Shown here: positions 1 through 64,000 of the stretch, piece by piece
How the letters are laid out: every line of letters begins with the position of its first letter
How positions within the stretch are numbered: position 1 is the stretch's first letter
Assembly: GCA_964276515.1 (NCBI GenBank)
Contig: OZ193910.1
Span: forward strand, 1,426,001-1,490,000
DNA: 64,000 nt
Direction: 5' to 3'
DNA from: Gordius albopunctatus
Taxonomy: Eukaryota
Made by a program: the position numbers and the translations under genes
The notes under the pieces: generated by a model
What the model saw: the letters and a program-made list of their open reading frames with translations, nothing else
What the model was told of the DNA's origin: nothing
Databases searched by the model: none

Positions 1-371
1 TTTGATAAAAAGACAATAATTTATCGATAGAATTTAAATGCAATTTATGGATAATTCTTTTGACTTAAAGCAAAAAAGAAAGGTATAGAAATTTTTTATC
101 ATGAAAATATTTAGCAACTTACCGAAAGCGACGAATGATAAGGGAATAATAAAGGTTAATTGGAGAAACTTTGTGATGGCGAAATCAAGTTTCTTAACTT
201 TTTTAGCATTTTAATATGCAATAAAATAAAAAGTAACGAAATAATAGACTATTTAAAAAATCTTATTAAGCCCGAATTGCCCGAATCATATCTTCGTGCC
301 GCCCGGGCCCGCCCGAAAATGAAAATTTAGGACAGTTGCTCGGGCAGCGGGTCGGCCCGGGCATTCTTCTA
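1..371. mobile_element. Right end of a probable hAT-like DNA transposon remnant
   Basis: Clustered CCCGA/GCCCG subterminal motifs (270-361) ending in ...CGGGCATTCTTCTA, similar in style to other hAT ends in the window. The left end is outside the window. Confidence 0.35.
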
Positions 372-1807
372 ATTTTAACAATGGAAACCTTCTAAAATTT
401 GAAATCCTCTCTCATGGGCGTAGCCAAAAAATTTGTTGAAATTTCATAAAATTATGGCTAAATTTTCAAAAAAGGATCATTTTGCCCCTCCCGAAATCAT
501 GTTTGCCCCCCCCCCTGTAATTCCACTGCAGCCTACACCGATGTCCGCTCTCAAGTCGGCATTTGTTGTTAAGTATAATTAAGAGAGGAGCTAATGTTAA
601 ATATAATAAACATTGCATTTCATCGTTTTCATATATGCTTAATTACTTTTTAATTTACATCAAATTCACTAATTTTATACTATACGTATTTCATATTTTT
701 AAGCCACACATTTCACAAAATGTGCGTAGACACCTGGTTACTATTGCAGCGCTCTTGTCCCATATGCAAGCTCGACATCCTAGAAGCGTACGGGCTTACG
801 GTATCTTTATTTGGACAACTTTTTATTTTACCAACCTTTTTTATCGCCGATTTTAAACTTCTGGCTCATGCATAGGCGTAGCTAGGGGGTCGGAGGCAGA
901 GAGGCCCGGCTGCCCCCCCCCTCTAAATACAAAAATCTTCTTAAATTTCAAAAAATTATCATTTCGCCCCCCTCCCCCCTAAGTCATTATTGCTCCCTCT
1001 AATTCCAATGCCGGCTACGCCCATGGGTTCAGGCATCGGTTCCTTAAGTTAAAAGACAACAACAGATTTAGTCTCTCTATAAAAAATGAGATTGGCAATG
1101 AAATATATCTTGCCGGCTAAACTATTTTCTGGTAAAATTTAATTACGAAAAGTGTATCGCCTTGAAAAAGGGGCCAAACCAAGCTATGGCACTAAAGGCC
1201 TTTAAGGAGGGTCGGGGGGGGGCCAAGTTTAGTTTTCGTAATTAACCTCCTCTCTGCACTGCACCGCGATTAATCCAAGGTTAATTTTGGGATGAAGTGT
1301 TCCCTCTACCTTTCACATTTGTCATTTTGGCTTTCTCCAATTATAGTTAGAAGACTTTGAATATATATATATATACAATAGATAGGAGGAGGGGTTATCA
1401 TGAATCGTTTATTTTTGTCATAATTATTGCACTGGAGAGATGTGAATTTTCATGGGTGTAGCGAGCATTTGAATTAAGGGGCGGGGCGAAGTGATAATTT
1501 TTATGAAATTTAAAAAAAATTGGATTTAGAGGGAGGCAACCGCCCCTCCCTGCCTCCCCGGCTACGCCTACGTGAATTTGCAATAAATAAGTTCTCATTT
1601 GTTTAGTTAAGCGCCAAATCTCTTTCATCCGCATCCTACCGTGCATATTTTGATGTGCAGGGAATCATCATTTAAGCTCTAAGTGTTTATATATTATGTC
1701 AAGTTTTGTGGAAACCAAATAAATAATCCAAAATACATTATAAACAGAATTTATGACGAGATGCGTAAATTTATATACAAGACTATATTTTCTTTTAAAT
1801 CGCGCAG

Positions 1808-2533
1808 ATCGATAAATCGAGGCGGGCATTCAAAACCTGCGCTTCCGCCTTGAGGTCACATGATCATCATCATCACGTGACGACTATAGGATCTAATAAT
1901 CCCCCGGGCTCCAATGTGACCGCCCTCATATTTGGGGGTGGTCGTCTTAACCCCTCAGCGCTCTCCAGGCTTGGAAGACGTCCTCTCTCTCTCACAACTC
2001 CCACGGGCGGTTCCGGCCTGCACCGCGATTGGTATTACGCCGGTCGAACGGACCCCCCTCACCCTACTGCAGTCTCACCCCACGCCGAATATTCGGACTC
2101 CATCTCAGGTGGTGGGGGTGGGGCCGAATTGGATCGAATATTAATGAGCGGTATCGTGGGCGAGAGGGACTCATCTCACCATCACCATCCACGAGTAACT
2201 TACGTCGTTCATTCCACTTCGCCCATGCCCTTACCCCTCAGCACCTATGGGGATGATGTTCGGATCTTACACCACGCCCCTTCGGTCCCGCCCCTCTCTC
2301 ATCACCCCTCATCGTCTTGTCGCAAATGCTCCTCGACTCCCTCCCTCCTTCCACCGTACCCCTCACCCCCCTCAACTTCACCACCCTCTCCGCCCAACTC
2401 TGTCGGTCTCGCCCCTCAAATTGTTGGGGGTCAACGACACGTATTTGTGTTACCGCCCTTCTTGACCGCCTCCTCACCCTCCACACCCACACCCGCTAAG
2501 GACGACCCACAAGGATCAGCTGCTGATACATAG
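1808..2533 (+). CDS. Probable terminal coding exon of an unidentified host gene (IDKSRRAFKTCASAL... followed by a Pro/Ser/His-rich low-complexity tail)
   Basis: T-rich tract and GCAG acceptor at 1804-1807, in frame with the 1850-2533 ORF. GC-rich island in AT-rich DNA; TAG stop at 2531-2533. Protein family not recognised. Confidence 0.6.
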   Translation: MDKSRRAFKTCASALRSHDHHHHVTTIGSNNPPGSNVTALIFGGGRLNPSALSRLGRRPLSLTTPTGGSGLHRDWYYAGRTDPPHPTAVSPHAEYSDSISGGGGGAELDRILMSGIVGERDSSHHHHPRVTYVVHSTSPMPLPLSTYGDDVRILHHAPSVPPLSHHPSSSCRKCSSTPSLLPPYPSPPSTSPPSPPNSVGLAPQIVGGQRHVFVLPPFLTASSPSTPTPAKDDPQGSAADT

Positions 2534-4494
2534 ATCCCCCCCCCACATCCCTCCATAAGATCTCTATTGCCGCCCTGTGAGATCTGCGTCCTTATTATAA
2601 TATTTATCGGTCAAATCTTTATATATATCGAGGCGGCGGCGTATTATGTAAATTAGCGTACGCGTACACGCTTATATAATATATCCACACGATACCTACT
2701 ATGTAATAGTGTTATGAAGGCGGCTGGGTTTTAATTTAACTAAGAGTATCGGTCGAATCCGGTTCCATTTCCAAATTTCGACTAAGAAAATGAGACCAAA
2801 AAATCGTGGGTCTGCTGTTTATGTTTATTCAACCAAACCGAGCCGTTTGCACAACACTACCATGTTATGTATTGCATCGATGTATGACGCCTACCTACGA
2901 ATTGTTCTAGAGATGCCTTTAACCGTATCATATTCCCGTCCCGTGGACTTACGAATCACCACAACGACAAATGTGTAACATTATTGTTTACCCGCCACTA
3001 CAGCCAACCCCCCCCCCACGTATAATGCACTCAAACGCAATCCCTTACTCTCATATAGGGATTGCGTTTGTGTTTTTGTAATGTCGTGTTTGAGACTAAT
3101 AACTCTAACCCTAATTATACTTCTCGATATTTATTCAACCCTAAAAAAATATTGTAAATTAAGTTATTTCGCCTTTAAAGTTGCTGATCGACCTGTGGTT
3201 CAAAGGTTATGGTTTGTTTGTATTTTAGAAAGAGGAAAAATTTAGCTATATGGGATGTGTTAGGATTTGTCTTGATCTGACTCGCTCGCTAGTTCATGGC
3301 ATCAAGCTAGCCTTAGCTCTAAGATTAACCTATTTGTTTGGTAAATATGAAATAGTTTACCCATCGAACCAGATAAAGCATGAGAGAAGATTCTCTATTA
3401 GGCAGAGAACTAATGGGAAATTTCAGCGATTGCGCTCGCTCGAGAAAAGGTCTCTGCTGACTCAATTTATAAATATAACTATTGCTCGACTCCATTCACA
3501 TCATGGGCGTAGCCAGCATTGGGATTAGAGGGGGGGGGGCAAGAATGAACATCTTTTGATATTTTAGCCACAATTTTAATGGATTTCCACAAATTTTTTG
3601 ATTTACAGGGGTTTCCATCGACAAAAATGTAGTTTGTCCTTTAAATATGCCAAAGCACGATGAGGCCAGAATATCTTTGAGGATTAGGCCTCATTTGCAA
3701 TAGCAACATTGTTGAAGAAAAGAGAGCAATACAAATTAAGATTCTTCCTTTTAATTGCTATGCAATTTATGGGCCTGTCCATCTTGTAATTTGCCAATAC
3801 TTATATGGGTTCTTATTGAGTGTGGACTTATGCTTCTTCTGTAAAAGACTATTATTTTGCTTTCGCAAATACACTAGCTAATCACTGCTGGCTGATCGAG
3901 CCCAAATTCCATTATTGTTTTTGTGCCCGATTGATTACCTCTACGTATTTATGTATTAAGCTTATATATGTGATGACTTTGTTTTGGCAAAAATAAACAT
4001 TTTAACTAAAAAAGTAAGATTGTGCCATCGGACTAGGGGAGAGTGGTGAGAGCGTATTCTTTTCTAAAGAAGATTCCAAGAAATAGAATACAAAATGTAT
4101 TTTAGTTTAATAAAAAGCCTCTTTATTTAACATAATTACTGTCTTGCTTAATTTTTAATTGTTTGGTAAGGCAGTGGGGTAGGGTTTGAGATAAAATTGT
4201 AAATGGTCACAAAATTGAGCAAGTTTATGACGGGGGAGCCAACACTTGAGTATCAATATAAAATGGAATTAAGGATTTCGCTAAGGCTATATGGTTTTGT
4301 TTGGTTGACCTTTAGTTCAACTAAGACTAACGGTCAACTCTGGTCTGTTTTTCATATTTCGACTAAGCCTGGAGGTCCACTAAGAAAAATAGACCAATGA
4401 ACACTAGTTAATAGGAGAGGAGTGCGTGTGTTATTATGATAAAATGTTCCTTAAAAAATATGTTGATTAGCTTGTATCAGGCAGGCATAAAATG

Positions 4495-5601
4495 CAGGGG
4501 TTTGAACCCGCCCAAAATAAAATTGGGTTCGGTTTAAGGAGACGGGTTCGGGTTCAAGATATTTTATTATACTAATAATACATTTTTACCTTCAAAAAAT
4601 TATTGAATAGTTAACTTAATTTTAAATAGCACCTAATTAAATTCACATGTTTCATCTCATTATGCATATGTATTTATTGAATTTTTAATGTTGTAATTTA
4701 TTTTTGGATTTAAAAGCAATAAAAATATAATTAATAAAAGCCATACCATATTATAAATTACACAAAAATATTTTTATTCAACGTATACTTCACATCATGA
4801 AATATAAATACAGTTGACACATAAATTATGTATATTATTTTGATATATTATTTAATCTTACAATTAAAACAACTTCTAATATTTGATCAGTCATTTGTGA
4901 TTGATATGATAGAATAAATTTTAATGAGGAAAAAGCTCTTTCCACACTAACTTGGGTAGGTGGAACAACCAATACAACCTGGGCTAACTGATAAATTTTG
5001 GGGTCTTCATGTTATTTTTTCTCCCAAAATTCTAATACGTTCTTATCTTGTCCAATTCTATTTTGATCTAAGAACAATGTCAAGAGAGAACCTATACTTT
5101 TTCCTGCACTTTTAACATTTTCCATATTAATAGTTTTTCTTTGTTCTTTCATTCTTAAAAGCTTCTCAAGCTTATCCGTTTTATCAGGCAATAATAATTA
5201 TATTTTATCACTAGAATCATTACAGCCATTCTTTAATACCTCCAACTTCCCCAAAATTTTTAGTAAATGTATTTTAGCTATGTGAATTTATTACTCTGAT
5301 AGTAGACATTGATAACGCAAATCAACGTATGAAGCTGAGCATATAAACGAACATCATTCTTAAGAAGCTTTTCCTCGCGTGCCTACATATTTTCAATTAC
5401 TATTTTAGAAAATGGTGAAGCCTTCGTTTCGTTACATTGTCATGATAGAGAAAACTGAAATATTCAATTCACAATATATTTTTGAATTCAAAACCCGAGC
5501 CCTTTTTTGTATTCATCGGGTTTGGATTTTAAGGGTATTTTTAAAAATGGGTTCGGGTTCAGTAAAACATCGGGTTTTACCCAGTTCGGGACAAACCCCT
5601 G
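4495..5601 (-). mobile_element. Internally deleted hAT transposon
   Basis: TIRs CAGGGGTTTG / CAAACCCCTG; 8-bp TSD ATAAAATG/ATGAAATG. The minus strand encodes the hAT C-terminal dimerisation motif (LAQVVLVVPPTQVSVERAFSSLKFIL) near 4910-5000. Confidence 0.8.
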
Positions 5602-7325
5602 ATGAAATGATGATAGTTGTATCATTAATAATAATTTAATCTTGAACTAGTGTGGCTTATCAAGTCGAGTTAAATATTGGGAGCAGGCATTTGGGTTCGC
5701 TTTAGTTATGAGCTTGAATATGGCTTTAGGTGCTGTAAAAAGGCTGAATATTACCTTTTTCCAGTAAGCAAGATGGCTATGGGCATAGCCAGGGGGGCGC
5801 TCCTCAAAATTTGTTGAAATATATTAAAATTATAGCTAAAATTTGTAAAAATGATTATTTTTCCCATCCCTATTCCAATGCTGGCTCTACGCCCATCAAG
5901 ATGCCGTTTTAATACTACAAAACTTCATTAATAACATTTTATTTACTATTATGATTAACTCTAAGGGTATTTTTAATTTTATCTATATTTGGTAAAACGC
6001 TCGTTAAATTGTATCGACATCACTTTGCTTTAAGTACTCATAATTTTTTGCCAAAATTTTCTATAAAAAAGGGCAGTCATCCCATAAAAGAATACACAAA
6101 GGGCACTCTCTTACCATGCCTTAACATTTATTAGCTCTAAAAGATTTCTTAGTTTTACAATGGGTACTACAAAGAAAAATGGCTCAAACTTCTCTGTTCG
6201 AACATTATTAGACTGTGTATGACTTTATAAGACTCAAAGAATGATGCATTAAAAACCTATCTTTCGGCTAAATGATTTTTAAAATATAATTAATCCTAAA
6301 TTATAGATTCTCACCGTCGTAGGATTAAGGTTTCAGGGCATACAGTATTAATCAAAGTTTTGCTACATATTTTTGTCTATTCTACCCTTAACTCAGAATC
6401 AGATGTATAGCTAACTTATGTGCTTAACATCCTCACTTATTTAAAACCATCAGCACAACGTCCATTATTAATTTAAATAAACATGGGTTGCCAAGCGGCT
6501 TAAGAAAGACACTATCAACCAAATTGTACCGGTTTTTAAGAATACCTACCTTTGAAGACCTAGGAATATTTTAAAAATTATGAATGCGCAAGTAGTCGAG
6601 GAATCAATTAAATCAGCTATTTTAATAAATTTGCCATGCAATTAGGAGTTGGAAAATTAATTATATCATTTCTTTCTATTTTTAGCAAGTAAACTGGCCC
6701 TTATAAACATATTGACCCCCTCAAGCTAGAGAGAGACGGATGGTCAAAGAATACAAAATATATCATATACATTTAATATATATAAATATTAAGCAAATTT
6801 TGTACGCGATTTTATATCCAAAATGGTGTATAATTAATAAGAAAGACGTCTACTTTCGTGCATCATCAAGGCACAGAACAAAAGGCACTCAGCTGCCCTC
6901 CTCTATTTAGCTGGGCACGGAGGAGCTGTTTAAATAATAAAATATCAATTTGATCGTCGTGGTATTGGTGAAAAACAGTAAAAAAGTAGATCAAAATTAA
7001 ATGAAAATTGTGAGATTTCCAAAATGCGTGATTTGTATGGACGGAATCGCAAAAGCGAGTTTTAAGCAGATTTTGTGGTGCCATGATTTATACAATGTAA
7101 TAATGTAATATGCACATAGCAAGAAAAGGAGCTCGAAAACAAATACTGTGGGTGTTGTTCGTATGTTGGTATATATACTTTAGAAATGACGATGATAATA
7201 ATAATGGGAGGATCGCGTTTGGTTATTAATAAATAACGAATGGCTCGTGTAACGCGAAAGAAGAATAATAATAATAATGGTATCACTCAATCTGTAAGAA
7301 GTCGAATGGAAATAGTATATGTAAT

Positions 7326-10300
7326 TTATAGGTCGCTCTCCCCGTAGAGGGAAGCCGAGAAGGAACGATAATCGAAACAGCCGGGACCGACCGCGTTCGG
7401 GCCTTTGTAAGGTGACATTCGCTTTATGCAATATTCCGCTTCTTCCGGCGCCAATTCCCGTTTCAAATCTTCGACCGTTATGTAGGGCTATGAAAGGAAA
7501 TTGGAAGATGATGAAATTAACATGATTTCCTTTATCCCGATTCAAATTAAAAAAGGTTTACGCCCTCCTCCTTCAAACGATCCCTCTAAATAATTATTTT
7601 CAATAGCCCGAAAACCTCGCTAAACGTTTAAATATAAAGTTTGACCCCTATAGATAAAGAAAGTTTCAAATCCATCGGCATAACTAAAACAAAATCTTCT
7701 TTATAGTTGTTTATAGTTTCATTTAATAAAAAATTTTATTTGGAAAAAAAATTGTACTATTTACAAAAGTAGACCGCTCATTCACACAATGATACTGAAA
7801 ATTTATCTTATGAGTTTCTGTTCTTAGTTCGATATTGTATGGTTAAAATGCTTATTAATTCTGATTGCATCATTACCCTTACAACCCGAAGCCGGCTTTC
7901 TATTATTTTATACTATCCAAACACGTGCAGGACTGTGAAGCTCACCCCGAAGAAGACTACGCTTTGATTAATACGTACAAAAAAGGTAAAAATAAAATGA
8001 GATTCAAACTTTGTCGCCCGCGAGGGTCCTGAACGACGCGACAATCTGATCGAACGTATCCATGTCCGTACTTTCCCTCGTCATAAAATCGAGGAAAGAT
8101 TCGAAACTTACGGAGCCCGTATTATTGGGATCCACGCACAACATTATTCTCCGGAATTCGGCGTCGCCCTGCATGATAAAGTTGATGCGAAAGTATGAAA
8201 TTAAGTGATTAACTGTGTTAGAAAACTAGGTAATACAATACCATAGATAGACAAATAGACTGCTCATCTCTGAAGTATTTACGCAACAAAGGTGTTGCCA
8301 AAAACGGCCGCCATCTTGAAAGACTAAGTAGTTTTGCATAGCGATGGATGGTTTTGGTCAATTATCATCTTATAAAGTGCAACAGCCCATTTTTAATCAA
8401 ATTCCAGAAAATTTGCCGACTAACACCAAAATATGCGAAAAAAATGCCAAGTAAAATTATAATTTTACAAATTTTTTCCCGTTTTCCCCATAAGTAAGGT
8501 GCCTTCACCTGTTTATCCTCCCTGATGTTATAGCCCAGTGATATGAGGCAAGATTTGAAATCTTTGGGATCGAGCATGCGCGTCTTATTTTTATCAAAAT
8601 GGGCAAAAGACATCCGTATTTCGTTGAGTTGTTCTTGCGTCATTCCCTTCGAGTCTCGCGTTAATATCTAAAGGCAGCACGGATTCAATGAAAATTAGAT
8701 GGAAAAAGAGAGATTAAATGTTTGAACTAGTGCTTTGAAAAGGCCTGGGATTTGTTTGGTCGACTTAACAAACGGACCAAAATCCTCTGGTCTCTTTTTC
8801 ATATTTCGACTAAGCCTAGGGGTTAGTTTTTGTTTGGTCGACTAAAAAAACCATTTTAAAAGTTTGTACTTATCGATTTTTGAGAGATAGATATAATTGC
8901 TAAGGATGAGGCAAATCTTTAAAACTAGCCTGATTTTCCACTTCGTTAGTATAACGGGAATTAGATGTAAGGAGCTGCTCCCAGCCAACCCTCAGCGTTT
9001 CCATGGTATAACGCGTATAACGATTTTCGAAAATCATGGCTTCTTGAACTTCCTACAGCAGAGAAATATTCATAAAATTAAAACGTTTCAAAGAAAACTA
9101 CGGGGTTCAATTGAGGAAATATAAAAAATCATTAGTTCGATCGCACCATTTGTTAACAAGGAATAGACATATTTACAAAGATATGACGGTCAATAATTAC
9201 ATTAATTAATGAATATTAGAAACCCAAAGAGTTTTTCTTATATTAAGTAAAAAATCACTGTGAAGATTGTAAAATAAAATTCAATTATGCAGGCACATTT
9301 CTTATAATGGTTGCAGCTACAGCGTCATCATATATTATAAAATAAAGCGAGCTGCTCACTTGATTAAACCGCTCCAGGTCGTCTATGTTGGGTTTAAATT
9401 GCGCCACGGATAAATCTATCGCCCTTAGCTTCAACAATTGATCTTCCAGCGATCTAACGATATAAGCAAAAAGAAAAATTGTTAGCTTTACGAAGCTAGA
9501 AACCAGTATCAGAAAATAGCAAGAAAAAAGCAAAATCCCTAATTAGATATGTAATAAAAGTGCGAACCCTTGGGTTTGGAGAGCCAGCCCGGCTATGGTA
9601 TCTAGCTGGCGTTCGATCCAAGGCCCGACCGTATTCGCCTTCTCAGCGAATTGCCGTCTCAAGCGCTCGTTTTGCTGTTGACGTAGCAACTCGTTCTGTA
9701 AAACTGCGTCTCTTTTGGGCACTAGCGAGCGAACTTCTTCCCATTTAGAAGATATCATCTGGTATGAGGAATGCATATCTTATATAGTCGCTTTGGCAGG
9801 AGGCATTGATTGTTTTAACCACTTTCTGGACATGTTTATCATATTTTAAAGCGGATCTCCTCTTTAAGGTCAAAGACATTAATTGATTAGCGTGGGCCAA
9901 GAGCATGGGCGTAACCAGCATTTTTAGAGGGGGGGCAATAATGATTTAGGGAGGGGTAAAATGATCATTTTTCGAAATTTAGCCATAACTTAAATAAATT
10001 TCAACACATTTTTGGACATAGAGGGGGGGGGGAACAGTCGCCCCTCCTTGGTTAGACCCCTGGCCAAGCACCATCTGCGCGTAGTCTCGTCAAGCTCCCA
10101 GGAAAAAAAATAAAAACAACTGATCCTCACAGTATTTATCCTATTTCTAATATTGGCATTACCATTTCCACGCTCATTTATAAGGAGATAACATATGTTA
10201 TATATACCTTATCATTGATTAATACATTCGCTTATATTATACCAAAAGTTGTCTGGGGCAATTAGATATTCCCTCCATACACCCCTTCGAACTAACAAAA

Positions 10301-13300
10301 TGTCTTAATTATAACTTAAGGTATTGACGATTGATATATAGATGTTATTTTCAAGATGGCCACTTGTAAAGAAGGTGTAAAACGATCGAAAACGCTCGCG
10401 CATTAATTTTAAGCGCAAATTTACGCCAAATATAATTAAAAGAAATTTTGAGATATTTGTTTAAAAACGGGAAATCAAAGGAGGTACCGTTGGTTTGATG
10501 GAGCAATAAGGATTTTCCAAGGCTCCGGGTATGTCGTGTTGCGAAGCCAATTTCTGAATTTCGGACCAGAGCCCCAAGATGGATTTACATTCCTCATCAG
10601 CCGCGCCCAAATTATTCTTGAAATGTTCGTGCGCGTCTATCAAGCTCTATATGCCGCGAAATATAGGTAAGGGCTATGTTATGATAAACCTTATCACGTA
10701 ATAGTTTCGCAATTTTAACAAGCTTTAGCAACTTTAAAATCGATTGAATATCAATAAATGGCCTTTTTAAGTTTTAAAGCTCAAAGGTAAAACCATAGAC
10801 TACACAGACCGCTCATGTCACATCTTGCATTAAAAACTCCACCATTTTGAATTTAACTATCTCCCACGTCTTTCTAAAGCATAAAAGCTGACTCCACCTT
10901 CCCCACTAGTTAATAAATAAAGACGTAATTGAACGATTATTTAATAAAATACAAATGGCACTAAATTGCTTCGACGTCACATCATCCATACTTTTGTATT
11001 TTATATTTTTATAAATTTTGCAGATATATATCTTAAAATGCCCTTTTTAATGTTTAACTGGTTCAACATTCTTTTATTACGTTTTGGAAACACTTTAATA
11101 TAATCTATGTTTATGGTGCCCATTTCAAAATGGCGGTAAACGGTGGGTAAACGTTAATTCTTTCATATTTTCGAACGCTTACTTGCAACTCTTCTACGGT
11201 ATGAACGAATAGCATGTCCACCAAGTCCTCACAAGCCCCGTCCAACCAATTATTGAAGGGGGCGCTCCTCTTGGCGAATTCCAGATGCAATCGATCTATA
11301 GCTTCCAATATACTTTCCGCATCCTAAGGCAATATTTTTAATTTATTCTCAATTTTAAGCCGTTAAAATAGTTGATAAATAATAAATACCATAATTGTCG
11401 TTGAAAGAAAGTTTTAAAGATAGCCCATTTTAAACTAGTAATCAATCATACGGGGGCTTATAACGAAAGAGAAGCTTTTTTCCCCAAATCCTATATCCAA
11501 AGAAGACCTCTGTACACAAACCTTGGAGTTCCTAATTTTTAAATTTTAAACACTCGTGTTTTAGCTACGGCTGGGGTGTTTTGATTGGTCGACCATGGGT
11601 TCAACTAAGACCAACGCTCGCTTCGGGTCTGTTTCTCCGATTCAAGGAGAACGGACACCAAAAAATCGTTGGCCTCTTTATGTTTGCTCGACCAAAACCA
11701 AAGGTCGATCAAAGAAAACCGCCCAGCCGGTTTTAGAATACTAGCTGGGCACATCTAGAGATGATAGAAGGGCATTACGTCCATCCCTTTCCTCCTCTTC
11801 TGCGTAAGGGTGCCCAGTAAATCCCATTGGTCACATATGGCCTGGCATCGGGCGTTTATCGAAGCCGAGTCGTAATAATGTAGGGCGCTATAGAAATAGG
11901 ATTACGGTTTTTGAGAAACAATTCGTGTAAAATTAGATAATATAAAGCATATAGTGAGTAGTGTGTCGTAAAAACGGGTAGGTTTTGCTTAGACGACCTA
12001 CAGTTTAGGAAAGATTAACGGTCGTCCCTGGTCTCTTTTTTGAATCTCGACTAAGCCTTGATGTCCAACCACGACAAACGGGCGCTTCTTTATGTTTAGT
12101 CGACTCTAAAGGTCGAGCAAACAAAACCCAGCCATTTTTACGACACTAATATCGAGGATGTTGGTTTATTGCAATTGTAAAGAGGTTTGTGGAAGTTGGA
12201 AATTTTCGTAAAATTCTAACTTCAATTCTTGAGCAATGGCCACTATCTGCTCGACCCGATCTTGGTGCGCGGCCAAATCACTTTCGAACGCCTCGTGCTT
12301 CTTCTTTAAAGCCTATAGGACGATATCCGAAATTCGTGTGAAATATTATTGTATTATAAATATGCACATTACATACAAATACTTGTTATAAAAACATGAA
12401 AAACTTAAACAATTCTAAATAAGGTGAGATTGAACGAATAAATTAGTTATAGGAGCGAATTCCATTAGAAAACACCGAAATTATTCGCAATTTATCTTCC
12501 TACATTTCTTAATACCACCTTCGCACAAAATACGAAACAAAAAAAGATGAACTGTTTCACTAAACGCGCGCTACTTACAGATGAATATTTTCCCGATAAA
12601 TTTTGGTTAAGGAGAAATTCCTAGGAAAAAGGGGGAAAAGAGGGGAATGTGAACGATTTATTAAGTAAGATTTTCATAAATTAAACGTTTATACATTAAA
12701 AACAAAAGTTTAATGATAGTATTTGTGGAAAAATCTACATTGGATCCCCGTGCACAATTTTTTGGATTTTTTTTTTAAAACGATCATAACTACAAATAAT
12801 AAGAAAGGTAGTGTTGTAAAAAGGGCTTTTGGTTTAGCAAAGACTAACGATCGACTCTGGTCCATTTTCAAAATTTCGATTAAGCCACAGACCCAAAACC
12901 TTTGGTCTCTTTTTCTTAGTCGCCTAAGACCAAAGTTCGACCAAACGAAACTCAACCGTTTTTGCGGCACTAATAAAAGGACAAGACAGAGAAGACAAGA
13001 CATATTGCCCAGCGCATAAAGGGGGTGTAACCTTGATTTCGTGTAGTCGACTATTCCTAAAATCTCGGCTGTGCAACATATCCTCCTTGCCCTTGGTCCA
13101 TTCTTCGTGAATATCAGCCTTGTGCCTGAACTTCTTCGCCAAATGATCAAGCCGTTCCAGGCGCATGAGCTCGGCTAGGAGCCAATCTTCGAATCCCTTC
13201 TCGGCCGTCTCCATACCCTTCCAAGCGCTCGAAATGTCCTAGTGGCGTAGTATAAAATGACAAAACACACATTTATAACCATGGGCGTAGCCACGAGAGG

Positions 13301-16300
13301 GAGGGGGCAGGGAGGAGCGGCTGCCCCCCCCCTCCTCTAAATCTAAAAATTTGTTGAAATTTATTACGACTATGACTAAAATTTCAAAAATGTTTTTATT
13401 TTGCCTTCCCCTCTAATTCCAGTGCTGGCTACGCCCACGTGACAGCCTTTTAAGGACTCCTCTAGTAAAGTTTCTGTATCGAGTCGAGGCTGTTCGTAAT
13501 TTTAGATAGCGTATCGCAACTTACAAACACTTGCTCCAAGAATTATAATTAATGCGGGTTAACACATAAAATAACTCTCTCAAAAAACTGAAACGAGTTA
13601 GAGTCCCAAAGGAGATCGATTTTAACTAGGTTGGTAAACAAGGCCCGAAGACCCGCAACTTAGAAAACAAAACTGGTCGACCCGCTATTTCATACAAAGT
13701 GGTTTGTGTAATTTTATAATTAGAGCGTTATTTAAGTCCCAATTACCCCGACAGTTTTGCCTTGGGAGGGCACGTAAGCAGGGCGATTGCTGAGGCGAAG
13801 CTTGGTTTGTAGCGTATTGTAAAGCGTTTCCAGTCGGGCCTTCTGTTCGAGTCGGGGAGGCTTTTCGTTTCTACGGTATTCTCGGAATTGGTCGAGCTTT
13901 TGTCGGACGGCGCTAAGGAGAGCGCCGTCGCCAGATGCCCCCTTGACCACCTGCAAATTTCGATTTTCTAGCCAGGGCGTAGTCCTTCGAATCCAATCTA
14001 AGAGGTCCGAGCCCAGGGCCTCGTATTGGGCCATGGCGGACTCGTTGTCGCGACTTACCTTGAGCACTTTGCGAATGCGATTGGCGGCGGTTTCGGCCTG
14101 AGGCAGTCGACATAAAGGATAAAAGTAGTTGAGAAAATAAATGCACCGTGGGGGCGCAGTGTGTTTGCGTTAAGGTGGTTTCGTAGTTAGTGTTAGTGAT
14201 TCAATCCTATATATATATACTTACTAGTGTTGTAAAAAGGCCAGGGTTTTTGTTTGGTTCGCCTAAGCATAAAGAGACCAATGATTTTTTGTCTGCTTTT
14301 CTTAGTCGACCACGAAGGTTAGTCGAAATTTGAAAAACATACAATAGTTGACCGTTAGACTTAGTTCAATGTCGGTCGACCAAACAAAACCGACCCGTTT
14401 TTGAAAGACGAGCCGTACGCAGAGTAACGTAAATTAGGTTTTGAGCTAAATCATGCAACGACCGACACACATGGAAAATGGCATTGATCCAACGTTCCTT
14501 GGCAGCATTTCAAACAAATTTTCAAAAATGTGACAATCAACTAACTATCATCAGCTCGACAATTTCGAATGCGAAATATAAGGATACACAGCTTTGTAAA
14601 GTTTCAAAATAAAAGCGAACCTTTTGGGCCCCGGAAAAGGCGTGATAGTACGAAGAAATGTAAGTCATGACCGCCTTCTCGTCCAGCCTGGGGGCGTTGA
14701 TTATATCTAAGCGTCATGCAACATGCAAAAAAGTGACGAAATTGTTAGTAATTAAAAGCAAACTTCGAGAGCAAGGGAGAGATAAAAAACGGGCATTCAA
14801 GGCTAAAAAGGAAAAATTAGCCTCATTTGTCGACTTAAATATAAAGATTAGTGATGGGGATCGTATCATGCCTCAAACAAGCAAAAAAACGACAAATCTC
14901 AAAGATGGGGGTTGCAGTTACTAACTTTGAGTCCGCCGGCGAAAGCGTGATAATAACAAGACACGTATGTCATGATAGCCTTGTCGTCAGGTTTACCCAT
15001 ATTTATTATATCTAACAAGGGACAAAATCAATATTATTCAAAGTAAAAGTATGCACTAATTAGCACCATCTATAGGCTATTTTAATTAGGGACTAATTTG
15101 ACTTATATCTATCCCTATCTTTGTTAGGGTGTGACTGGAAAATGATAGCAGACAGATAACGTTTTGGCTTTTATTTGAGCTCATCAGTATGCCAAAGTTA
15201 ATTTTCTAGTCTATTCACACCATAAATGTCAATTAAGACTAATTCACATTTATTAAACAATTTGTTTCTAGGAGAGGTAGAGACCTGCATGGGCCGGACC
15301 GGGCCTTAAGACGAGAGCAGTATAAAAGGCGTGGCGGGCTCGAGGCTTTAGATAGCCTTTTATTTTTCAACAACGACAATATTAAATCTTTTCATTTTTG
15401 ATTAAACCCTAATTTTATATGCTCTGGCGTAGTTACTTTATCAACGATACAAAATGTATTTACTAATGCGGGCCTCATGGGCGCAATTTTTGCGTTTTGT
15501 CTACGGGCCGGGCCGACCAAAATTAATTTATGCAGGTATGGGCCGGACCTGAACCTAAAATTTCGGCCCACGCAGGTCTCTACTAAGATCTTAATTGCAA
15601 TAAAAACACTAAATTTTTCCAAACTCATCCTATCTCAATGGGTGCAAATTTCGCAAAAATTGGTGGAAAATTAATGGATATACATTACCTTCGGGATCTA
15701 ACATTTTGGGTATGTCTAGGTGCTTTTCGGCAACCTCGAAAGCCAGGTTTAAGTTGGTCCAGGGGTCGTCCTATGCAAAAGTAAAAACCAGTATTCACGA
15801 AGCAAACGTAAGTGAGCATTAGGCGTAGCCAAGGGAGGGGGGGGGGCAACTGCCCCCATATAAATCCAAAAATTATTGAATTTAATAAAATTATGGCTAA
15901 ATTTTTAAAAAAATTTAATTTTGCCCCTCCCCCTCAATCACAATTCTGGCTACGCCCATGCAATTTAATGAATGAATGAAACCTTATTCAGCTTGTGGTA
16001 ATCTATGAGTTCGGGTCGATGCCTGTGGATCAGGGCGCAAAAGGCGAGTCCATCTTTAAAACTATGAAGAAAAATCGAAATTTAGCAAAATCAAACGCGT
16101 AAAATTAATAACGGTTTCGAGGTAACTTAAGAGTTAAACACAAAAATATTACGTATACTAGTGTTGCAAAAACGGATGGGCTACTTAAACCAAAGGTCTT
16201 CATAAAATCCAGCCGTTTTTACAACACTACTACATACATACATACATACATTGAAGGCTACAAATTCTTAGAGATACCTCATGTGAAAGTTTTGCACGTT

Positions 16301-19300
16301 TACGTTCTTGTAGGGGGCCGTCTTGCGTTGGCACCATAACAAAAGTCCATCCTTGGCCGTCATTTCTTAAAAAAGATGTCACGTGAATTGAAAGAAAAAC
16401 TTTGGAAAAAAGGAATAATTGTAGAATTTACAAAAATATTTTTATTCACCTTCCATGGTTATGTCTTGTATCGCGAACCGCAAAATGATGGTCCATATCA
16501 TACCCAGCGTCATTTTCAAATTGCCATCCACTATTTCTAAAGGAAAAATGATGAGATTTAGTTTATTTCACGTAAGAACATTATAAAAACGAAGCGTTAA
16601 AATTGGAAAATTATAAGAGCGGACGTATAAAACAAAACAAAAAACAATTATAATTCAAAAGCGTCACATGTGTCATATCTATTAAAAGTGGCCAGCTGTC
16701 GGCCAGGGATTTAAAATTCTACTTTGCTATAAAAATACCCATTTTTTGTTCAAGTAAAAAATCTGTGGAATATTTAGAGGGCGGGCAGCCACGACTGATT
16801 TCTATGAAAAGCTTAATGCCAACCCGACCAAAAGTCCCAGAGCACGAGGCAACTATAGGGGTAAAGATAGATATTAGTGGGTAGGAGGGCCTGGTATTTT
16901 ACCGTTTTGCGGTCTTCAGCTAGGGTCAGAGCGTTGAAGTTCTTGTTATAGGGGGCGAAAATGTGAAAAAATAACCATCATGCGCGTAGCCGGGGGGGGG
17001 GGGAACTGCCCCCTCTAAATCCCAAAATTCCAATCCTGGCTACCCCAATGTACATCGGGGTCCAACTAAATTTAAAGAGGCCGTGATCTAAGCACTTTGT
17101 TGGTGAGGGGAAGACTAACCTTCAGCCCCTATGGAAACGAGCTTGACGCCCTTGAGTTCGATGAATTTGAGGGCTTTGTTGACGTTGGCGATCTTGTGAA
17201 AGCGCATTTTACCCCGGTCCGGCTTGGGTAGAGTTTCCCCCGAAATGACTTCCAACAGGAGCATGAGTCTGAGTCCGTTCCTGAAATCTTCTTCGATGTT
17301 GTCGATCTGCGTGCCCGCTTTCCTCAAATGACTATTGCACCAGGCGGTGAAGGTCTGAAGGGAGGGAAACATACGATACAAGTATATGTAAGGAAGGATA
17401 TATATATATATATATATGTTAGTGGTGTTATAAGGAAACCAAAGCTTTCCAAGTCTGTTTTTCCAAATTCGACCTCTAGGTTTGGTCGGGATTTGGAAAA
17501 GGAGACCAGAAGCGATCCCTAGTCTTAGTTATTAAACCAAAGGTCGACCAAACAACAACCAGCCGTTTTTACAGCTACGATTTCCCCCAAAACTATCGCA
17601 GATTTTGGATATACACAAAGGCGCATATTCCTAAAAACTAACTTCGACCACTATGAGGCTGTGCAAATGAGTACTTAGAAGGGGAAAAGGGACGAATTAA
17701 TGAGATGCAAGCTCTCGAGACCTAAATTCTTAAAATGTAAGGGTTTCTTTGGAAAAGATCTAGACGGTCCCCCCCCTAGTGCGAAAAAATAATTTTTTCG
17801 AGGTCACAACATTGCACCTTCAAAAACCATCATATGTGCGTAGATTAGAGGTGTGCACGGATCAATCCGATCCGACATCCGATCCGATCCGTCAAAACTC
17901 GGATCGGATCGGATGGATATGAAATTTTTCAAAAACCCCTCGGATCGGATCGAAAAAATTTGATCCGTGCACACATCTAGCGTAGATCCCTCACTGCAAA
18001 ATGAAATTTCTCCGACCCGCCTTTATGATTGGATTGGATTGGATATGGCAGGGGGATCTTCTCCACCCCATGCTACACTAATGTCTGCCCCAACCCCTGG
18101 AAAAATTTAAAAAATATTGGTACTCCATGCACGTTCTTTCTAATCCTTAATATCAGGCAAAGAAGTGTTCAAGATATGATTTTGTTTGAAAACGATACTA
18201 TCTTCTCCCATGTCCGTAGCCAGAGGGCGGCGGGGGGGGGGGCGGGGCGATTGCCCCCTCTAAATTCAAAATTTAATATAATTATGGGGCTAAAATTACT
18301 AAAAATTATCATTTTGCCCCCCTTCCCAAAACATCGTTGCCCTCCCCCTCTAAATCCAATCCTGGCTATTGCTACCTTTCTTCAAAGTCCAGACGCGAGC
18401 CCGCACACTGAGTCGCTTAATATAGGCGTTAGCACAATATGTGCTCGCTGTTCGGTGCACGAGGCAGAGCGGTAGCGTATAAAAATGCTCGAGGGCCGGG
18501 CAGAAATTAGAGCAGATGGTGGCTGGAGTTGAAGAAAGTTAGCAATTTACTTACATAGATTTAAAGAATGGCTAGCTTAGAATTAGATGGGAAGAAAGGA
18601 TTAGTTATAAGGTTAATAACAACAGCTGGGTATGCCCACAAACCCAACGAAACTAGCATATAGCCCCCCCCCCTCATTTTCCACACATTTTTGAATGTGC
18701 CTTTGCTTAGTATAAGGATAGCAGCTGTTTAATGTTTGGTCAGATATTGAATTTACAGTGGAGAGATGAATATAAAATCAGGGGAGCATGAGAGAGACTG
18801 GCTTTGGCTTCTGCTAGATGTAAGTAAGTGAGGAATTGGTTTGTGCTTATGGCGACTTTATGAATTATGATGGTTTAAAGGGGGTGCCCAAAATATTGAA
18901 TTGTTTTTTTTTGTTGCAAAGTTGGGGAAAAGAGTCGGGGGATGATATAAAAAGAGTGCTTATGTTTATATAAAATTGTGGGATTTATAAATGAGTCTTC
19001 TAACATTACAATTGATTAAAAATAAAAATATTAAATAGTTGGGTAGATCTAAGATAAAAAGATGCGTCTTCAAATTTCATATAAGCATTCTATTTTTTAT
19101 CAATGTGAAAATAAATGAAATTTAATATATTAAATAACACATAACATTTAATAGTGTATAATATTATTTTTAAAAACAAGAGACTATAATAGATGCTAAT
19201 TTATTAAGGTGTATTTTGGATTGTAATTGCAAATCAATATTTAATTTTTATTAATTTAGTAGTGATCAAAATAGTAAATGACAGATGTTGTTATTAGGAA

Positions 19301-19840
19301 AGATAGGAAGCAAGGTTATAGACTTGACCTTGTATAAAATCTTCCATCTTGAATTGATGGAAATTCAAAAAATTGTCATACAAATCAGATGAAGAAATAG
19401 GCCTGGCATTGGCTATAAACCAATAAAAAAAGAATATGTTGTGAAGAAAATTATGCATAATTTAAGATTAAATAAAACTAAATTTCCCACTGAGGTACAG
19501 CTCTAAGTGATATATTAACAATGGCCTTAAGAAAAGTACACATAAATCAAAAATTAAATTATAAATAGTTTGGCAAAAATTTAATTAAGGTAAAATTAAA
19601 TTAAGGTATTAAGTGGAATTAATTCAACAAAATACAAATATCATAATTTCTTAATAACATTAACATAAATATGTATAAAATTTTTAAAAATATACGAGAA
19701 TATATACATATAGGTGAAATAGTATTAAATCTAATTACCTTTCTTTGCTGTTTCTCCCAAGCAGGATCTAAGAGTCCCTCCCTTTCCCATTCTTCTTCAG
19801 GTTCCATATAGCTGGGATCATAGTGATTTCCATCAATCAT
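7326..19840 (-). CDS. Actn: Alpha-actinin (2 CH domains, 4 spectrin repeats, EF hands), about 901 aa, 19 coding exons per isoform
   Basis: Exons 5'->3' on -: 19840-19739, 17354-17120, 16536-16450, 16365-16278, 16061-15983, 15770-15689, [15011-14926 OR 14706-14621], 14097-13747, 13238-13032, 12312-12221, 11887-11779, 11323-11183, 10646-10488, 9758-9568, 9453-9360, 9052-8930, 8667-8509, 8168-8010, 7487-7326. Phases join into one 2706-nt ORF. Hallmark peptides: [46 protein letters not shown], and C-terminal LYGESDL*. Confidence 0.97.
14621..14706 (-). CDS. Actn: Alpha-actinin mutually exclusive exon, Ser form ([29 protein letters not shown])
   Basis: 86 nt, TTAG acceptor, GTTCGC donor; same phases as, and paralogous to, 14926-15011. 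Confidence 0.9.
14926..15011 (-). CDS. Actn: Alpha-actinin mutually exclusive exon, Cys form ([29 protein letters not shown])
   Basis: 86 nt, TTAG acceptor, GTTAGT donor, phase 1 to 0. Confidence 0.9.
15278..15582. mobile_element. MITE (TIR TAGAGACCTGC...GCAGGTCTCTA) in an alpha-actinin intron
   Basis: Terminal inverted repeat with GGGCCGG subterminal motifs; no clear TSD. Confidence 0.65.
17846..17979. mobile_element. hAT-type MITE with ATCCG/CGGAT subterminal repeats
   Basis: TIR TAGAGGTGTGCACGGATC / GATCCGTGCACACATCTA; perfect 8-bp TSD GCGTAGAT. Confidence 0.85.
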
Positions 19841-20001
19841 GATTTATTTGAATGAAGATTATGAAATTTATGATGAAAATTTAAAAAAATGCCAAAGATC
19901 AGATATTCGAAGCACGTGATTTTATAGAGCAAAATTCGTATATTCTGAGATATTTGGTACATAACCATTTAAACCCTGGATGACTATGATCAATCCAATT
20001 C

Positions 20002-20181
20002 TTTAGAAGATAATAACAACCCCTTTCAGGAGTGCCCGCAATTAAATTAAAAAATACTCTATAGGGATATACATAGTTCAAATTAGTCTCTAATTAAAAT
20101 TGCCTATAGATGCCCCTAATTAGCGTATTCTTTTAATTTAATTGCGGGCACTCTTGAAAGGGGTTGTTATTATCTTCTAAA
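20002..20181. repeat. Foldback element with ~60-bp inverted arms just upstream of the alpha-actinin ATG exon
   Basis: TTTAGAAGATAATAACAACCCCTTTCAGGAGTGCCCGCAATTAAATTAAAAA mirrored by TTTAATTTAATTGCGGGCACTCTTGAAAGGGGTTGTTATTATCTTCTAAA. Confidence 0.75.
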
Positions 20182-23100
20182 CTATATCATTAACCTGCAA
20201 TTTATTTACTAATTTCTAATATAATCCAATTCTTGTTATTAAATTGCATTGTGGTCACTTTTGAAGTGCAATATAAGCTTTTAAGTGGTCTTTTAAAATT
20301 TATTTCTATAGGAATTATCTATTTTTTGCTTAATTTTATGCTAACGTAAAATTTAATACTCTTCGCATAGATTAAACGCGAATGTGTTGTATTTAAAGAG
20401 TTTAAAGTCTCTAGCGAACTAGTCTCAACTTCCTTTTAATATTTTAAGCATATTACTCTTTATATTCTAACTTTTGGCTATGTTACCTAACAATTTTCTT
20501 GTTTGATATAATAGTTTAAAATATTTAAATAAAACTAATAAATACAAAAAATTTCCTTTTTGTTTATCCCCTATATGTTATCGAAAAAAGTAGGTCCAAA
20601 ATTTTTGCCACCTTCTAATGGGAGGAAGAGGGAAGGGGGAGTAGAGAATGTCTATGAGGTTGAGGATTTATATTATGCTAAATGGTCAAACAATTAACAG
20701 GGGTTTTTAATATAATTTACATAGAGGCATCAATTTTTTAGGCAACAGGAGTTATATTATTTTTTTGCGGACAGGCTGTACAAACAAAAGCACTAAGCTC
20801 GAGCCGAGCTAAAATCAATGAAAAACCATTGGCAGGGCTCAATATTTACTTGAACATGTGTTATTACTTGATAAAAATGTTAGAACGTATAAAAAATATC
20901 AACGGGCTATTTAATTTACAAGTGGTGTCGCTAGCTTGATATACTAGAATTTTTCATAATAAAACTGTGCTACAAACTTAAATAACTAATTCTAGCAAAT
21001 ATAATTATAATCACTTTTAATGTAAATCCAATAATTTTTATAATTTTTTTAAATTTTTAAATCTCACATAAAAAGCCGGCAAATTACAATAAAAATTTCC
21101 ATTGATTGTGCAGTTTTTTGCGTCGAGCTATTGTAAGTGTGAGGAAAGGGGAGATGAGTTACGTAAGGTTGCATACTTAAAGGGGAGTGGGGCAATAAGG
21201 TTTGGGATGGAGTGGGAGAAGGTATAAAGGGTTGGGGAGAGGAAATAGCCTTATTAAGCTCGAGAGTATGGGGTAGAGGAAATGGGAGGGGGGGACGGTC
21301 ACGAACACGCTTGCGTAAAGGGTCAAGGGAGAAGGAGGCCGAAGGCCCAGTGTGTTTAATGAGGAGGGGATGCACCTAGAGAAATATTACTATTCTAAAT
21401 GGTCTAACACTAAGCAGATGGACAGAAAATATACACATTTTTGGCCTAAATGTTTACCAACTATACCAAAAAAATCAATGGTATTTCACGAATATCATTT
21501 ATCATATATCAATGGTGTTGCACGAATATCATTGATAAATCTAATTTTCAACCATCGCGCGAAAAGTACAAAATGACTTGTATCTTATTTTCGTTCGCTT
21601 TTTGCCGCAGGCGAAAATAATCGTTTGCGGTTTCACCAAGAACGCATCCTATTTACAATTGTTATTTTCGTGATATATATGATTCACAGTGAATATAAAG
21701 ATATTAAGATAAATAATGAAGAGTTTGATAAATTAGCATAAAAATGTACTTCGCTTTTTTTCGCTTCACGCGTCATGACGAACGCCCCGTAAATTTCCAT
21801 AGCAATTATTAAATTAAAATTACAAGTTAAATATGACGGATGGAATAGGACGGACGGACAACCTAAAAGGAGCCCATAAATTGTATAGCAATTTATATAT
21901 TTAAGCGTTTCAAAATTAGTTCCATCCTATAAATTTTTATTTTTACATTTTTAACACGTTGTGGATGGCCATACCCAGAAGGAGAAGGGAGGGATGGCTG
22001 GCCCCTCTAAATCCATAAAATCTATCATATTTAATATTAATGGATAAAATTTCGAAAAATGATCCATCTGCCCCCTACTAATTCATTCCTGGCTAAGCCC
22101 ATGAAAGTGTCTATTGTTTTGTTAATCAAAGAATTTATAAACACTTATTAGTTTTCTATATCTTTAACTAAATTTAGCCTTTATCAGTTTATGATCATAC
22201 ATAGTTCCTTTATTCAAAAACCAGACATATGAAATAGTTTAACTTAACTACGATATTTTTTAATTAATGTGTAACAACAATATAAAATTATTGAGTGTTT
22301 TATTTATGATTTTGAAAATCTTTATTAATAAGAGTTACACTTAGTACCACAAATACAATCATAAAAAGTGGCATGAGGGAGAGGAAGAGTGGAATCGCCG
22401 GTTTAGATATGGTTTGTAAATGAAATATGTTAGCTGATCCGAGCAATATGTAATTATTTCGTACTTTTCCGGCCAGAGGTTTGCTGGAATTCACTTTGTT
22501 AGATGCAAAATTGGAAGTCAGACTTTTAGAGGAGTTGGCATATGCCAGTCTCTTATCGACAATTTTAACTCTCACCTTGACCACAAACACAGTGGCGGTC
22601 GTGACATTTCTCGTTTCATTTAAATCATGGTGCATGCTTACTTCACCATTGACACCTGAAGGCGCATCAATCATAGCAATAATAATAAGGCCAATTAGCT
22701 AAGAATGCTTAAATTTATACAAAGGCATGGGCTTAGTCTGCATTGGAATTAGAGGGGGACTATAATGATTCACGGGGGGGGGGGTCAAAATGATTATTTC
22801 TTTAAATTTTACCCATAATTTTAATAAATTTCAACAAATTTTTGGATTTAGAGGAGGACAGCCGCCCTTCCCTACCCCCCTCCCTCCCTTGGCCACGCCC
22901 ATGTACAAAGGTGTCTTAAAAAGCTTAAAATATTACAAGAAATTATTGATGTTCATTTAATGAAAATATTTGTCATAATATTATTAACTCATATGTTAAC
23001 CGTGTGAATACTAAAGGTCGATTTGAGAGTGATATAAAGAATTAATAATAAATCGAATGTAAGCATGAATAAAGCCATGTCACTCACAGTACGAGGTTAA

Positions 23101-25898
23101 AAAGAAACCCAAAGGTAGCAAGCATATGAGTCTGAGAAAGTAATACATTATAAATAAGCAACAATCAAGACGAACAAAAGCATACTTTTAGATAACTTTA
23201 AATAATTGCATATTGGTAATTTATATCTTTTTGCAATATGCACAATGCAATTAAAATCCTGCTTTCTTATAATTTGACGACTTTATTATAATCGTTTGTC
23301 AATTTATTCTAACCAAGCTATAGCTCTTTTTAGATTAAGAATATTTAAATCGATTTAATTAGGAATTTAGTGTTAACACTTTACATGTCGCAATATTTTA
23401 CCATCGTTTAAAAGACAGATAATAAAGGATGTTTGATATTTTTATTAATTTTAATATTATTTAGCCACATTTCCCAAAATGGTTAGATCTTGGAAAAAGG
23501 GCAAGATTTAGATTTACAGTTTAACATAAATAAAATTTGTTTCATTTGTTGATTGATTAGTTTCCAAATACAATCAGACTTAGTGACTAAGGGTGTGTCT
23601 TAAAACGCGATTTTGAATCTGGATTCAAAAAGCGAATGCATGTTAAAACATAGACGCGTCTTAAAACGAGCGTCAAGCCCTTTTTGATGTGATTTACACA
23701 CTACAATAAAATAGAAATACTGTGATGGTGTGGTTATGTTAAAGCAATTTAGTGCCATTTGCATTTATTTAATAATAATAATTTGTTTACCCTTTCGTTT
23801 TTATTTACTAACTAATGAAGAAAGTGAATTCATTTTTTTTGTTTGAGCAAAATGGGGGATATAGCAGAAAGATATGGAAGATTGTCAAATTCAAAATGGT
23901 AAATTAATGCTATATATTTTACTATATAAAACATATGACATGAGCAGGCTGAGGAAACTAAACGTTAATTGACTTAATCGTGTATATATCATTTTGCAAA
24001 TATCTCGCGGTATATGAACATTAAATTAACCTATTTTAATTAACTTCTCAACAACATTATATAAGCGATTGTTTGCGCTTACTTACTTAATAACATGGGC
24101 GTAGACAGGTTTTGGATTAGGGGGGGGGGGGGGGCAAAACGTAAATTTTTTAATTTTTAAGGGTTTTTCCATTGAAATTTTTTTTTTCGCCATTTAGGGG
24201 GGGGGGGGGCTAGAGCCCTGCAAAATCATTTTTTTTCAACCCGAACCCGACCCTTAAGCGTTTTTAATTTTTTAACCCGAACCCGACCCGAAAGCGTTTA
24301 AAAATTTTTCAACCAAAAAACGACCAGAAACGAAAGCTTTTTTAATATTTTAAATTGATTTGCCAAAATAAATTGAGAGCTTTCAGAAACAATTTGACGC
24401 CACGAATTTGAATAATAAATTTATTTGAGAATTATTAAAATTATGTATAAATATAATAGCTACTACAATTTCAGGCCTTAAGTAAACTCGACCTCCTATC
24501 TTCTAAAATTCGTCCAGCTGTAGAAAAATATGTCTCACTGGACGCAGAGGAGGCAGCAGGTATGGCCAGAAATTTACGAGCCAATAACCCTAAAACAGTT
24601 ATAAGAATATATTTTCCCTCCACCATTCTAATGTGTCGTATGTTTCATCCTTTTTTGCAAGTTTATAATGAACTACCTTTCTTTATATTAAACCGTTAAT
24701 AAATATTACCCCCGCCCCCCCCAAAAAAAAAAATTTTTTTTTTGAAAATCAGCCATTTTCTAGAAAACAAAAAACGTTGTCGAAAATCAAAATATACAGC
24801 GAGATTCTTTTACACAAATAAGTATATACCCTTATATTTTATATTTGAAATTAACATCTATTGTAAATTTTCATTTACAGATTTATAACACATCATAGAC
24901 TAATAATGAAGAATTTACCTTGATTAAATACTATAAACAACTTCTTATAAAAATATAGTTGTCAAACCGATGTATTCATGTGCGTAGCCAAAGGGGGTCG
25001 GAGATGGGCGGCTGCCCCCTCTAAATCCAAAAATTAATCTATTAAAATTATGGCTAAAATTGCAAAAAATGATCCTTTTGCCCTTCACTAAATCATTATT
25101 CCACCCCCCCCCCCTCTATCCCAATGTTGGTTATGCCCAGAGTTGTTAAACGCAATTCAAAAATCGGTGCGCGCACTCGCACCAGTTTCAACAAAGGTGC
25201 GCGCACTCGCACCTAAAATTTGATTGCACTATAACAAAACAAAATATAGAGTAATGTTCAATGCATAACCTTTATTTTGTCGAATGCAAAAAACTAATGA
25301 ATTTATTATAATTATAAAAATAATCGATATACAATAAAATAATCAACATAGCATTTTATTCACATTTACCGTTTTCGTGTTTTTCTATAATTTATTTATT
25401 AAGCGACGAGTCCAAAAGTGTAAAGATCAATCGTTGATTGATAAAGTAAATACGTGAATAGTGTGAAATATCGCGGTTAGATTATTTTTATTGTCTATCG
25501 ATAGTAACCAATTTCCCGCCTTGTTATCTTCTCCACCAGGAACATAGACGTATGTTATATATAGTAAATCGGTAGAAAATTAATTTGTTACATATGCGAT
25601 ATAATACAATTGCGAATATCTTTTGTACTTATCCATTAAACTTTAACATAAATCATTAAACTATAAATAATATTTTTTGATGTGCATTAACCTTATGCGC
25701 CGAGTAATTCGTGAAAGGTATGTTTAGATAATATTTTATGTGCCATACTAAAATAAATTAGGTTTTTTAAATGGATTTTGGCCACATTTCTATTGTCTAT
25801 TTTCCTACTTTAAACTTGTTTTTATTTTCGTTTATTCTGAATCCAATGTATGTATATTGTTTGAGATAACATTTTACGAATCTTTGATATTGTTTTAG

Positions 25899-26151
25899 GC
25901 TTTAAAAAAGAAACACGAAGCGTTCGAAAGTGATTTAGCCGCTCACCAAGATAGGGATCAAGTAGATAGTGCCCATAGATAAAGAATTGATGTTAGAATT
26001 TTTAAAAAGTAGCGCCCTTTAAAAATTAAAAAATAATATTTTATGCGCATAGCGCTTTCTACCACTCGGTTTCTGCAAACGCCCGATGCTAGGGATATCT
26101 GACCAATGGAATTTACTAGCCACCCTAACGCAGAGAAGGAAAGGGAGGGAC
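25899..26151 (+). pseudogene. Degenerate inverted duplicate of two alpha-actinin exons
   Basis: 25899-25991 encodes [19 protein letters not shown], then frameshifts (copy of exon 12312-12221; AG acceptor and GTTAGAATTTT donor retained). 26053-26151 copies exon 11887-11779 (NARC*...DQWNLLATLTQ) with a stop, indels and a donor mutated to AT. Confidence 0.85.
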
Positions 26152-26492
26152 ATAATTACCTTTTATCTTCTCTTCACCTGTTTTTATCATGCATTAGGTC
26201 TTAAAGTCGTAATGTATGTTTTGATAAGTTTCCTCCATCTTGATAGGGTAAGCGCCATGTTCTGATTTATTTTCTTCACTTTATATACATGCTCTTTACA
26301 CCTGAAAGAGGTAGTCCTCTTCCTATCTTCCCCGGTACCTCCATTTCTTGTACTTTTCGAGATTTACTTCATTCGTCTATGGTATTATCTAATTAGAATA
26401 GTGGTCCCTTTATGATTTGGATATCACTTTGTTATCATTCCTTCTTACTATATTTGAATACACATTATTTATACTCCTCCTTATTCTATTCC

Positions 26493-26771
26493 TAATAAAT
26501 GTGTAATACTGTTTATCCAACTGATTTCTTACTCGTACTAGGATGATGAAAAAATGTGAAAGGTAATGAGACCAAACTTTATTAATAATCCTTTTTTCGC
26601 TCACACAACGCGTGATAAACATATATATACGATAAATAATATCTCGCGTAATAAATAATATTATTGACGCTCTATAACAACGAGAGATCGAGAGACAACG
26701 ACCGTGTAAACTACAACGGGGTAGGGGGGAAGGGAAGGAGAAATAGAGAAGTGTAAACACCCTTCACAACA
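26493..26771 (-). repeat. 3' LTR of element A
   Basis: Follows the PPT; matches 32069-32347. Confidence 0.95.
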
Positions 26772-26929
26772 CCATCCTTTTTAAAATAAATCCATCCGGG
26801 GCAAGACAAATGAGATAGCGCAACCGGTCAGCACGACCTCTTGATTGTTTAGAAATCGAGAGCTCCTCGGACGACGTAGTTGGGCTCGATGTCTTTACCT
26901 CATTCTCCCGCCTTGCACTTCGCTTCACC

Positions 26930-27676
26930 CTATTGTTCCCCACGCTGGTCCATATTTGCAGACCGGCGTACTACGTTCGACTCAACTGCCGAATCCGGTG
27001 GAGCCACCATTACAGGAGAAAGCAATAAAGCCTCCTCTTCCTGTAACGACAACGTTTCCACCTGACAGACAATTGTTGCCTCACCTGGCGCTACCACGCT
27101 CTGTTGCGACGCCACCGCGGACGACCGTATCAAGGTACTGTCACCCTGCAGCGCTACCGTCCCAACAACGTTCGCACCCGCCACTATTTCCGACGCGTCC
27201 ATTGCCTCAATGATACGCTCTACTACCGTACCTACGGCATTACCACCCTCCGGCGGTATCTGTGGGTTACATCTCAGCCCACGATGCCGACGATGACACC
27301 CATGACACCACCTCCGTGCAACACGACGTCGCCTGCCGCCATTCGTCGCCGGTGGGGCAGCTTCCGCGCCCCTCCGTACCTGGCGCCCAGCGGCTACGCC
27401 GCGTTGCGGATTCTCTTGAATCCTCGCTATCGGGATCCTCACTATCGGGGCGACGTTACGAGCCACTCCGCCACGTCGACCCATATTCACAAATCTTTCA
27501 CCCCCGGGTCGGATCTCTCTCCTCGCCTGAGGGTAGATTTGTTCATGGAAGTTGACCATGTGGGGCACACCGTCTGCACCCACCACAAACGACACGTGTA
27601 AATTGCTTGGGGCGTACAGTGGATCGATCGCCTGAACCACCACTTGTACTCGGCACCACGAAGCAATTATATCCAT
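26930..27676 (-). CDS. Element A ORF3: uncharacterised 248-aa accessory protein with an Arg-rich region and CX2CX3HX4C knuckle
   Basis: Open frame between the integrase tail and the PPT; AG acceptor abuts the ATG; homologous to ORF 54753-55238. Confidence 0.8.
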   Translation of the reverse strand: MDIIASWCRVQVVVQAIDPLYAPSNLHVSFVVGADGVPHMVNFHEQIYPQARREIRPGGERFVNMGRRGGVARNVAPIVRIPIARIQENPQRGVAAGRQVRRGAEAAPPATNGGRRRRVARRWCHGCHRRHRGLRCNPQIPPEGGNAVGTVVERIIEAMDASEIVAGANVVGTVALQGDSTLIRSSAVASQQSVVAPGEATIVCQVETLSLQEEEALLLSPVMVAPPDSAVESNVVRRSANMDQRGEQ

Positions 27677-27981
27677 CTAATATAACTAAAAACATTAGAC
27701 ATTATAACATATCCATATTAATATTTTATTCAAAACGCGGCCGCAATTGCTCTTCATGCCTCATAGCATGGTTATTTGCAGCCGTAAACTCCACGTCGTA
27801 AGCTTTAGAGCCCACGCGGGATTTAACTACCGCTTCGAGCCATTTTTCAGACCCGCCATAACCCCGGGCCCAAACTGCCTCATTAACCCGAAACCGGCCA
27901 ATGTCAGATACACGAGATGTCAACTCGCTATCTACGAACACATCGATCGGTATTCGCGGTATCCTATTTAAAAAAACCTTA

Positions 27982-30822
27982 CTAACCGGCGCGCGACACG
28001 GGAAACGAGGGGAAGCACCAAATGCCTTCTTTCTCCACCTTCTCGTTTTTTAACCATCGTTTAACTATCGCCACATGTCGCTCAGCCAGCCCGTTAGAAC
28101 TAGGATGATAGGGAGGCGTTAATACGTGACGTATGCCCCACCTATCGCAAAACGCTTTAAACTCGGCACTAGTAAACGCGGTACCATTATCTGACACCAC
28201 GCACTTCGGTATGCCAAAAGCGCCCATTAATTTTTCCAAAAAAACAATTACGCTTTTAGTAGATAGTTTCGACACCCGCTCGAATTCAACCCAACTCGAT
28301 GTCGCATCCACCAACAAAAGATATTGCTTAGAGTCAAAATCAAAAAAATCAAGGTGCACTCGATCCCACACATTATGTGCCTGAGGCCACCTCGCCTTTT
28401 TATCATGCCTGGGCATACTCGCATTCTTGTTACATGCAACGCATTTATGCCCATACATGCTTATATCTTTTCCCATCTTAGGCCACCAAACATATCTACG
28501 CGCCAAAACCTTCATTTTAGCCGTCCCAATATGTCCAGCATGCAATAAATTAAGAACCTGAGGACGTAACACTCGTGGAATCACTATGCGTTCACCCCGC
28601 AGAATGATACCGTTCTCAAAACAGAGTTCGTTCCTCACCCCACGGTAACCCACAGGAATCTCCTCGAGCGTCTCGCCGTCAATCAGGCATCTTGTAACTC
28701 GACTCAACTCCTCATCTTTACTAACCTCCTCTTTAAGGTTAACTGATGGGAAAGTTTCCGTTACAATATTGACCAAAAATTTATCACCTTCTAATTCCTT
28801 CTCAGGTAAGGTACCATTATCCTCACCTAAGCACGACAACGTATCAGGTAAATAATTCGTTGCCCCCTTTTTATACTCTAAGGTTACGTTAAAATTCCCC
28901 AAAAACAACAACCATTTCTGTAACCTAGGGCTAAGCAACAAACTATTGTTACACTTCGCGAACAGAGGAATTAGCGGTTTATGATCCGTAAAAACTTTAA
29001 AATCTCGACCAATAAGATACTCACGGCACTTTATTAACGCAAAAACCACGGCAAGAGCCTCCTTCTCGATAACTGAATAATTAAGCTCCGCCGCCGTTAA
29101 TTTACGCGAGAAAAATAGTATTGGCCGTTCTACGCCCATAACAATATGAAAGAGCATGCCACCTATACCGCTATTCGATGCGTCTACCGCTAGACCTATT
29201 GGCAGGTCACGATTAAAACACACCAAAACAGGATCGCTTCCTAACAAGTTCTTTAACTTATCGAAAGCTAACTGCTCCTTTTCGGCCCAAACAAAACGCA
29301 CATTACTCTGCGTCAGTCTATGCAAGGGAGCCGCCACCTCCGAACAATGTGGTATAAACTTGCGATAATACTTAACCGACCCCATGAAAGCCAAAACCTC
29401 TTTTTTACTAACCGGGGCCCGTATATTCTTAATCGCAGCCACCTTACTACCCAGAGGTCTAATTCTCCCACATGCGATAACATGCCCTAAAAAAGTAACT
29501 TCGGTAACCCCAATCATGCACTTTTTCCTGGTTAAACGTAATCCTCTCTCCTGGACGCGGTTCAGTACCGATTCTAGACGCATATCATGCTCTTGCATTG
29601 ACGCGCCCACAATCAGCACATCATCCAGGTAAAAGAACACGCCGTTCAAACCCTGGAAAACCGAGGCCATCGTCTTTTGGAAAACAGACGCCGAAATACT
29701 CAAGCCAAACGGCAAACGATTAAACGCAAACAACCCCAAAGGAGTATTTATCGTCATTAACCGTGCCGATCGAGCATTTAATCTGATCTGCAAATATGCC
29801 GATCTTAAATCAAGTTTTGAAAAATAACATGCGTTACTCAGGTTAGCTAAAATCTCCTCAACCCGCGGAATTGGGTACTTAATTTCCACCAACCACGGAT
29901 TAAGTGTAACCCGGAAATCTACACACAGACGAAGCGAACCGTCGCTCTTCTTAACCGGAACCAGAGGGGTCGCCCACTCACTATAATCGACGGGCGAAAC
30001 TATCCCCTGATCAACCCAGTCCCGAAGCACGGCATTAACTTCGTCCCGCCAAATAAACGGAATACGCCTATTCGGGCAAAACTTAGGACAGGCACCTCGT
30101 TTAAGCAGCACATCGTACTCATACCCCTTTAAACATCCTAAACCTTCCGAAAAAACTTCGGCGTAGCGCGTCACTAAATTACGCAAATTAGATTGCCATT
30201 CGCCCAGGTCGCCCAAACACTTACACTCACCCGAAGGTGTCACACCTGCAGCACCCGAAGGTGTCAAGCCCGCAGGCGTCCCGATGTTTATCATCGCACA
30301 CGACTTAGTCGCTTGCTTGGTACTCGGAGGCTCAATATTACATATCATCGCACTCCCCCCTGGGCTTACTTTACGACTACGCTTTAACTTCAACTCCGGG
30401 GTAGGTACTTCTAACGTGTCACATAACCCGAACCACCTAACACGAGGGCCTATCACTTGCAACCAATCCCAGCCCATTAAAGGGGCGATATTAGCTGCCG
30501 TAATAAAAATAGGTAAATTACACCTCGTGCCGCCAGCCACCACCTCCATACAGGCCTTCCCTACTAATTGGACAGACGCACCATCTAACTGGCGCGCATT
30601 AAAAAGGGAATGGGATATCTTTTTAGAGGGCCAAAATAACTTAAAATGCTTTAATGAAATTAAACTAACACAAGCGCCGGAATCGAGTATAAAATTAATT
30701 AACGCACCTTCCACCCACACTTTTGATGTGGGCAGTTGTGTACCAAATAATAAACGGGGCAAAGCGCTTGTTAAATTAAACGTTACAATGGAGCTGGATG
30801 AATTAGGTACGTTGACATCTAG
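27982..30822 (-). CDS. pol: Element A pol (protease, reverse transcriptase, RNase H, integrase)
   Basis: ILDSGA protease motif; LCVDFR, KLDLRSAY and YLDD RT motifs; VDAS, EKEALA and TDHKPL RNase H motifs; HHCC (HAGH...CVAC) and D,D,E integrase (HLDF, SDNG, AERHV). Frame is open from the ORF1 stop. The integrase C-terminal tail (27726-~27990) is in a shifted frame. Confidence 0.97.
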   Translation of the reverse strand, partial: LDVNVPNSSSSIVTFNLTSALPRLLFGTQLPTSKVWVEGALINFILDSGACVSLISLKHFKLFWPSKKISHSLFNARQLDGASVQLVGKACMEVVAGGTRCNLPIFITAANIAPLMGWDWLQVIGPRVRWFGLCDTLEVPTPELKLKRSRKVSPGGSAMICNIEPPSTKQATKSCAMINIGTPAGLTPSGAAGVTPSGECKCLGDLGEWQSNLRNLVTRYAEVFSEGLGCLKGYEYDVLLKRGACPKFCPNRRIPFIWRDEVNAVLRDWVDQGIVSPVDYSEWATPLVPVKKSDGSLRLCVDFRVTLNPWLVEIKYPIPRVEEILANLSNACYFSKLDLRSAYLQIRLNARSARLMTINTPLGLFAFNRLPFGLSISASVFQKTMASVFQGLNGVFFYLDDVLIVGASMQEHDMRLESVLNRVQERGLRLTRKKCMIGVTEVTFLGHVIACGRIRPLGSKVAAIKNIRAPVSKKEVLAFMGSVKYYRKFIPHCSEVAAPLHRLTQSNVRFVWAEKEQLAFDKLKNLLGSDPVLVCFNRDLPIGLAVDASNSGIGGMLFHIVMGVERPILFFSRKLTAAELNYSVIEKEALAVVFALIKCREYLIGRDFKVFTDHKPLIPLFAKCNNSLLLSPRLQKWLLFLGNFNVTLEYKKGATNYLPDTLSCLGEDNGTLPEKELEGDKFLVNIVTETFPSVNLKEEVSKDEELSRVTRCLIDGETLEEIPVGYRGVRNELCFENGIILRGERIVIPRVLRPQVLNLLHAGHIGTAKMKVLARRYVWWPKMGKDISMYGHKCVACNKNASMPRHDKKARWPQAHNVWDRVHLDFFDFDSKQYLLLVDATSSWVEFERVSKLSTKSVIVFLEKLMGAFGIPKCVVSDNGTAFTSAEFKAFCDRWGIRHVLTPPYHPSSNGLAERHVAIVKRWLKNEKVEKEGIWCFPSFPVSRAG

Positions 30823-31326
30823 TCAACGCACCCCCGCTCCACTAGCAGTCATCGCGGAAGGCAGGCTACACCCGCACGAAGTTGAAACACCCTTATTAAA
30901 ATTATTTCCCCTCTCACTATCCCTGTTCATATTGCCATTACAAAAAGCATTCTGAGAGGGATGCGAAACATTATTACCCGCATAATTCCTGTCATCAAAA
31001 TTAGCCCTATTAAATTTATCCCTATAACCATCTGGCAGTGGTCTAGAATATCTCCCATCTCTGCCATTATCCCTGTTATCAAAACTTTGCCTAATTCTGC
31101 CTTTGAACATCCTTCCTGCTTTCTTATTACAATATCTAACCATATGTGGTCCCCCACAGTGAAAGCATTTTATCGCTTGTTTTACTACATTTACCCTAAT
31201 GCTTAAACACCACATCTTCCACAAAGCAGCTATTAAAACGATTAATAAAACCAGGACTAACCAGTTCGCTCTAATAATATCCACATATAAGTCCACCCTC
31301 TGTGTCGTTTTAAAAAATGATAACAT
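30823..31326 (-). CDS. Element A ORF1 (gag position): predicted TM helix + CX2CX3HX4C knuckle + Arg/Asn/Gly-rich tail, 167 aa, no recognisable capsid domain
   Basis: First ATG at 31326, with an in-frame TAA shortly upstream. Hydrophobic WLVLVLLIVLIAALWKMWCL at ~31263-31204; CFHCGGPHMVRYC at 31167-31129. Confidence 0.8.
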   Translation of the reverse strand: MLSFFKTTQRVDLYVDIIRANWLVLVLLIVLIAALWKMWCLSIRVNVVKQAIKCFHCGGPHMVRYCNKKAGRMFKGRIRQSFDNRDNGRDGRYSRPLPDGYRDKFNRANFDDRNYAGNNVSHPSQNAFCNGNMNRDSERGNNFNKGVSTSCGCSLPSAMTASGAGVR

Positions 31327-32068
31327 ATCTGCTACACAGCTTAACAAATTAACGCTAGTAAAAAAGTTAAATGCTTACTTTAATCGCCTGCAATTAATGC
31401 AATATCCCACAATAGAAAAATTAAACCCTAATCGAAATAAAAAAACTATGGCAAATATATAAATATTACTCTGCAAATTAATTAATGCACGCGCAATCTT
31501 TAAAACAATGTAAGATATACGATACCTTTACTACAACTTGGTTAATTGTTCAAAACTTATAATGTTACCAATATCAAATTACATCAAAATCAATATACAA
31601 CAAGAACAAATTGTAACATATAAATTAATTTGAGGCCAAAATATTGCACAATTTAATCAAATAGCAAAATAGTACGTATCACTAAATTAAATCGAAGCCG
31701 AAATATTAAAAAATTCAAACTAATGGCAAAATTAGTAAATGTTACCAAAACTTTTCAAAGATAATATATTGCACCCCTAAATCTAATAGCAAAATTGTGA
31801 GTTATATTTAAACTAATTCAAAGATAAAATTATTAAAAAATTACGTAAATACCAAATATGCATGTATTTATCAACCCACTTGAAGTAAACTATATATATA
31901 TCAGCGTGATCTAAAACTAATTTGAATCAAGTAAATAGCATAATAAAATTCTTACAATAAACAGCCTGAAAAATTTAATTGTAAGAAGAAAATATCCAAA
32001 AAGCATCAAAAAAATCAGAAATATTACATTATTCATTAAACAAAGAATATTAAATTAGCTATCACCAT

Positions 32069-32347
32069 TAATAAATGTGTAATACTGTTTATCCAACTGA
32101 TTTCTTACTCGTACTAGGATGATGAAAAAATGTGAAAGGTAATGAGACCAAACTTTATTAATAATCCTTTTTTCGCTCACACAACGCGTGATAAACATAT
32201 ATATACGATAAATAATATCTCGCGTAATAAATAATATTATTGACGCTCTATAACAACGAGAGATCGAGAGACAACGACCGTGTAAACTACAACGGGGTAG
32301 GGGGGAAGGGAAGGAGAAATAGAGAAGTGTAAACACCCTTCACAACA
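32069..32347 (-). repeat. 5' LTR of element A
   Basis: Precedes the TGG-initiated PBS; matches 26493-26771. Confidence 0.95.
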
Positions 32348-32499
32348 ATTCCCAATCATTATAATTTGAATAGCCCCCAACTACCTTACGAGTTATTCAT
32401 ATTAAACTCTTTACAATGGTATATAAGCTAATGCTTAACGATAGAGAGTATCTTTGGTTTTATACAAATAAAGTAGGCTCAAACCCCTACAAGTCTCCC

Positions 32500-33360
32500 T
32501 TCTTAGAAATATGCCCATACCACCTTGGGCGATTTTCGTGAGTCATGGCCGCCATAGGTTGAATACCCATTTTTGTCATGAGAAGGTCATAATGCCATAT
32601 CGTCGAGTTTCGTATACCCTATCCATCGTATTATTCTCATCTCTGTGGCTTGTAATAGCTTTTCTTCCGTGGTGTTGAATGCCCATGTTTCACTTCCATA
32701 GAGTAAAACCGGTCTTGCGATGGATTTTCAAGCTTTGCTCTTCAACCATATTGGCATTTTTTGTTCCACATTACACTCCCTCTTGATGTAGCATCGAGCC
32801 GAGGTATGTAAACCTGTCTATTTTTGGATACTTTAGATGGCCATCCAGCGATGAGGCGCCTGTAACGTTCATCTACATGTATCCGTTTTTCGATCGTTGA
32901 CCTTTAAACCATATTCAGCTAATCGCTTTGACCACTTTTAGGTTCTTTCGAATACTTTCTCTTTTGTCTCTTCGCACAGTAGCATATAGCATACACCATG
33001 GCGATAATTTTTGAATGTCTCTCGTTATTATGTCCATAATTATATGAAATAAAAAGCGACTTAGAACAGATCCTTGATGTAATTCAATTATAATGCGAAA
33101 GATTTAGATTCTCTAACTGTCGTCTTAACGCAAGAATTAAAGGCTTTTTAAATAGATTTAATAAGTCGAATATATGCGTCAGGGATATTTTGTTTTCTCA
33201 AGCATCATCAGATTAAATCGCAAGGGACCGTGTCATAAGCTTTCTTTAAGTGGACAAAGACCATATGTAGGTGTCTTCTCTTTTCACCATATTTACTAAT
33301 TTTTAGTCTTAGTGCGAAGATTAGGTCGATTGTGGATTTTCCGGCCACAAATATAGGGTT
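32500..33360 (-). mobile_element. Degenerate RTE-like non-LTR (LINE) reverse transcriptase fragment
   Basis: GKSTIDLIFALR...LHMVFVHLKKAYDTVP, LHQGSVLS and PVLLYGSETWA motifs, with stops and frameshifts. Confidence 0.8.
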
Positions 33361-35638
33361 GTCAGGAATGGCATCCTCTGACACCACCCGCAAGGCTTCA
33401 GTTGATTGAAAACTCAGCAGTTTGCACGTCTCTTTTGGGCCCCAGTCGCTTAAATTGGTTGGCATATGACGTGCGCTTAAAATTGCAGAAGAAAGAAAGA
33501 ACTCAATCGAATCTCCAGATTTATAGAATTTATTTCCTTTAGGTTCAAATCGTAGTCCAACCACGCCAAACGTTGAAGGAATAAATGGGAAGAAGGAATA
33601 TATTCACGAATAAGAGATAACCATCACGGACAACAATTTATTACCAAGGATAGATCACAAGTGGCGAAATAGCGATAAAACAATGGAAACATAAAAATAA
33701 TATATCTTCACGAGGAATAACAAAGTATAAAATAATATACAAAGGTAATCTCACAATTTTATACGCAATATTTATATTAACCAATATCATTTATTTTTAT
33801 CTAAAGTAAAATGCATGTAATATATCATCACATAGAAAAGATAATAAAAAAGCCAGGCACTATCTTGACGGGCCTTAATTTAACTTAATATGATAGATAC
33901 CTTTTAAGTAACCTATGGAAAAAATAGAAATGAGTGAAATTAATTCTTCTTGTCAATTTTAAGATAATTATAACCAACTACGGTGATAAACTTCTCTGAA
34001 TTACATTTATAAAGCAATATAAGGACGGCCAAACTATTCTTATAAACCTGCAACCGTCAATATTATTATAAATACCTTAGATATTTTCAGCATTCACTTG
34101 TCGCCCTAACCCGAGATTCGTAAAGTAAAATATTAATTTTTCTTACAAGCCATATATTAGTTAGAATAAAAATTACAATTAGTTTATGTTTACCTAACGC
34201 AACTAGCCTATACCATTCATTAGATCAAGGGCTTGACTTAAATACGCTCCTGCTCATCCCGATATAACGGAGCTCAACTACGCTTATGCGATATATAATC
34301 TAAAGTTAGATTAACGAATTCGTCAAATCCTATTATGAAATTATACTATTTTTAAATATGAAATAACTGCTAAAGAATTAAAATTATCATTCTGCTTCCT
34401 TTATATTTACAGTATGGATTTTGAGATGAACAAATTTATTCTTGATAGCATATTAGGTATTATCTTAATTTATTTAATGAATTTCTTATGACTCTTATGT
34501 AAGTGTCTTTGCCAAAAATGATATAAGTTTATCACGTGCAATAATTTTAATTTTATAATAGATCTTGATGAAACTCTCTTGCTAGAATATTGGGTATCAT
34601 TATAATTTTAATAAATTTCTTATAATTCTTTTGTAAGTGTCTTCTTTGCAAAAATAATGATATATGTTTAACGGTGCAATAGTTTTATAATTGGCCTTGG
34701 TGAAACTCCTTTTATAATAATTAATCCCTCAATGAATACTTAGCGTGTAGTGTTTTTAGTCTGCGTAGTTAGAGCATACTTCCCTTCAAGTACAATATGT
34801 ATAGTTTTTTAGGTCCTGGAGCAACTCATTTTCTACACCTAATCATAACACAACCATCAAAGCATAAAACATTATAATAGCTCACAGTCTTGAAAAATAT
34901 AATTCCTGAAGAAAAATATATATTAAAGGAAAACTAACCACTTAATTTATCCACCTCTTTATTTCGCTTATCCTACAAAGAAGTCATTTTCATAATAATT
35001 GAAGTATAAACGAAAATTTTGAGACAAGATATAGGGTTGAAAGGTAATTTATTATTTGCGCTTTGTCCCTTAATAATTTGAAATTAAAGCAAAGTACCAC
35101 TTTAGAAAATATTTTACATTTATATTTTTAATGTTTTTAATTAAAAACATGAAATACATAATAATATAATAAAAGAACAATGTGACTTTACAACATTTAA
35201 TAACTCACCTTAATAATATTTTAAACAATTTATAAGAATCTTGTGTGTAATAAGGCCAATGATTATATTTGGGAAAAGCTAGACTCCCGTAGACATAAGC
35301 GTATCCAGGATTGCCTCAAGGCAGGGGTTTACACTAATTAAGGGGGGTGGGGTTAATTTTGTGTCAAAAAGTTTTTGATTAAACAAAAACTAATTAAAAT
35401 TAGATAAATTCAATATCTACGATGGGTATTAGGTTAAAAACCCATTAATAATAGGTTCAGAGACACAAATTGCTAAGAGTTCCTTCCAATTTTTCTGTTT
35501 GCGTTTTTGGGGCAATGTTTGAATTAAACACTTGCATGGGTCTTTTTTGCCCACCAGTACGAAAAATTGTCCCGCCTCGGGACTGTTAAAGTGAAATTAT
35601 AAGCTCGTCATTTTTTGCAAAGCACCGGTGTAGCCTAC

Positions 35639-38600
35639 TGTAACGAAGTGGCCGGCTGGTAGAACCCTAAGCTCCCGTATACTAGGCTCCCGTATAACAC
35701 TAACTCCGATTCTAAACCAAGAGACTAAGTCAAAAGATAGAGACTGTTTTATTAGGTGGATAAGGCTTTATATACACATAGCGAAAGACATATATAAAAG
35801 TAGTAATCAATTAAGAGATAATGTACGGTGTAAACTAAGGTATATTCAAATGGCTAAGCGTATATTCAATTATCTGTGACCGCGCTCAAGTATAGGAAAA
35901 ACGCGTGTATTCAAATTGCAACCTTAAATGCGGCTACACTACACTTCTCCTTCCTTTAAGCGGAACCTTGAGGATATCTGACAGTTGGCACCGATACTCT
36001 TTTATAGGAAAGTATGAAATCGCTTTGACCAACAAGCGCGAGCCAGGTGGTTTGGTTTACCACACCTATAACATATTATTTTCTTGTTGTTCCTAAAGGT
36101 GCTAAGATTAAGAACATTTCTTAAAAAAAATATTATAATTATTAGTCAAATTCCTAGTTGGATATTTTTTATCCAGATGTAATGTCCAAATCGTTAAACT
36201 ATCAATATCCTTTGGATAAATTTGACTTTTTAATTCACTCAGGTGGGTCGTGACTATATAAGCTAGCAACACCAATTTTCTCAAATCTCCGTCAATTTTT
36301 CTAAGACGAAAGATTAATTCCAATTGATATAAATAATCATCAATATTTTTAGTTGAATCATATGGTGTAATATCTCTAACCCAACCAAGAGAATTCCCGG
36401 AATCTGATTCGAATTTTGAACCAAACCAAGAGAATTTCCGGAATCTGATTCCAATTTTGAATTCACATCGGACTTCTTCTTGGTCATTTTGATTAACAAA
36501 GGCTAGCGGCACTCATTATGGAGTATCCCATCCTCGTCGCCAAATGTAACGAAGTGGCCGGCTGGTAGAACCCTAAGCTCCCGTATACTAGGCTCCCGTA
36601 TAACACTAACTCCGATTCTAAACCAAGAGACTAAGTCAAAAGACAGAGACTGTTTTATTAGGTGGATAAGGCTTTATATACACATAGCGAAAGACATATA
36701 TAAAAGTAGTAATCAATTAAGAGATAATGTACGGTGTAAACTAAGGTATATTCAAATGGCTAAGCGTATATTCAATTATCTGTGACCGCGCTCAAGTATA
36801 GGAAAAACGCGTGTATTCAAATTGCAACCTTAAATGCGGCTACACTACACTTCTCCTTCCTTTAAGCGGAACCTTGAGGATATCTGACAGTTGGCACCGA
36901 TACTCTTTTATGGGAAAGTATGAAATCGCTTTAACAAGCGCGAGCCAGGTGGTTTGGTTTACCACACCTATAACATATTATTTTCTTGTTGTTCCTAAAG
37001 GTGCTAAGATTAAGAACATTTCTTAAAAAAAATATTATAATTATTAGTCAAATTCCTAGTTGGATATTTTTTATCCAGATGTAATGTCCAAATCGTTAAA
37101 CTATCAATATCCTTTGGATAAATTTGACTTTTTAATTCACTCAGGTGGGTCGTGCCTATATAAGCTAGCAACACCAATTTTCTCAAATCTCCGTCAATTT
37201 TTCTAAGACGAAAGATTAATTCCAATTGATATAAATAATCATCAATATTTTTAGTTGAATCATATGGTGTAATATCTCTAACCCAACCAAGAGAATTCCC
37301 GGAATCTGATTCGAATTTTGAACCAAACCAAGAGAATTTCCGGAATCTGATTCCAATTTTGAATTCACATCGGACTTCTTCTTGGTCATTTTGATTAACA
37401 AAGGCTAGCGGCACTCATTATGGAGTATCCCATCCTCGTCGCCAAATGTAACGAAGTTGCCGATCACATCCTCGTCGCCAAATGTAACGAAGTGGCCGAC
37501 TGGTAGAACCCTAAGCTCCCGTATACTAAGCTCCCGTATAACACTAACTCCGATTCTAAACCAAGAGACTAAGTCAAAAGACAGAGACTGTTTTATTAGG
37601 TGGATAAGGCTTTATATACACATAGCGAAAGACATATATAAAAGTAGTAATCAATTAAGAGATAATGTACGGTGTAAACTAAGGTATATTCAAATGGCTA
37701 AGCGTATATTCAATTATCTGTGACCGCGCTCAAGTATAGGAAAAACGCGTGTATTCAAATTGCAACCTTAAATGCGGCTACACTACACTTCTCCTTCCTT
37801 TAAGCGGAACCTTGAGGATATCTGACAGTTGGCACCGATACTCTTTTATAGGAAAGTATGAAATCGCTTTGACCAACAAGCGCGAGCCAGGTGGTTTGGT
37901 TTACCACACCTATAACATATTATTTTCTTGTTGTTCCTAAAGGTGCTAATATTAAAAACATTTCTTAAAAAAAATATTATAATTATTAGTCAAATTCCTA
38001 GTTGGATATTTTTTATCCAGATGTAATGTCCAAATCGTTAAACTATCAATATCCTTTGGATAAATTTGACTTTTTAATTCACTCAGGTGGGTCGTGCCTA
38101 TATAAGCTAGCAACACCAATTTTCTCAAATCTCCGTCAATTTTTCTAAGACGAAAGATTAATTCCAATTGATATAAATAATCATCAATATTTTTAGTTGA
38201 ATCATATGGTGTAATATCTCTAACCCAACCAAGAGAATTCCCGGAATCTGATTCGAATTTTGAACCAAACCAAGAGAATTTCCGGAATCTGATTCCAATT
38301 TTGAATTCACATCGGACTTCTTCTTGGTCATTTTGATTAACAAAGGCTAGCGGCACTCATTATGGAGTATCCCATCCTCGTCGCCAAATGTAACGAAGTT
38401 GCCGATCACATCCTCGTCGCCAAATGTAACGAAGTGGCCGACTGGTAGAACCCTAAGCTCCCGTATACTAAGCTCCCGTATAACACTAACTCCGATTCTA
38501 AACCAAGAGACTAAGTCAAAAGACAGAGACTGTTTTATTAGGTGGATAAGGCTTTATATACACATAGCGAAAGACATATATAAAAGTAGTAATCAATTAA

Positions 38601-41600
38601 GAGATAATGTACGGTGTAAACTAAGGTATATTCAAATGGCTAAGCGTATATTCAATTATCTGTGACCGCGCTCAAGTATAGGAAAAACGCGTGTATTCAA
38701 ATTGCAACCTTAAATGCGGCTACACTACACTTCTCCTTCCTTTAAGCGGAACCTTGAGGATATCTGACAGTTGGCACCGATACTCTTTTATAGGAAAGTA
38801 TGAAATCGCTTTGACCAACAAGCGCGAGCCAGGTGGTTTGGTTTACCACACCTATAACATATTATTTTCTTGTTGTTCCTAAAGGTGCTAAGATTAAAAA
38901 CATTTCTTAAAAAAAATATTATAATTATTAGTCAAATTCCTAGTTGGATATTTTTTATCCAGATGTAATGTCCAAATCGTTAAACTATCAATATCCTTTG
39001 GATAAATTTGACTTTTTAATTCACTCAGGTGGGTCGTGCCTATATAAGCTAGCAACACCAATTTTCTCAAATCTCCGTCAATTTTTCTAAGACGAAAGAT
39101 TAATTCCAATTGATATAAATAATCATCAATATTTTTAGTTGAATCATATGGTGTAATATCTCTAACCCAACCAAGAGAATTCCCGGAATCTGATTCGAAT
39201 TTTGAACCAAACCAAGAGAATTTCCGGAATCTGATTCCAATTTTGAATTCACATCGGACTTCTTCTTGGTCATTTTGATTAACAAAGGCTAGCGGCACTC
39301 ATTATGGAGTATCCCATCCTCGTCGCCAAATGTAACGAAGTTGCCGATCACATCCTCGTCGCCAAATGTAACGAAGTGGCCGACTGGTAGAACCCTAAGC
39401 TCCCGTATACTAAGCTCCCGTATAACACTAACTCCGATTCTAAACCAAGAGACTAAGTCAAAAGACAGAGACTGTTTTATTAGGTGGATAAGGCTTTATA
39501 TACACATAGCGAAAGACATATATAAAAGTAGTAATCAATTAAGAGATAATGTACGGTGTAAACTAAGGTATATTCAAATGGCTAAGCGTATATTCAATTA
39601 TCTGTGACCGCGCTCAAGTATAGGAAAAACGCGTGTATTCAAATTGCAACCTTAAATGCGGCTACACTACACTTCTCCTTCCTTTAAGCGGAACCTTGAG
39701 GATATCTGACAGTTGGCACCGATACTCTTTTATAGGAAAGTATGAAATCGCTTTGACCAACAAGCGCGAGCCAGGTGGTTTGGTTTACCACACCTATAAC
39801 ATATTATTTTCTTGTTGTTCCTAAAGGTGCTAATATTAAAAACATTTCTTAAAAAAAATATTATAATTATTAGTCAAATTCCTAGTTGGATATTTTTTAT
39901 CCAGATGTAATGTCCAAATCGTTAAACTATCAATATCCTTTGGATAAATTTGACTTTTTAATTCACTCAGGTGGGTCGTGCCTATATAAGCTAGCAACAC
40001 CAATTTTCTCAAATCTCCGTCAATTTTTCTAAGACGAAAGATTAATTCCAATTGATATAAATAATCATCAATATTTTTAGTTGAATCATATGGTGTAATA
40101 TCTCTAACCCAACCAAGAGAATTCCCGGAATCTGATTCGAATTTTGAACCAAACCAAGAGAATTTCCGGAATCTGATTCCAATTTTGAATTCACATCGGA
40201 CTTCTTCTTGGTCATTTTGATTAACAAAGGCTAGCGGCACTCATTATGGAGTATCCCATCCTCGTCGCCAAATGTAACGAAGTTGCCGATCACATCCTCG
40301 TCGCCAAATGTAACGAAGTGGCCGACTGGTAGAACCCTAAGCTCCCGTATACTAAGCTCCCGTATAACACTAACTCCGATTCTAAACCAAGAGACTAAGT
40401 CAAAAGACAGAGACTGTTTTATTAGGTGGATAAGGCTTTATATACACATAGCGAAAGACATATATAAAAGTAGTAATCAATTAAGAGATAATGTACGGTG
40501 TAAACTAAGGTATATTCAAATGGCTAAGCGTATATTCAATTATCTGTGACCGCGCTCAAGTATAGGAAAAACGCGTGTATTCAAATTGCAACCTTAAATG
40601 CGGCTACACTACACTTCTCCTTCCTTTAAGCGGAACCTTGAGGATATCTGACAGTTGGCACCGATACTCTTTTATAGGAAAGTATGAAATCGCTTTGACC
40701 AACAAGCGCGAGCCAGGTGGTTTGGTTTACCACACCTATAACATATTATTTTCTTGTTGTTCCTAAAGGTGCTAAGATTAAAAACATTTCTTAAAAAAAA
40801 TATTATAATTATTAGTCAAATTCCTAGTTGGATATTTTTTATCCAGATGTAATGTCCAAATCGTTAAACTATCAATATCCTTTGGATAAATTTGACTTTT
40901 TAATTCACTCAGGTGGGTCGTGCCTATATAAGCTAGCAACACCAATTTTCTCAAATCTCCGTCAATTTTTCTAAGACGAAAGATTAATTCCAATTGATAT
41001 AAATAATCATCAATATTTTTAGTTGAATCATATGGTGTAATATCTCTAACCCAACCAAGAGAATTCCCGGAATCTGATTCGAATTTTGAACCAAACCAAG
41101 AGAATTTCCGGAATCTGATTCCAATTTTGAATTCACATCGGACTTCTTCTTGGTCATTTTGATTAACAAAGGCTAGCGGCACTCATTATGGAGTATCCCA
41201 TCCTCGTCGCCAAATGTAACGAAGTTGCCGATCACATCCTCGTCGCCAAATGTAACGAAGTGGCCGACTGGTAGAACCCTAAGCTCCCGTATACTAAGCT
41301 CCCGTATAACACTAACTCCGATTCTAAACCAAGAGACTAAGTCAAAAGACAGAGACTGTTTTATTAGGTGGATAAGGCTTTATATACACATAGCGAAAGA
41401 CATATATAAAAGTAGTAATCAATTAAGAGATAATGTACGGTGTAAACTAAGGTATATTCAAATGGCTAAGCGTATATTCAATTATCTGTGACCGCGCTCA
41501 AGTATAGGAAAAACGCGTGTATTCAAATTGCAACCTTAAATGCGGCTACACTACACTTCTCCTTCCTTTAAGCGGAACCTTGAGGATATCTGACAGTTGG

Positions 41601-44301
41601 CACCGATACTCTTTTATAGGAAAGTATGAAATCGCTTTGACCAACAAGCGCGAGCCAGGTGGTTTGGTTTACCACACCTATAACATATTATTTTCTTGTT
41701 GTTCCTAAAGGTGCTAAGATTAAAAACATTTCTTAAAAAAAATATTATAATTATTAGTCAAATTCCTAGTTGGATATTTTTTATCCAGATGTAATGTCCA
41801 AATCGTTAAACTATCAATATCCTTTGGATAAATTTGACTTTTTAATTCACTCAGGTGGGTCGTGCCTATATAAGCTAGCAACACCAATTTTCTCAAATCT
41901 CCGTCAATTTTTCTAAGACGAAAGATTAATTCCAATTGATATAAATAATCATCAATATTTTTAGTTGAATCATATGGTGTAATATCTCTAACCCAACCAA
42001 GAGAATTCCCGGAATCTGATTCGAATTTTGAACCAAACCAAGAGAATTTCCGGAATCTGATTCCAATTTTGAATTCACATCGGACTTCTTCTTGGTCATT
42101 TTGATTAACAAAGGCTAGCGGCACTCATTATGGAGTATCCCATCCTCGTCGCCAAATGTAACGAAGTTGCCGATCACATCCTCGTCGCCAAATGTAACGA
42201 AGTGGCCGACTGGTAGAACCCTAAGCTCCCGTATACTAAGCTCCCGTATAACACTAACTCCGATTCTAAACCAAGAGACTAAGTCAAAAGACAGAGACTG
42301 TTTTATTAGGTGGATAAGGCTTTATATACACATAGCGAAAGACATATATAAAAGTAGTAATCAATTAAGAGATAATGTACGGTGTAAACTAAGGTATATT
42401 CAAATGGCTAAGCGTATATTCAATTATCTGTGACCGCGCTCAAGTATAGGAAAAACGCGTGTATTCAAATTGCAACCTTAAATGCGGCTACACTACACTT
42501 CTCCTTCCTTTAAGCGGAACCTTGAGGATATCTGACAGTTGGCACCGATACTCTTTTATAGGAAAGTATGAAATCGCTTTGACCAACAAGCGCGAGCCAG
42601 GTGGTTTGGTTTACCACACCTATAACATATTATTTTCTTGTTGTTCCTAAAGGTGCTAAGATTAAAAACATTTCTTAAAAAAAATATTATAATTATTAGT
42701 CAAATTCCTAGTTGGATATTTTTTATCCAGATGTAATGTCCAAATCGTTAAACTATCAATATCCTTTGGATAAATTTGACTTTTTAATTCACTCAGGTGG
42801 GTCGTGCCTATATAAGCTAGCAACACCAATTTTCTCAAATCTCCGTCAATTTTTCTAAGACGAAAGATTAATTCCAATTGATATAAATAATCATCAATAT
42901 TTTTAGTTGAATCATATGGTGTAATATCTCTAACCCAACCAAGAGAATTCCCGGAATCTGATTCGAATTTTGAACCAAACCAAGAGAATTTCCGGAATCT
43001 GATTCCAATTTTGAATTCACATCGGACTTCTTCTTGGTCATTTTGATTAACAAAGGCTAGCGGCACTCATTATGGAGTATCCCATCCTCGTCGCCAAATG
43101 TAACGAAGTTGCCGATCACATCCTCGTCGCCAAATGTAACGAAGTGGCCGACTGGTAGAACCCTAAGCTCCCGTATACTAAGCTCCCGTATAACACTAAC
43201 TCCGATTCTAAACCAAGAGACTAAGTCAAAAGACAGAGACTGTTTTATTAGGTGGATAAGGCTTTATATACACATAGCGAAAGACATATATAAAAGTAGT
43301 AATCAATTAAGAGATAATGTACGGTGTAAACTAAGGTATATTCAAATGGCTAAGCGTATATTCAATTATCTGTGACCGCGCTCAAGTATAGGAAAAACGC
43401 GTGTATTCAAATTGCAACCTTAAATGCGGCTACACTACACTTCTCCTTCCTTTAAGCGGAACCTTGAGGATATCTGACAGTTGGCACCGATACTCTTTTA
43501 TAGGAAAGTATGAAATCGCTTTGACCAACAAGCGCGAGCCAGGTGGTTTGGTTTACCACACCTATAACATATTATTTTCTTGTTGTTCCTAAAGGTGCTA
43601 ATATTAAAAACATTTCTTAAAAAAAATATTATAATTATTAGACAAATTCCTAGTTGGATATTTTTTATCCAGATGTAATGTCCAAATCGTTAAACTATCA
43701 ATATCCTTTGGATAAATTTGACTTTTTAATTCACTCAGGTGGGTCGTGCCTATATAAGCTAGCAACACCAATTTTCTCAAATCTCCGTCAATTTTTCTAA
43801 GACGAAAGATTAATTCCAATTGATATAAATAATCATCAATATTTTTAGTTGAATCATATGGTGTAATATCTCTAACCCAACCAAGAGAATTCCCGGAATC
43901 TGATTCGAATTTTGAACCAAACCAAGAGAATTTCCGGAATCTGATTCCAATTTTGAATTCACATCGGACTTCTTCTTGGTCATTTTGATTAACAAAGGCT
44001 AGCGGCACTCATTATGGAGTATCCCATCCTCGTCGCCAAATGTAACGAAGTTGCCGATCACATCCTCGTCGCCAAATGTAACGAAGTGGCCGACTGGTAG
44101 AACCCTAAGCTCCCGTATACTAAGCTCCCGTATAACACTAACTCCGATTCTAAACCAAGAGACTAAGTCAAAAGACAGAGACTGTTTTATTAGGTGGATA
44201 AGGCTTTATATACACATAGCGAAAGACATGAAAGTAGTAATCAATTACGAGATAATGTACGCTGTAAACTAAGGTATATTCAAATGGCTAAGTGTATATT
44301 C
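35639..44301 (-). repeat. Tandem array of a non-autonomous mini LTR retroelement: 10 LTRs (last truncated) alternating with 9 internal segments; unit 906, 938, then 942 bp
   Basis: 305-bp LTR TGTAAC...CTACA (first copy 35639-35943). PPT AAAGGAAGGAGAAG on -. PBS TGGCGACGAGGATGGGAT matches the tRNA-Ser(GCU) 3' end as I recall it. The internal segment carries a gag N-terminal fragment (IDDYLYQLELIF...VLLAYIG) similar to the gag at 50396-50832. ORF periodicity is 942 bp. Confidence 0.95.
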
Positions 44302-46455
44302 TTATAGGCGCCTTTTTGAACTTTTTTTGTCAATGCTTAAACAATCATTTATTTATATAGTGAAAATGTTCAATATTAATCATTATAAATATATTAGTCT
44401 TTTAATAGTTACTTCTGAATTATCAGCTGTTCGGCAGTCTATGGTATTATTAGTCTATGGTTATGATCCTCTTTATTTAAAAAAACTTTTCAAATCCTAT
44501 CATTTATAAATGACAAGATCTATAAATGAATATTTATGCGTTCATTAAACATTGATTTATTTTAATATCCCACCTCTTTAAGACAGTATATAAACAAGCA
44601 CTAACGCTTAAAAAATCATTTATAATTATTTATTACGATACTCTTCTTTACTCTCATCTCTATAAATTCTTATATAGATAACCTTATATCAATTAGGTAG
44701 TAAGTTTGTTCCATGTAGTGTATGTAATATTCAATAACTAAACACATTAAAAAGTATAAGTCTTTTTTTAATATTCATATCTTTTTTATATATTCGCAAT
44801 AATACATATATTATATATATGAATATGAAAACTCATTACAATTGGTAATTTTTTATTAATAACAAATCTTATATAAAATTTAATTCATTCGCTAGCTAAT
44901 CTATATCATATTATATTGCCAATTTAAAATGTATATATACATACATTTAGTACATATATAGATATATTTAATATCTATATGTTTTATAATATAATATTAT
45001 ATATATTGAAATAACATTAGCACATTTAGTTATTAAATTAAGGCCAATTATTATATCATTTAAATAATTTCACCTATAACTTATTATTATAATTAAGAAA
45101 TATTTTAAAATATCTATTTCTTATAACCTTACTATATAATGCATTACTTTATTCAATTATATTTTTTTTTAAATATTTAAGATATATGTCTTATTTGTGT
45201 CGTAAGTGAGCTGCGTTATATTTCAGTTGAACTGGATCCTCGGACCACTTCTGTTCAAAATCTAATATATGCAAAAACGAATATTGGCAAAATCTAATAT
45301 AAGCAAAACCAAATATGTGCGAAATCCCCGAAATAAATTTTAACGTATTCTCCCGCATTTTATACAAATCCCAGCTGAAATGTTTTCCACTCTTCCGTCT
45401 GAAATTTTTACATTTACGAATTTTTATAATGCAAAGATATAGCGTACCCAATGCAAGCACTAATGCTGTAAAGTATTCCCAGGGCCTCAATATTAGGTCA
45501 GAAAGTAATAGATAACATGATTTTTTATATGTTTGGAAATTTTTACAATCTTTATATTATGTTGCTTAGGCCTCCCACGTATAATACTACCCAATGCAAG
45601 CACTAATCCTGCAAGATATTCCCAGGGCCTCACTATTAGGCCAGAAAGTAATAGATAACATGATTTTTTGTATGTTTGGAAATTTTTTGTTTTAAATTTT
45701 TACAATCTTAATTTTAAAATTTTTCAGGCCAGCTGGACTCTTCTCTACGGGATGCCTTGCTCCTGTTCGATGCCACAAACCAAATGCGTGAAGATGGTGA
45801 AGGTAAATAATTTTTAAAGCCTATATAATATTTCATTTCATAGTGGCATCGCCAGAGTATATCCGTTCTCAAAAGGGAGGCCCGATTTTGTATTATTTTT
45901 CATATCTATATATGAAGAGGAGTATAACCAAAGGCAAGACCTGTTATGGATGCCGCAGCTCCACCTGTCCTGCTATCGCCACTAAATTTAATGGGCAAGT
46001 CGTTGCCAAACGGCAGCACAATCATGAACCTCCTAGGGAAGAGTATGAAGCCCTGGTGACCAAGTCGAGACTTAAAGAAGCTGTTGTTGCTAACCCTACT
46101 GTGAAAATTAGTAGGATTTATCATCAGACTCTAAGTTCTCGACTTCGTGAGGTTCGTGACTTGTCTGACTTCCCATTGGCTACTCCCCCTTTGAAGGCGG
46201 TACGATACACGATGAAGAGGGCTCGGCCTAACAGGCAACCCATTCCCTCTGATAGAAGCCGGATCCGTTTGACGGAGGCCCAAACCGTGGCTCCTAATAA
46301 CGAGCCGTTCCTATTATGGAATGACAATAACGACCTTCGCTCCTCAAGGTTTTGTGCCAGGTACCTTCCATTTATATGGATGGTACCTTTAAAGTCTGTC
46401 CTACACACTTTTATCAAGTATATATATCGAATGCCTAATTAATGTATATAATATA

Positions 46456-47768
46456 TAGAGATGCACCGATACCAAGTATCGGCATGGTATCGGCGCCGAT
46501 ACTTTGCCAAAAGTATTTGCCGATACATTGCTAGTATCGGCAATTACCAAGCCGATACCTTTTTCAATATGAAACTCAAAAAATAATATTTATAGTATCT
46601 CCTACCATTAAAAAATAGAGGACTTTTTAAATTTTTTTAAAATTGTTTCATTTGATTGGCTATAAATATTTCTATGTTGAGTATAATAAACTCATTCACC
46701 ATCTGTTCCGAATAACTCCGCTTTTAAGTAAATATTATTTTAAAAATTATTATATATTAAGCCTTAAATGGGTTCTTTAGATACACTATGGAGTTATTTT
46801 GTTGTGTCAGCAGATGAAAATATTGTAATCTGTGAATTATGCAAAGCTAAAATAAGTCGTGGGGGCAAAGACAAAGATTCCGTTAATACTTCAAATTTAA
46901 GGAAACATTTAAAAACTAGACATCCAATCGAATTTCGCAGTGTTCTTAAAAATTAAAGTGATATTAATACAAAAAAGATTAATTTGAATAAACAAAAACC
47001 AGCTTCTGGTATTCAATCTACATTAAAGGAAGTGATTGAGCTTAATAAAATGTGGGATAGTACACATAATAAAGCAGAGAGTATTACTCAATTAATTGCT
47101 GAAATGATTGCATTGGACTCACAAGTCACAACCCTTTTCAATTGTAGAAGATATTGGATTTAATAGATTAATAAAAAAATGTGTCCTAAATATTTCATTC
47201 CAAGTCGACGGTATTTTTCTGAAATTAGCCAGAAGATATCTAGGCCCACCACCAACAACAGTACCATCAGAATCATTATTCAGTATGATGAGTGGTGAGA
47301 TAGATTCTAATAGGAGAAGAAGGCTTCTTTCGGAGAAAATAGAACAATAAACAATTGTTGTTAAGTTGAACATAAGAGAACTAAATTTTCAATATTAGTT
47401 TTTAATTTAAGCATATTACACGTATATTTACTTTTTTATAAAATAAATTTATGTATTAATAAAATATAAAGTGTACCATAATAAAATTTAAATTTCTTTT
47501 TTGATCTATTAATTACAATACTTTTGAATTAATTAATAACAAAATTTATTATTATAAATTAATATTATATTACAATTGTTTTATCGTCAAAATTCTGATC
47601 TACCAAAATTTGGATGTGACTTAATTTATAATATTTAATTTGCATATATTTTTTAGTATAAAAATTTTTTTATTATAAGTATCGGCATGGTATCGGTATC
47701 GGCAAAAAAATCTTAAGTATCGGCTGGTATTGGTATCGGCACAAAATAGTGGTATCGGTGCATCTCTA
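46456..47768 (+). mobile_element. Internally deleted hAT (BED-finger) transposon inserted in a MULE intron
   Basis: TIR TAGAGATGCACCGATACC / GGTATCGGTGCATCTCTA. BED finger LWSYF...CELC...TSNLRKHLKTRH (46768-46956) and dimerisation motif LARRYLGPPPTTVPSESLFS. AATATA on both flanks. Confidence 0.9.
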
Positions 47769-47995
47769 AATATAGCTTCATACAATTCATGGCTTTTACA
47801 AGGATCATATGATTCCTGCCGTGTATGTGTTTATGCCGGATCGGAAGCGAGAGACGTATTGCAGAGTGTTTGAAAAATTGAAGGATTAATGTTTGGAATT
47901 CAATTTGCAATTCAATCCATCATTTATCCAGATTGATTTTGAACGCTCTGCAAATAGTGCTCTTCGGATCTGCTTTCCAAACGCCGTTATAAAAG

Positions 47996-48473
47996 TGTGG
48001 TAATTCGATTGATTTATCGCTTGATTTATTCGATTACTTGAACCGAAGCTATTATGATTGAGGATTGTTGTTGTTGGTGTTGATGTTGTTGTGTATGACT
48101 GAGGAGATGCACCGTGGTATAAAAGAACAGAAAGCAATATATACACTCATTCACTTACTCACTTACACTCTCTTCCCCACTCATTCACAAATTCACTAAT
48201 TCATTATTCACTACCATTTTGTACAATCGCTCACTTACTTACTTTTCACCTATGTTAACGTTGCCAATTCGCAGTTAATACGCCTATAACATTAGTCATT
48301 TAATTGTAATTATACCGTGTAAATTATATCTTGTTCGATTATCCTTGGAAATTATGTAAGTATTGATCCTGTAACATCTTTAAATAAAGTAGATATATTT
48401 ATTAGCTTAAAACAGTTTATATTAGTAGTAGATAATAAAGAGTTGGAATAGATTATAACAGGAGGTTATAACA
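47996..48473. mobile_element. Solo LTR (478 bp)
   Basis: TG...CA termini and 5-bp TSD AAAAG (47991-47995, 48474-48478); removing it restores the MULE exon/intron junction IKG|GT. Confidence 0.85.
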
Positions 48474-49884
48474 AAAAGGTAATATTAAACATGTCATGTT
48501 TAAATCGTATATTCAAGGTTGTCTATTCCATTTCTCCAGAGCCTTGTTAAGACGGGTTGACAAGCTGGAGTTTAAAAAAGCATATAATAATAATATTTTG
48601 ATAAGGAAATTGGTAAGAAGAATCGCAGCCTTTCCATTTTTAAGATATGAAGATGTCTTTTACGTTTATGAAGCATTTCGGAATGATCTTTTTGTCTCCC
48701 AACATGCGAAATTACGATCGTTTTTTAATTACGTTTATAAATCTTGGGTGAACCCCTCTGCGACATTTTCCTATGAAATGTGGCAGAGGTATGAGGCTGT
48801 TGGTCCTAGGACCAACAACCACCTTGAGGGGTATCATAAAGGTTTAAAGTCCCTTATTGGGAGCCGCACCCCGATATATACTTGTATTTCATTTTTAATG
48901 CAAAATAATGAAAAAACTCTGATCAATCTTCTACAAATTGATCAGGGTAATACACTATATTCGATTAATAAATGCGTTCGCGAAAAAAATGCACATATAC
49001 AAACATTACTCGCTTTATATTCTGATACTTCGCGGTATTATGATGTTTTTGATTACGTTGACAATATCGCGAAATTATTATCTTTTAATTATGATTCGCG
49101 GTATTGGAATTTTTTTAATATGGATATATCGCGCGCGTTTTTCAATAATGACACTGATAATGTCGACGGTTATAATAGGGACACTAGTGACTATACAGAC
49201 ACTAGTGACTCAGAATAAAATTTAATAATACTTATGTGTTCGTGATTGCTTCAGCCTTTTTGTAACCTTTTATTAAATACGATATTTCATGGAATTTGAA
49301 TATTCAATTTTACCTTAGGTGAAATAATTGCAGATTATTTATCTATTCAAAACAGTAAAAAAAGTTAGTTACCTTAATAAATTTACTGATGATTTTATCT
49401 ATTACGGTGACATTAAATACTCTATTGTACTTTCAAAATCATTGCTCAAAAATCTCGAGCCCTCTTAGCTTAACTTGTATAATTATTCAAACTGATTGAC
49501 CACCATCTTAAAATTACCGCATCACAGGATGAGTAACTGCGAAATTCAAATATGCTTTGGTAATATTTACTATTCCATCAGAACTCATTCTAAATCTAAA
49601 ATATTGTAATATTTAACAATGTTATGGATAATATGCAATAAATATATAAAATTATTCACATACCCTAAGAGGCAACCATACTTAGGTAAATGATTGCCAA
49701 ATTTTTAAATTTTTTGCAAAAATATATAACATTTACTACATTTATGTATTTTATAATACCAAATATATTTCATACATATTAATTAACACTTAATACCTCA
49801 AAAGTAAATCATGCAAATGATAAAATACTCAATAATTCATTAAAATCTAACGATCAATAAAAGTCGAGATCTCGCCGAAAATAT

Positions 49885-50232
49885 CTCGACCTCTCTTTAT
49901 TTCTAATAAGCTATATTATAATATTTAATTAGACAATCGATTATAATATAATAGCTTATGCATTTAAATATATTTCTGATTGTAGTTATATACATCTATA
50001 GTAATCAAATATCTAACCTCTCTTTATATAAATTTCTAATTAGCTTTATTATATACACACGAGTATTTTATTAGGTAATCGATTATAACATAATAGCTTA
50101 TGCATTTCAATATATTTCTGATTGTAGTTATATGCATCTATATCAATTAAATATCTAACCCTCTCTATATAAATTTCTAATTAGCTATATTATATATACA
50201 CGAATAGTTTATTAGGCAATCGGTTATAACAT
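49885..50232. repeat. About 3 copies of a ~120-bp AT-rich tandem repeat
   Basis: Recurrent CTCTCTTTAT...TTTCTAATTAGCT...AATCGATTATAA...TAGCTTATGCATTT motif. Confidence 0.7.
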
Positions 50233-50395
50233 TGTGGTGTCTTTGCACCCGCTTAATTATTTTTATTTATCTATGTTTGCACCTGTTTAATTATTTTTCC
50301 AGTAATATGCGTAAATTGTAATAAATCATTTTAATTTTGTTATTACCATTTTATCTTATCGATTTTGTTACCCTGCGTTACGGATTATTACGTTA

Positions 50396-53300
50396 CTGAA
50401 TTTAATCCAGAAATTCATTCAATTGAAGATTATCTGTACAATTTAGATGCCATCCTAGACATAAAAGGAATTAAATCTAGTCCAATAGTTAAAAAGAAGA
50501 TAGTTTTGGCATACATAGGATTGCCAATAATCAAGGAACTGAGGGAAATTTTATATCCCATGACTTTAAATGATGCAAAATGGGAAAATTTTGAAAAGGC
50601 CTTATATCAAAGATATCAACCAATGAAAACTATTTTTGCTCATAGGTTAGATTTGATGAACTTAAGCAGATTGCCTGGTGAAAGTATTTTAGAATTGTCC
50701 AAAAGAATTAGAATATGCTTAAGTAAATGTGCATACAAGCATGACTTTGATGAAAGAGCCCGAGATCATTTTATCTTTGCCCTTAAATTTAAACAACTAG
50801 AGATGGAACTTAAGACAAAATATCCTGACTGATACTCTAGATGAGGAAGGCAAGCCCCTTACGTTTGAAAGAATAATAAATATGGCTTTATGTATGGGGA
50901 GAGCTGAAGTAGAGACAAATGGTGATTCTGAGGAAAGACTTTTTAAACTAAAATATGACACTAAGAAACAGTTGAATGATCACAACAAGAATGATAACAA
51001 AATATTATTCAAATGTTCAAGGTGTCTAAAACAACATGCAAAATTTCGTTGTCCAGCCTTTACAGCAACATGCTTCAGATGTCAAAAGAAAGGCCATTTC
51101 GCTATAGCTTGTCGTAGTGCATTAAATCAAATGACTCTCGAAAATGATAATGATGATTCTGGTGATTCTATCAAGCGTGTATGTCAATTATCTAAACGAG
51201 CCACAATAGAGGTTAAATCAAATGGTCAAAATTTCATAATGGAATATGACACGGGGGCTCAGATTAGTCTTATCAACCTTAAAATGTGGAAACAAATAGG
51301 CAGACCCGGATTGACCAAATGTATGTCTCCCAAAGCTTATGGTAACCAGTCAGTAGAAACGTTGGGCAAAACATTATTAAATGTCCAGATGGGGAAAATT
51401 AATCATAATTTGACAGCTGTGGTTACAAAGACAGATGATGTCCTCTTGTTTGGATTACCATGGATTATAAAATTCGGATTAAATATTCCAAAAGAAGTAA
51501 AAATTCAGAAAGTTAAATATGATAATAATTCATTAATATCTTTTGACAAAGAATTTCTGTTATTATTTGATAAAAGTCCAGCATCAGTTAAGAATATATC
51601 GGTTAAAATTCAATTAAGAGATGATGCTAGACCCATTGCCTTACCGGCTAGAAGGGTCCCGTTTCCACTAAGAAAACCAATTGAATTTGAAATAAATAGG
51701 TTACTACAAATGGGTGTAATTGAAAAAGTGGATCCATGTGAAACACATGTTATATGGAGTACCCCAACCGTCAATGTCCGCAAAAGTAATGGAGATATCA
51801 GGATATGTGCAGATTTCAAAGTTACCTTAAACAAATTCATTCTTAATGATTTTCAAATAATTCCAACTTTTGAGGAGATCATGGAAAAGATTGAAGGAGG
51901 TTCAATATACACAAAAATCGATATGTGAGATGCTTATTTACAGCTCCCTGTGCACATTGATTCCCAAAAATTACTAGTCATTGCGACACATGTGGGGCTA
52001 TTTAAATATAAAACAATGCCATTTGGGTTGTCATGCGCCCCACTAATTTTTCAAAGCTTTATGGAAGAAGTTCTAAAAGACTGTGAAAACACTGGGGTTT
52101 ACATGGATGACATCATAATAAGTGGAAAAGGCTATGACGACCATGTTAAAAATGTGAGAAAAGTTCTAAACAAACTGCAATCTGCAGGGATGAAAGCTCG
52201 TCTTTCTAAAGTTGAGTTTTGTAAAACCACTATATCGTTTTTGGGGCACATAATTGATAAAAATGGAATTCGTCCATCGGGAGATAAAGTCCTTGCAATC
52301 AAAATGTGTCCAACACCTCGAAACATCCATGAACTGAGATGTTTTTTAGGACTTGTGAACTACCATGAAAAATTTATTCCCCACTTACATAGCATCTTAG
52401 CGCCATTACATCAATTGACTGGTACGAGAACCAAGTGGGATTGGACAGTAGAGACACAAAAACTTTTGAGAAAGTAAAATGATTGCTCTCCGATCAATCG
52501 ACATTAATTCCGTATTCAAAATCTCTTCCAATAATTTTAGAATGTGATGCGTCTGAAAATGGTTTTGGAGCTGTTTTATATCACACAGTGAACTCGGGTA
52601 AAAGGCCAATAGCATACGCTTCAAGAACTTTAATTGATGGTGAAAAGCATTATGCCCCAATTGATAGAGAAGCAAGAGCCCTACTGTATGGTGTTGAAAA
52701 GTTCCATATGTATTTGTATGGGAGAAAATTTGTGTTAAGAACTGACCATAAGCCACTTGAAAGATTGTTTGGCGAGTCAAGAGACTTGCCAAAAATAAGC
52801 AATAATCGACTTATTAGATGGGCCTGGAAGATGTCGGCATATGATTACACCATTGAGTATATTCCGGGTAAAGAAAACAAAATTGCTGATGCACTTTCAC
52901 GACTACCAGTTACTGCCAATGAGTTAGAAATCAAAGAGTGTAGAAGTTATTCCATTAGTCATATTCGTATACTGAATCTCAATGACATGCAATTAGACAG
53001 GGACATTTTAATGAAAGAATCTCAAAAAGACAAAGTTTTAAAGAAAGTAAAAACATTTGTAAATAAAGGTTGGCCGTTGAACAAAAATATGATACCTATA
53101 GAACTAAGTTTTTATTATAAAAAAAGAAATGAGATAGAAGAAGATAAAGGCATCATTTACGCCAACGGATTACTTGTCATTCCAACTTATTTTTAAAACT
53201 CATCCACAAGGGCCACCCAGGAATTAGTTCAATGAAATCGATTGCACGACTTTATGTTACCTGGCCTCAGTTAGATAAGGATATTGAAACCTACGTACAG

Positions 53301-54403
53301 AAGTGCATCGGATGTCAAAAATATAGATGCAACAAGCCCGAAGTTCCACTGTATTCGTGGAATGTAACAGAACAGCCTTGGGAACGTATACATATAGACT
53401 ACGCGGGTCCCATAAATGGATATTTTTGGTGCATAGCTGTTGATTCATATTCAAAATGGGTCGAAGTGCAGCTACAAAATAGCTCCACCACTACAACGAC
53501 CATTAAAACCATGCGCAAATGGTTTGCAAGATGGGGAGTTCGAAAACAGATCGTTACAGACAACAGTCCTCAGTTTCGAAATTATGAAATGGAACAATTT
53601 TGCAAATCTTTAAATATAAAACACATCAGATCTACGCCATATCATCCAAAAACAAATGGATTGGTGGAAAGAGCTATTAGAACTATAAAGAGCAGATATA
53701 AAGCATGCAGGGAATATACCAAAGATCCCGAGTCATGTATGCTTGACGTGTTGATGGGGTATAGAATCAGTGAACACTCATCAACTGGGAGAACACCGTC
53801 GAAAGTGATGATGGGGAGAAACCTAAAAACTTCACTCGATTGGATACAACCAACAGTCGGCAATTACATAGAACAAAAGACAGAGAAAAGTGAAAACAGG
53901 CAAAGGGACAAAGCTGCTACCAGAGAGTTTATTCCAGGTCAGGCTGTATGGGTAAAAAATGAGATCAAAAAAGGATGGCGGCTGGGGAAAGTCCTTAAGC
54001 GAAATGGACCTTATTCCTACGTGGTCGATACGATGAATAGAACCGTGAAAAAGCATAGTGACCAGCTAAGGAAACGATACCAGCCAACCAAGAAGGTTAG
54101 AGAAGAGAGCGATGACAAAATAAATTGCGATGACGAAGGCGTTGAAGATATCGTTACAGAAAGCACCGGGCCTAGAAGGTCAAATCGAGAAATACATCCT
54201 CCTAAGCGGCCTATTCAAGAAATTTAGTTCTAACTTAAATTAGCGAAGGGAAATGTAATAAATGATTATACAATGTTATTACCGAAACATATTTATATAA
54301 AACAACATGTCATTAACACGTGACAATGTAATGAATTGCGCATTATTATGATCTTATGTTATATTTGAATAAACTATAAATTGGAACTTCAAACTTTGTT
54401 TTA
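50396..54403 (+). mobile_element. Degenerate, 5'-truncated Ty3/Gypsy retrotransposon (element B) with conventional gag-pol
   Basis: gag (to 50832, then 50882 onward with two CCHC knuckles), YDTGA protease, ICADFK and YMDD RT, CDAS and TDHKPL RNase H, integrase 53232-54227. In-frame stop at 51926-51928 and several frameshifts. PPT at 54243-54253, then 3' LTR from TG at 54254. No 5' LTR seen. Confidence 0.92.
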
Positions 54404-54530
54404 ATCATTATTGAATTCTTTTCGTATCGATAATTATAGTCTAATTTAACGCGAAAAAACATTGGCCTCCCTTTTTTGGGGAGGACCTAACAGCAAGAGT
54501 TCTAAATAAATAAAATTTTAAAATTGGAGA

Positions 54531-55412
54531 CGTTTGCCAGTTGGTATTGAATTTTTTAATCGTAATTTACGTTTTCCGCCTGATTTTTTGCTAGATAGCA
54601 AATTTAAACATCAATCAGGCAAGACTAAATATAATATTAACGATTTTGTGTGGTCGAAAAATTATTTAGGTCAACCTAGATGGGAACTATCTAAAGTTGT
54701 TGATCACGTAGGTAATAAAATTTAGCCTAATGTTTATTTTTTTGCATTGTAGATGGACGTCATTACTTCATGGTGTATTGTCCGAATTGTCGTAGAGAGA
54801 TTGGCCGGAGTGCGTCCTCCGTGCCCTCTCCATATTTCATTTGTTATCGGGATGGACGTCATCCCAAGAATAACGTTTTTTGCAGAGCTTCCTGTGAATG
54901 GGGGTCAGGGGATGCCCCAGGGTGCTAATGGTCGTGTGTATCGGCAGGCACCTATGCGTCTTAACAGAGGAAGTGGTGGTCGACGGCACCCACGAGGTGT
55001 TAATCGTTTGCGGTGTGAAATATGTCAGCGATGGCATCGTTTACCGATGTGTCCGTCGTCGATTGTTAACAATAATTTAAATACCTTGCCTGTTGGAGGG
55101 CAAGTAATCATGCCTGTTGGAGGGCAGGTGGTTACACCCCAGGTACAAACCAGTGGGTTGGCAACAACTATCATTGGTAGTGCTTTGGTCACCCCGTTAG
55201 CTGCTATGACTTTGGCAGGTGATCTGCAAAGGCAGTGATCAGCTATTAAAAAGGGGAGGTGTGGCATATGTCGATATTAAATTATATGCCGAATTAAGTT
55301 ATTTTTATCTTGGTTAAACGTTATAAGCCCTCTGACAAAATAAAATTAAATGCTAGTAATAAAATCCTCCACTAAAATTATAATGTGTTATGGAAATCCG
55401 TTTTTTTTATAA
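54531..55412 (+). mobile_element. 3' remnant of a second ORF3-bearing Gypsy (element C): integrase tail, ORF3, PPT, LTR
   Basis: 54534-54725 (FFNRNLR...DFVWSKNYLGQPRW...VGNK) aligns with the element A tail (FLNRIPR...EAVWARGYGGSEKW...VGSK). PPT AAAAAGGGGAGG at 55248-55259, then TGTGG at 55260. Right boundary approximate. Confidence 0.8.
54753..55238 (+). CDS. Element C ORF3 (161 aa), homolog of element A ORF3
   Basis: MDVITSWCIVRIVV...LHISFVIGMDVIP vs MDIIASWCRVQVVV...LHVSFVVGADGVP; CEICQRWHRLPMC vs CHGCHRRHRGLRC. Confidence 0.8.
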   Translation: MDVITSWCIVRIVVERLAGVRPPCPLHISFVIGMDVIPRITFFAELPVNGGQGMPQGANGRVYRQAPMRLNRGSGGRRHPRGVNRLRCEICQRWHRLPMCPSSIVNNNLNTLPVGGQVIMPVGGQVVTPQVQTSGLATTIIGSALVTPLAAMTLAGDLQRQ

Positions 55413-56476
55413 CTCTCCAATTTTAGAATTTTATTTATTAAGAACTCTTGCTGTTAGTTCCTCCCCAAAAAAAGGGAGGCCAATGTTTTTCGCGTTAAAT
55501 TAGACTATAATTATCGATACGAAAAGAATTCAATAATGATAAACCATAACGTAATAATCCGTAACGCAGGGTAACAAAATCGATAATGATAATGGTAACA
55601 TAATCGATAAGATAAAATGGTAATAACAAAATTAGAATGATTCATTACAATTTACGCATATTAATGGAAAAATAATTAAACAGATGCCAACATAGATAAG
55701 TAAAAATAATTAAGCGGGTGCAAAGACACCACATGTGTATATCTCGTAATGAAGCTTCTAATGACATCCACGCACCATTAATCAATCTTCTGGTATGAGC
55801 GATATCAAGATACAGAAAGATTTTGGAAGAGACCCAATATGTTATATATGTTAACCTGATGTCATAAATACGCAAGATATTATGGAATAAATATGTATAT
55901 CATCATGAATCGCTAGATGGACAAAATAATAACAAACTTTTCGATGATTTGAATATATAAAAAACATCATAGCTTATGCATTTCATATATATTTTAAATA
56001 TGCTATTAAAAATATATATAAACACGCATGCTTAGTTAAAATACGTGCTTTAATGTATTTTATTTATCATATAACTATTACCTATGTAGTTTGGTTATAT
56101 GAAAGCCATAACTTAGTTTATTATATAATTGTATACAAAATAGTAACTAAATACATTTTAATCCAATTCTACACTTAGTGATTGATTTGTTAATATGTAT
56201 TTATTTATAAAATATTATTATACATTTTGATATAACTTAATTTGTTTTAATTAACAATTATAGCATCCTTTTATTAAGTAGTTTAATTACATATTATAAT
56301 TTCACCATTTTATAAATTTTAGTTTTATTGTCTACTTTGGGATGCTTATTAGATAATGCCTATCTTAGATTTTGCACCAGATTCCCTCGGACGCCTATAC
56401 CCGAACCTATTTAATCGCTTTTACAAATTTTAAACCACAGAAAATCAAAGATTCAAAAATTATATTTTTATTTATA

Positions 56477-57808
56477 ATGATGGAATATGATGTTTTAATA
56501 GGAACCTTAGGAAGTAGCATAGACGAAAATTGTTGGAGCGATCCATCGACTAATAAAATCGGTGGTTTTCCAGTATTATTATATTCTTTTTTTGACTTTA
56601 AAAATAAAGATTTTAGGATTGGCTAAATGGCAATTATAAAGTTGCCTGCACAAATTGTGGCCGTGTTCTAACCTTAGTTTGCCAATTGAGTTGCCCAATT
56701 GATAAAAAATTTAAAAGAACCTTATATCTGCTTACTTGTATCAACATAAAATGTGCAAAGAAAAATGAGTGGGTTATACTGCGTGGCATGTGCTTAAAAA
56801 ATAATTTTATTGAAGAAAAAAAGCTCTCAATAGATGAATTAGATGATGATTGGGGAATGTCAAACATTGAAGAATTCCATGAACCTTTACCAAATTATGA
56901 ATCTGTTTTAAACACTCTATCATTTGATACAAATTTACACTTAGAAAACAAAGAAGAGATTGAAGAACAATTGTGGAATAACATGATGAAAAAGCATAAT
57001 TTAAATAATAGTTTAACAAAAAACAATATATTTCTACCTCATAATGCAAAAATAGCTTTTAAATCATATTATATTGAAAGTAGTTTTGAGGAAGAGTACC
57101 AATGTATTACATCAGATAAAATACACTATAATGAAGATGCCATCATAAGGTATTTTATATTTGCTAACCTTATTTTTATGGCTCCCACATATATCTAAAA
57201 ACAAAATTAATTTTTGTTGCCTATATCTTGTCTAGCTTGTCTATGCCTTCGACACTCCCAGAAAATTATGAAAAATGTGTGCCACCTCACAAAGATATCC
57301 AATTTCATAAATTTTACGAAAGAATTCAAATTTGTCCACAGCAATGTCTTAGGTATTATAATCTTAAAATTTTATAGTAATTAGTTTATTGAGTTGTTCA
57401 TGGTCTAATAATTTTTTTAATTCTATTAAGATATTATCGTGGAGGTAAACCATTAATTGTCCAAGATATTACTTTTTCAATTCCATCCTGTGATTGTGGT
57501 TCCCCAAGAATATTTGAATGTCAATTGATGCCTCAAATCTTAACATATCTTCTACTAGATGGTCCTAGTTCAGGTTTCCTATAAACAAACATTTAGATAG
57601 CCTAAAATAATATTTTTTAGAAAAAATGTTATATTATTTAACATAGCAGATAAAATTGTGCACTTTTTCTATTATTTTAAAATATTTTTTAGCTTTGCAC
57701 CCACTAGACTTTTTTTCTATCCTCATTTACACATGCTCCTCAAATTGTTGGGATAACGATAGAGACACCTACAAAGCAGAATATGCCATTGTTTTACCTA
57801 GCGTGTAA
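56477..57808 (+). CDS. PDCD2L: Programmed cell death protein 2-like (PDCD2L/TSR4 family, ribosomal protein uS5 chaperone), about 334 aa, 5 exons
   Basis: Exons 56477-56572, 56617-57149, 57236-57352, 57431-57573, 57693-57808, all GT-AG and in phase (1005 nt). Motifs NKIGGFPDW, CTNCG...LVCQLSCP...RTLYLLTC; PDCD2_C motifs RIQICPQQCLRYYRGGKPL, CDCGSPRIFECQLMP, ILIYTCSSNCW. Confidence 0.88.
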
Positions 57809-58017
57809 AATAATTCTATAACCACTAGTCAACTTCAAACCTTTGCAATTGTCAATTTCATCATCATTCTTTTAGACTCTTTTTAAATGTTATATATGCA
57901 AATTATACCTTATAATAATCAATATGCTATTTTTATCATTGAAAATATACCATATATGGTAGAAAATGGAGTTTATGTTTTAAACTCCATTCCTCAAATA
58001 ACGATTTGGATACATCC

Positions 58018-59297
58018 TAGGGATGGCACAATGGGAATTTTCCCGGGGAAAAATCATTTTTCCCCAGGGAAAATTCCCCTAAAAAATATTTTTTTAAATC
58101 AAATATGTATGATCTAATTTAAGCTATATATTATTTTAATTTACTTTAATTTCATATTTACCTCGTGGTAACCAATATTTTAAATATTTCCTAATTTATA
58201 ATTTGAAAATTTGCTTAAATACTATTAACATCTATTTGTTAACTTAAAAGATTTTGCAATCTACACTAAAGTTAATTATCTCAATAATCAGTTAAAACAA
58301 TATACCCTTAAAGTTACATTAACAATTAGTTCTCTAGTGTCAAATTCTTTCCATATAAGGTAAATTTACCATGCTTGTAAATTTAATTCAATGTTTAGCA
58401 AAATCATTTAAATTTTATATTGCCATTTTACTCTAAATCTGAAAATATTATATACCAACTTAATAGTAAGTATAAGTAATATTTAAAAAATATATCAACT
58501 TGTTATTTAACATTAGAGAATTTGCAATCTACACTGAAATAATTATTTCAATAATCCTATATAAGCTTTTAAGTTATATTAACAGGTAAATTTACATATG
58601 CTTGTAAATTTAAAATATTTAGTAAAATCATTTAAATTTTATATTCCCATTCAACTAAATTAAAATTTCTACATTTTATTTAAACTGAATTTACACACAA
58701 TTCTGGTAAAAATAATCTGTAATCCTTTGAAAACAATAAATATAAAAATTTGATATTATTAAACTTATTTTTTCGACTAACAGTTAGTTTTTTTTTGACT
58801 AATAGATGCCAAGAAAAAATTCTGACATTTGGAAACATTTATCATCAAATAAGAAAGGTTGTATTGCTGTTTGCAATTATTGCAATTTAAAATATACATT
58901 TCCAAACTCACCAAAATGACAAATCATATAGCTAAGTGACCAGATTTTATAAAGGAAAAGAATTAAATTTTCTTAATGCCCCCCCTCTCCACAATCATAA
59001 ATTTGTGAGGTAATGCTTGAAAAATGCCCTATACAACATAGTTACCTTGATAGCATGACCCAAACTCAGCAAGAGAAATTAGATGAAAAATTAGCATAGG
59101 CTATTTAATGATTTTCTTATATTTGCTTCTTTATATTGTTTGACTAATAAATTTTATTAATCTTAATCATACTCATCAACATTTTTTATACTAATTTACC
59201 TGTCTTGCTCGTTATTTCCCCTTAATTTCTTGTTTTTTCCCATTATCTCCCCTGAATTTTCCTTTAAGCAAATTTCCCGGGAAAATATCCATCCCTA
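58018..59297 (+). mobile_element. Non-autonomous hAT derivative
   Basis: TIR TAGGGATGG / CCATCCCTA with TTCCCGGG subterminal motifs; 8-bp TSD ATACATCC/GTACATCC; decayed BED-finger-like sequence near 58806-58930. Confidence 0.75.
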
Positions 59298-59373
59298 GTA
59301 CATCCAATAAAATTTTTGTATGCATGAATTAGAAATTCGGATCATATGAAATATTTAAGAGGATTTATTCATT

Positions 59374-59536
59374 TAGGTGCCCTATCAACTCGCCAAAAAT
59401 CATCTCGCCTAATTTAATGTCCCCCGGTTAAAAAAGGTCCCCTAATTTAAAATCGTTCCCCATTCAACCAATCACACAATGGGGGACCTTTTTTTAACCG
59501 AGGGACATTAAATTTGGCAAGTTGATGGGTCACCTA
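59374..59536. mobile_element. MITE / foldback element
   Basis: TAGGTGCCCTATCAACTCGCCAAA...TTTAATGTCCCCCGGTTAAAAAAGGTCCCC mirrored by GGGGACCTTTTTTTAACCGAGGGACATTAAATTTGGCAAGTTGATGGGTCACCTA. Confidence 0.75.
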
Positions 59537-59931
59537 TCATTTAAACATCCCACATTATGGGCAAGCATTTGTTTAGACATGCAAATGAACCGTTAAAGAA
59601 TATTTTACATCATAAATTATTAGCATCTAGCCAATATATTTAAGCCGTTCCAAACTATTTATATGTTTGAGCTTGTAATATCAGCAAAAGTAATTCAAAT
59701 TATCATTTTGACATGGGACATATGGGCAAAAGATTTTTTAGAGTCTGAAATCAAAACGAAAGATCATTTACTATTGTCATGTAACCAATATAGTAAAGAC
59801 ATTCCAAAATATTTAGTGAGATGATATAATTTTCCTTAAATATACAATTAAGTCTAATAAATAATATAAGATGGTCTATCAGCGCGAAATATTAACATAT
59901 CTTCAACCTTGTGATTAAAAATTTATATTTA

Positions 59932-62610
59932 TTATTGTAAATCAATTTCATCATATAACGAGGCATCGTGACCTTGTAAGTGCATATAATTAGAGATGGC
60001 ATCAACATATGGAAATAGGGGCATAGTGTTAGCTACATTTGTATATTGAGCTATAAGACGATTTATATTATAATTTATAGAAGTGTATTTTTTATTTGTT
60101 TCATACACTCTCTTGCCCTGAGAGATGTGTAGTAAATCAACATTAGTTTTTTCTTGTAGGTCTTGCAGGAAATCAACAAACACATAAATAGTAGGTTGGG
60201 TTTGTTTAAGCCCACTTCTAAGAGCATTATGATGGTACGGGGCCCTTATGCATCAAGCCATTGCCAGATATCATAGGGAAACAAAGGGTCCCTCTCAAGC
60301 CCAACCCAGGTATTGTGGATGTACAAAAAAAATTCTCAATTTCTCTATCGCCGCGCACATTGGGCTGGACCATGCAATGGGCCATGACATCGCGGATTTG
60401 CCCTCTCTTTGCAAATGGTAATGCTAAAAGACGACGAACGCTGCGCTTGAAATCAGCGTTTGATGAATAAAGAGTCTTCATTTTGCCAGACCCAGCGTGT
60501 CAATAGATCTCCAGGTCAAGATGAAACAAGCAACCTAAAAATTATATAAACAAAACATTAAACTTTACCCTTTATAATAATATTAGAGAAACAGGCTTCC
60601 AAGGCCCCGATGCTTGCCTGTTCAAAATCAACCTCTGCATAGGTTGGGGCGAAAACTAGCTGCAAGGTAGCACAAAATTGAATAAGTTTCCTGAACACTT
60701 TCTTATAAGTATCTTCGGTTTTATCAGACAGAAATGTGTATACTACCAGAACCATGTACTCCTGGTAATAAGAATGAATTGTATAAACCTAAAACAACGT
60801 TACGGATATATTATAAAAATGTAAATACTTGAGTAAAATGTTGGGGGCAACATTCTTTTCCATATTTTTACGCAAAGTTCCGTTGTTTGACGGCAAAAAC
60901 TCGGGAGCATTGACTAAAAACTGTGATATAATTTACATTAAAAGAATATTACTTTGGTTATTTGTCTGGATTATTTGGAAAGCATCCAATAATATTTGAG
61001 CCTCTTCAAGAGAACCTTATATGTATACATTAAATCCTTGATGTAAAAAATTAAATTTCAGATAATATTTTAATAAAGATTACTGGGTGAAGGTGTATAT
61101 AAGCTTGAAGTAGTCCTAATAGTTTGAGGATTTATTGAATTTGCTCGTACACGATTTATAAAACCTAAAATAGTTCATCTAACAACTAAACTATTTACTT
61201 ACAAGAAATATTTTCCATGTTAAGTGTTTCCAGTGGCGACTTAAAAACAACTAGTGATGTAGGTGCTTCAATTGGATTGACTTGCATATAAGTTTCATTT
61301 ATATTTATTTTAGGATAGGCTAAATACACCATAAGAAAAAAATTATTATAAATATACTTTTGTGAGGAATATCTGAGTGTTCTTGAGTTATATGGAAATC
61401 AGCATTTTGATATATGCCTCGTCCTTGGCATTTCTTTGTTTGGCACTTAAAATAAAGTTGAGATTTTTTCCCAACTTTAGCTTGGGTATATTCATATTCC
61501 TAGTGCTGTAAACATTTGTAAAAAAATCGAACGCGTTCACGTTCGTCTAAAAAGAAAAGGAACGCGTTCACGTTCGTTCAAAATTTTATGATACATTTTT
61601 TTAAAGTTTAATTTAATATAAATAAATGTCTTATATTTTTTAATACAATAAATAGCCATGATAAATAATATTTTATTTCGACAATATAATTATAAATCAA
61701 TATAATCTATTTTCTTATTTAATTTTAATAATAATTGTTTTTCAAAATTGTCTTCTGATAAGCAGGAACGCTTGGCAGTTAATACAGCATTAGCTATACT
61801 AAAAACCTGCTCCACAGGGGCAGATGAGGGGATTGGAGTATTATACTTAATAAACAAATTTTTTAAAGGAGGAAATTTATTAAAAACTTTTAATGTTTTG
61901 TCCCTCGCTTAAAAAAATTGCGACAAGATATCATCCTCCAATGCGCCCTCTACTTCCTCGCCAAAAAATGATATCTCGGAATTGACAGCTCTTTCATTAT
62001 CAATTCTAGGGATTTCAATCACTTTTTTCAATAACACTAAAAGTTTATTCTTTATAGGTTCATTTTAATTATTAAATTTGATCTTTTATATGAAACGAGT
62101 GAAAAATATTTTTCATATTTTGGCCATGGCAATTTCAATTCATCTGCTGATCTTGAATATTCAGAATCTGAAGATGACGACGATATAATATTATGATTGA
62201 TTAAGCTATAATTAATAATATCAAACTAATTGACTTTAATCTTATCTTCTTTTGCACGTTATAGTATGTTAAAAGTATTTCGGAATTGGTAAAAGGAAAC
62301 AGGAAAAACAGCTGATTAAAAAATATAATACTTTTTTGTTAAAAATTCGAATTGACATTAATTTTAAAATAAATAAAAACAAAAAAAGATTTTTAAAATT
62401 GAACGCGTTCATCAAAAAAGGAACGCGTTCACGTTCAAAGTTCACCAAAAAATAAAAGAACGCCGTTCATGAACGCGTTCATAAAATTTGAACGCGTTCA
62501 CTTACAGCACTACATATTCCCCTAAGACTAAAATTGGGTTTTTATTTTGAGTTAATTTAAATTCGATGGGCATATCAAATATAACAGTGGGAATAGGAGC
62601 TGTGGTTTGT
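59932..62610 (-). mobile_element. Second degenerate intron-containing MULE transposase
   Basis: FLYWCH-like N-terminus (TQNKNPILVLGEYEY...FKCQTKKCQGRG) split by a hAT insertion; VYTIHS...FLSDKTEDTY...EVDFEQASIGALEACFSNIIIKG|CLFHL; RRLLALPF. Frameshifts present. Confidence 0.8.
61501..62512 (-). mobile_element. Internally deleted hAT transposon inserted in the MULE
   Basis: TIR TAGTGCTGTAA / TTACAGCACTA; perfect 8-bp TSD CATATTCC; GAACGCGTTC subterminal repeats; dimerisation motif KYNTPIPSSAPVEQVFS. Confidence 0.9.
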
Positions 62611-62805
62611 GCTATATATATAAAAATATAATAAATCAAATTAAATATTAATAAATGCATACTTTTAATGTAGTTAAAAATATTGTAAGTAATTTTTAGC
62701 TGCTGCATATATTTATAACACAGATTTTATAATTATGGCTTATATTCATGAGTGATTCTCTTAACTACTTTCATACATTATTTTACATACTATTTATTTT
62801 TAAAT

Positions 62806-63030
62806 TTAGCTTATTTTACTTAAACTACTTGGCACTTTATCGAAAGCTTTCTCAAGATCGATGAAACACATATGAATATTATTTTGTTTTTCCTTATATA
62901 ATTCCATAAGTTTTCTAAGACCATGTATTGCATCTGAAGTCGACTTTCCAGGCATGAACTCAAATTTTCGTTCATCTATTGATATTATTTTTCGGTGTCT
63001 AGCTTCTATAACCTTTTCCCACACCTTTAT
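62806..63030 (-). mobile_element. RTE-like LINE reverse transcriptase fragment
   Basis: FMPGKSTSDAIHGLR...HMCFIDLEKAFDKVP. Confidence 0.8.
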
Positions 63031-64000
63031 GGTTACCTATTCAAAAGATTTAACCTTTATTATTCAAGTATTCATGCACCCTAATCGTAAAAGTAAAAAC
63101 GTCCAAGTATTTGAAGGTCTCGCGATTCACCGTTATTATTCACACAAATAACCTCGACAGATGTGTATATAAACGCGATGTTTTAACTAAAAATATTCTT
63201 TCATTCAATCCTTTCTATTATTCGGAAATAAAATAGTTGTTTGCTCTCATACAATCCTTTGTTTAATAAATATTTTATTTATTACTATTTATAGGGACTT
63301 GAGCAGCAACAAAATGGTGACCCCGGCGCCGAAAATGGAAATGAAACAAGAGGATGAAGATTCGACTGGGGAAAATACGATATACTTCAAACTCCCCATT
63401 TTTAACGCCTTAAATCCAAGAATTTGGTTTATCCAAATCGAATCTCTTTTAAAAATACGTAAAATTAAAAATGAATTCACTAAATTATGGTATCTCATTG
63501 AAAACCTGCCACAAGAGGTGACCTCTGAAATACAAGATCTTTTAGAAAACATCCCAAACGAAGCTCCGTTTACTACCCTCAAAGAAGCTATAATTACACG
63601 TACATCCAGGAGTGATATGCTGCGTCTTCATGATCTAATTACTAACGTAAAATTGGGTGACCGAACCCCTTCTCAACTATTGCGTTATATGAGAACCTTA
63701 TTAGGTAAACATTCAATGGACGATACTATACTCAAACAGCTCTGGATGGACAAACTACCAGGTACAATGACAGGAATACTATCGAATTTTCCCCAAGACC
63801 AATCTCCCACAAAATTGGCAGAAACTGCAGATAAGATAGCGGCTACCTATCACGTAAGCCCGATAATTAATTCTCTAAACCCAGGTCTAAATAAAGAGAT
63901 GGAAGAACTTAAAGAGCTCGTAAAAAAACTTAATGTCACAGTAGAAACACTAAAAAGGGATGTACAAAAAGTACGATCACGATCATTTTCAAGACATATA
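63031..64000 (+). mobile_element. gag: 5' end of another Gypsy element: LTR (ends ...CAACA at 63311, start approximate), tRNA-Trp-type PBS, and gag running off the window
   Basis: TGGTGACCCCG at 63315. Open frame from ATG 63314/63335: KLPIFNALNPRIWFIQIE...LGDRTPSQLLRYMR...LWMDKLP, a typical Gypsy gag N-terminus. Confidence 0.85.

What the first reader, a model, noticed from the sequence alone, without database searches (positions are those of the whole stretch)
26493..32347. Apparently capsid-less three-ORF Ty3/Gypsy retrotransposon: membrane-anchored nucleocapsid-like ORF1, readthrough pol and spliced ORF3
Seen: LTRs identical by eye, a perfect TSD and a near-intact pol, so the insertion is very recent. 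Yet the ~730-bp leader between PBS and ORF1 is AT-rich with no long ORF, ORF1 is only 167 aa (TM helix + knuckle), pol follows in frame through UGA-CUAG, and an extra non-env ORF lies before the PPT. Established: Ty3/Gypsy elements normally reverse-transcribe inside a Gag capsid particle, and a third ORF, when present, is usually a glycoprotein env. Inference: this may be a lineage that tethers its RNA and Pol to a membrane or vesicle instead of a capsid shell, with ORF3 as a second structural or regulatory RNA-binding protein. I cannot confirm novelty without a search.
Basis: partly seen in the sequence, partly recalled or inferred. Interest (0 to 1): 0.92.

Follow-up and report, generated by a model that had tools for sequence, protein, structure and literature searches.

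The report
Retrotransposon with membrane anchor, no capsid
This recently inserted, multi-copy Ty3/Gypsy retrotransposon has no detectable capsid gene and instead encodes a short predicted membrane-anchored RNA-binding protein in front of its polymerase, so it likely copies itself on a membrane rather than inside the virus-like shell its relatives build.

Summary
A 5,855-bp element has identical 279-nt LTRs, a 5-bp target duplication, a 742-nt closed leader, a 167-aa ORF1 (hydrophobic helix plus one CCHC knuckle), UGA-CUAG, in-frame PR-RT-RH-IN, and an ORF3 before the PPT. A capsid profile from 22 Mag/K02A2.6-like relatives finds a neighbouring element's capsid (E 3e-14) but nothing here in six frames. 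None of 57 related Gag regions has such a helix. Contigs from at least two organisms show the same leader-ORF1-pol layout, so this is a family trait, not a one-copy deletion. The closest Pol is from a horsehair worm (50%). A remnant of a sister element in the same window carries an ORF3 homolog with the same acceptor-like AG|ATG context, so ORF3 is a real orphan gene family. This copy's integrase tail is frameshifted. Best reading (0.45): an autonomous lineage whose capsid was replaced by a membrane anchor, with Pol tethered by readthrough. Rivals: capsid borrowed from helper elements (0.25), ORF3 as a new shell (0.15), unseen capsid-bearing parent copies (0.10). No expression, localisation or splicing data exist. 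Ten paper searches found no description; Repbase and GyDB could not be searched.

The parts
32069..32347 (-). 5' LTR, 279 nt, TG...TA
   Evidence: identical to the 3' LTR
32050..32067 (-). PBS-like site starting TGG one base after the LTR; tRNA not identified, extent approximate
   Evidence: position; function inferred
31327..32068 (-). 742-nt AT-rich leader, closed in all six frames, no capsid remnant
30826..31326 (-). ORF1, 167 aa: predicted transmembrane helix (about aa 22-41), one C-X2-C-X3-H-X4-C knuckle (aa 54-66), R/N/G-rich disordered tail
   Evidence: kept in other copies
30808..30830 (-). UGA-CUAG stop context inside a predicted 9-bp hairpin; likely readthrough site
   Evidence: stop unchanged in X1 record 8
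27729..30822 (-). pol: protease, RT, RNase H, integrase; integrase tail frameshifted near 28,020 in this copy
27677..27698 (-). acceptor-like signal: CTAAT, T-rich run, AG directly before the ORF3 ATG
   Evidence: same arrangement before the sister ORF3
26930..27676 (-). ORF3, 248 aa: beta-rich N-terminal 45 aa, Arg/Gly-rich linker, C-X2-C-X3-H-X4-C motif; 3' part differs in frame between copies
26772..26782 (-). polypurine tract
26493..26771 (-). 3' LTR
26488..26492 (.). 5-bp target-site duplication (partner at 32348-32352)
   Evidence: joints skipping 5860 nt
54531..55260 (+). 3' remnant of a sister element: integrase tail, acceptor-like signal, ORF3 homolog (54753-55238, 161 aa), purine tract, TG

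Best explanation
This is a multi-copy, Mag-related Ty3/Gypsy family with no detectable capsid gene, and it likely replicates autonomously as a membrane-tethered complex, because its Gag is reduced to a predicted transmembrane helix plus one zinc knuckle. Shown: the LTR anatomy, the absence of a capsid signal, the same layout in other copies, and an ORF3 shared with a diverged sister element. Inferred steps: (1) genomic RNA makes abundant ORF1, predicted to sit in a membrane with the knuckle and basic tail in the cytosol, where it would bind the RNA; (2) occasional UGA readthrough would make ORF1-Pol, putting protease, RT and integrase on the same membrane at a low ratio; (3) reverse transcription would run from the PBS and PPT in that membrane-bound complex or vesicle; (4) a spliced RNA would make ORF3, a soluble knuckle protein likely to coat or chaperone the RNA or cDNA in place of the shell; (5) integrase makes the 5-bp duplication.
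For: Capsid profile: hit on the neighbouring element (E 2.8e-14) and weak hits on array fragments, none inside 26493-32347. 0 of 57 related Gag regions have a 19-residue hydropathy over 2.0 (maximum 1.58) against 2.66 in ORF1; their median length before the protease is 296 aa against 198 here. ORF1's only match to the relatives' alignment is the first Gag knuckle (18 columns, E 0.009, probability 4.6%), which suggests a Gag remnant that gained a helix. The layout is kept in X1 record 8 (30714-31400, 0 gaps, stop unchanged), X3 records 22-24 and X6 record 30 (89% identical over ORF1's 5' part, no gaps, alignment ending 4 nt upstream of the ATG). Pol sits on a long branch with the Gordionus protein (SH-aLRT 100, stem 0.9, quick tree); 5 of 9 listed pol differences are synonymous (p 0.03-0.07). 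Logic: its Pol is fused to ORF1, not to a capsid, and the listed relatives carry Gag and Pol in one ORF, so a pure parasite would gain little from keeping pol and a readthrough context. UGA-CUAG is a readthrough-favouring context and in-frame stops separate gag and pol in other retrotransposons (bioRxiv 10.1101/2022.12.06.519325, passages).
Against: No RNA, protein or localisation data. ORF1 differences show no significant synonymous excess (6 of 21, p 0.24-0.46; 6 of 25 added). The topology call rests on a weak charge bias (net +1 before the helix, +3 after). Capsid-bearing Mag-type sequences lie in the same window, so a helper may exist. No listed contig spans the whole element, and most joints and loose ends were not shown (95 joints and 1199 loose ends hidden; 10 loose ends). 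One contig each in X5 and X6 leaves the alignment just upstream of the knuckle for 137 nt that I could not see in full. By established knowledge (recalled), LTR reverse transcription needs a compartment that holds RT, tRNA and RNA together through two strand transfers, and I know no capsid-free LTR element shown to be autonomous.
Confidence: 0.45

Rival explanations
1. Capsid parasite: the family is non-autonomous for the shell, as BARE-2 is described to be, and its RNA is packaged in particles made by a capsid-bearing Mag-type helper. ORF1 and ORF3 would be adaptors that bring its RNA and Pol to the helper's assembly site.
For: A capsid-bearing Mag-type element (50396-54400) and a tandem array with capsid fragments are in the same window. 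Recently active elements lacking domains are known and presumed complemented (PMC11963269, passages; the BARE-2 paper seen there as a reference title only).
Against: The neighbouring capsid-bearing element is decayed and does not group with this one in the tree. The layout is held across organisms at about 89% identity. A new hydrophobic helix is not what a simple deletion leaves. Pol without a capsid domain has no obvious way to co-assemble.
Confidence: 0.25
2. Capsid replacement: the element is autonomous, and ORF3 (alone, or spliced in frame onto ORF1's helix) builds a new kind of shell or membrane-lined particle through its beta-rich N-terminal domain, with its Arg-rich linker and knuckle binding the RNA.
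For: ORF3's first 45 residues and its knuckle are the parts conserved with the sister ORF3 (44% over 45 aa; E 2e-12 overall). A spliced RNA would allow high expression. A donor-like site after ORF1 codon 44 is in phase with the ORF3 ATG (rough matrix, many other sites score as well or better).
Against: 45 residues is small for a shell domain. The model is low confidence (pLDDT 39) and no structural or profile match was found.
Confidence: 0.15
3. Deletion derivative: unseen master copies carry an ordinary capsid-nucleocapsid gag, and the copies seen are a successful deleted subfamily mobilised by them.
For: Short contigs cannot exclude rare copies; one unexplained 137-nt loose end upstream of the knuckle in X5 and X6; other internally deleted copies exist in X2.
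Against: All listed long contigs from three studies are colinear through leader, ORF1 and pol; in X2 the share of laid contigs running on into unlike sequence is 0; the 30 visible letters of the loose end read by eye in frame as a short hydrophobic and basic stretch like ORF1's own linker, too little to identify.
Confidence: 0.1

Closest known systems
Mag / K02A2.6-like Ty3/Gypsy elements (Metaviridae)
   Same: PR-RT-RH-IN order, 36-40% Pol identity to K02A2.6-like proteins, first-knuckle spacing C-X2-C-X3-H-X4-C as in 6 of 22 relatives, no Pfam chromodomain hit, LTR, PBS-like site, PPT.
   Different: No capsid; one knuckle where 17 of 22 relatives have two; predicted transmembrane helix; stop between gag and pol where the relatives have one ORF; ORF3; TG...TA ends.
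Gordionus sp. protein CAK9296000.1 (P0004)
   Same: Closest Pol (50% over 76% of the query), sister in the RT-RH tree, integrase ends right after its last conserved block as here.
   Different: Only a gene model lacking Gag and protease is available; its ORF1 and ORF3 could not be seen.
BARE-2-type Gag-less elements
   Same: Recently mobile LTR element without a capsid-forming Gag, pol retained (title seen; details recalled).
   Different: BARE-2 is a close deletion derivative of its helper (recalled); this family has a remodelled ORF1, a long-branch Pol and no close helper found.
sORF2/FAST-like proteins of MDG1-group retrotransposons (bioRxiv 10.1101/2025.03.14.642691, passages)
   Same: Small single-pass protein with a short N-terminal part and basic residues after the helix.
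   Different: sORF2 is 63-107 aa, screened with an N-myristoylation motif, and accompanies a capsid; ORF1 is 167 aa, has no MG start, carries a knuckle, stands in place of Gag and is in frame with Pol.
Non-env ORF3s of bdelloid rotifer LTR elements (PMC5408684, passages)
   Same: Extra ORF between integrase and the 3' LTR that is not env.
   Different: Those are GDSL esterase, DEDDy nuclease, coiled-coil or membrane proteins; this ORF3 is an orphan knuckle protein with no hydrophobic helix (maximum 1.22).
Tombusvirus p33/p92 replicase pair (recalled, not tested)
   Same: Works alike in outline: a membrane-anchored RNA-binding protein whose stop is read through to give a membrane-anchored polymerase.
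   Different: Unrelated positive-strand RNA virus; analogy only.

Membership tests
Ty3/Gypsy LTR retrotransposon | two LTRs, target duplication, PBS, PPT | tested here: met
   priming tRNA not identified; ends are TG...TA
Ty3/Gypsy LTR retrotransposon | pol order PR-RT-RH-IN | tested here: met
Ty3/Gypsy LTR retrotransposon (canonical Metaviridae) | Gag with a capsid domain | tested here: not met
   (positive control in window)
Mag / K02A2.6-like clade | RT-RH groups with the clade | tested here: inconclusive
   inside a 29-row group holding the K02A2.6-named hits (SH-aLRT 93, quick tree), long branch, no named GyDB references available
Mag / K02A2.6-like clade | two adjacent zinc knuckles and a single gag-pol ORF (PMC5408684 passage for rotifer Mag) | tested here: not met
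   one knuckle and an in-frame stop; relatives have two knuckles in 17 of 22
Errantivirus-type env-bearing element | ORF3 is a glycoprotein with signal peptide and membrane anchor | tested here: not met
   no Pfam hit, maximum hydropathy 1.22
sORF2/FAST-like fusogen | 63-107 aa, MGxxxS/T start, single helix, 3 or more K/R in the next 15 residues | tested here: not met
   167 aa, no MG start; helix and 3 K/R present
BARE-2-type capsid parasite | a closely related autonomous helper with intact Gag in the same genome | not testable with these tools
   no genome held; the capsid-bearing element in the window is decayed and does not group with it
Readthrough gag-pol elements | a readthrough product is made | not testable with these tools
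   context UGA-CUAG present and unchanged in X1 record 8; no protein data

The most novel reading that the evidence does not exclude
It would be an LTR retroelement that is mobile without a capsid.
Probability: 0.4. Interest if true: 0.92.

Novelty: new variant of a known kind. Interest (0 to 1): 0.74.

Why it matters
The Gag capsid is treated as a universal part of autonomous LTR retrotransposons and retroviruses, the compartment in which reverse transcription completes. A family that keeps moving with a membrane helix in its place would show either that a membrane can do that job, or a more elaborate form of capsid parasitism than simple gag deletion. ORF1 and ORF3 are small and can be tested alone. 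ORF3 is also a new protein family with no match among 1.84 billion cluster representatives.

Tried and rejected
No whole genome is held, so copies could not be counted. Homolog searches found nothing for ORF3 (word search, 136-434 aa only; two-sequence profile against 1.84 billion proteins; ESM Atlas; PDB sequences; metagenome contigs) or for ORF1 (word search, 91-293 aa only; Atlas). Longer fused forms of ORF1 were not searched, and ORF1 got no exhaustive profile search. Viral contigs held no Pol pattern match. Ten metagenome loci were distant (26-43%) and had no ORF1 or ORF3 match. Foldseek on both models gave no match at E 0.001; the ORF3 model is too poor to mean anything, and the wider structure search was not run. 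No RNA holder was listed, which says nothing about expression. The synonymous-change test on ORF1 and ORF3 was not significant. A rough donor-site matrix, recalled and not from a call, did not single out a donor. The careful tree did not finish; the quick tree was used. Earlier scan findings: none. Rejected: decayed capsid in the leader (24% GC, 17-28 stops per frame, no profile hit); ORF3 as env; ORF1 as sORF2/FAST; plus-strand ORFs at 30167-30955 and 27047-27601 (no Pfam hit, antisense to real genes); the sister ORF3 as part of the capsid-bearing neighbour (it follows its own integrase tail). Paper searches: searches returned no paper; searches returned none describing this layout in the listings or passages seen. 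No supplements were read; Repbase, GyDB and Dfam entries, and supplements of genome papers, could hold this family unseen.

Full report
Observation. The element lies on the minus strand from 32347 to 26493. Its LTRs are 279 of 279 identical, bounded by a 5-bp duplication, and end TG...TA. A TGG begins one base after the 5' LTR and a purine tract precedes the 3' LTR. The 742-nt leader is 24% GC and closed in all six frames. ORF1 (167 aa) has a strongly hydrophobic stretch (2.66 over 19 residues), one C-X2-C-X3-H-X4-C knuckle and an R/N/G-rich tail. Its stop reads UGA-CUAG and lies in a predicted 9-bp hairpin (z -1.89 for the 151-nt window, 5 of 200 shuffles as good). Pol follows in frame with protease, RT, RNase H and integrase. 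The integrase tail is frameshifted near 28,020. ORF3 (248 aa) lies between integrase and the PPT.

Relatives. The best Pol hit is a Gordionus (horsehair worm) gene model at 50%; the next are K02A2.6-like, Mag-type polyproteins at 36-40%. In a quick tree of RT-RNase H (72 rows: the window's two elements and the first 70 qualifying hits of the 120 listed) the element pairs with the Gordionus protein on a long stem (SH-aLRT 100, 0.9) inside a 29-row group that holds the K02A2.6-named hits (93). No named reference elements were available, so 'Mag-related' rests on hit names, the Gag knuckle pattern and my recall of the clade. The host is not identified; a nematomorph is a guess from this one hit.

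Is the capsid really missing? I built a profile from the first 175 residues of 22 full-length relatives (taken from the top 32 hits; the Gordionus model and nine shorter or N-terminally cut hits were left out) and searched all six frames of the window with stops read as X. It finds the capsid of a neighbouring element at 50395-50814 (E 2.8e-14) and weak fragments in a tandem array, and nothing in 26493-32347. Profile comparisons of ORF1 and ORF3 with the relatives' alignment match only the first Gag knuckle, and weakly (E 0.009 and 0.6). AlphaFold models ORF1 residues 4-57 as one confident helix followed by disorder; the ORF3 model is low confidence, with three short strands and no helical bundle. 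Of the 120 listed Pol hits, 57 have at least 105 residues before the protease motif; 0 of 57 have a hydrophobic stretch over 2.0.

Is it one broken copy? No. Seven runs of three studies hold the sequence, from organism A, organism B and one run without an organism; six were laid. X1 record 8 spans 30714-31400 with five differences, all listed and none in the stop, and no gaps. X3 records 22-24 cover 30487-32159 with two short unbridged gaps. In organism B, X6 record 30 matches ORF1's 5' part at 89% without gaps, stops aligning four bases upstream of the ATG and rejoins the leader 130 nt further; the record is 398 nt long, so no capsid-sized insert lies there. Similarity thus drops at the ORF1 start, as expected if the helix-coding part is constrained and the leader is not. 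Against this: ORF1 shows no significant synonymous excess (6 of 21 listed differences, p 0.24-0.46; 76 further differences were not shown), although none is a stop, none falls in the knuckle and two fall in the helix. Low-depth contigs with one-base indels in ORF1 and internally deleted copies also exist, and one contig in each of X5 and X6 diverges just upstream of the knuckle for 137 nt that I could not see in full. No listed contig spans the whole element. Contigs of X1, X3 and X4 differ in length from this copy at the integrase break, so the break looks private to it; 5 of 9 listed pol differences are synonymous (p 0.03-0.07).

ORF3 is a real gene family. A 161-aa ORF at 54753-55238 (+) is homologous (E 2e-12; 44% over the first 45 residues), with the same start, beta-rich N-terminus and knuckle spacing. 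It follows its own integrase tail, 34% identical to this element's over 64 aa (E 4e-10), and precedes a purine tract and a TG, so it is the 3' end of a diverged sister family; its Gag is not preserved. Both ORF3s have CTAAT, a T-rich run and AG directly before the ATG, the pattern of a splice acceptor. A frame-changing length difference between this copy and X1/X2 contigs lies near 27,130, about where homology to the sister ends, so the last 65 or so residues are probably copy-specific. No other homolog was found.

Mechanism. The best reading (0.45) is an autonomous element with a membrane anchor in place of the capsid. ORF1 would sit in a membrane with knuckle and tail in the cytosol (weak charge bias) and bind genomic RNA. 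Readthrough would give a minority ORF1-Pol on the same membrane; in-frame stops between gag and pol and the CUAG context are documented (bioRxiv 10.1101/2022.12.06.519325, passages). ORF3 from a spliced RNA would chaperone or coat the nucleic acid. The argument for autonomy is indirect: Pol is maintained, is fused to ORF1 and not to a capsid, and the listed relatives that could act as helpers make their own Pol in one ORF with Gag. Rivals are capsid parasitism (0.25; capsid-bearing Mag-type sequences exist in the window, and such complementation is presumed for other defective elements, PMC11963269 passages), ORF3 as a new shell (0.15) and unseen capsid-bearing masters (0.10). All functional steps are inferred.

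Comparison and novelty. It is a Ty3/Gypsy element by LTRs and pol, works like one in priming and integration, and fails the capsid test of canonical Metaviridae and the two-knuckle, single-ORF pattern of Mag (PMC5408684, passages). ORF1 is not an sORF2/FAST protein by the length and start motif given in bioRxiv 10.1101/2025.03.14.642691 (passages), and ORF3 is not env. Ten paper searches found no description of this layout; passages of PMC12737674 and PMC11089739 were not relevant. Repbase, GyDB, Dfam and most subscription journals were not searchable. Verdict: a new variant of a known kind, interest 0.74, with a 0.4 chance of the stronger reading that an LTR element is mobile with no capsid at all.

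Noticed in passing
window 35630-44305: About nine head-to-tail copies of a 942-bp unit, 99-100% identical, that looks like a miniature LTR element: a PBS-like TGG site, a 134-codon frame with weak similarity to the N-terminal half of a Mag-type capsid, and a knuckle in another frame. A tandem array of a gag-fragment-only element.
   Followed up: partly
window 50233-55733: A long inverted-repeat pair (50233-50395 plus 54401-54530 against 55414-55733, 95-100%) encloses both a decayed capsid-bearing Mag-type element (50396-54400, 5' end missing) and the 3' remnant of the sister element with the ORF3 homolog. A foldback-like structure that has captured retrotransposon pieces.
   Followed up: partly
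window 30808-30830: The ORF1 stop codon lies within the 5' arm of a predicted 9-bp hairpin. It could tune readthrough; A-to-I editing of the stop is a speculative alternative.
   Followed up: partly
window 26493-26500 and 32069-32076: The LTRs end in TA, with a CACA a few bases inside; unusual for the TG...CA rule.
   Followed up: no
window 26200-26492 and 32348-33100: The element sits in a high-copy repeat with short frames that look by eye like the end of a LINE reverse transcriptase, so the joints that skip the element may come from other copies of that repeat.
   Followed up: no
window 13732-14169 and 17115-17528 (-): Exons that look by eye like alpha-actinin (actin-binding domain and spectrin-type repeat); label recalled, Pfam did not confirm it on the one exon frame scanned.
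   Followed up: no
window 45807-49218 (+): A FLYWCH zinc finger (E 1.3e-6) and a downstream frame that looks by eye like a Mutator-type transposase fragment.
   Followed up: no
window 31763-31842 and 31638-31715: An 80-nt imperfect direct repeat (75%) inside the leader; possible packaging or dimerisation element, untested.
   Followed up: no

Follow-up and report, generated by a model that had tools for sequence, protein, structure and literature searches.

A conserved non-env gene downstream of pol in a young Mag-like LTR retrotransposon without a recognisable capsid

Results

Element 1 is a complete Mag-like LTR retrotransposon with a third open reading frame

The 64,000-nucleotide stretch of Gordius albopunctatus DNA that we analysed (contig OZ193910.1; hereafter the window) carries on its minus strand a complete LTR retrotransposon of 5.86 kb, termed element 1, which belongs to Ty3/gypsy and is Mag-like (Table 1). 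Its leader opens with a TGG primer-site-like motif at 32067, contains three degenerate repeats of 62-63 nt each and is followed by ORF1, by pol and, between the end of the integrase and the polypurine tract with the 3' LTR, by a further open reading frame, ORF3. An in-frame stop lies directly before the ORF3 ATG, and ORF3 is a separate frame behind pol, not part of a Gag polyprotein. Element 1 is inserted in a very high-copy repeat (26234-26490 and 32350-33000), the uninterrupted form of which is present in both public DNA runs used below.

Table 1. Features of element 1 and of the element carrying the second ORF3, in window coordinates.
Feature	Position	Strand	Details
5' LTR	32069..32347	-	279 bp; 100% identity to 3' LTR; ends TG...TA, not TG...CA
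3' LTR	26493..26771	-	279 bp
Polypurine tract of element 1	26782-26772	-	just ahead of 3' LTR
Target duplication, 5 bp	32352-32348 and 26492-26488		flanks of element 1
Leader	31327..32068	-	742 nt; 47% T; 24% GC; all three frames hold stops
Candidate LTR donor CGA|GTAAGA	32103..32111	-	GT at 32108, in 5' LTR; would skip 8 upstream leader ATGs
Candidate leader donor AAA|GTAAGC	31373..31381	-	GT at 31378-31377; join would read AAAATG
ORF1	30823..31326	-	167 aa; predicted membrane helix at about 17-41; one CX2CX3HX4C knuckle; Asn/Arg/Gly-rich tail
ORF1-pol junction UGA-CUAG	30819-30825	-	ORF1 in frame with pol
pol	27726..30822	-	protease, RT, RNase H, integrase (Pfam); gypsy order PR-RT-RH-IN
Predicted 3' splice site	27677..27698	-	branch-like CTAAT 27698-27694, T-rich tract, TAG abutting ATG
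ORF3	26930..27676	-	248 codons; stop at 26930; ATG at 27676; lysine-free; 29 Arg
ORF3 N-terminal block	27542..27676	-	45 aa; 20/45 residues same as second copy; predicted three-stranded beta-meander
ORF3 Arg/Gly-rich region	27308..27541	-	predicted disordered (pLDDT about 30); candidate RNA-binding / nuclear-localisation stretch
ORF3 CX2CX3HX4C knuckle	27269..27307	-	residues 124-136; spacing also in second copy and ORF1
ORF3 Val/Ala/acidic tail	26933..27130	-	residues 183-248; coding-like in window copy; no counterpart in second copy
Integrase C-terminal remnant, same element as second ORF3	54522..54725	+	z 17.8 vs element 1 integrase
Second ORF3 (ORF3b)	54753..55238	+	161 aa; lysine-free; CTAAT 54727-54731; AG 54751-54752
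Downstream of second ORF3	55248-55259	+	polypurine tract, then LTR-like start

The best match of the element 1 pol was a Gordionus protein with 50% identity (568 proteins matched at E 1e-50), and the remaining matches were K02A2.6-like proteins with 33-43% identity plus two further Gordionus records. In a quick tree of 47 rows, comprising 45 of the 117 long-enough pol matches, element 1 and a fragment of its neighbour, the element 1 pol and two Gordionus proteins shared a long stem with an SH-aLRT of 100, a grouping that makes a horsehair worm the likely host. Because this tree, built without an outgroup, contained no named Mag reference, we use the wording 'Mag-like'. The short LTRs and the 5-bp target duplication are Mag-lineage traits and the leader repeats also fit, since short LTRs, a 5-bp duplication and 5'-leader repeats are tabulated for the Mag lineage in Culex (PMC3286476). 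A further Mag trait is a primer site for tRNA-Leu, -Ser or -Arg, for which the TGG motif at 32067 would be the candidate site.

Family copies were judged from contigs of two public DNA runs, X1 and X2. In X1, long contigs covered element 1 in 30 of 30 bins at a depth of 3766-4649, compared with 128 for a flanking contig, which corresponds to roughly 30 copies. The family is young and multi-copy along its whole length, and the identical LTRs together with the high contig depth argue that it spread with its present layout. In the window copy, the pol reading frame is broken near 28.0 kb, within the C-terminal part of the integrase; the break is probably private to this copy because the run contigs differ from the window there.

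ORF3 encodes an arginine-rich, lysine-free protein with a CCHC knuckle

ORF3 had been singled out in a preliminary description of this DNA, and all the motifs named there, namely CTAAT, AG, ATG, GGRRRRVARR, the knuckle, GTAAGC and the AAAATG join, could be read in the sequence together with their coordinates. Of the arginines of ORF3, 23 fall within residues 46-136, and GGRRRRVARR is present in the protein. Both ORF3 copies found in the window (see below) contain no lysine, whereas position-preserving shuffles predict 6.8 and 3.7 (P 0.0003 and 0.016, respectively); for contrast, the pol of element 1 has 62 Lys and 58 Arg. The knuckle spacing was borne out as identical to that of the ORF1 knuckle, as had been claimed, and 5 of 20 related Gags have a first knuckle with this spacing. 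As in Gag nucleocapsid domains, the CCHC knuckle of ORF3 has basic flanks; when aligned to a Gag profile, the knuckle scored an hhalign probability of 0.5% (E 0.13), the likeness being in spacing only. From this composition, ORF3 is predicted to bind RNA and to act on the element's own RNA.

The preliminary description further held that ORF3 is not env-like, and hydropathy agrees: neither a signal peptide nor a membrane anchor was found, and the highest 19-residue Kyte-Doolittle mean was 1.22, without a membrane span, with the second copy reaching a borderline 1.68 near its C-terminus. Prediction of the N-terminal structure, which had been proposed as a check, gave poor models. For residues 1-60, AlphaFold2 placed strands at 8-18, 21-32 and 38-46, three antiparallel strands within residues 8-46; pLDDT was about 70 over residues 11-40, but the mean was only 60.5 and no fold match was obtained. 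The model of residues 1-140 (mean pLDDT 40.0) showed disorder up to the knuckle, and a three-copy complex of residues 1-50 scored 0.01.

The Val/Ala-rich acidic tail had been presented as a feature of the protein. It is coding-like in the window copy, where G occupies codon position 1 versus position 2 in 29 versus 8 of 65 codons, but it is not conserved and is often out of frame. A one-base difference at 27130 (codon 183) puts the last 66 codons out of frame in many family copies: this state is found in the sole covering contig in X1 (depth 3766 of 3766) and accounts for 9612 of 45214 summed depth in X2, and the shifted frame would end within about a dozen codons. Since the window tail looks coding, it may be the older state; the out-of-frame tails suggest either that the tail is dispensable or that the subfamily, as it expands, is gradually losing the gene.

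A second, diverged ORF3 copy points to selection on the protein

A second ORF3 lies within a nested locus at 50233-55733. There, two copies of a unit of roughly 340 bp, bounded by TG...CA, lie inverted relative to each other (50233-50395 plus 54401-54530; 55414-55733); the first copy is broken by a 5'-truncated, decayed gag-pol and adjoins the fragment with the second ORF3. We considered whether ORF3b could be the third ORF of this gag-pol at 50.3-54.2 kb and rejected the possibility, as the integrase remnant upstream of ORF3b matches element 1 instead and scored z 2.6 against the integrase of the adjacent pol. The gag-pol moreover ends with its own polypurine tract and LTR-like start (54254) right after the integrase, and its pol has about 34% identity to that of element 1. 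The two ORF3 elements share the order integrase end, acceptor-like signal, ORF3, polypurine tract and LTR. ORF3 therefore marks a lineage: two sister elements carry it and the distant neighbour does not.

Conservation of a gene downstream of pol, as the preliminary description had put it, is strongly supported by the comparison of the two copies, which gave z 17.3, a score reached by 0 of 1000 shuffles. Over the gap-free first 45 codons, 23, 32 and 12 of 45 nucleotides are identical at codon positions 1, 2 and 3, respectively, and 15 of 18 identical residues other than Met and Trp are encoded by different codons. Of the six frames, the annotated one alone combines good conservation with an absence of stops in the two copies; the other five have far lower scores or contain stops. 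This codon-position pattern, with near-random third positions, is that of a protein kept for long under purifying selection. Conservation extends into the Arg/Gly-knuckle part (z 5.7) but is not significant beyond the knuckle (z 1.1), and the end of ORF3b corresponds to about residue 182 of ORF3. ORF3 is accordingly a genuine coding gene behind pol, conserved and unlike env. The ORF3 family as defined here comprises just two diverged copies, both within the 64-kb window.

Searches outside the window returned no relative. No ORF3 homolog was found among 3721 candidates at E 0.01 or among 5430 longer candidates at E 10. A profile of the two ORF3 copies, of the kind that the preliminary description had recommended building, likewise found no match among 1.84 billion representatives at E 0.001. 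Pfam contained no family for ORF3, the ESM Atlas yielded no usable match for either ORF3 or ORF1, and PDB sequences gave a single match at E 1.2. Of the pattern matches, 34 from metagenomes and 42 from viruses, none was confirmed, and fold searches with low-confidence query models found no match at E 0.001 (best Z 3.9). These blanks weigh little, because the two ORF3 copies score only 113-134 raw BLOSUM points against each other, which we estimate to be borderline at database scale, and because gene callers may skip transposon ORFs. Full-text literature searches retrieved neither a knuckle-bearing ORF3 nor a capsid-less membrane-anchored ORF1 in such elements; a repeat-library entry may exist, and the Gordionus genome preprint, in its available text, gives repeats in bulk only.

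Both ORF3 start codons abut an acceptor-like signal

The acceptor described as abutting the ORF3 ATG proved to be common to both copies: each has CTAAT, a T-rich tract and YAG immediately 5' of the ATG, despite the near-random third codon positions next door. The two strands of the window together have 2178 ATGs; YAG precedes 66 of them, and an additional CTRAY 12-35 nt upstream is found for 6, two of which are the ORF3 starts. The signal also fits the host, since a host gene in the window (56480-57750, plus strand) is open after removal of four short, AT-rich GT-AG introns (44-86 nt), one of which has a CTAAT similarly spaced from its AG. The gene presumably belongs with PDCD2-like proteins, which it resembles. 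Taken together, the signals make it likely that ORF3 is translated from a spliced subgenomic RNA.

Which donor would serve this splice is uncertain, with 31378 and 32108 as candidates. The preliminary description had called the leader donor strong; with a rough, generic matrix it ranks joint 6th of 461 GTs in element 1, so that 'strong' is fair though the site is not unique. Used alone, it would keep 8 leader ATGs in the message, and it has an alternative partner in the AG at 31330-31329, 2 nt 5' of the ORF1 ATG, which would give a 50-nt intron. An in-frame pol-ORF3 fusion via a short intron was rejected, as the only donor-like site near the acceptor of the second copy is out of frame.

Other acceptor-like sequences occur in the leader: TTGCAG lies 9 nt upstream of the leader donor (31379-31387, minus strand) and would define a 9-nt micro-exon, and the three leader repeats end in acceptor-like motifs.

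ORF1 has a predicted membrane helix and element 1 no recognisable capsid

ORF1 consists of a short N-terminal segment without Gly2, a hydrophobic helix, basic residues, the knuckle and the Asn/Arg/Gly tail. The helix has a KD19 of 2.66, and only 0.06% of 20000 shuffles were as hydrophobic; T occupies position 2 of its codons at a frequency of 0.51, compared with 0.30 and 0.25. Judged by this bias, the helix looks selected rather than decayed.

A Gag profile built from 20 N-terminal regions of related polyproteins found the capsid region of the neighbouring element with an E of about 2e-12, as well as knuckles in the tandem array described below. On element 1, the same profile found the ORF1 knuckle only (E 0.9) and no capsid, in agreement with hhalign, and Pfam gave no match. 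Element 1 thus appears to be without a recognisable Mag-type capsid, an unrecognisably remote fold in ORF1 being a possibility. ORF1 has one knuckle, as compared with two in 12 of the 20 related Gags. This layout seems to be that of the family rather than a defect of the window copy, because a long X1 contig spanning 30714-31400 differs by 5 substitutions and is free of gaps. We also considered, and rejected, a capsid encoded within the leader: stops occur in all frames and the profile found no match; multi-exon coding would be possible but would have only the length of the leader to draw on. Lack of a capsid in element 1 would favour a structural or packaging role for ORF3 over a merely accessory one, and ORF1 may be as novel as ORF3.

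The UGA-CUAG at the ORF1-pol junction is a known leaky-stop context (PMC4207609), for which retroviral readthrough provides a general precedent (PMC5009743). A hairpin 3' of the UGA is weak (z -2.07, matched in 9 of 200 shuffles). A resemblance between the N-terminal block of ORF3 and the ORF1 stretch before the knuckle (z 2.7; 17 of 1000 shuffles) did not extend to the second copy (z -0.5), and we regard it as unproven.

Other features of the window

A tandem, TRIM-like array occupies 35630-44301 on the minus strand and consists of about nine near-identical 942-bp units without pol. Each unit comprises an LTR-like part, TGGCGACGAG primer-site-like motifs (doubled in some units) and a truncated gag-like ORF, with a CX2CX4HX4C knuckle in a frame other than that of the gag-like ORF. 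The ORFs at 45807-46442 and 48472-49218 (plus strand) and 59932-60499 (minus strand) resemble fragments of Mutator-type transposases. A GC-rich frame of 244 codons at 1799-2533 (plus strand) is Pro/Ser/His-rich, has no Pfam match and is unrelated to ORF3.

Discussion

Extra ORFs behind pol are often called env by position. ORF3 resembles errantiviral and retroviral env in its location between pol and the 3' LTR and in its probable expression by splicing, but hydropathy reveals neither signal peptide nor membrane anchor in ORF3, which is much shorter and basic, and bears a knuckle. Non-env third ORFs are already known: bdelloid LTR elements encode ORF3s with a DEDDy exonuclease, a GDSL esterase or TM/coiled-coil segments (PMC5408684), and plant elements have additional ORFs (PMC7264820), although none of the bdelloid and plant types described in the available text of these studies is both knuckle-bearing and basic. 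ORF3 is a new non-env type, without a database relative in the searches made.

With the Mag lineage with K02A2.6-like pol, element 1 shares the PR-RT-RH-IN order, short LTRs, the 5-bp duplication, leader repeats and the CX2CX3HX4C spacing of the first knuckle (PMC3286476, as far as its available text goes). In contrast to element 1, that lineage has a detected capsid and two Gag knuckles, and is without the ORF1 membrane helix, the leaky-stop junction and the third ORF. The sORF2/FAST-like proteins of the MDG1 group resemble ORF1 in having a short N-terminal segment, one helix and basic residues after it, but they are 63-107 aa long, were N-myristoylated in a screen and stand beside an intact gag (bioRxiv 2025.03.14.642691, available text), whereas ORF1 has 167 aa, no Gly2 and a knuckle, and runs into pol. 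ORF3 itself was considered as such a single-pass fusogen of 63-107 aa and rejected, having 248 aa and no membrane span.

As to the role of ORF3, we tentatively prefer, with somewhat less than even confidence, that it is a detached, stand-alone nucleocapsid-like protein for the element's genomic RNA. A 5' donor, either in the LTR at 32108 or in the leader at 31378, would be joined to the AG before the ATG and give an abundant ORF3 mRNA. In the protein, the Arg/Gly region and the zinc knuckle would bind RNA, and the beta block would oligomerise or bind a partner. ORF1 would sit in the membrane with its knuckle facing the cytosol, and readthrough of the UGA would yield a minor ORF1-Pol product. 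Most of the RNA coating and of the chaperone work (primer annealing, strand transfer) in an ORF1-Pol particle would then fall to ORF3, whether or not other gypsy families of the genome lend a capsid. We favour this nucleocapsid-like role because no capsid Gag is recognisable in the family and a spliced message would yield the copy number that coating needs, and because foamy viruses package RNA through Gly/Arg regions that are poor in lysine (PMC3705263). The GR boxes of foamy virus Gag are, like ORF3, Gly/Arg-rich and lysine-poor, a likeness of composition only, and foamy Gag, as described in the available text of that source, differs in having a capsid and no Cys-His motifs. Against a nucleocapsid-like ORF3, ORF1 already has a knuckle, so that a second nucleocapsid could be redundant; the 5' part of the element with the second ORF3 is missing, so that ORF3 may predate capsid loss; and a nuclear regulator such as CERV would account equally well for Arg clusters combined with a Cys/His finger (PMC10309623). 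A bolder version, which we consider unlikely, is that this hairworm lineage of elements has done away with the capsid and divided Gag between a membrane-anchored ORF1 that carries Pol by stop readthrough and a spliced, lysine-free ORF3 that would assemble on RNA as a shell substitute, reverse transcription taking place in a membrane-bound ribonucleoprotein that may leave the cell in vesicles.

The nuclear regulator comes close behind in our estimate, at odds well below even. ORF3 would here be the early product of a fully spliced RNA and bind unspliced genomic RNA for export or protection, with HIV Rev as the functional model. With its intron-like leader, its several splice-like sites and the stop codon that separates ORF1 from pol in the same frame, the genomic RNA must escape splicing and decay. 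The gypsy element Cer1 of C. elegans encodes such a factor, CERV, a non-env accessory protein translated from a spliced mRNA, in which a Cys loop and an arginine are essential, the Cys-rich loop being putatively RNA-binding (PMC10309623); for ORF3, splicing is predicted, and its RRRR clusters might serve as a nuclear signal. CERV is, however, a protein of 517 aa with exons common with gag, a C4-type loop and three folded domains, in an element whose Gag has a capsid (PMC10309623), whereas ORF3 is a single 3' exon with a CCHC knuckle. A simple pattern for a leucine-rich export signal had 0 matches in both ORF3 copies, the export signal of CERV itself being only a candidate, and an export factor would leave the missing capsid unexplained. 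Sequence searches, and fold searches with low-confidence models, gave no hit to CERV or Rev, a blank of little weight for so divergent a protein.

Element 1 might also be an ordinary parasite of the BARE2 sort that borrows its capsid, ORF3 being the adaptor through which its RNA would be tied to a helper family's Gag. There is precedent for families with a defective gag and a competent pol that a helper packages (BARE2, PMC3735527), and capsid-coding gypsy elements are present in the window, but the capsid-coding neighbour is distant at about 34% pol identity and the ORF1 helix looks selected rather than decayed, and we judge this adaptor role quite unlikely. It seems improbable, too, that ORF3 is a counter-defence protein that binds small RNAs, dsRNA or a silencing factor and dampens host silencing. 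Viral silencing suppressors are commonly small, basic and equipped with a Cys/His motif, and the family has recently expanded, both of which count for such a role, but ORF3 matched no silencing suppressor or dsRNA-binding domain in sequence or fold and its knuckle has the spacing of Gag. Very improbable, finally, is that ORF3 is a now functionless piece acquired by capture or duplication: the searches found no homologs outside the window and its tail frame differs among copies, as would suit such a fragment, whereas the codon-position pattern, the frame-specific conservation and the conserved non-coding acceptor all speak against it.

LTR elements are thought to need a capsid. Here, protein-level constraint on ORF3 spans two distant elements, and a young family keeps pol without a recognisable capsid. 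Should ORF3 prove Rev-like, such a factor would have been invented a second time, independently of CERV, in a related group of animals. If it is true that ORF3 and a membrane-anchored ORF1 replace the capsid, this would be a new replication mode for an LTR element, and the need of a capsid for reverse transcription would become testable in a natural system.

Follow-up and report, generated by a model that had tools for sequence, protein, structure and literature searches.

A Ty3/Gypsy retrotransposon with a predicted membrane helix and a zinc knuckle in the gag position

Results and Discussion

An LTR retrotransposon of the Ty3/Gypsy type (32347-26493, minus strand) was found in the 64,000-nucleotide stretch of DNA analyzed here (the window), and its gag position is occupied by an open reading frame of 167 amino acids (ORF1; 30823..31326, minus strand) that carries a short N-terminus, a predicted transmembrane helix, a CCHC zinc knuckle and a disordered basic tail in place of a recognizable capsid. 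We judge it about an even chance (probability near 0.5) that ORF1 is a membrane-anchored nucleocapsid replacing Gag, that readthrough tethers Pol to it and that a membrane compartment does the work of the capsid. In LTR retrotransposons and retroviruses, the capsid is considered the indispensable vessel in which the reaction takes place. The present family, which moved recently and has a full Pol but a membrane anchor for a capsid, would make the need of a protein shell in LTR-type reverse transcription testable.

Boundaries and family status of the element

The 5' LTR (32069..32347, minus strand) is 279 nt long, has TG...TA ends and is identical to the 3' LTR (26771-26493), which together with the polypurine tract occupies 26493..26790 on the minus strand. 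A 5-bp target-site duplication, GGAAT, flanks the element (32348..32352, with the second copy at 26488-26492). Primer-binding sites are recognized by their position beside the LTR and a TGG start, and a motif of this kind lies 1 nt past the LTR (32058..32067, minus strand). The identical LTRs and the target duplication show that the insertion is young and recent, and the empty-site joint 26487-32348, in which 5860 nt are skipped, was present in runs X1, X2 and X3. These are among the seven public sequencing runs, from three studies, that contain the whole or part of the element; five of them (X1-X5) were compared. Run X2 contains 88 variant contigs over the ORF1 stretch, which indicates that the element family has many copies, contig depth not being equivalent to copy number. 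No related loci were found in metagenome contigs or viral contigs. The element is nested in a very high-depth repeat (26200-26487 and 32353-32600), which is probably a fragment of a non-LTR element.

[quoted passage not shown] The integrase frame is broken near 28,000 in the window copy, so that the C-terminal tail (27726..28049, minus strand) lies in a different frame; otherwise there is no stop through the integrase core. This break is not family-wide as the contigs of X1 and X3 differ in length near 28,000. TRIM/LARD-like LTR derivatives are defined by lost pol coding capacity, and the element does not fit this type, given the open Pol and the absence of the frameshift from the X1 and X3 contigs.

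Of the 7990 candidates scored, P0001 from Gordionus sp. has the closest Pol, with 58% identity compared to 46% for the next candidate; this single match hints that the host may be a horsehair worm. P0001 is also the sister in the RT/RNase H tree (57% over 418 columns; SH-aLRT 100), a quick tree of 57 rows with a midpoint root and no named reference clades. The remaining Pol neighbours are K02A2.6-like proteins (P0002-P0036), and we tentatively call the element Mag-like from its Gag and RT motifs. The element shares with Mag-like Ty3/Gypsy elements the LTRs, target duplication, primer site, polypurine tract and the protease-RT-RNase H-integrase order, as well as a CX2CX3HX4C knuckle like that of P0003. 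However, in the 27 close relatives that have a full gag, the knuckle is preceded by 180-300 amino acids of capsid, and in many of them gag continues into pol without a change of frame, whereas here only 53 amino acids with a membrane helix precede a single knuckle, a stop precedes pol and a further reading frame (ORF3) follows it. Direct LTRs, target duplication, primer site, polypurine tract, Pol order, RT grouping and a CCHC motif upstream of the protease were thus all observed, and the one feature of the group that was not found is a Gag with a capsid domain. Judged from its sequence, the element is of Ty3/Gypsy descent by its LTRs, Pol order and RT, and departs from the group by the apparent absence of a capsid.

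Anatomy of ORF1

ORF1 starts with 21 amino acids that are followed by a 20-residue apolar run (residues 22-41; 31204..31263, minus strand), for which the best 19-residue Kyte-Doolittle (KD) mean is 2.66. In the single-sequence AlphaFold2 model, residues 11-40 are helical with pLDDT values of 91-96 and the tail is disordered. A 12-residue linker separates the helix from the zinc knuckle (residues 54-66; 31129..31167, minus strand), which has the spacing CX2CX3HX4C instead of the canonical CX2CX4HX4C and gave knuckle-only matches to P0122 and P0123. The remaining 100 amino acids form the tail, with 18 K/R, 14 N and 12 G and a high content of D as well. The hydrophobic run, the knuckle 12 residues further on and the basic tail had been described in the original prediction and are confirmed here, as is an in-frame stop upstream of the ATG (TAA at 31377-31375, 16 codons 5' of it).

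Membrane proteins are commonly oriented by the positive-inside rule. The N-terminal 21 amino acids of ORF1 have a net charge of +1, while three K/R occur in residues 42-56 in addition to K37, and hydropathy, model and charge together predict a transmembrane helix with an N-out/C-in topology that would leave the knuckle in the cytosol. The original prediction of a single-pass membrane protein with a cytosolic RNA-binding domain therefore stands as far as the predicted helix, the predicted position of the knuckle and the sequence context for readthrough into Pol are concerned, but it missed ORF3, the hairpin at the stop codon and the broken integrase, which are all described in this study.

ORF1 has no match in Pfam, where its knuckle falls below detection. 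The homologue search returned none among 44 candidates and the Atlas returned no match, while a search of 1.84 billion representatives gave three weak matches, two of them knuckle-only and one to an unrelated repeat protein. No homologue of ORF1 beyond the knuckle, the helix region included, was found in these searches. The only PDB match, an integrin transmembrane segment with an E-value of 1.9, was taken as chance. On the plus strand, a stop-free antisense frame of 262 codons (30167-30955) runs across the ORF1/protease region and is probably a by-product.

Origin and conservation of the hydrophobic run

The leader between the primer site and ORF1 (31327..32057, minus strand) is non-coding, has a T content of 47%, holds no capsid remnant and contains a donor-like GTAAG at 31378; it shows insertions and deletions among copies in several runs. 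The T content of ORF1 codons 1-45 (38.5%) lies between that of the leader and that of the remainder of ORF1 (27%). This composition would fit a deletion derivative in which loss of the capsid by an ancestral deletion fused the T-rich leader to the knuckle in one frame. The hydrophobic run would then be a by-product kept by the need for an open frame into Pol. Two chance controls bear on this explanation. Thirteen of 3000 stop-free shuffles of ORF1 codons 1-53 attain a KD mean of 2.66. Among 1000 random stop-free frames with the composition of the leader, 61 (6%) do so as well. The run is thus unlikely to arise from ORF1's own composition, yet an origin from the T-rich leader is possible, and composition alone could still account for it.

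The same arrangement was found in other copies. The X1 contig over 30714-31400, which extends from upstream of the ATG through into pol, has five differences and no gaps, the X2 contig over 31140-31347 is identical to the window copy, and the X3 contig over 30899-31543 likewise has this helix and this knuckle, its reading frame being free of gaps. The architecture is family-wide, and the dominant copies share the helix-knuckle-Pol junction. A minor variant in X2 lacks the leader and the helix (joint 31169-31844; depth 690 compared to about 13,000). Private decay of this single copy was ruled out, since the X1-X3 contigs and diverged copies have the same ORF1 architecture.

The diverged copies come from runs X4 and X5, which represent a differently named organism (organism B; about 13% diverged), and both the helix and the knuckle are present in them, in agreement with the expectation that the helix would be conserved in relatives. 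Within 581 nt, these copies show 71-75 differences from the window copy, and none of the differences listed is an insertion or deletion in ORF1. The match to the element tapers off some 18 nt before the ORF1 ATG. One tail variant of ORF1 is longer by 60 nt in frame, and a single contig in both X4 and X5 diverges just upstream of the knuckle.

Forty of the 79 difference rows were available for organism B, giving 34 listed changes in ORF1. Only two of these 34 changes fall in the helix and knuckle, compared to an expectation set by their 20% share of codons (p=0.02, the test regions having been picked after viewing the rows). Both are in the helix (M38I and I32L) and exchange one hydrophobic residue for another, and no change was listed in the knuckle. 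When only non-synonymous changes are counted, the depletion in helix and knuckle has a p-value of 0.086. The pN/pS ratio among the listed changes is 0.71 for ORF1 overall (p=0.24; 9 synonymous and 25 non-synonymous changes), and for residues 1-67 it is 0.5 (p=0.20). Neither value is significant, and the 12 differences listed for Pol (5 synonymous and 7 non-synonymous) do not make a usable control, being both too few and too selected. The suggested dN/dS check is consequently divided: the depletion in helix and knuckle speaks for constraint, but the pN/pS ratio does not reach significance.

Taken with the absence of homologues for the helix region in our searches, the intermediate T content and the leader-frame control, the non-significant pN/pS would favour the deletion derivative. 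Nevertheless, we consider this origin unlikely as a full explanation because the changes are depleted in the helix and knuckle relative to the linker and tail, and because those in the helix are conservative. Regardless of how it arose, an apolar run of 20 residues would be expected to engage the machinery for membrane targeting, and a deletion origin is compatible with a later function.

Absence of a capsid and comparison with relatives

Of the 36 top-ranked Pol relatives, 27 contributed the part of Gag ahead of the knuckle to a profile (HMM), which was used to search all six frames of the element, and the best score between the LTRs was -5 bits. With the same profile, the positive controls were detected: the gag at 50395 scored 40 bits, and the gag starts in a 942-bp tandem array scored 11 bits. 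There is thus no capsid sequence between the LTRs and no recognizable capsid exon that could be spliced in from the mobile unit. A capsid exon supplied from inside the element is ruled out by this result, as the absence of a spliced capsid in the original prediction requires. With a membrane anchor and a knuckle instead of a recognizable capsid, assembly would likely take place on a membrane and not in a shell of the element's own.

The hydrophobic run has no comparable counterpart ahead of the knuckle among the 120 Pol relatives listed, where the maximum KD mean in those with a knuckle is 1.58. The gag at 50396 has a capsid region and the ORF at 63191 has a DUF7041 domain, which is consistent with the contrast that had been drawn with the other gags of the window. 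No precedent for a gag with a transmembrane segment in place of the capsid was found in the accessible literature at the level of titles and abstract openings. Nothing matching a TM-CCHC gag design appears in the accessible portions of PMC13524379, PMC7264820 and PMC8310308, and a literature search on nematomorph LTR elements found nothing.

A capsid could also be provided in trans. The element would then be semi-autonomous, with its own Pol and with capsids borrowed from a capsid-coding Gypsy element, and ORF1 would be a membrane tether or a FAST-like protein that recruits RNPs or aids cell-to-cell spread. The window does contain capsid-type gags (at 50395-50814 and as the gag starts of the 942-bp array), although Pol is only about 34% identical to that of the capsid-coding neighbour, a distance that seems large for co-assembly. 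As for the FAST-like role, the screen for sORF2/FAST proteins is described in the available part of its report (bioRxiv 10.1101/2025.03.14.642691) as selecting proteins of 60-210 amino acids with one transmembrane segment, an ectodomain of 10-50 amino acids, a cytoplasmic part of less than 150 amino acids and basic residues after the transmembrane segment. ORF1 fits most of these features: it has a single transmembrane segment, a suitable ectodomain length and, by hydropathy and charge only, an N-out/C-in orientation, with a borderline basic count of three K/R in 15 residues if the helix ends at 41. The sORF2/FAST-like proteins of MDG1-group retrotransposons, as far as that part describes them, share with ORF1 the short ectodomain, the single transmembrane segment, the basic cytoplasmic side and a similar size. 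However, they are accessory proteins beside a capsid-forming gag and are often myristoylated, whereas ORF1 takes the place of gag and lacks the MGxxxS/T myristoylation motif (no glycine at position 2). Its nucleocapsid knuckle and the frame shared with Pol are likewise absent from the sORF2 descriptions in that part of the report. ORF1 resembles FAST/sORF2 proteins in topology only, and we find capsid borrowing a somewhat unlikely account; if it were correct, the design would be a semi-parasitic one of an unusual kind, in which the element has a membrane protein of its own.

Stop codon, readthrough context and hairpin

ORF1 terminates with UGA-CUAG in the same frame as Pol. UGA-CUAG is described as a readthrough-prone extended stop in mammalian cells, with an efficiency that varies more than 10-fold with context, in the part of PMC9841425 available to us. 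The first methionine of Pol comes after the protease DSG motif, which means that the protease is not made from a downstream ATG and needs readthrough; on the sequence, then, readthrough of the ORF1 stop into Pol is what we infer. A spliced pol mRNA using the AG-ATG after the ORF1 stop was rejected since this ATG is out of frame and opens only 11 codons. Candida Tca2 is likewise reported to have gag and pol in one frame with a UGA between them (PMC2194720).

The stop (30825-30823) is located in the 5' arm of a predicted hairpin (30790..30840, minus strand), which is the most stable of 580 windows of 60 nt in the element. It has a z-score of -3.09, with one of 200 shuffles folding equally well, and none of the 34 listed organism B changes falls within its span (p=0.046). 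Known stimulators of viral readthrough lie 3' of the stop; here, in contrast, the stop itself is within the hairpin. Tuning of readthrough and RNA packaging are candidate roles for this structure.

ORF3 downstream of pol

A third reading frame, ORF3 (26930..27698, minus strand; 248 amino acids in this copy, with its ATG at 27676), follows pol. A homologous ORF (54753-55238; E 1.7e-9) occurs in a fragment of a related family (54522..55733, plus strand) that comprises an integrase tail, a splice-acceptor-like sequence with the ORF3 homologue, a polypurine tract and an LTR. Both ORF3s have a beta-rich start of about 45 amino acids, an R/G-rich linker and a CX2CX3HX4C knuckle. Both of their ATGs come directly after a branch point, a T tract and a YAG, a pattern that was found at only 6 of the 2181 ATGs in the window, and ORF3 is on these signals probably made from spliced RNA, for which 32108 and 31378 are candidate donors. 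The C-terminal part of ORF3 in the window copy may not represent the family because the X1 and X2 contigs have a small indel near 27130.

The fragment lies downstream of the capsid-coding element at 50396-54400, where an integrase tail, the ORF3, the polypurine tract and the LTR of a third family were observed. The ORF3 homologue was not accepted as part of the capsid-coding element as it has its own integrase tail and its own LTR; this integrase tail is closer to that of the 32347-26493 element (E 3e-11 compared to 0.59).

Conservation of ORF3 in two families, its knuckle and the rare splice signals ahead of both ATGs could also mean that the spliced product is a new capsid or nucleocapsid forming an unrecognized shell, with ORF1 serving as a matrix-like membrane anchor. 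We hold this to be very unlikely, as the conserved domain spans only about 45 amino acids and the rest is of low complexity. Furthermore, ORF3 gave no homologue among 1113 candidates and no match in the Atlas, PDB or Pfam, and its structure model is uninformative (pLDDT 32).

Extra sense ORFs after pol, typically spliced and in some cases with a transmembrane segment, are reported for bdelloid rotifers (non-env ORF3s; PMC5408684) and plants (PMC7264820) in the accessible portions of these papers, the former also giving splicing as typical for the extra ORF3 of LTR elements. Within the same portions, the proteins with transmembrane segments are encoded in addition to a normal gag. In the present element, by contrast, it is the gag position that carries the transmembrane segment, and the extra ORF3 is a knuckle protein of the soluble type.

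A possible membrane-based assembly

Returning to the reading of ORF1 as an anchored nucleocapsid, the observed anatomy is that of a helix, a knuckle and a basic tail with no capsid sequence between the LTRs. The helix is predicted to insert N-out/C-in, and the cytosolic knuckle and tail would then bind the element RNA. Occasional readthrough at UGA-CUAG would place a minor ORF1-Pol fusion on the same membrane, from which the protease would free RT and integrase. The spliced mRNA would supply a further knuckle protein, the soluble ORF3, with a possible role in condensing or scaffolding the RNP. Finally, a membrane patch, pocket or vesicle might concentrate and shield the components in the place of a capsid. 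Counting against this reading are the non-significant pN/pS ratios, the leader-frame control, the X2 variant without the helix, the X4 and X5 contigs that diverge ahead of the knuckle, the capsid-coding relatives in the window, the frameshifted integrase of this copy and the position of the stop inside the hairpin.

A broader proposal, which we put forward tentatively, is that the element belongs to an autonomous LTR lineage without a retroviral-type capsid, in which the anchored nucleocapsid and readthrough Pol build membrane compartments or vesicles with the help of the spliced knuckle protein ORF3, possibly allowing cell-to-cell movement. The architecture TM-CCHC-UGA-CUAG-pol-spliced CCHC ORF3 is searchable, and annotation pipelines would call such elements gag-less or broken.

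Other features of the window

A tandem array (35630-44367) consists of about nine units of 942 bp, each containing the primer-site motif TGGCGACGAG and, on the minus strand, the 5' part of a gag of the capsid type. The gag of the array is 32% identical over 63 amino acids to the gag at 50335 (E 3e-8), and the sequence of the array suggests a satellite derived from a different Gypsy element, namely from its 5' end. A rearranged nest was found at 50233-55733, where an inverted, 95% identical copy of the LTR at 55260-55733 is split into two parts (50233-50395 and 54401-54530) by the 5'-truncated and frameshifted capsid-coding Gypsy element (50396-54400). The gag start with the DUF7041 domain (E 1e-19) lies at 63191-64000 and continues past the window end. 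The ORF pieces at 45807-49218 resemble a FLYWCH/MULE-type DNA transposon, and two exons on the minus strand (13732-14169 and 17115-17528), which we take to be alpha-actinin-like, indicate an animal host gene.

Follow-up and report, generated by a model that had tools for sequence, protein, structure and literature searches.

Background

In the bdelloid rotifer elements Juno and Vesta, ORF3 follows pol and is typically a separate, spliced unit, and the rotifer ORF3s found in this position also include env-like ones, as far as the accessible portion of PMC5408684 describes them. CERV of the Caenorhabditis elegans element Cer1 is presented, in the excerpts of PMC10309623 that are available, as the product of a spliced mRNA, with a Cys-rich loop and an essential Arg, that is needed for export of the genomic RNA. 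The env genes of errantiviruses and Tor elements are expressed subgenomically, by splicing or from an internal promoter, according to the available parts of PMC4402516 and PMC13524379. In the MDG1 group, sORF2 of env-less elements is outlined in the accessible part of a preprint (10.1101/2025.03.14.642691) as a protein of 63-107 aa with Gly2 myristoylation and one TM segment, located downstream of pol in seven of 22 lepidopteran cases.

The locus described here lies in a window of 64,000 nt from Gordius albopunctatus (assembly GCA_964276515.1, contig OZ193910.1, positions 1,426,001 to 1,490,000, forward strand), which has 35% GC and contains, besides host genes with short introns, several transposon relics. 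Two Ty3/Gypsy elements in this window, A and C, carry a small ORF, ORF3, that encodes a zinc knuckle protein. Like the ORF3s of Juno and Vesta, it is found in invertebrate Ty3/Gypsy elements as an additional ORF behind pol (PMC5408684, in the text available), and, as do the env genes of errantiviruses and Tor elements, it lies between pol and the 3' LTR (PMC4402516, PMC13524379, likewise in part).

Organization of elements A and C

Element C is a 5'-truncated Gypsy fragment, with gag and most of pol absent from the window. All that remains of its pol is the C-terminal tail of the integrase (54531-54725, forward strand; stop codon TAG at 54723-54725), which is followed on the same strand by a predicted splice acceptor region (54727-54752), ORF3-C (54753-55238; 161 aa, ATG at 54753, stop codon at 55236-55238), a PPT read from the sequence (55248-55259, AAAAAGGGGAGG) and a 3' LTR that begins with TG at 55260. 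The placement of ORF3-C between integrase tail and PPT, like that of ORF3-A, was already given in the first-pass annotation of this DNA, and the coordinates 54531-55259 hold. The 3' LTR (55260-55930, forward strand, right end approximate, AATAAA at 55886) is split after 55388 and resumes at 55739, the intervening solo LTR, X (55389-55733, reverse strand; 345 bp, TGTGG...CCATA), being inserted in inverted orientation with a TGTGT target duplication; contigs that join 55382 to 55733 bridge the empty site. A second copy of X (50233-54530, forward strand) consists of two pieces (50233-50395 and 54401-54530), is interrupted by a third, unrelated Gypsy element, B, and is cut off against the integrase tail of C. 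A hairpin in X (approximately 54463-54485) was considered as a primer-binding site, with X as the 5' LTR and leader of C, and this was rejected because X has a target duplication and is a solo LTR in its complete form. Approximately 500 bp from the LTR of C is a host gene with short introns, the first of 44 nt (56479-57810, forward strand), which has no Pfam match and is presumed to be PDCD2-like.

Element A (26493-32347, reverse strand) is whole, with identical 279-bp LTRs (TG...TA), a GGAAT target duplication and a PPT. Its leader of 742 nt is AT-rich, with a longest stop-free stretch of 50 codons. ORF1 (30823-31326, reverse strand) encodes 167 aa with a strong TM segment at residues 23-41 and one CX2CX3HX4C knuckle, and terminates at TGA CTAG in frame with pol, which is taken to be a read-through context. 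Protease, RT and RNase H, followed by integrase, are encoded in that order by pol (27982-30822, reverse strand; Pfam), and the integrase tail runs on in another frame to 27726. A predicted acceptor (27677-27698, reverse strand), with CTAAT at -22 as predicted branch point and a TAG/ATG junction, precedes ORF3-A (26930-27676, reverse strand), the homologue of ORF3-C, which has 248 aa in the window copy. An antisense ORF over ORF3-A (27047-27601) was rejected as a gene because C has no matching long ORF. The LTRs of A and X end in TG...TA rather than TG...CA, and each element has a 5-bp target duplication. Contigs in the runs described below join the flanks of A (26487-32353), that is, an empty site is present, and either A is polymorphic at this position or it sits within a repeat.

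Other relics in the window include a tandem array (35630-44370, reverse strand) of nine to ten nearly identical 942-bp units, each with an N-terminal capsid-type gag fragment (profile E approximately 2e-7) and a knuckle fragment, and a weak RT trace is found at 33208-33603; the array looks like a tandemly amplified fragment of an LTR element or an assembly artefact. A FLYWCH zinc finger ORF (45807-46442, forward strand) is followed by a transposase-like ORF (48472-49218) without a Pfam match, and the region 45807-49218 is assumed to be possibly a Mutator-type relic. A DUF7041 ORF (63191-64000, forward strand; E 8e-20) that runs off the window is likely to be the gag of another retroelement.

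Homology and selection in ORF3

Within residues 1-45, ORF3-C and ORF3-A are identical at 20 of 45 positions (44%, E 3e-12). Shuffled controls, a check set beforehand, reached neither the score of the whole-ORF alignment (0/5000) nor that of the N-terminal 50 aa (0/5000). The stretches MD.I.SWC.V..VV and LH.SFV.G.D..P, which had been named as conserved at the outset, are both invariant columns of the alignment. Past residue 45, all similarity taken together was reached in 1/3000 shuffles; the similarity of the linker and knuckle segment is modest (118/5000 shuffles, and 26/3000 in a second test) and the alignment of the tail is non-significant (445/3000). The CX2CX3HX4C knuckle common to both proteins, also part of the first description, starts at residue 88 in ORF3-C and residue 124 in ORF3-A, and protein shuffles produced it in 0/20000 and 1/20000 cases.

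The two ORF3s had been called independent, and this part of the first-pass annotation gives way to common inheritance. The integrase tail of C has 34% identity (E 7e-12) to the integrase tail of A, which is its best match among 155 proteins, and it does not match B; A and C are therefore relatives, and their ORF3s are inherited homologues. The further statement that the two elements differ in DNA, length and LTR agrees with blastn, which matched no DNA of C to A, in the LTRs or elsewhere, but must be amended for length: 248 aa is specific to the window copy and is not a family length for ORF3-A, because this copy has a frame-shifting indel at codon 183 relative to the deepest contig, just past residue 179, where the homology ends. 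A deep contig of run X2 skips 27410-27461, a part of the ORF3-A linker that C lacks, hinting at length variation among ORF3-A subfamilies.

An ORF of at least 161 aa arose in 0/5000 shuffles of the ORF3-C region. In the first 45 codons, a segment picked by protein similarity though anchored at the ATG, pN between A and C is 0.39 and pS is 0.85, which is saturated, and selection is given as pN versus pS instead of a formal dN/dS because dS is saturated; pN was smaller than pS in 2000 of 2000 bootstraps. Identity at codon positions 1, 2 and 3 is 23, 32 and 12 of 45 codons, 15 of the 20 identical residues are encoded by different codons, and the alternative frames over this segment are interrupted by stops. 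With pN of 0.53 in a 32-codon piece of the integrase tail, the N-domain of ORF3 is conserved at least as well as that piece. Because silent sites are saturated while pN is 0.39, the comparison indicates that ORF3 is a genuine gene whose first 45 codons are subject to purifying selection, as first proposed. A chance ORF or neutral relic would accord with the searches described below, in which an ORF3 homologue outside this genome was not found, and is refuted for the first 45 codons by the substitution and codon-position patterns together with the shuffles, leaving it a negligible probability.

Copies and variants

Two public runs, both available as contigs, cover the region and behave as DNA (host introns are unskipped); the depth of their contigs serves only as a coarse guide. 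Depth is 206 for a host gene in run X1 and 3766-4649 over ORF1, pol and ORF3 of A, and a single contig spans ORF1 of A without gaps. Because of this gap-free contig and the similar depth over ORF1, pol and ORF3, the layout of A is likely to be common to many copies; A is a young, multicopy family. For C, summed depths at the listed sites in ORF3 are 1038-1892, and the LTR joint has 3296. These values suggest that A has approximately 20 copies, as an order of magnitude, that C has several, and that ORF3 and pol are equally common. At codons 36, 99 and 120 of ORF3-C (54859, 55047 and 55111), the window differs from every mapped contig, and the three differences are likely to be private to the window copy.

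A third variant, on a contig of single-copy depth, aligns gap-free over 54737-54856 with 16 differences; directly upstream, the 12 letters 54725-54736 are replaced by 81 others, and a 9-mer that the window copies of A and C share ahead of ORF3 is lost at that place. The description of ORF3 as clade-wide is backed by two deeply diverged families and one variant contig in a single genome.

Predicted expression of ORF3

The letters 54727-54752 (CTAATGTTTATTTTTTTGCATTGTAG), directly 5' of the ORF3-C ATG, contain a predicted branch point (CTAAT at -26), a T tract and a TAG that abuts the ATG. An acceptor model ranks the AG before the ATG first of 40 AGs in the C fragment and second of 296 in A, although the model is crude, being built from nine hand-picked host introns of two genes and measuring largely T richness. 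A calponin-homology host gene (15500-17354, reverse strand) that is taken to be a likely alpha-actinin from its translation served as a source of acceptors. CTAAT or CTAAA is found at -24 to -26 in three of the nine host acceptors, to be compared with -26 in C and -22 in A. The spacer between pol and ORF3 varies in length (27 nt in C versus 49 nt in A), and the order of T tract, AG and ATG stays in place. As had been reported, the shared 9-mer precedes each ORF3; these are its two copies in the window. Two copies in 64 kb are at chance level (42/100 shuffles), and a 9-mer common to both spacers was obtained in 360/10000 shuffles and 227/10000 random AT-rich pairs. Both ATGs follow predicted acceptors that are host-like, as the claim of one and the same splice signal would have it, but the 9-mer alone is weak (p 0.02-0.04).

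Read-through from pol into ORF3 was rejected, as in-frame stops precede both ATGs and the spacer of A is out of frame with pol. ORF3 is probably made from a spliced message, to judge from the predicted acceptors; candidate donors in A include one at 31378, within the leader, and one at 31194, within ORF1. Transcription from an internal promoter, in which case the AT-rich spacer would hold no splice site, has a precedent in the env of Tor3b/4b, for which the available text of PMC4402516 gives a promoter in pol or spacer, and the 9-mer does little to argue for splicing; the T tract and YAG at the ATG in both families and the branch-like CTAAT at a host-like distance make this route very unlikely. 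It is similarly improbable that the acceptor joins a donor within ORF1, behind the TM segment, to give a membrane-anchored fusion of TM segment and ORF3 with the Met internal. The candidate donor AGG/GTAAAT at 31194 would suit such a fusion, as it follows codon 44 of ORF1 in phase 0 and lies immediately behind the TM segment. However, it is among 16 sites upstream of the spacer that score 5/7 on a simple donor consensus, two sites score 6, A contains 461 GT sites, phase 0 has a one-in-three chance, and a Met-Asp located exactly at +1 in both families is more simply a start codon. Both of these readings concern expression and can be combined with any of the functional readings below.

Features of the ORF3 protein

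ORF3-C consists of a conserved N-domain of 45 aa, a basic linker, the CX2CX3HX4C knuckle (residues 88-100) and a low-complexity tail. The pI of the linker is approximately 12 in both ORF3-C and ORF3-A, and RxK/RR is found in ORF3 only in the basic linker of A. The N-domain is hydrophobic and probably beta-rich, the latter according to models of low confidence (pLDDT 32 for the whole protein and 56 for the N-domain, with a beta hairpin); fold searches with these models returned nothing at E<=0.001 and an uninformative best Z of 2.9. The best 19-aa hydropathy is 1.68 in ORF3-C and 1.22 in ORF3-A, compared with 2.66 for the TM segment of A ORF1, and NxS/T glycosylation sites are absent from both ORF3s.

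In six frames of the 64 kb, CX2CX3HX4C occurs four times: in the gag of B, ORF1 of A, ORF3-A and ORF3-C. The same spacing is carried by the first knuckle of 16 of 53 related Gags, and ORF3 thus combines the two nucleocapsid features of a knuckle with lineage spacing and basic flanks. A 31-position nucleocapsid profile from 16 related Gags scored neither ORF3 knuckle at E<10, and the knuckle of B itself only at E 1.8. Atlas leads for ORF3 were Gag zinc knuckles with scores of 0.80-0.83, which are under 0.9 and count as leads only, and the N-domain of A gave no usable Atlas match. CCHC knuckles with basic flanks bind RNA. Because ORF3 has such a knuckle, it is likely to bind RNA as well.

Word-based searches, which miss distant relatives, found homologues of ORF3-C at near lengths in 0/43 candidates and of the N-domain alignment in 0/67 at longer lengths, with no candidate at near lengths. 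ORF3 homologues were found in 0/34 stretches of metagenome contigs and in none of ten metagenome loci retrieved with the pol of A, which are distant (26-43%) and of which one (L002) has integrase before RT. A match in one of 42 viral contigs, 25 aa long with neither a start nor an ORF context, was put down to chance. PDB sequences gave no match to ORF3, Pfam only a sub-threshold DUF6431 with no GDSL or DEDDy domain at E<=1, and PHROGs nothing better than E 0.19.

Three known kinds of protein were rejected as identities for ORF3. It is not an Env, since it is small, compared with several hundred residues, and has neither a strong TM segment nor NxS/T sites, which sets it apart from the env products of errantiviruses and Tor elements as far as these are described in the accessible parts of PMC4402516 and PMC13524379. 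It is not an sORF2 or FAST-like fusogen, since it begins with MD, lacks a clear TM segment and has 161 aa. Nor is it a GDSL or DEDDy enzyme, as it has no such Pfam domain and its conserved domain is just 45 aa.

Possible roles in an element with no detectable capsid

A capsid profile made from 16 relatives matches the gag of B with E 2e-20, whereas all frames of A are without a match. Element A thus has no detectable capsid, although a very diverged one could escape the profile. In B, a 5'-truncated, capsid-bearing Gypsy element, the integrase stop is followed by PPT and LTR within approximately 27 nt, with no ORF3; the link between capsid and ORF3 rests on this one capsid-bearing family without ORF3 and one capsid-less family with it. 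Five capsid-type relatives on Logan contigs have little room for ORF3, and were left uncounted because these contigs may be cut.

The preferred reading is that ORF3 is a spliced, RNA-binding second nucleocapsid or scaffold that would compensate for the undetected capsid of A, with a probability of roughly 0.4 on the features described above. LTR transcripts would be spliced, with an upstream donor joined to the acceptor that precedes the ORF3 ATG; ORF3 would thereby be more abundant than the read-through Pol, and would be translated from its own ATG on the subgenomic mRNA. The Arg-rich linker and zinc knuckle would grip the genomic RNA of the element, and the N-domain, if beta-rich as modelled, would self-associate or dock on a partner. 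The membrane-anchored ORF1, the ORF1-Pol read-through product and ORF3 would bring RNA and enzymes together on a membrane, where the ORF3 scaffold would make up for the undetected capsid. The scaffold role is the weakest step of this explanation. Against the explanation as a whole, A may borrow a capsid from a helper such as B, the low-confidence models do not support self-association, the nucleocapsid profile scored neither ORF3 knuckle, and the shared 9-mer is marginally beyond chance and replaced in the variant contig. The stronger statement that the lineage of A and C has lost the capsid and transposes autonomously, with the membrane-anchored ORF1 knuckle protein and spliced ORF3 assembling RNA and enzymes on or in a membrane and no shell, is unlikely.

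The reading ranked next after the scaffold is a Rev-like or CERV-like export factor, which would return to the nucleus, bind unspliced genomic RNA by its Arg stretch and Cys/His finger, and license export or stability. CERV is a precedent within Ty3/Gypsy elements, in Cer1 (PMC10309623, as far as accessible); ORF3 is small, with a basic middle part and a finger; and the 742-nt AT-rich leader and strong internal acceptors of A would suit such a factor. Nevertheless, CERV differs by its description in the available text (517 aa, exons common with gag, a C4-type loop), an NES-like string in ORF3-C (residues 145-154) has no counterpart in A and is of a kind present in 1993 of 2000 shuffles, and the Gag-type spacing of the knuckle would be left unexplained, so that this role is somewhat doubtful.

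In plant viruses, small basic Cys/His proteins encoded at the genome's 3' end serve as anti-silencing factors. An ORF3 of this kind, placed third, would be an anti-silencing or transcriptional factor: by binding to small-RNA duplexes, nascent RNA or LTR DNA, it would protect the element against the defences of the host. A host conflict would agree with the rapid divergence seen everywhere but in one short domain; however, ORF3 had no above-threshold match in Pfam, PHROGs or PDB sequences, and this role is quite unlikely.

Comparison with known systems

The closest pol relatives of A, by the best RT-RNase H and integrase matches, are single-ORF gag-pol Ty3/Gypsy elements with 40-46% identity, presumably of the Mag type. 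In these, a Gag of approximately 300 aa with a capsid is fused to pol, whereas A has a TM-knuckle ORF1, a stop, pol and ORF3. In a tree of 57 sequences, none of them a named reference, with weak support around A, the integrase branch of A is 0.96 long versus 0.45 for B. Knuckle number has been treated as a lineage marker, according to the accessible part of PMC2774666.

Among the accessory proteins, sORF2 resembles ORF3 as a small accessory ORF, with the difference that the TM segment is found here in ORF1 of A and that ORF3 starts with MD (10.1101/2025.03.14.642691, in the part available). The ORF3s of Juno and Vesta are GDSL esterases, DEDDy exonucleases, or TM or coiled-coil proteins in the accessible text of PMC5408684, and ORF3 here is a small knuckle protein. 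CERV, so far as the available excerpts of PMC10309623 describe it, is likewise a Ty3/Gypsy accessory protein with a Cys finger and basic residues, although for ORF3 splicing and action on RNA are only predicted; it comes from an element with a capsid, has exons common with gag and has a C4-type loop, whereas ORF3 forms an ORF of its own behind integrase and its CCHC knuckle is of the Gag type. A literature search that left out most subscription journals and Repbase found no description of a post-integrase knuckle ORF or of a capsid-less TM-Gag element.

Extra ORFs after pol are of a known kind. The known ones, as found, are envelopes, fusogens, captured enzymes and CERV, and ORF3 adds to them a strongly constrained orphan of two families. 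If ORF3 is an export factor, it would be a further and apparently unrelated Rev-like solution in Ty3/Gypsy elements; if it replaces a capsid, it would put to the test whether, as assumed, reverse transcription of LTR retrotransposons has to take place inside one.
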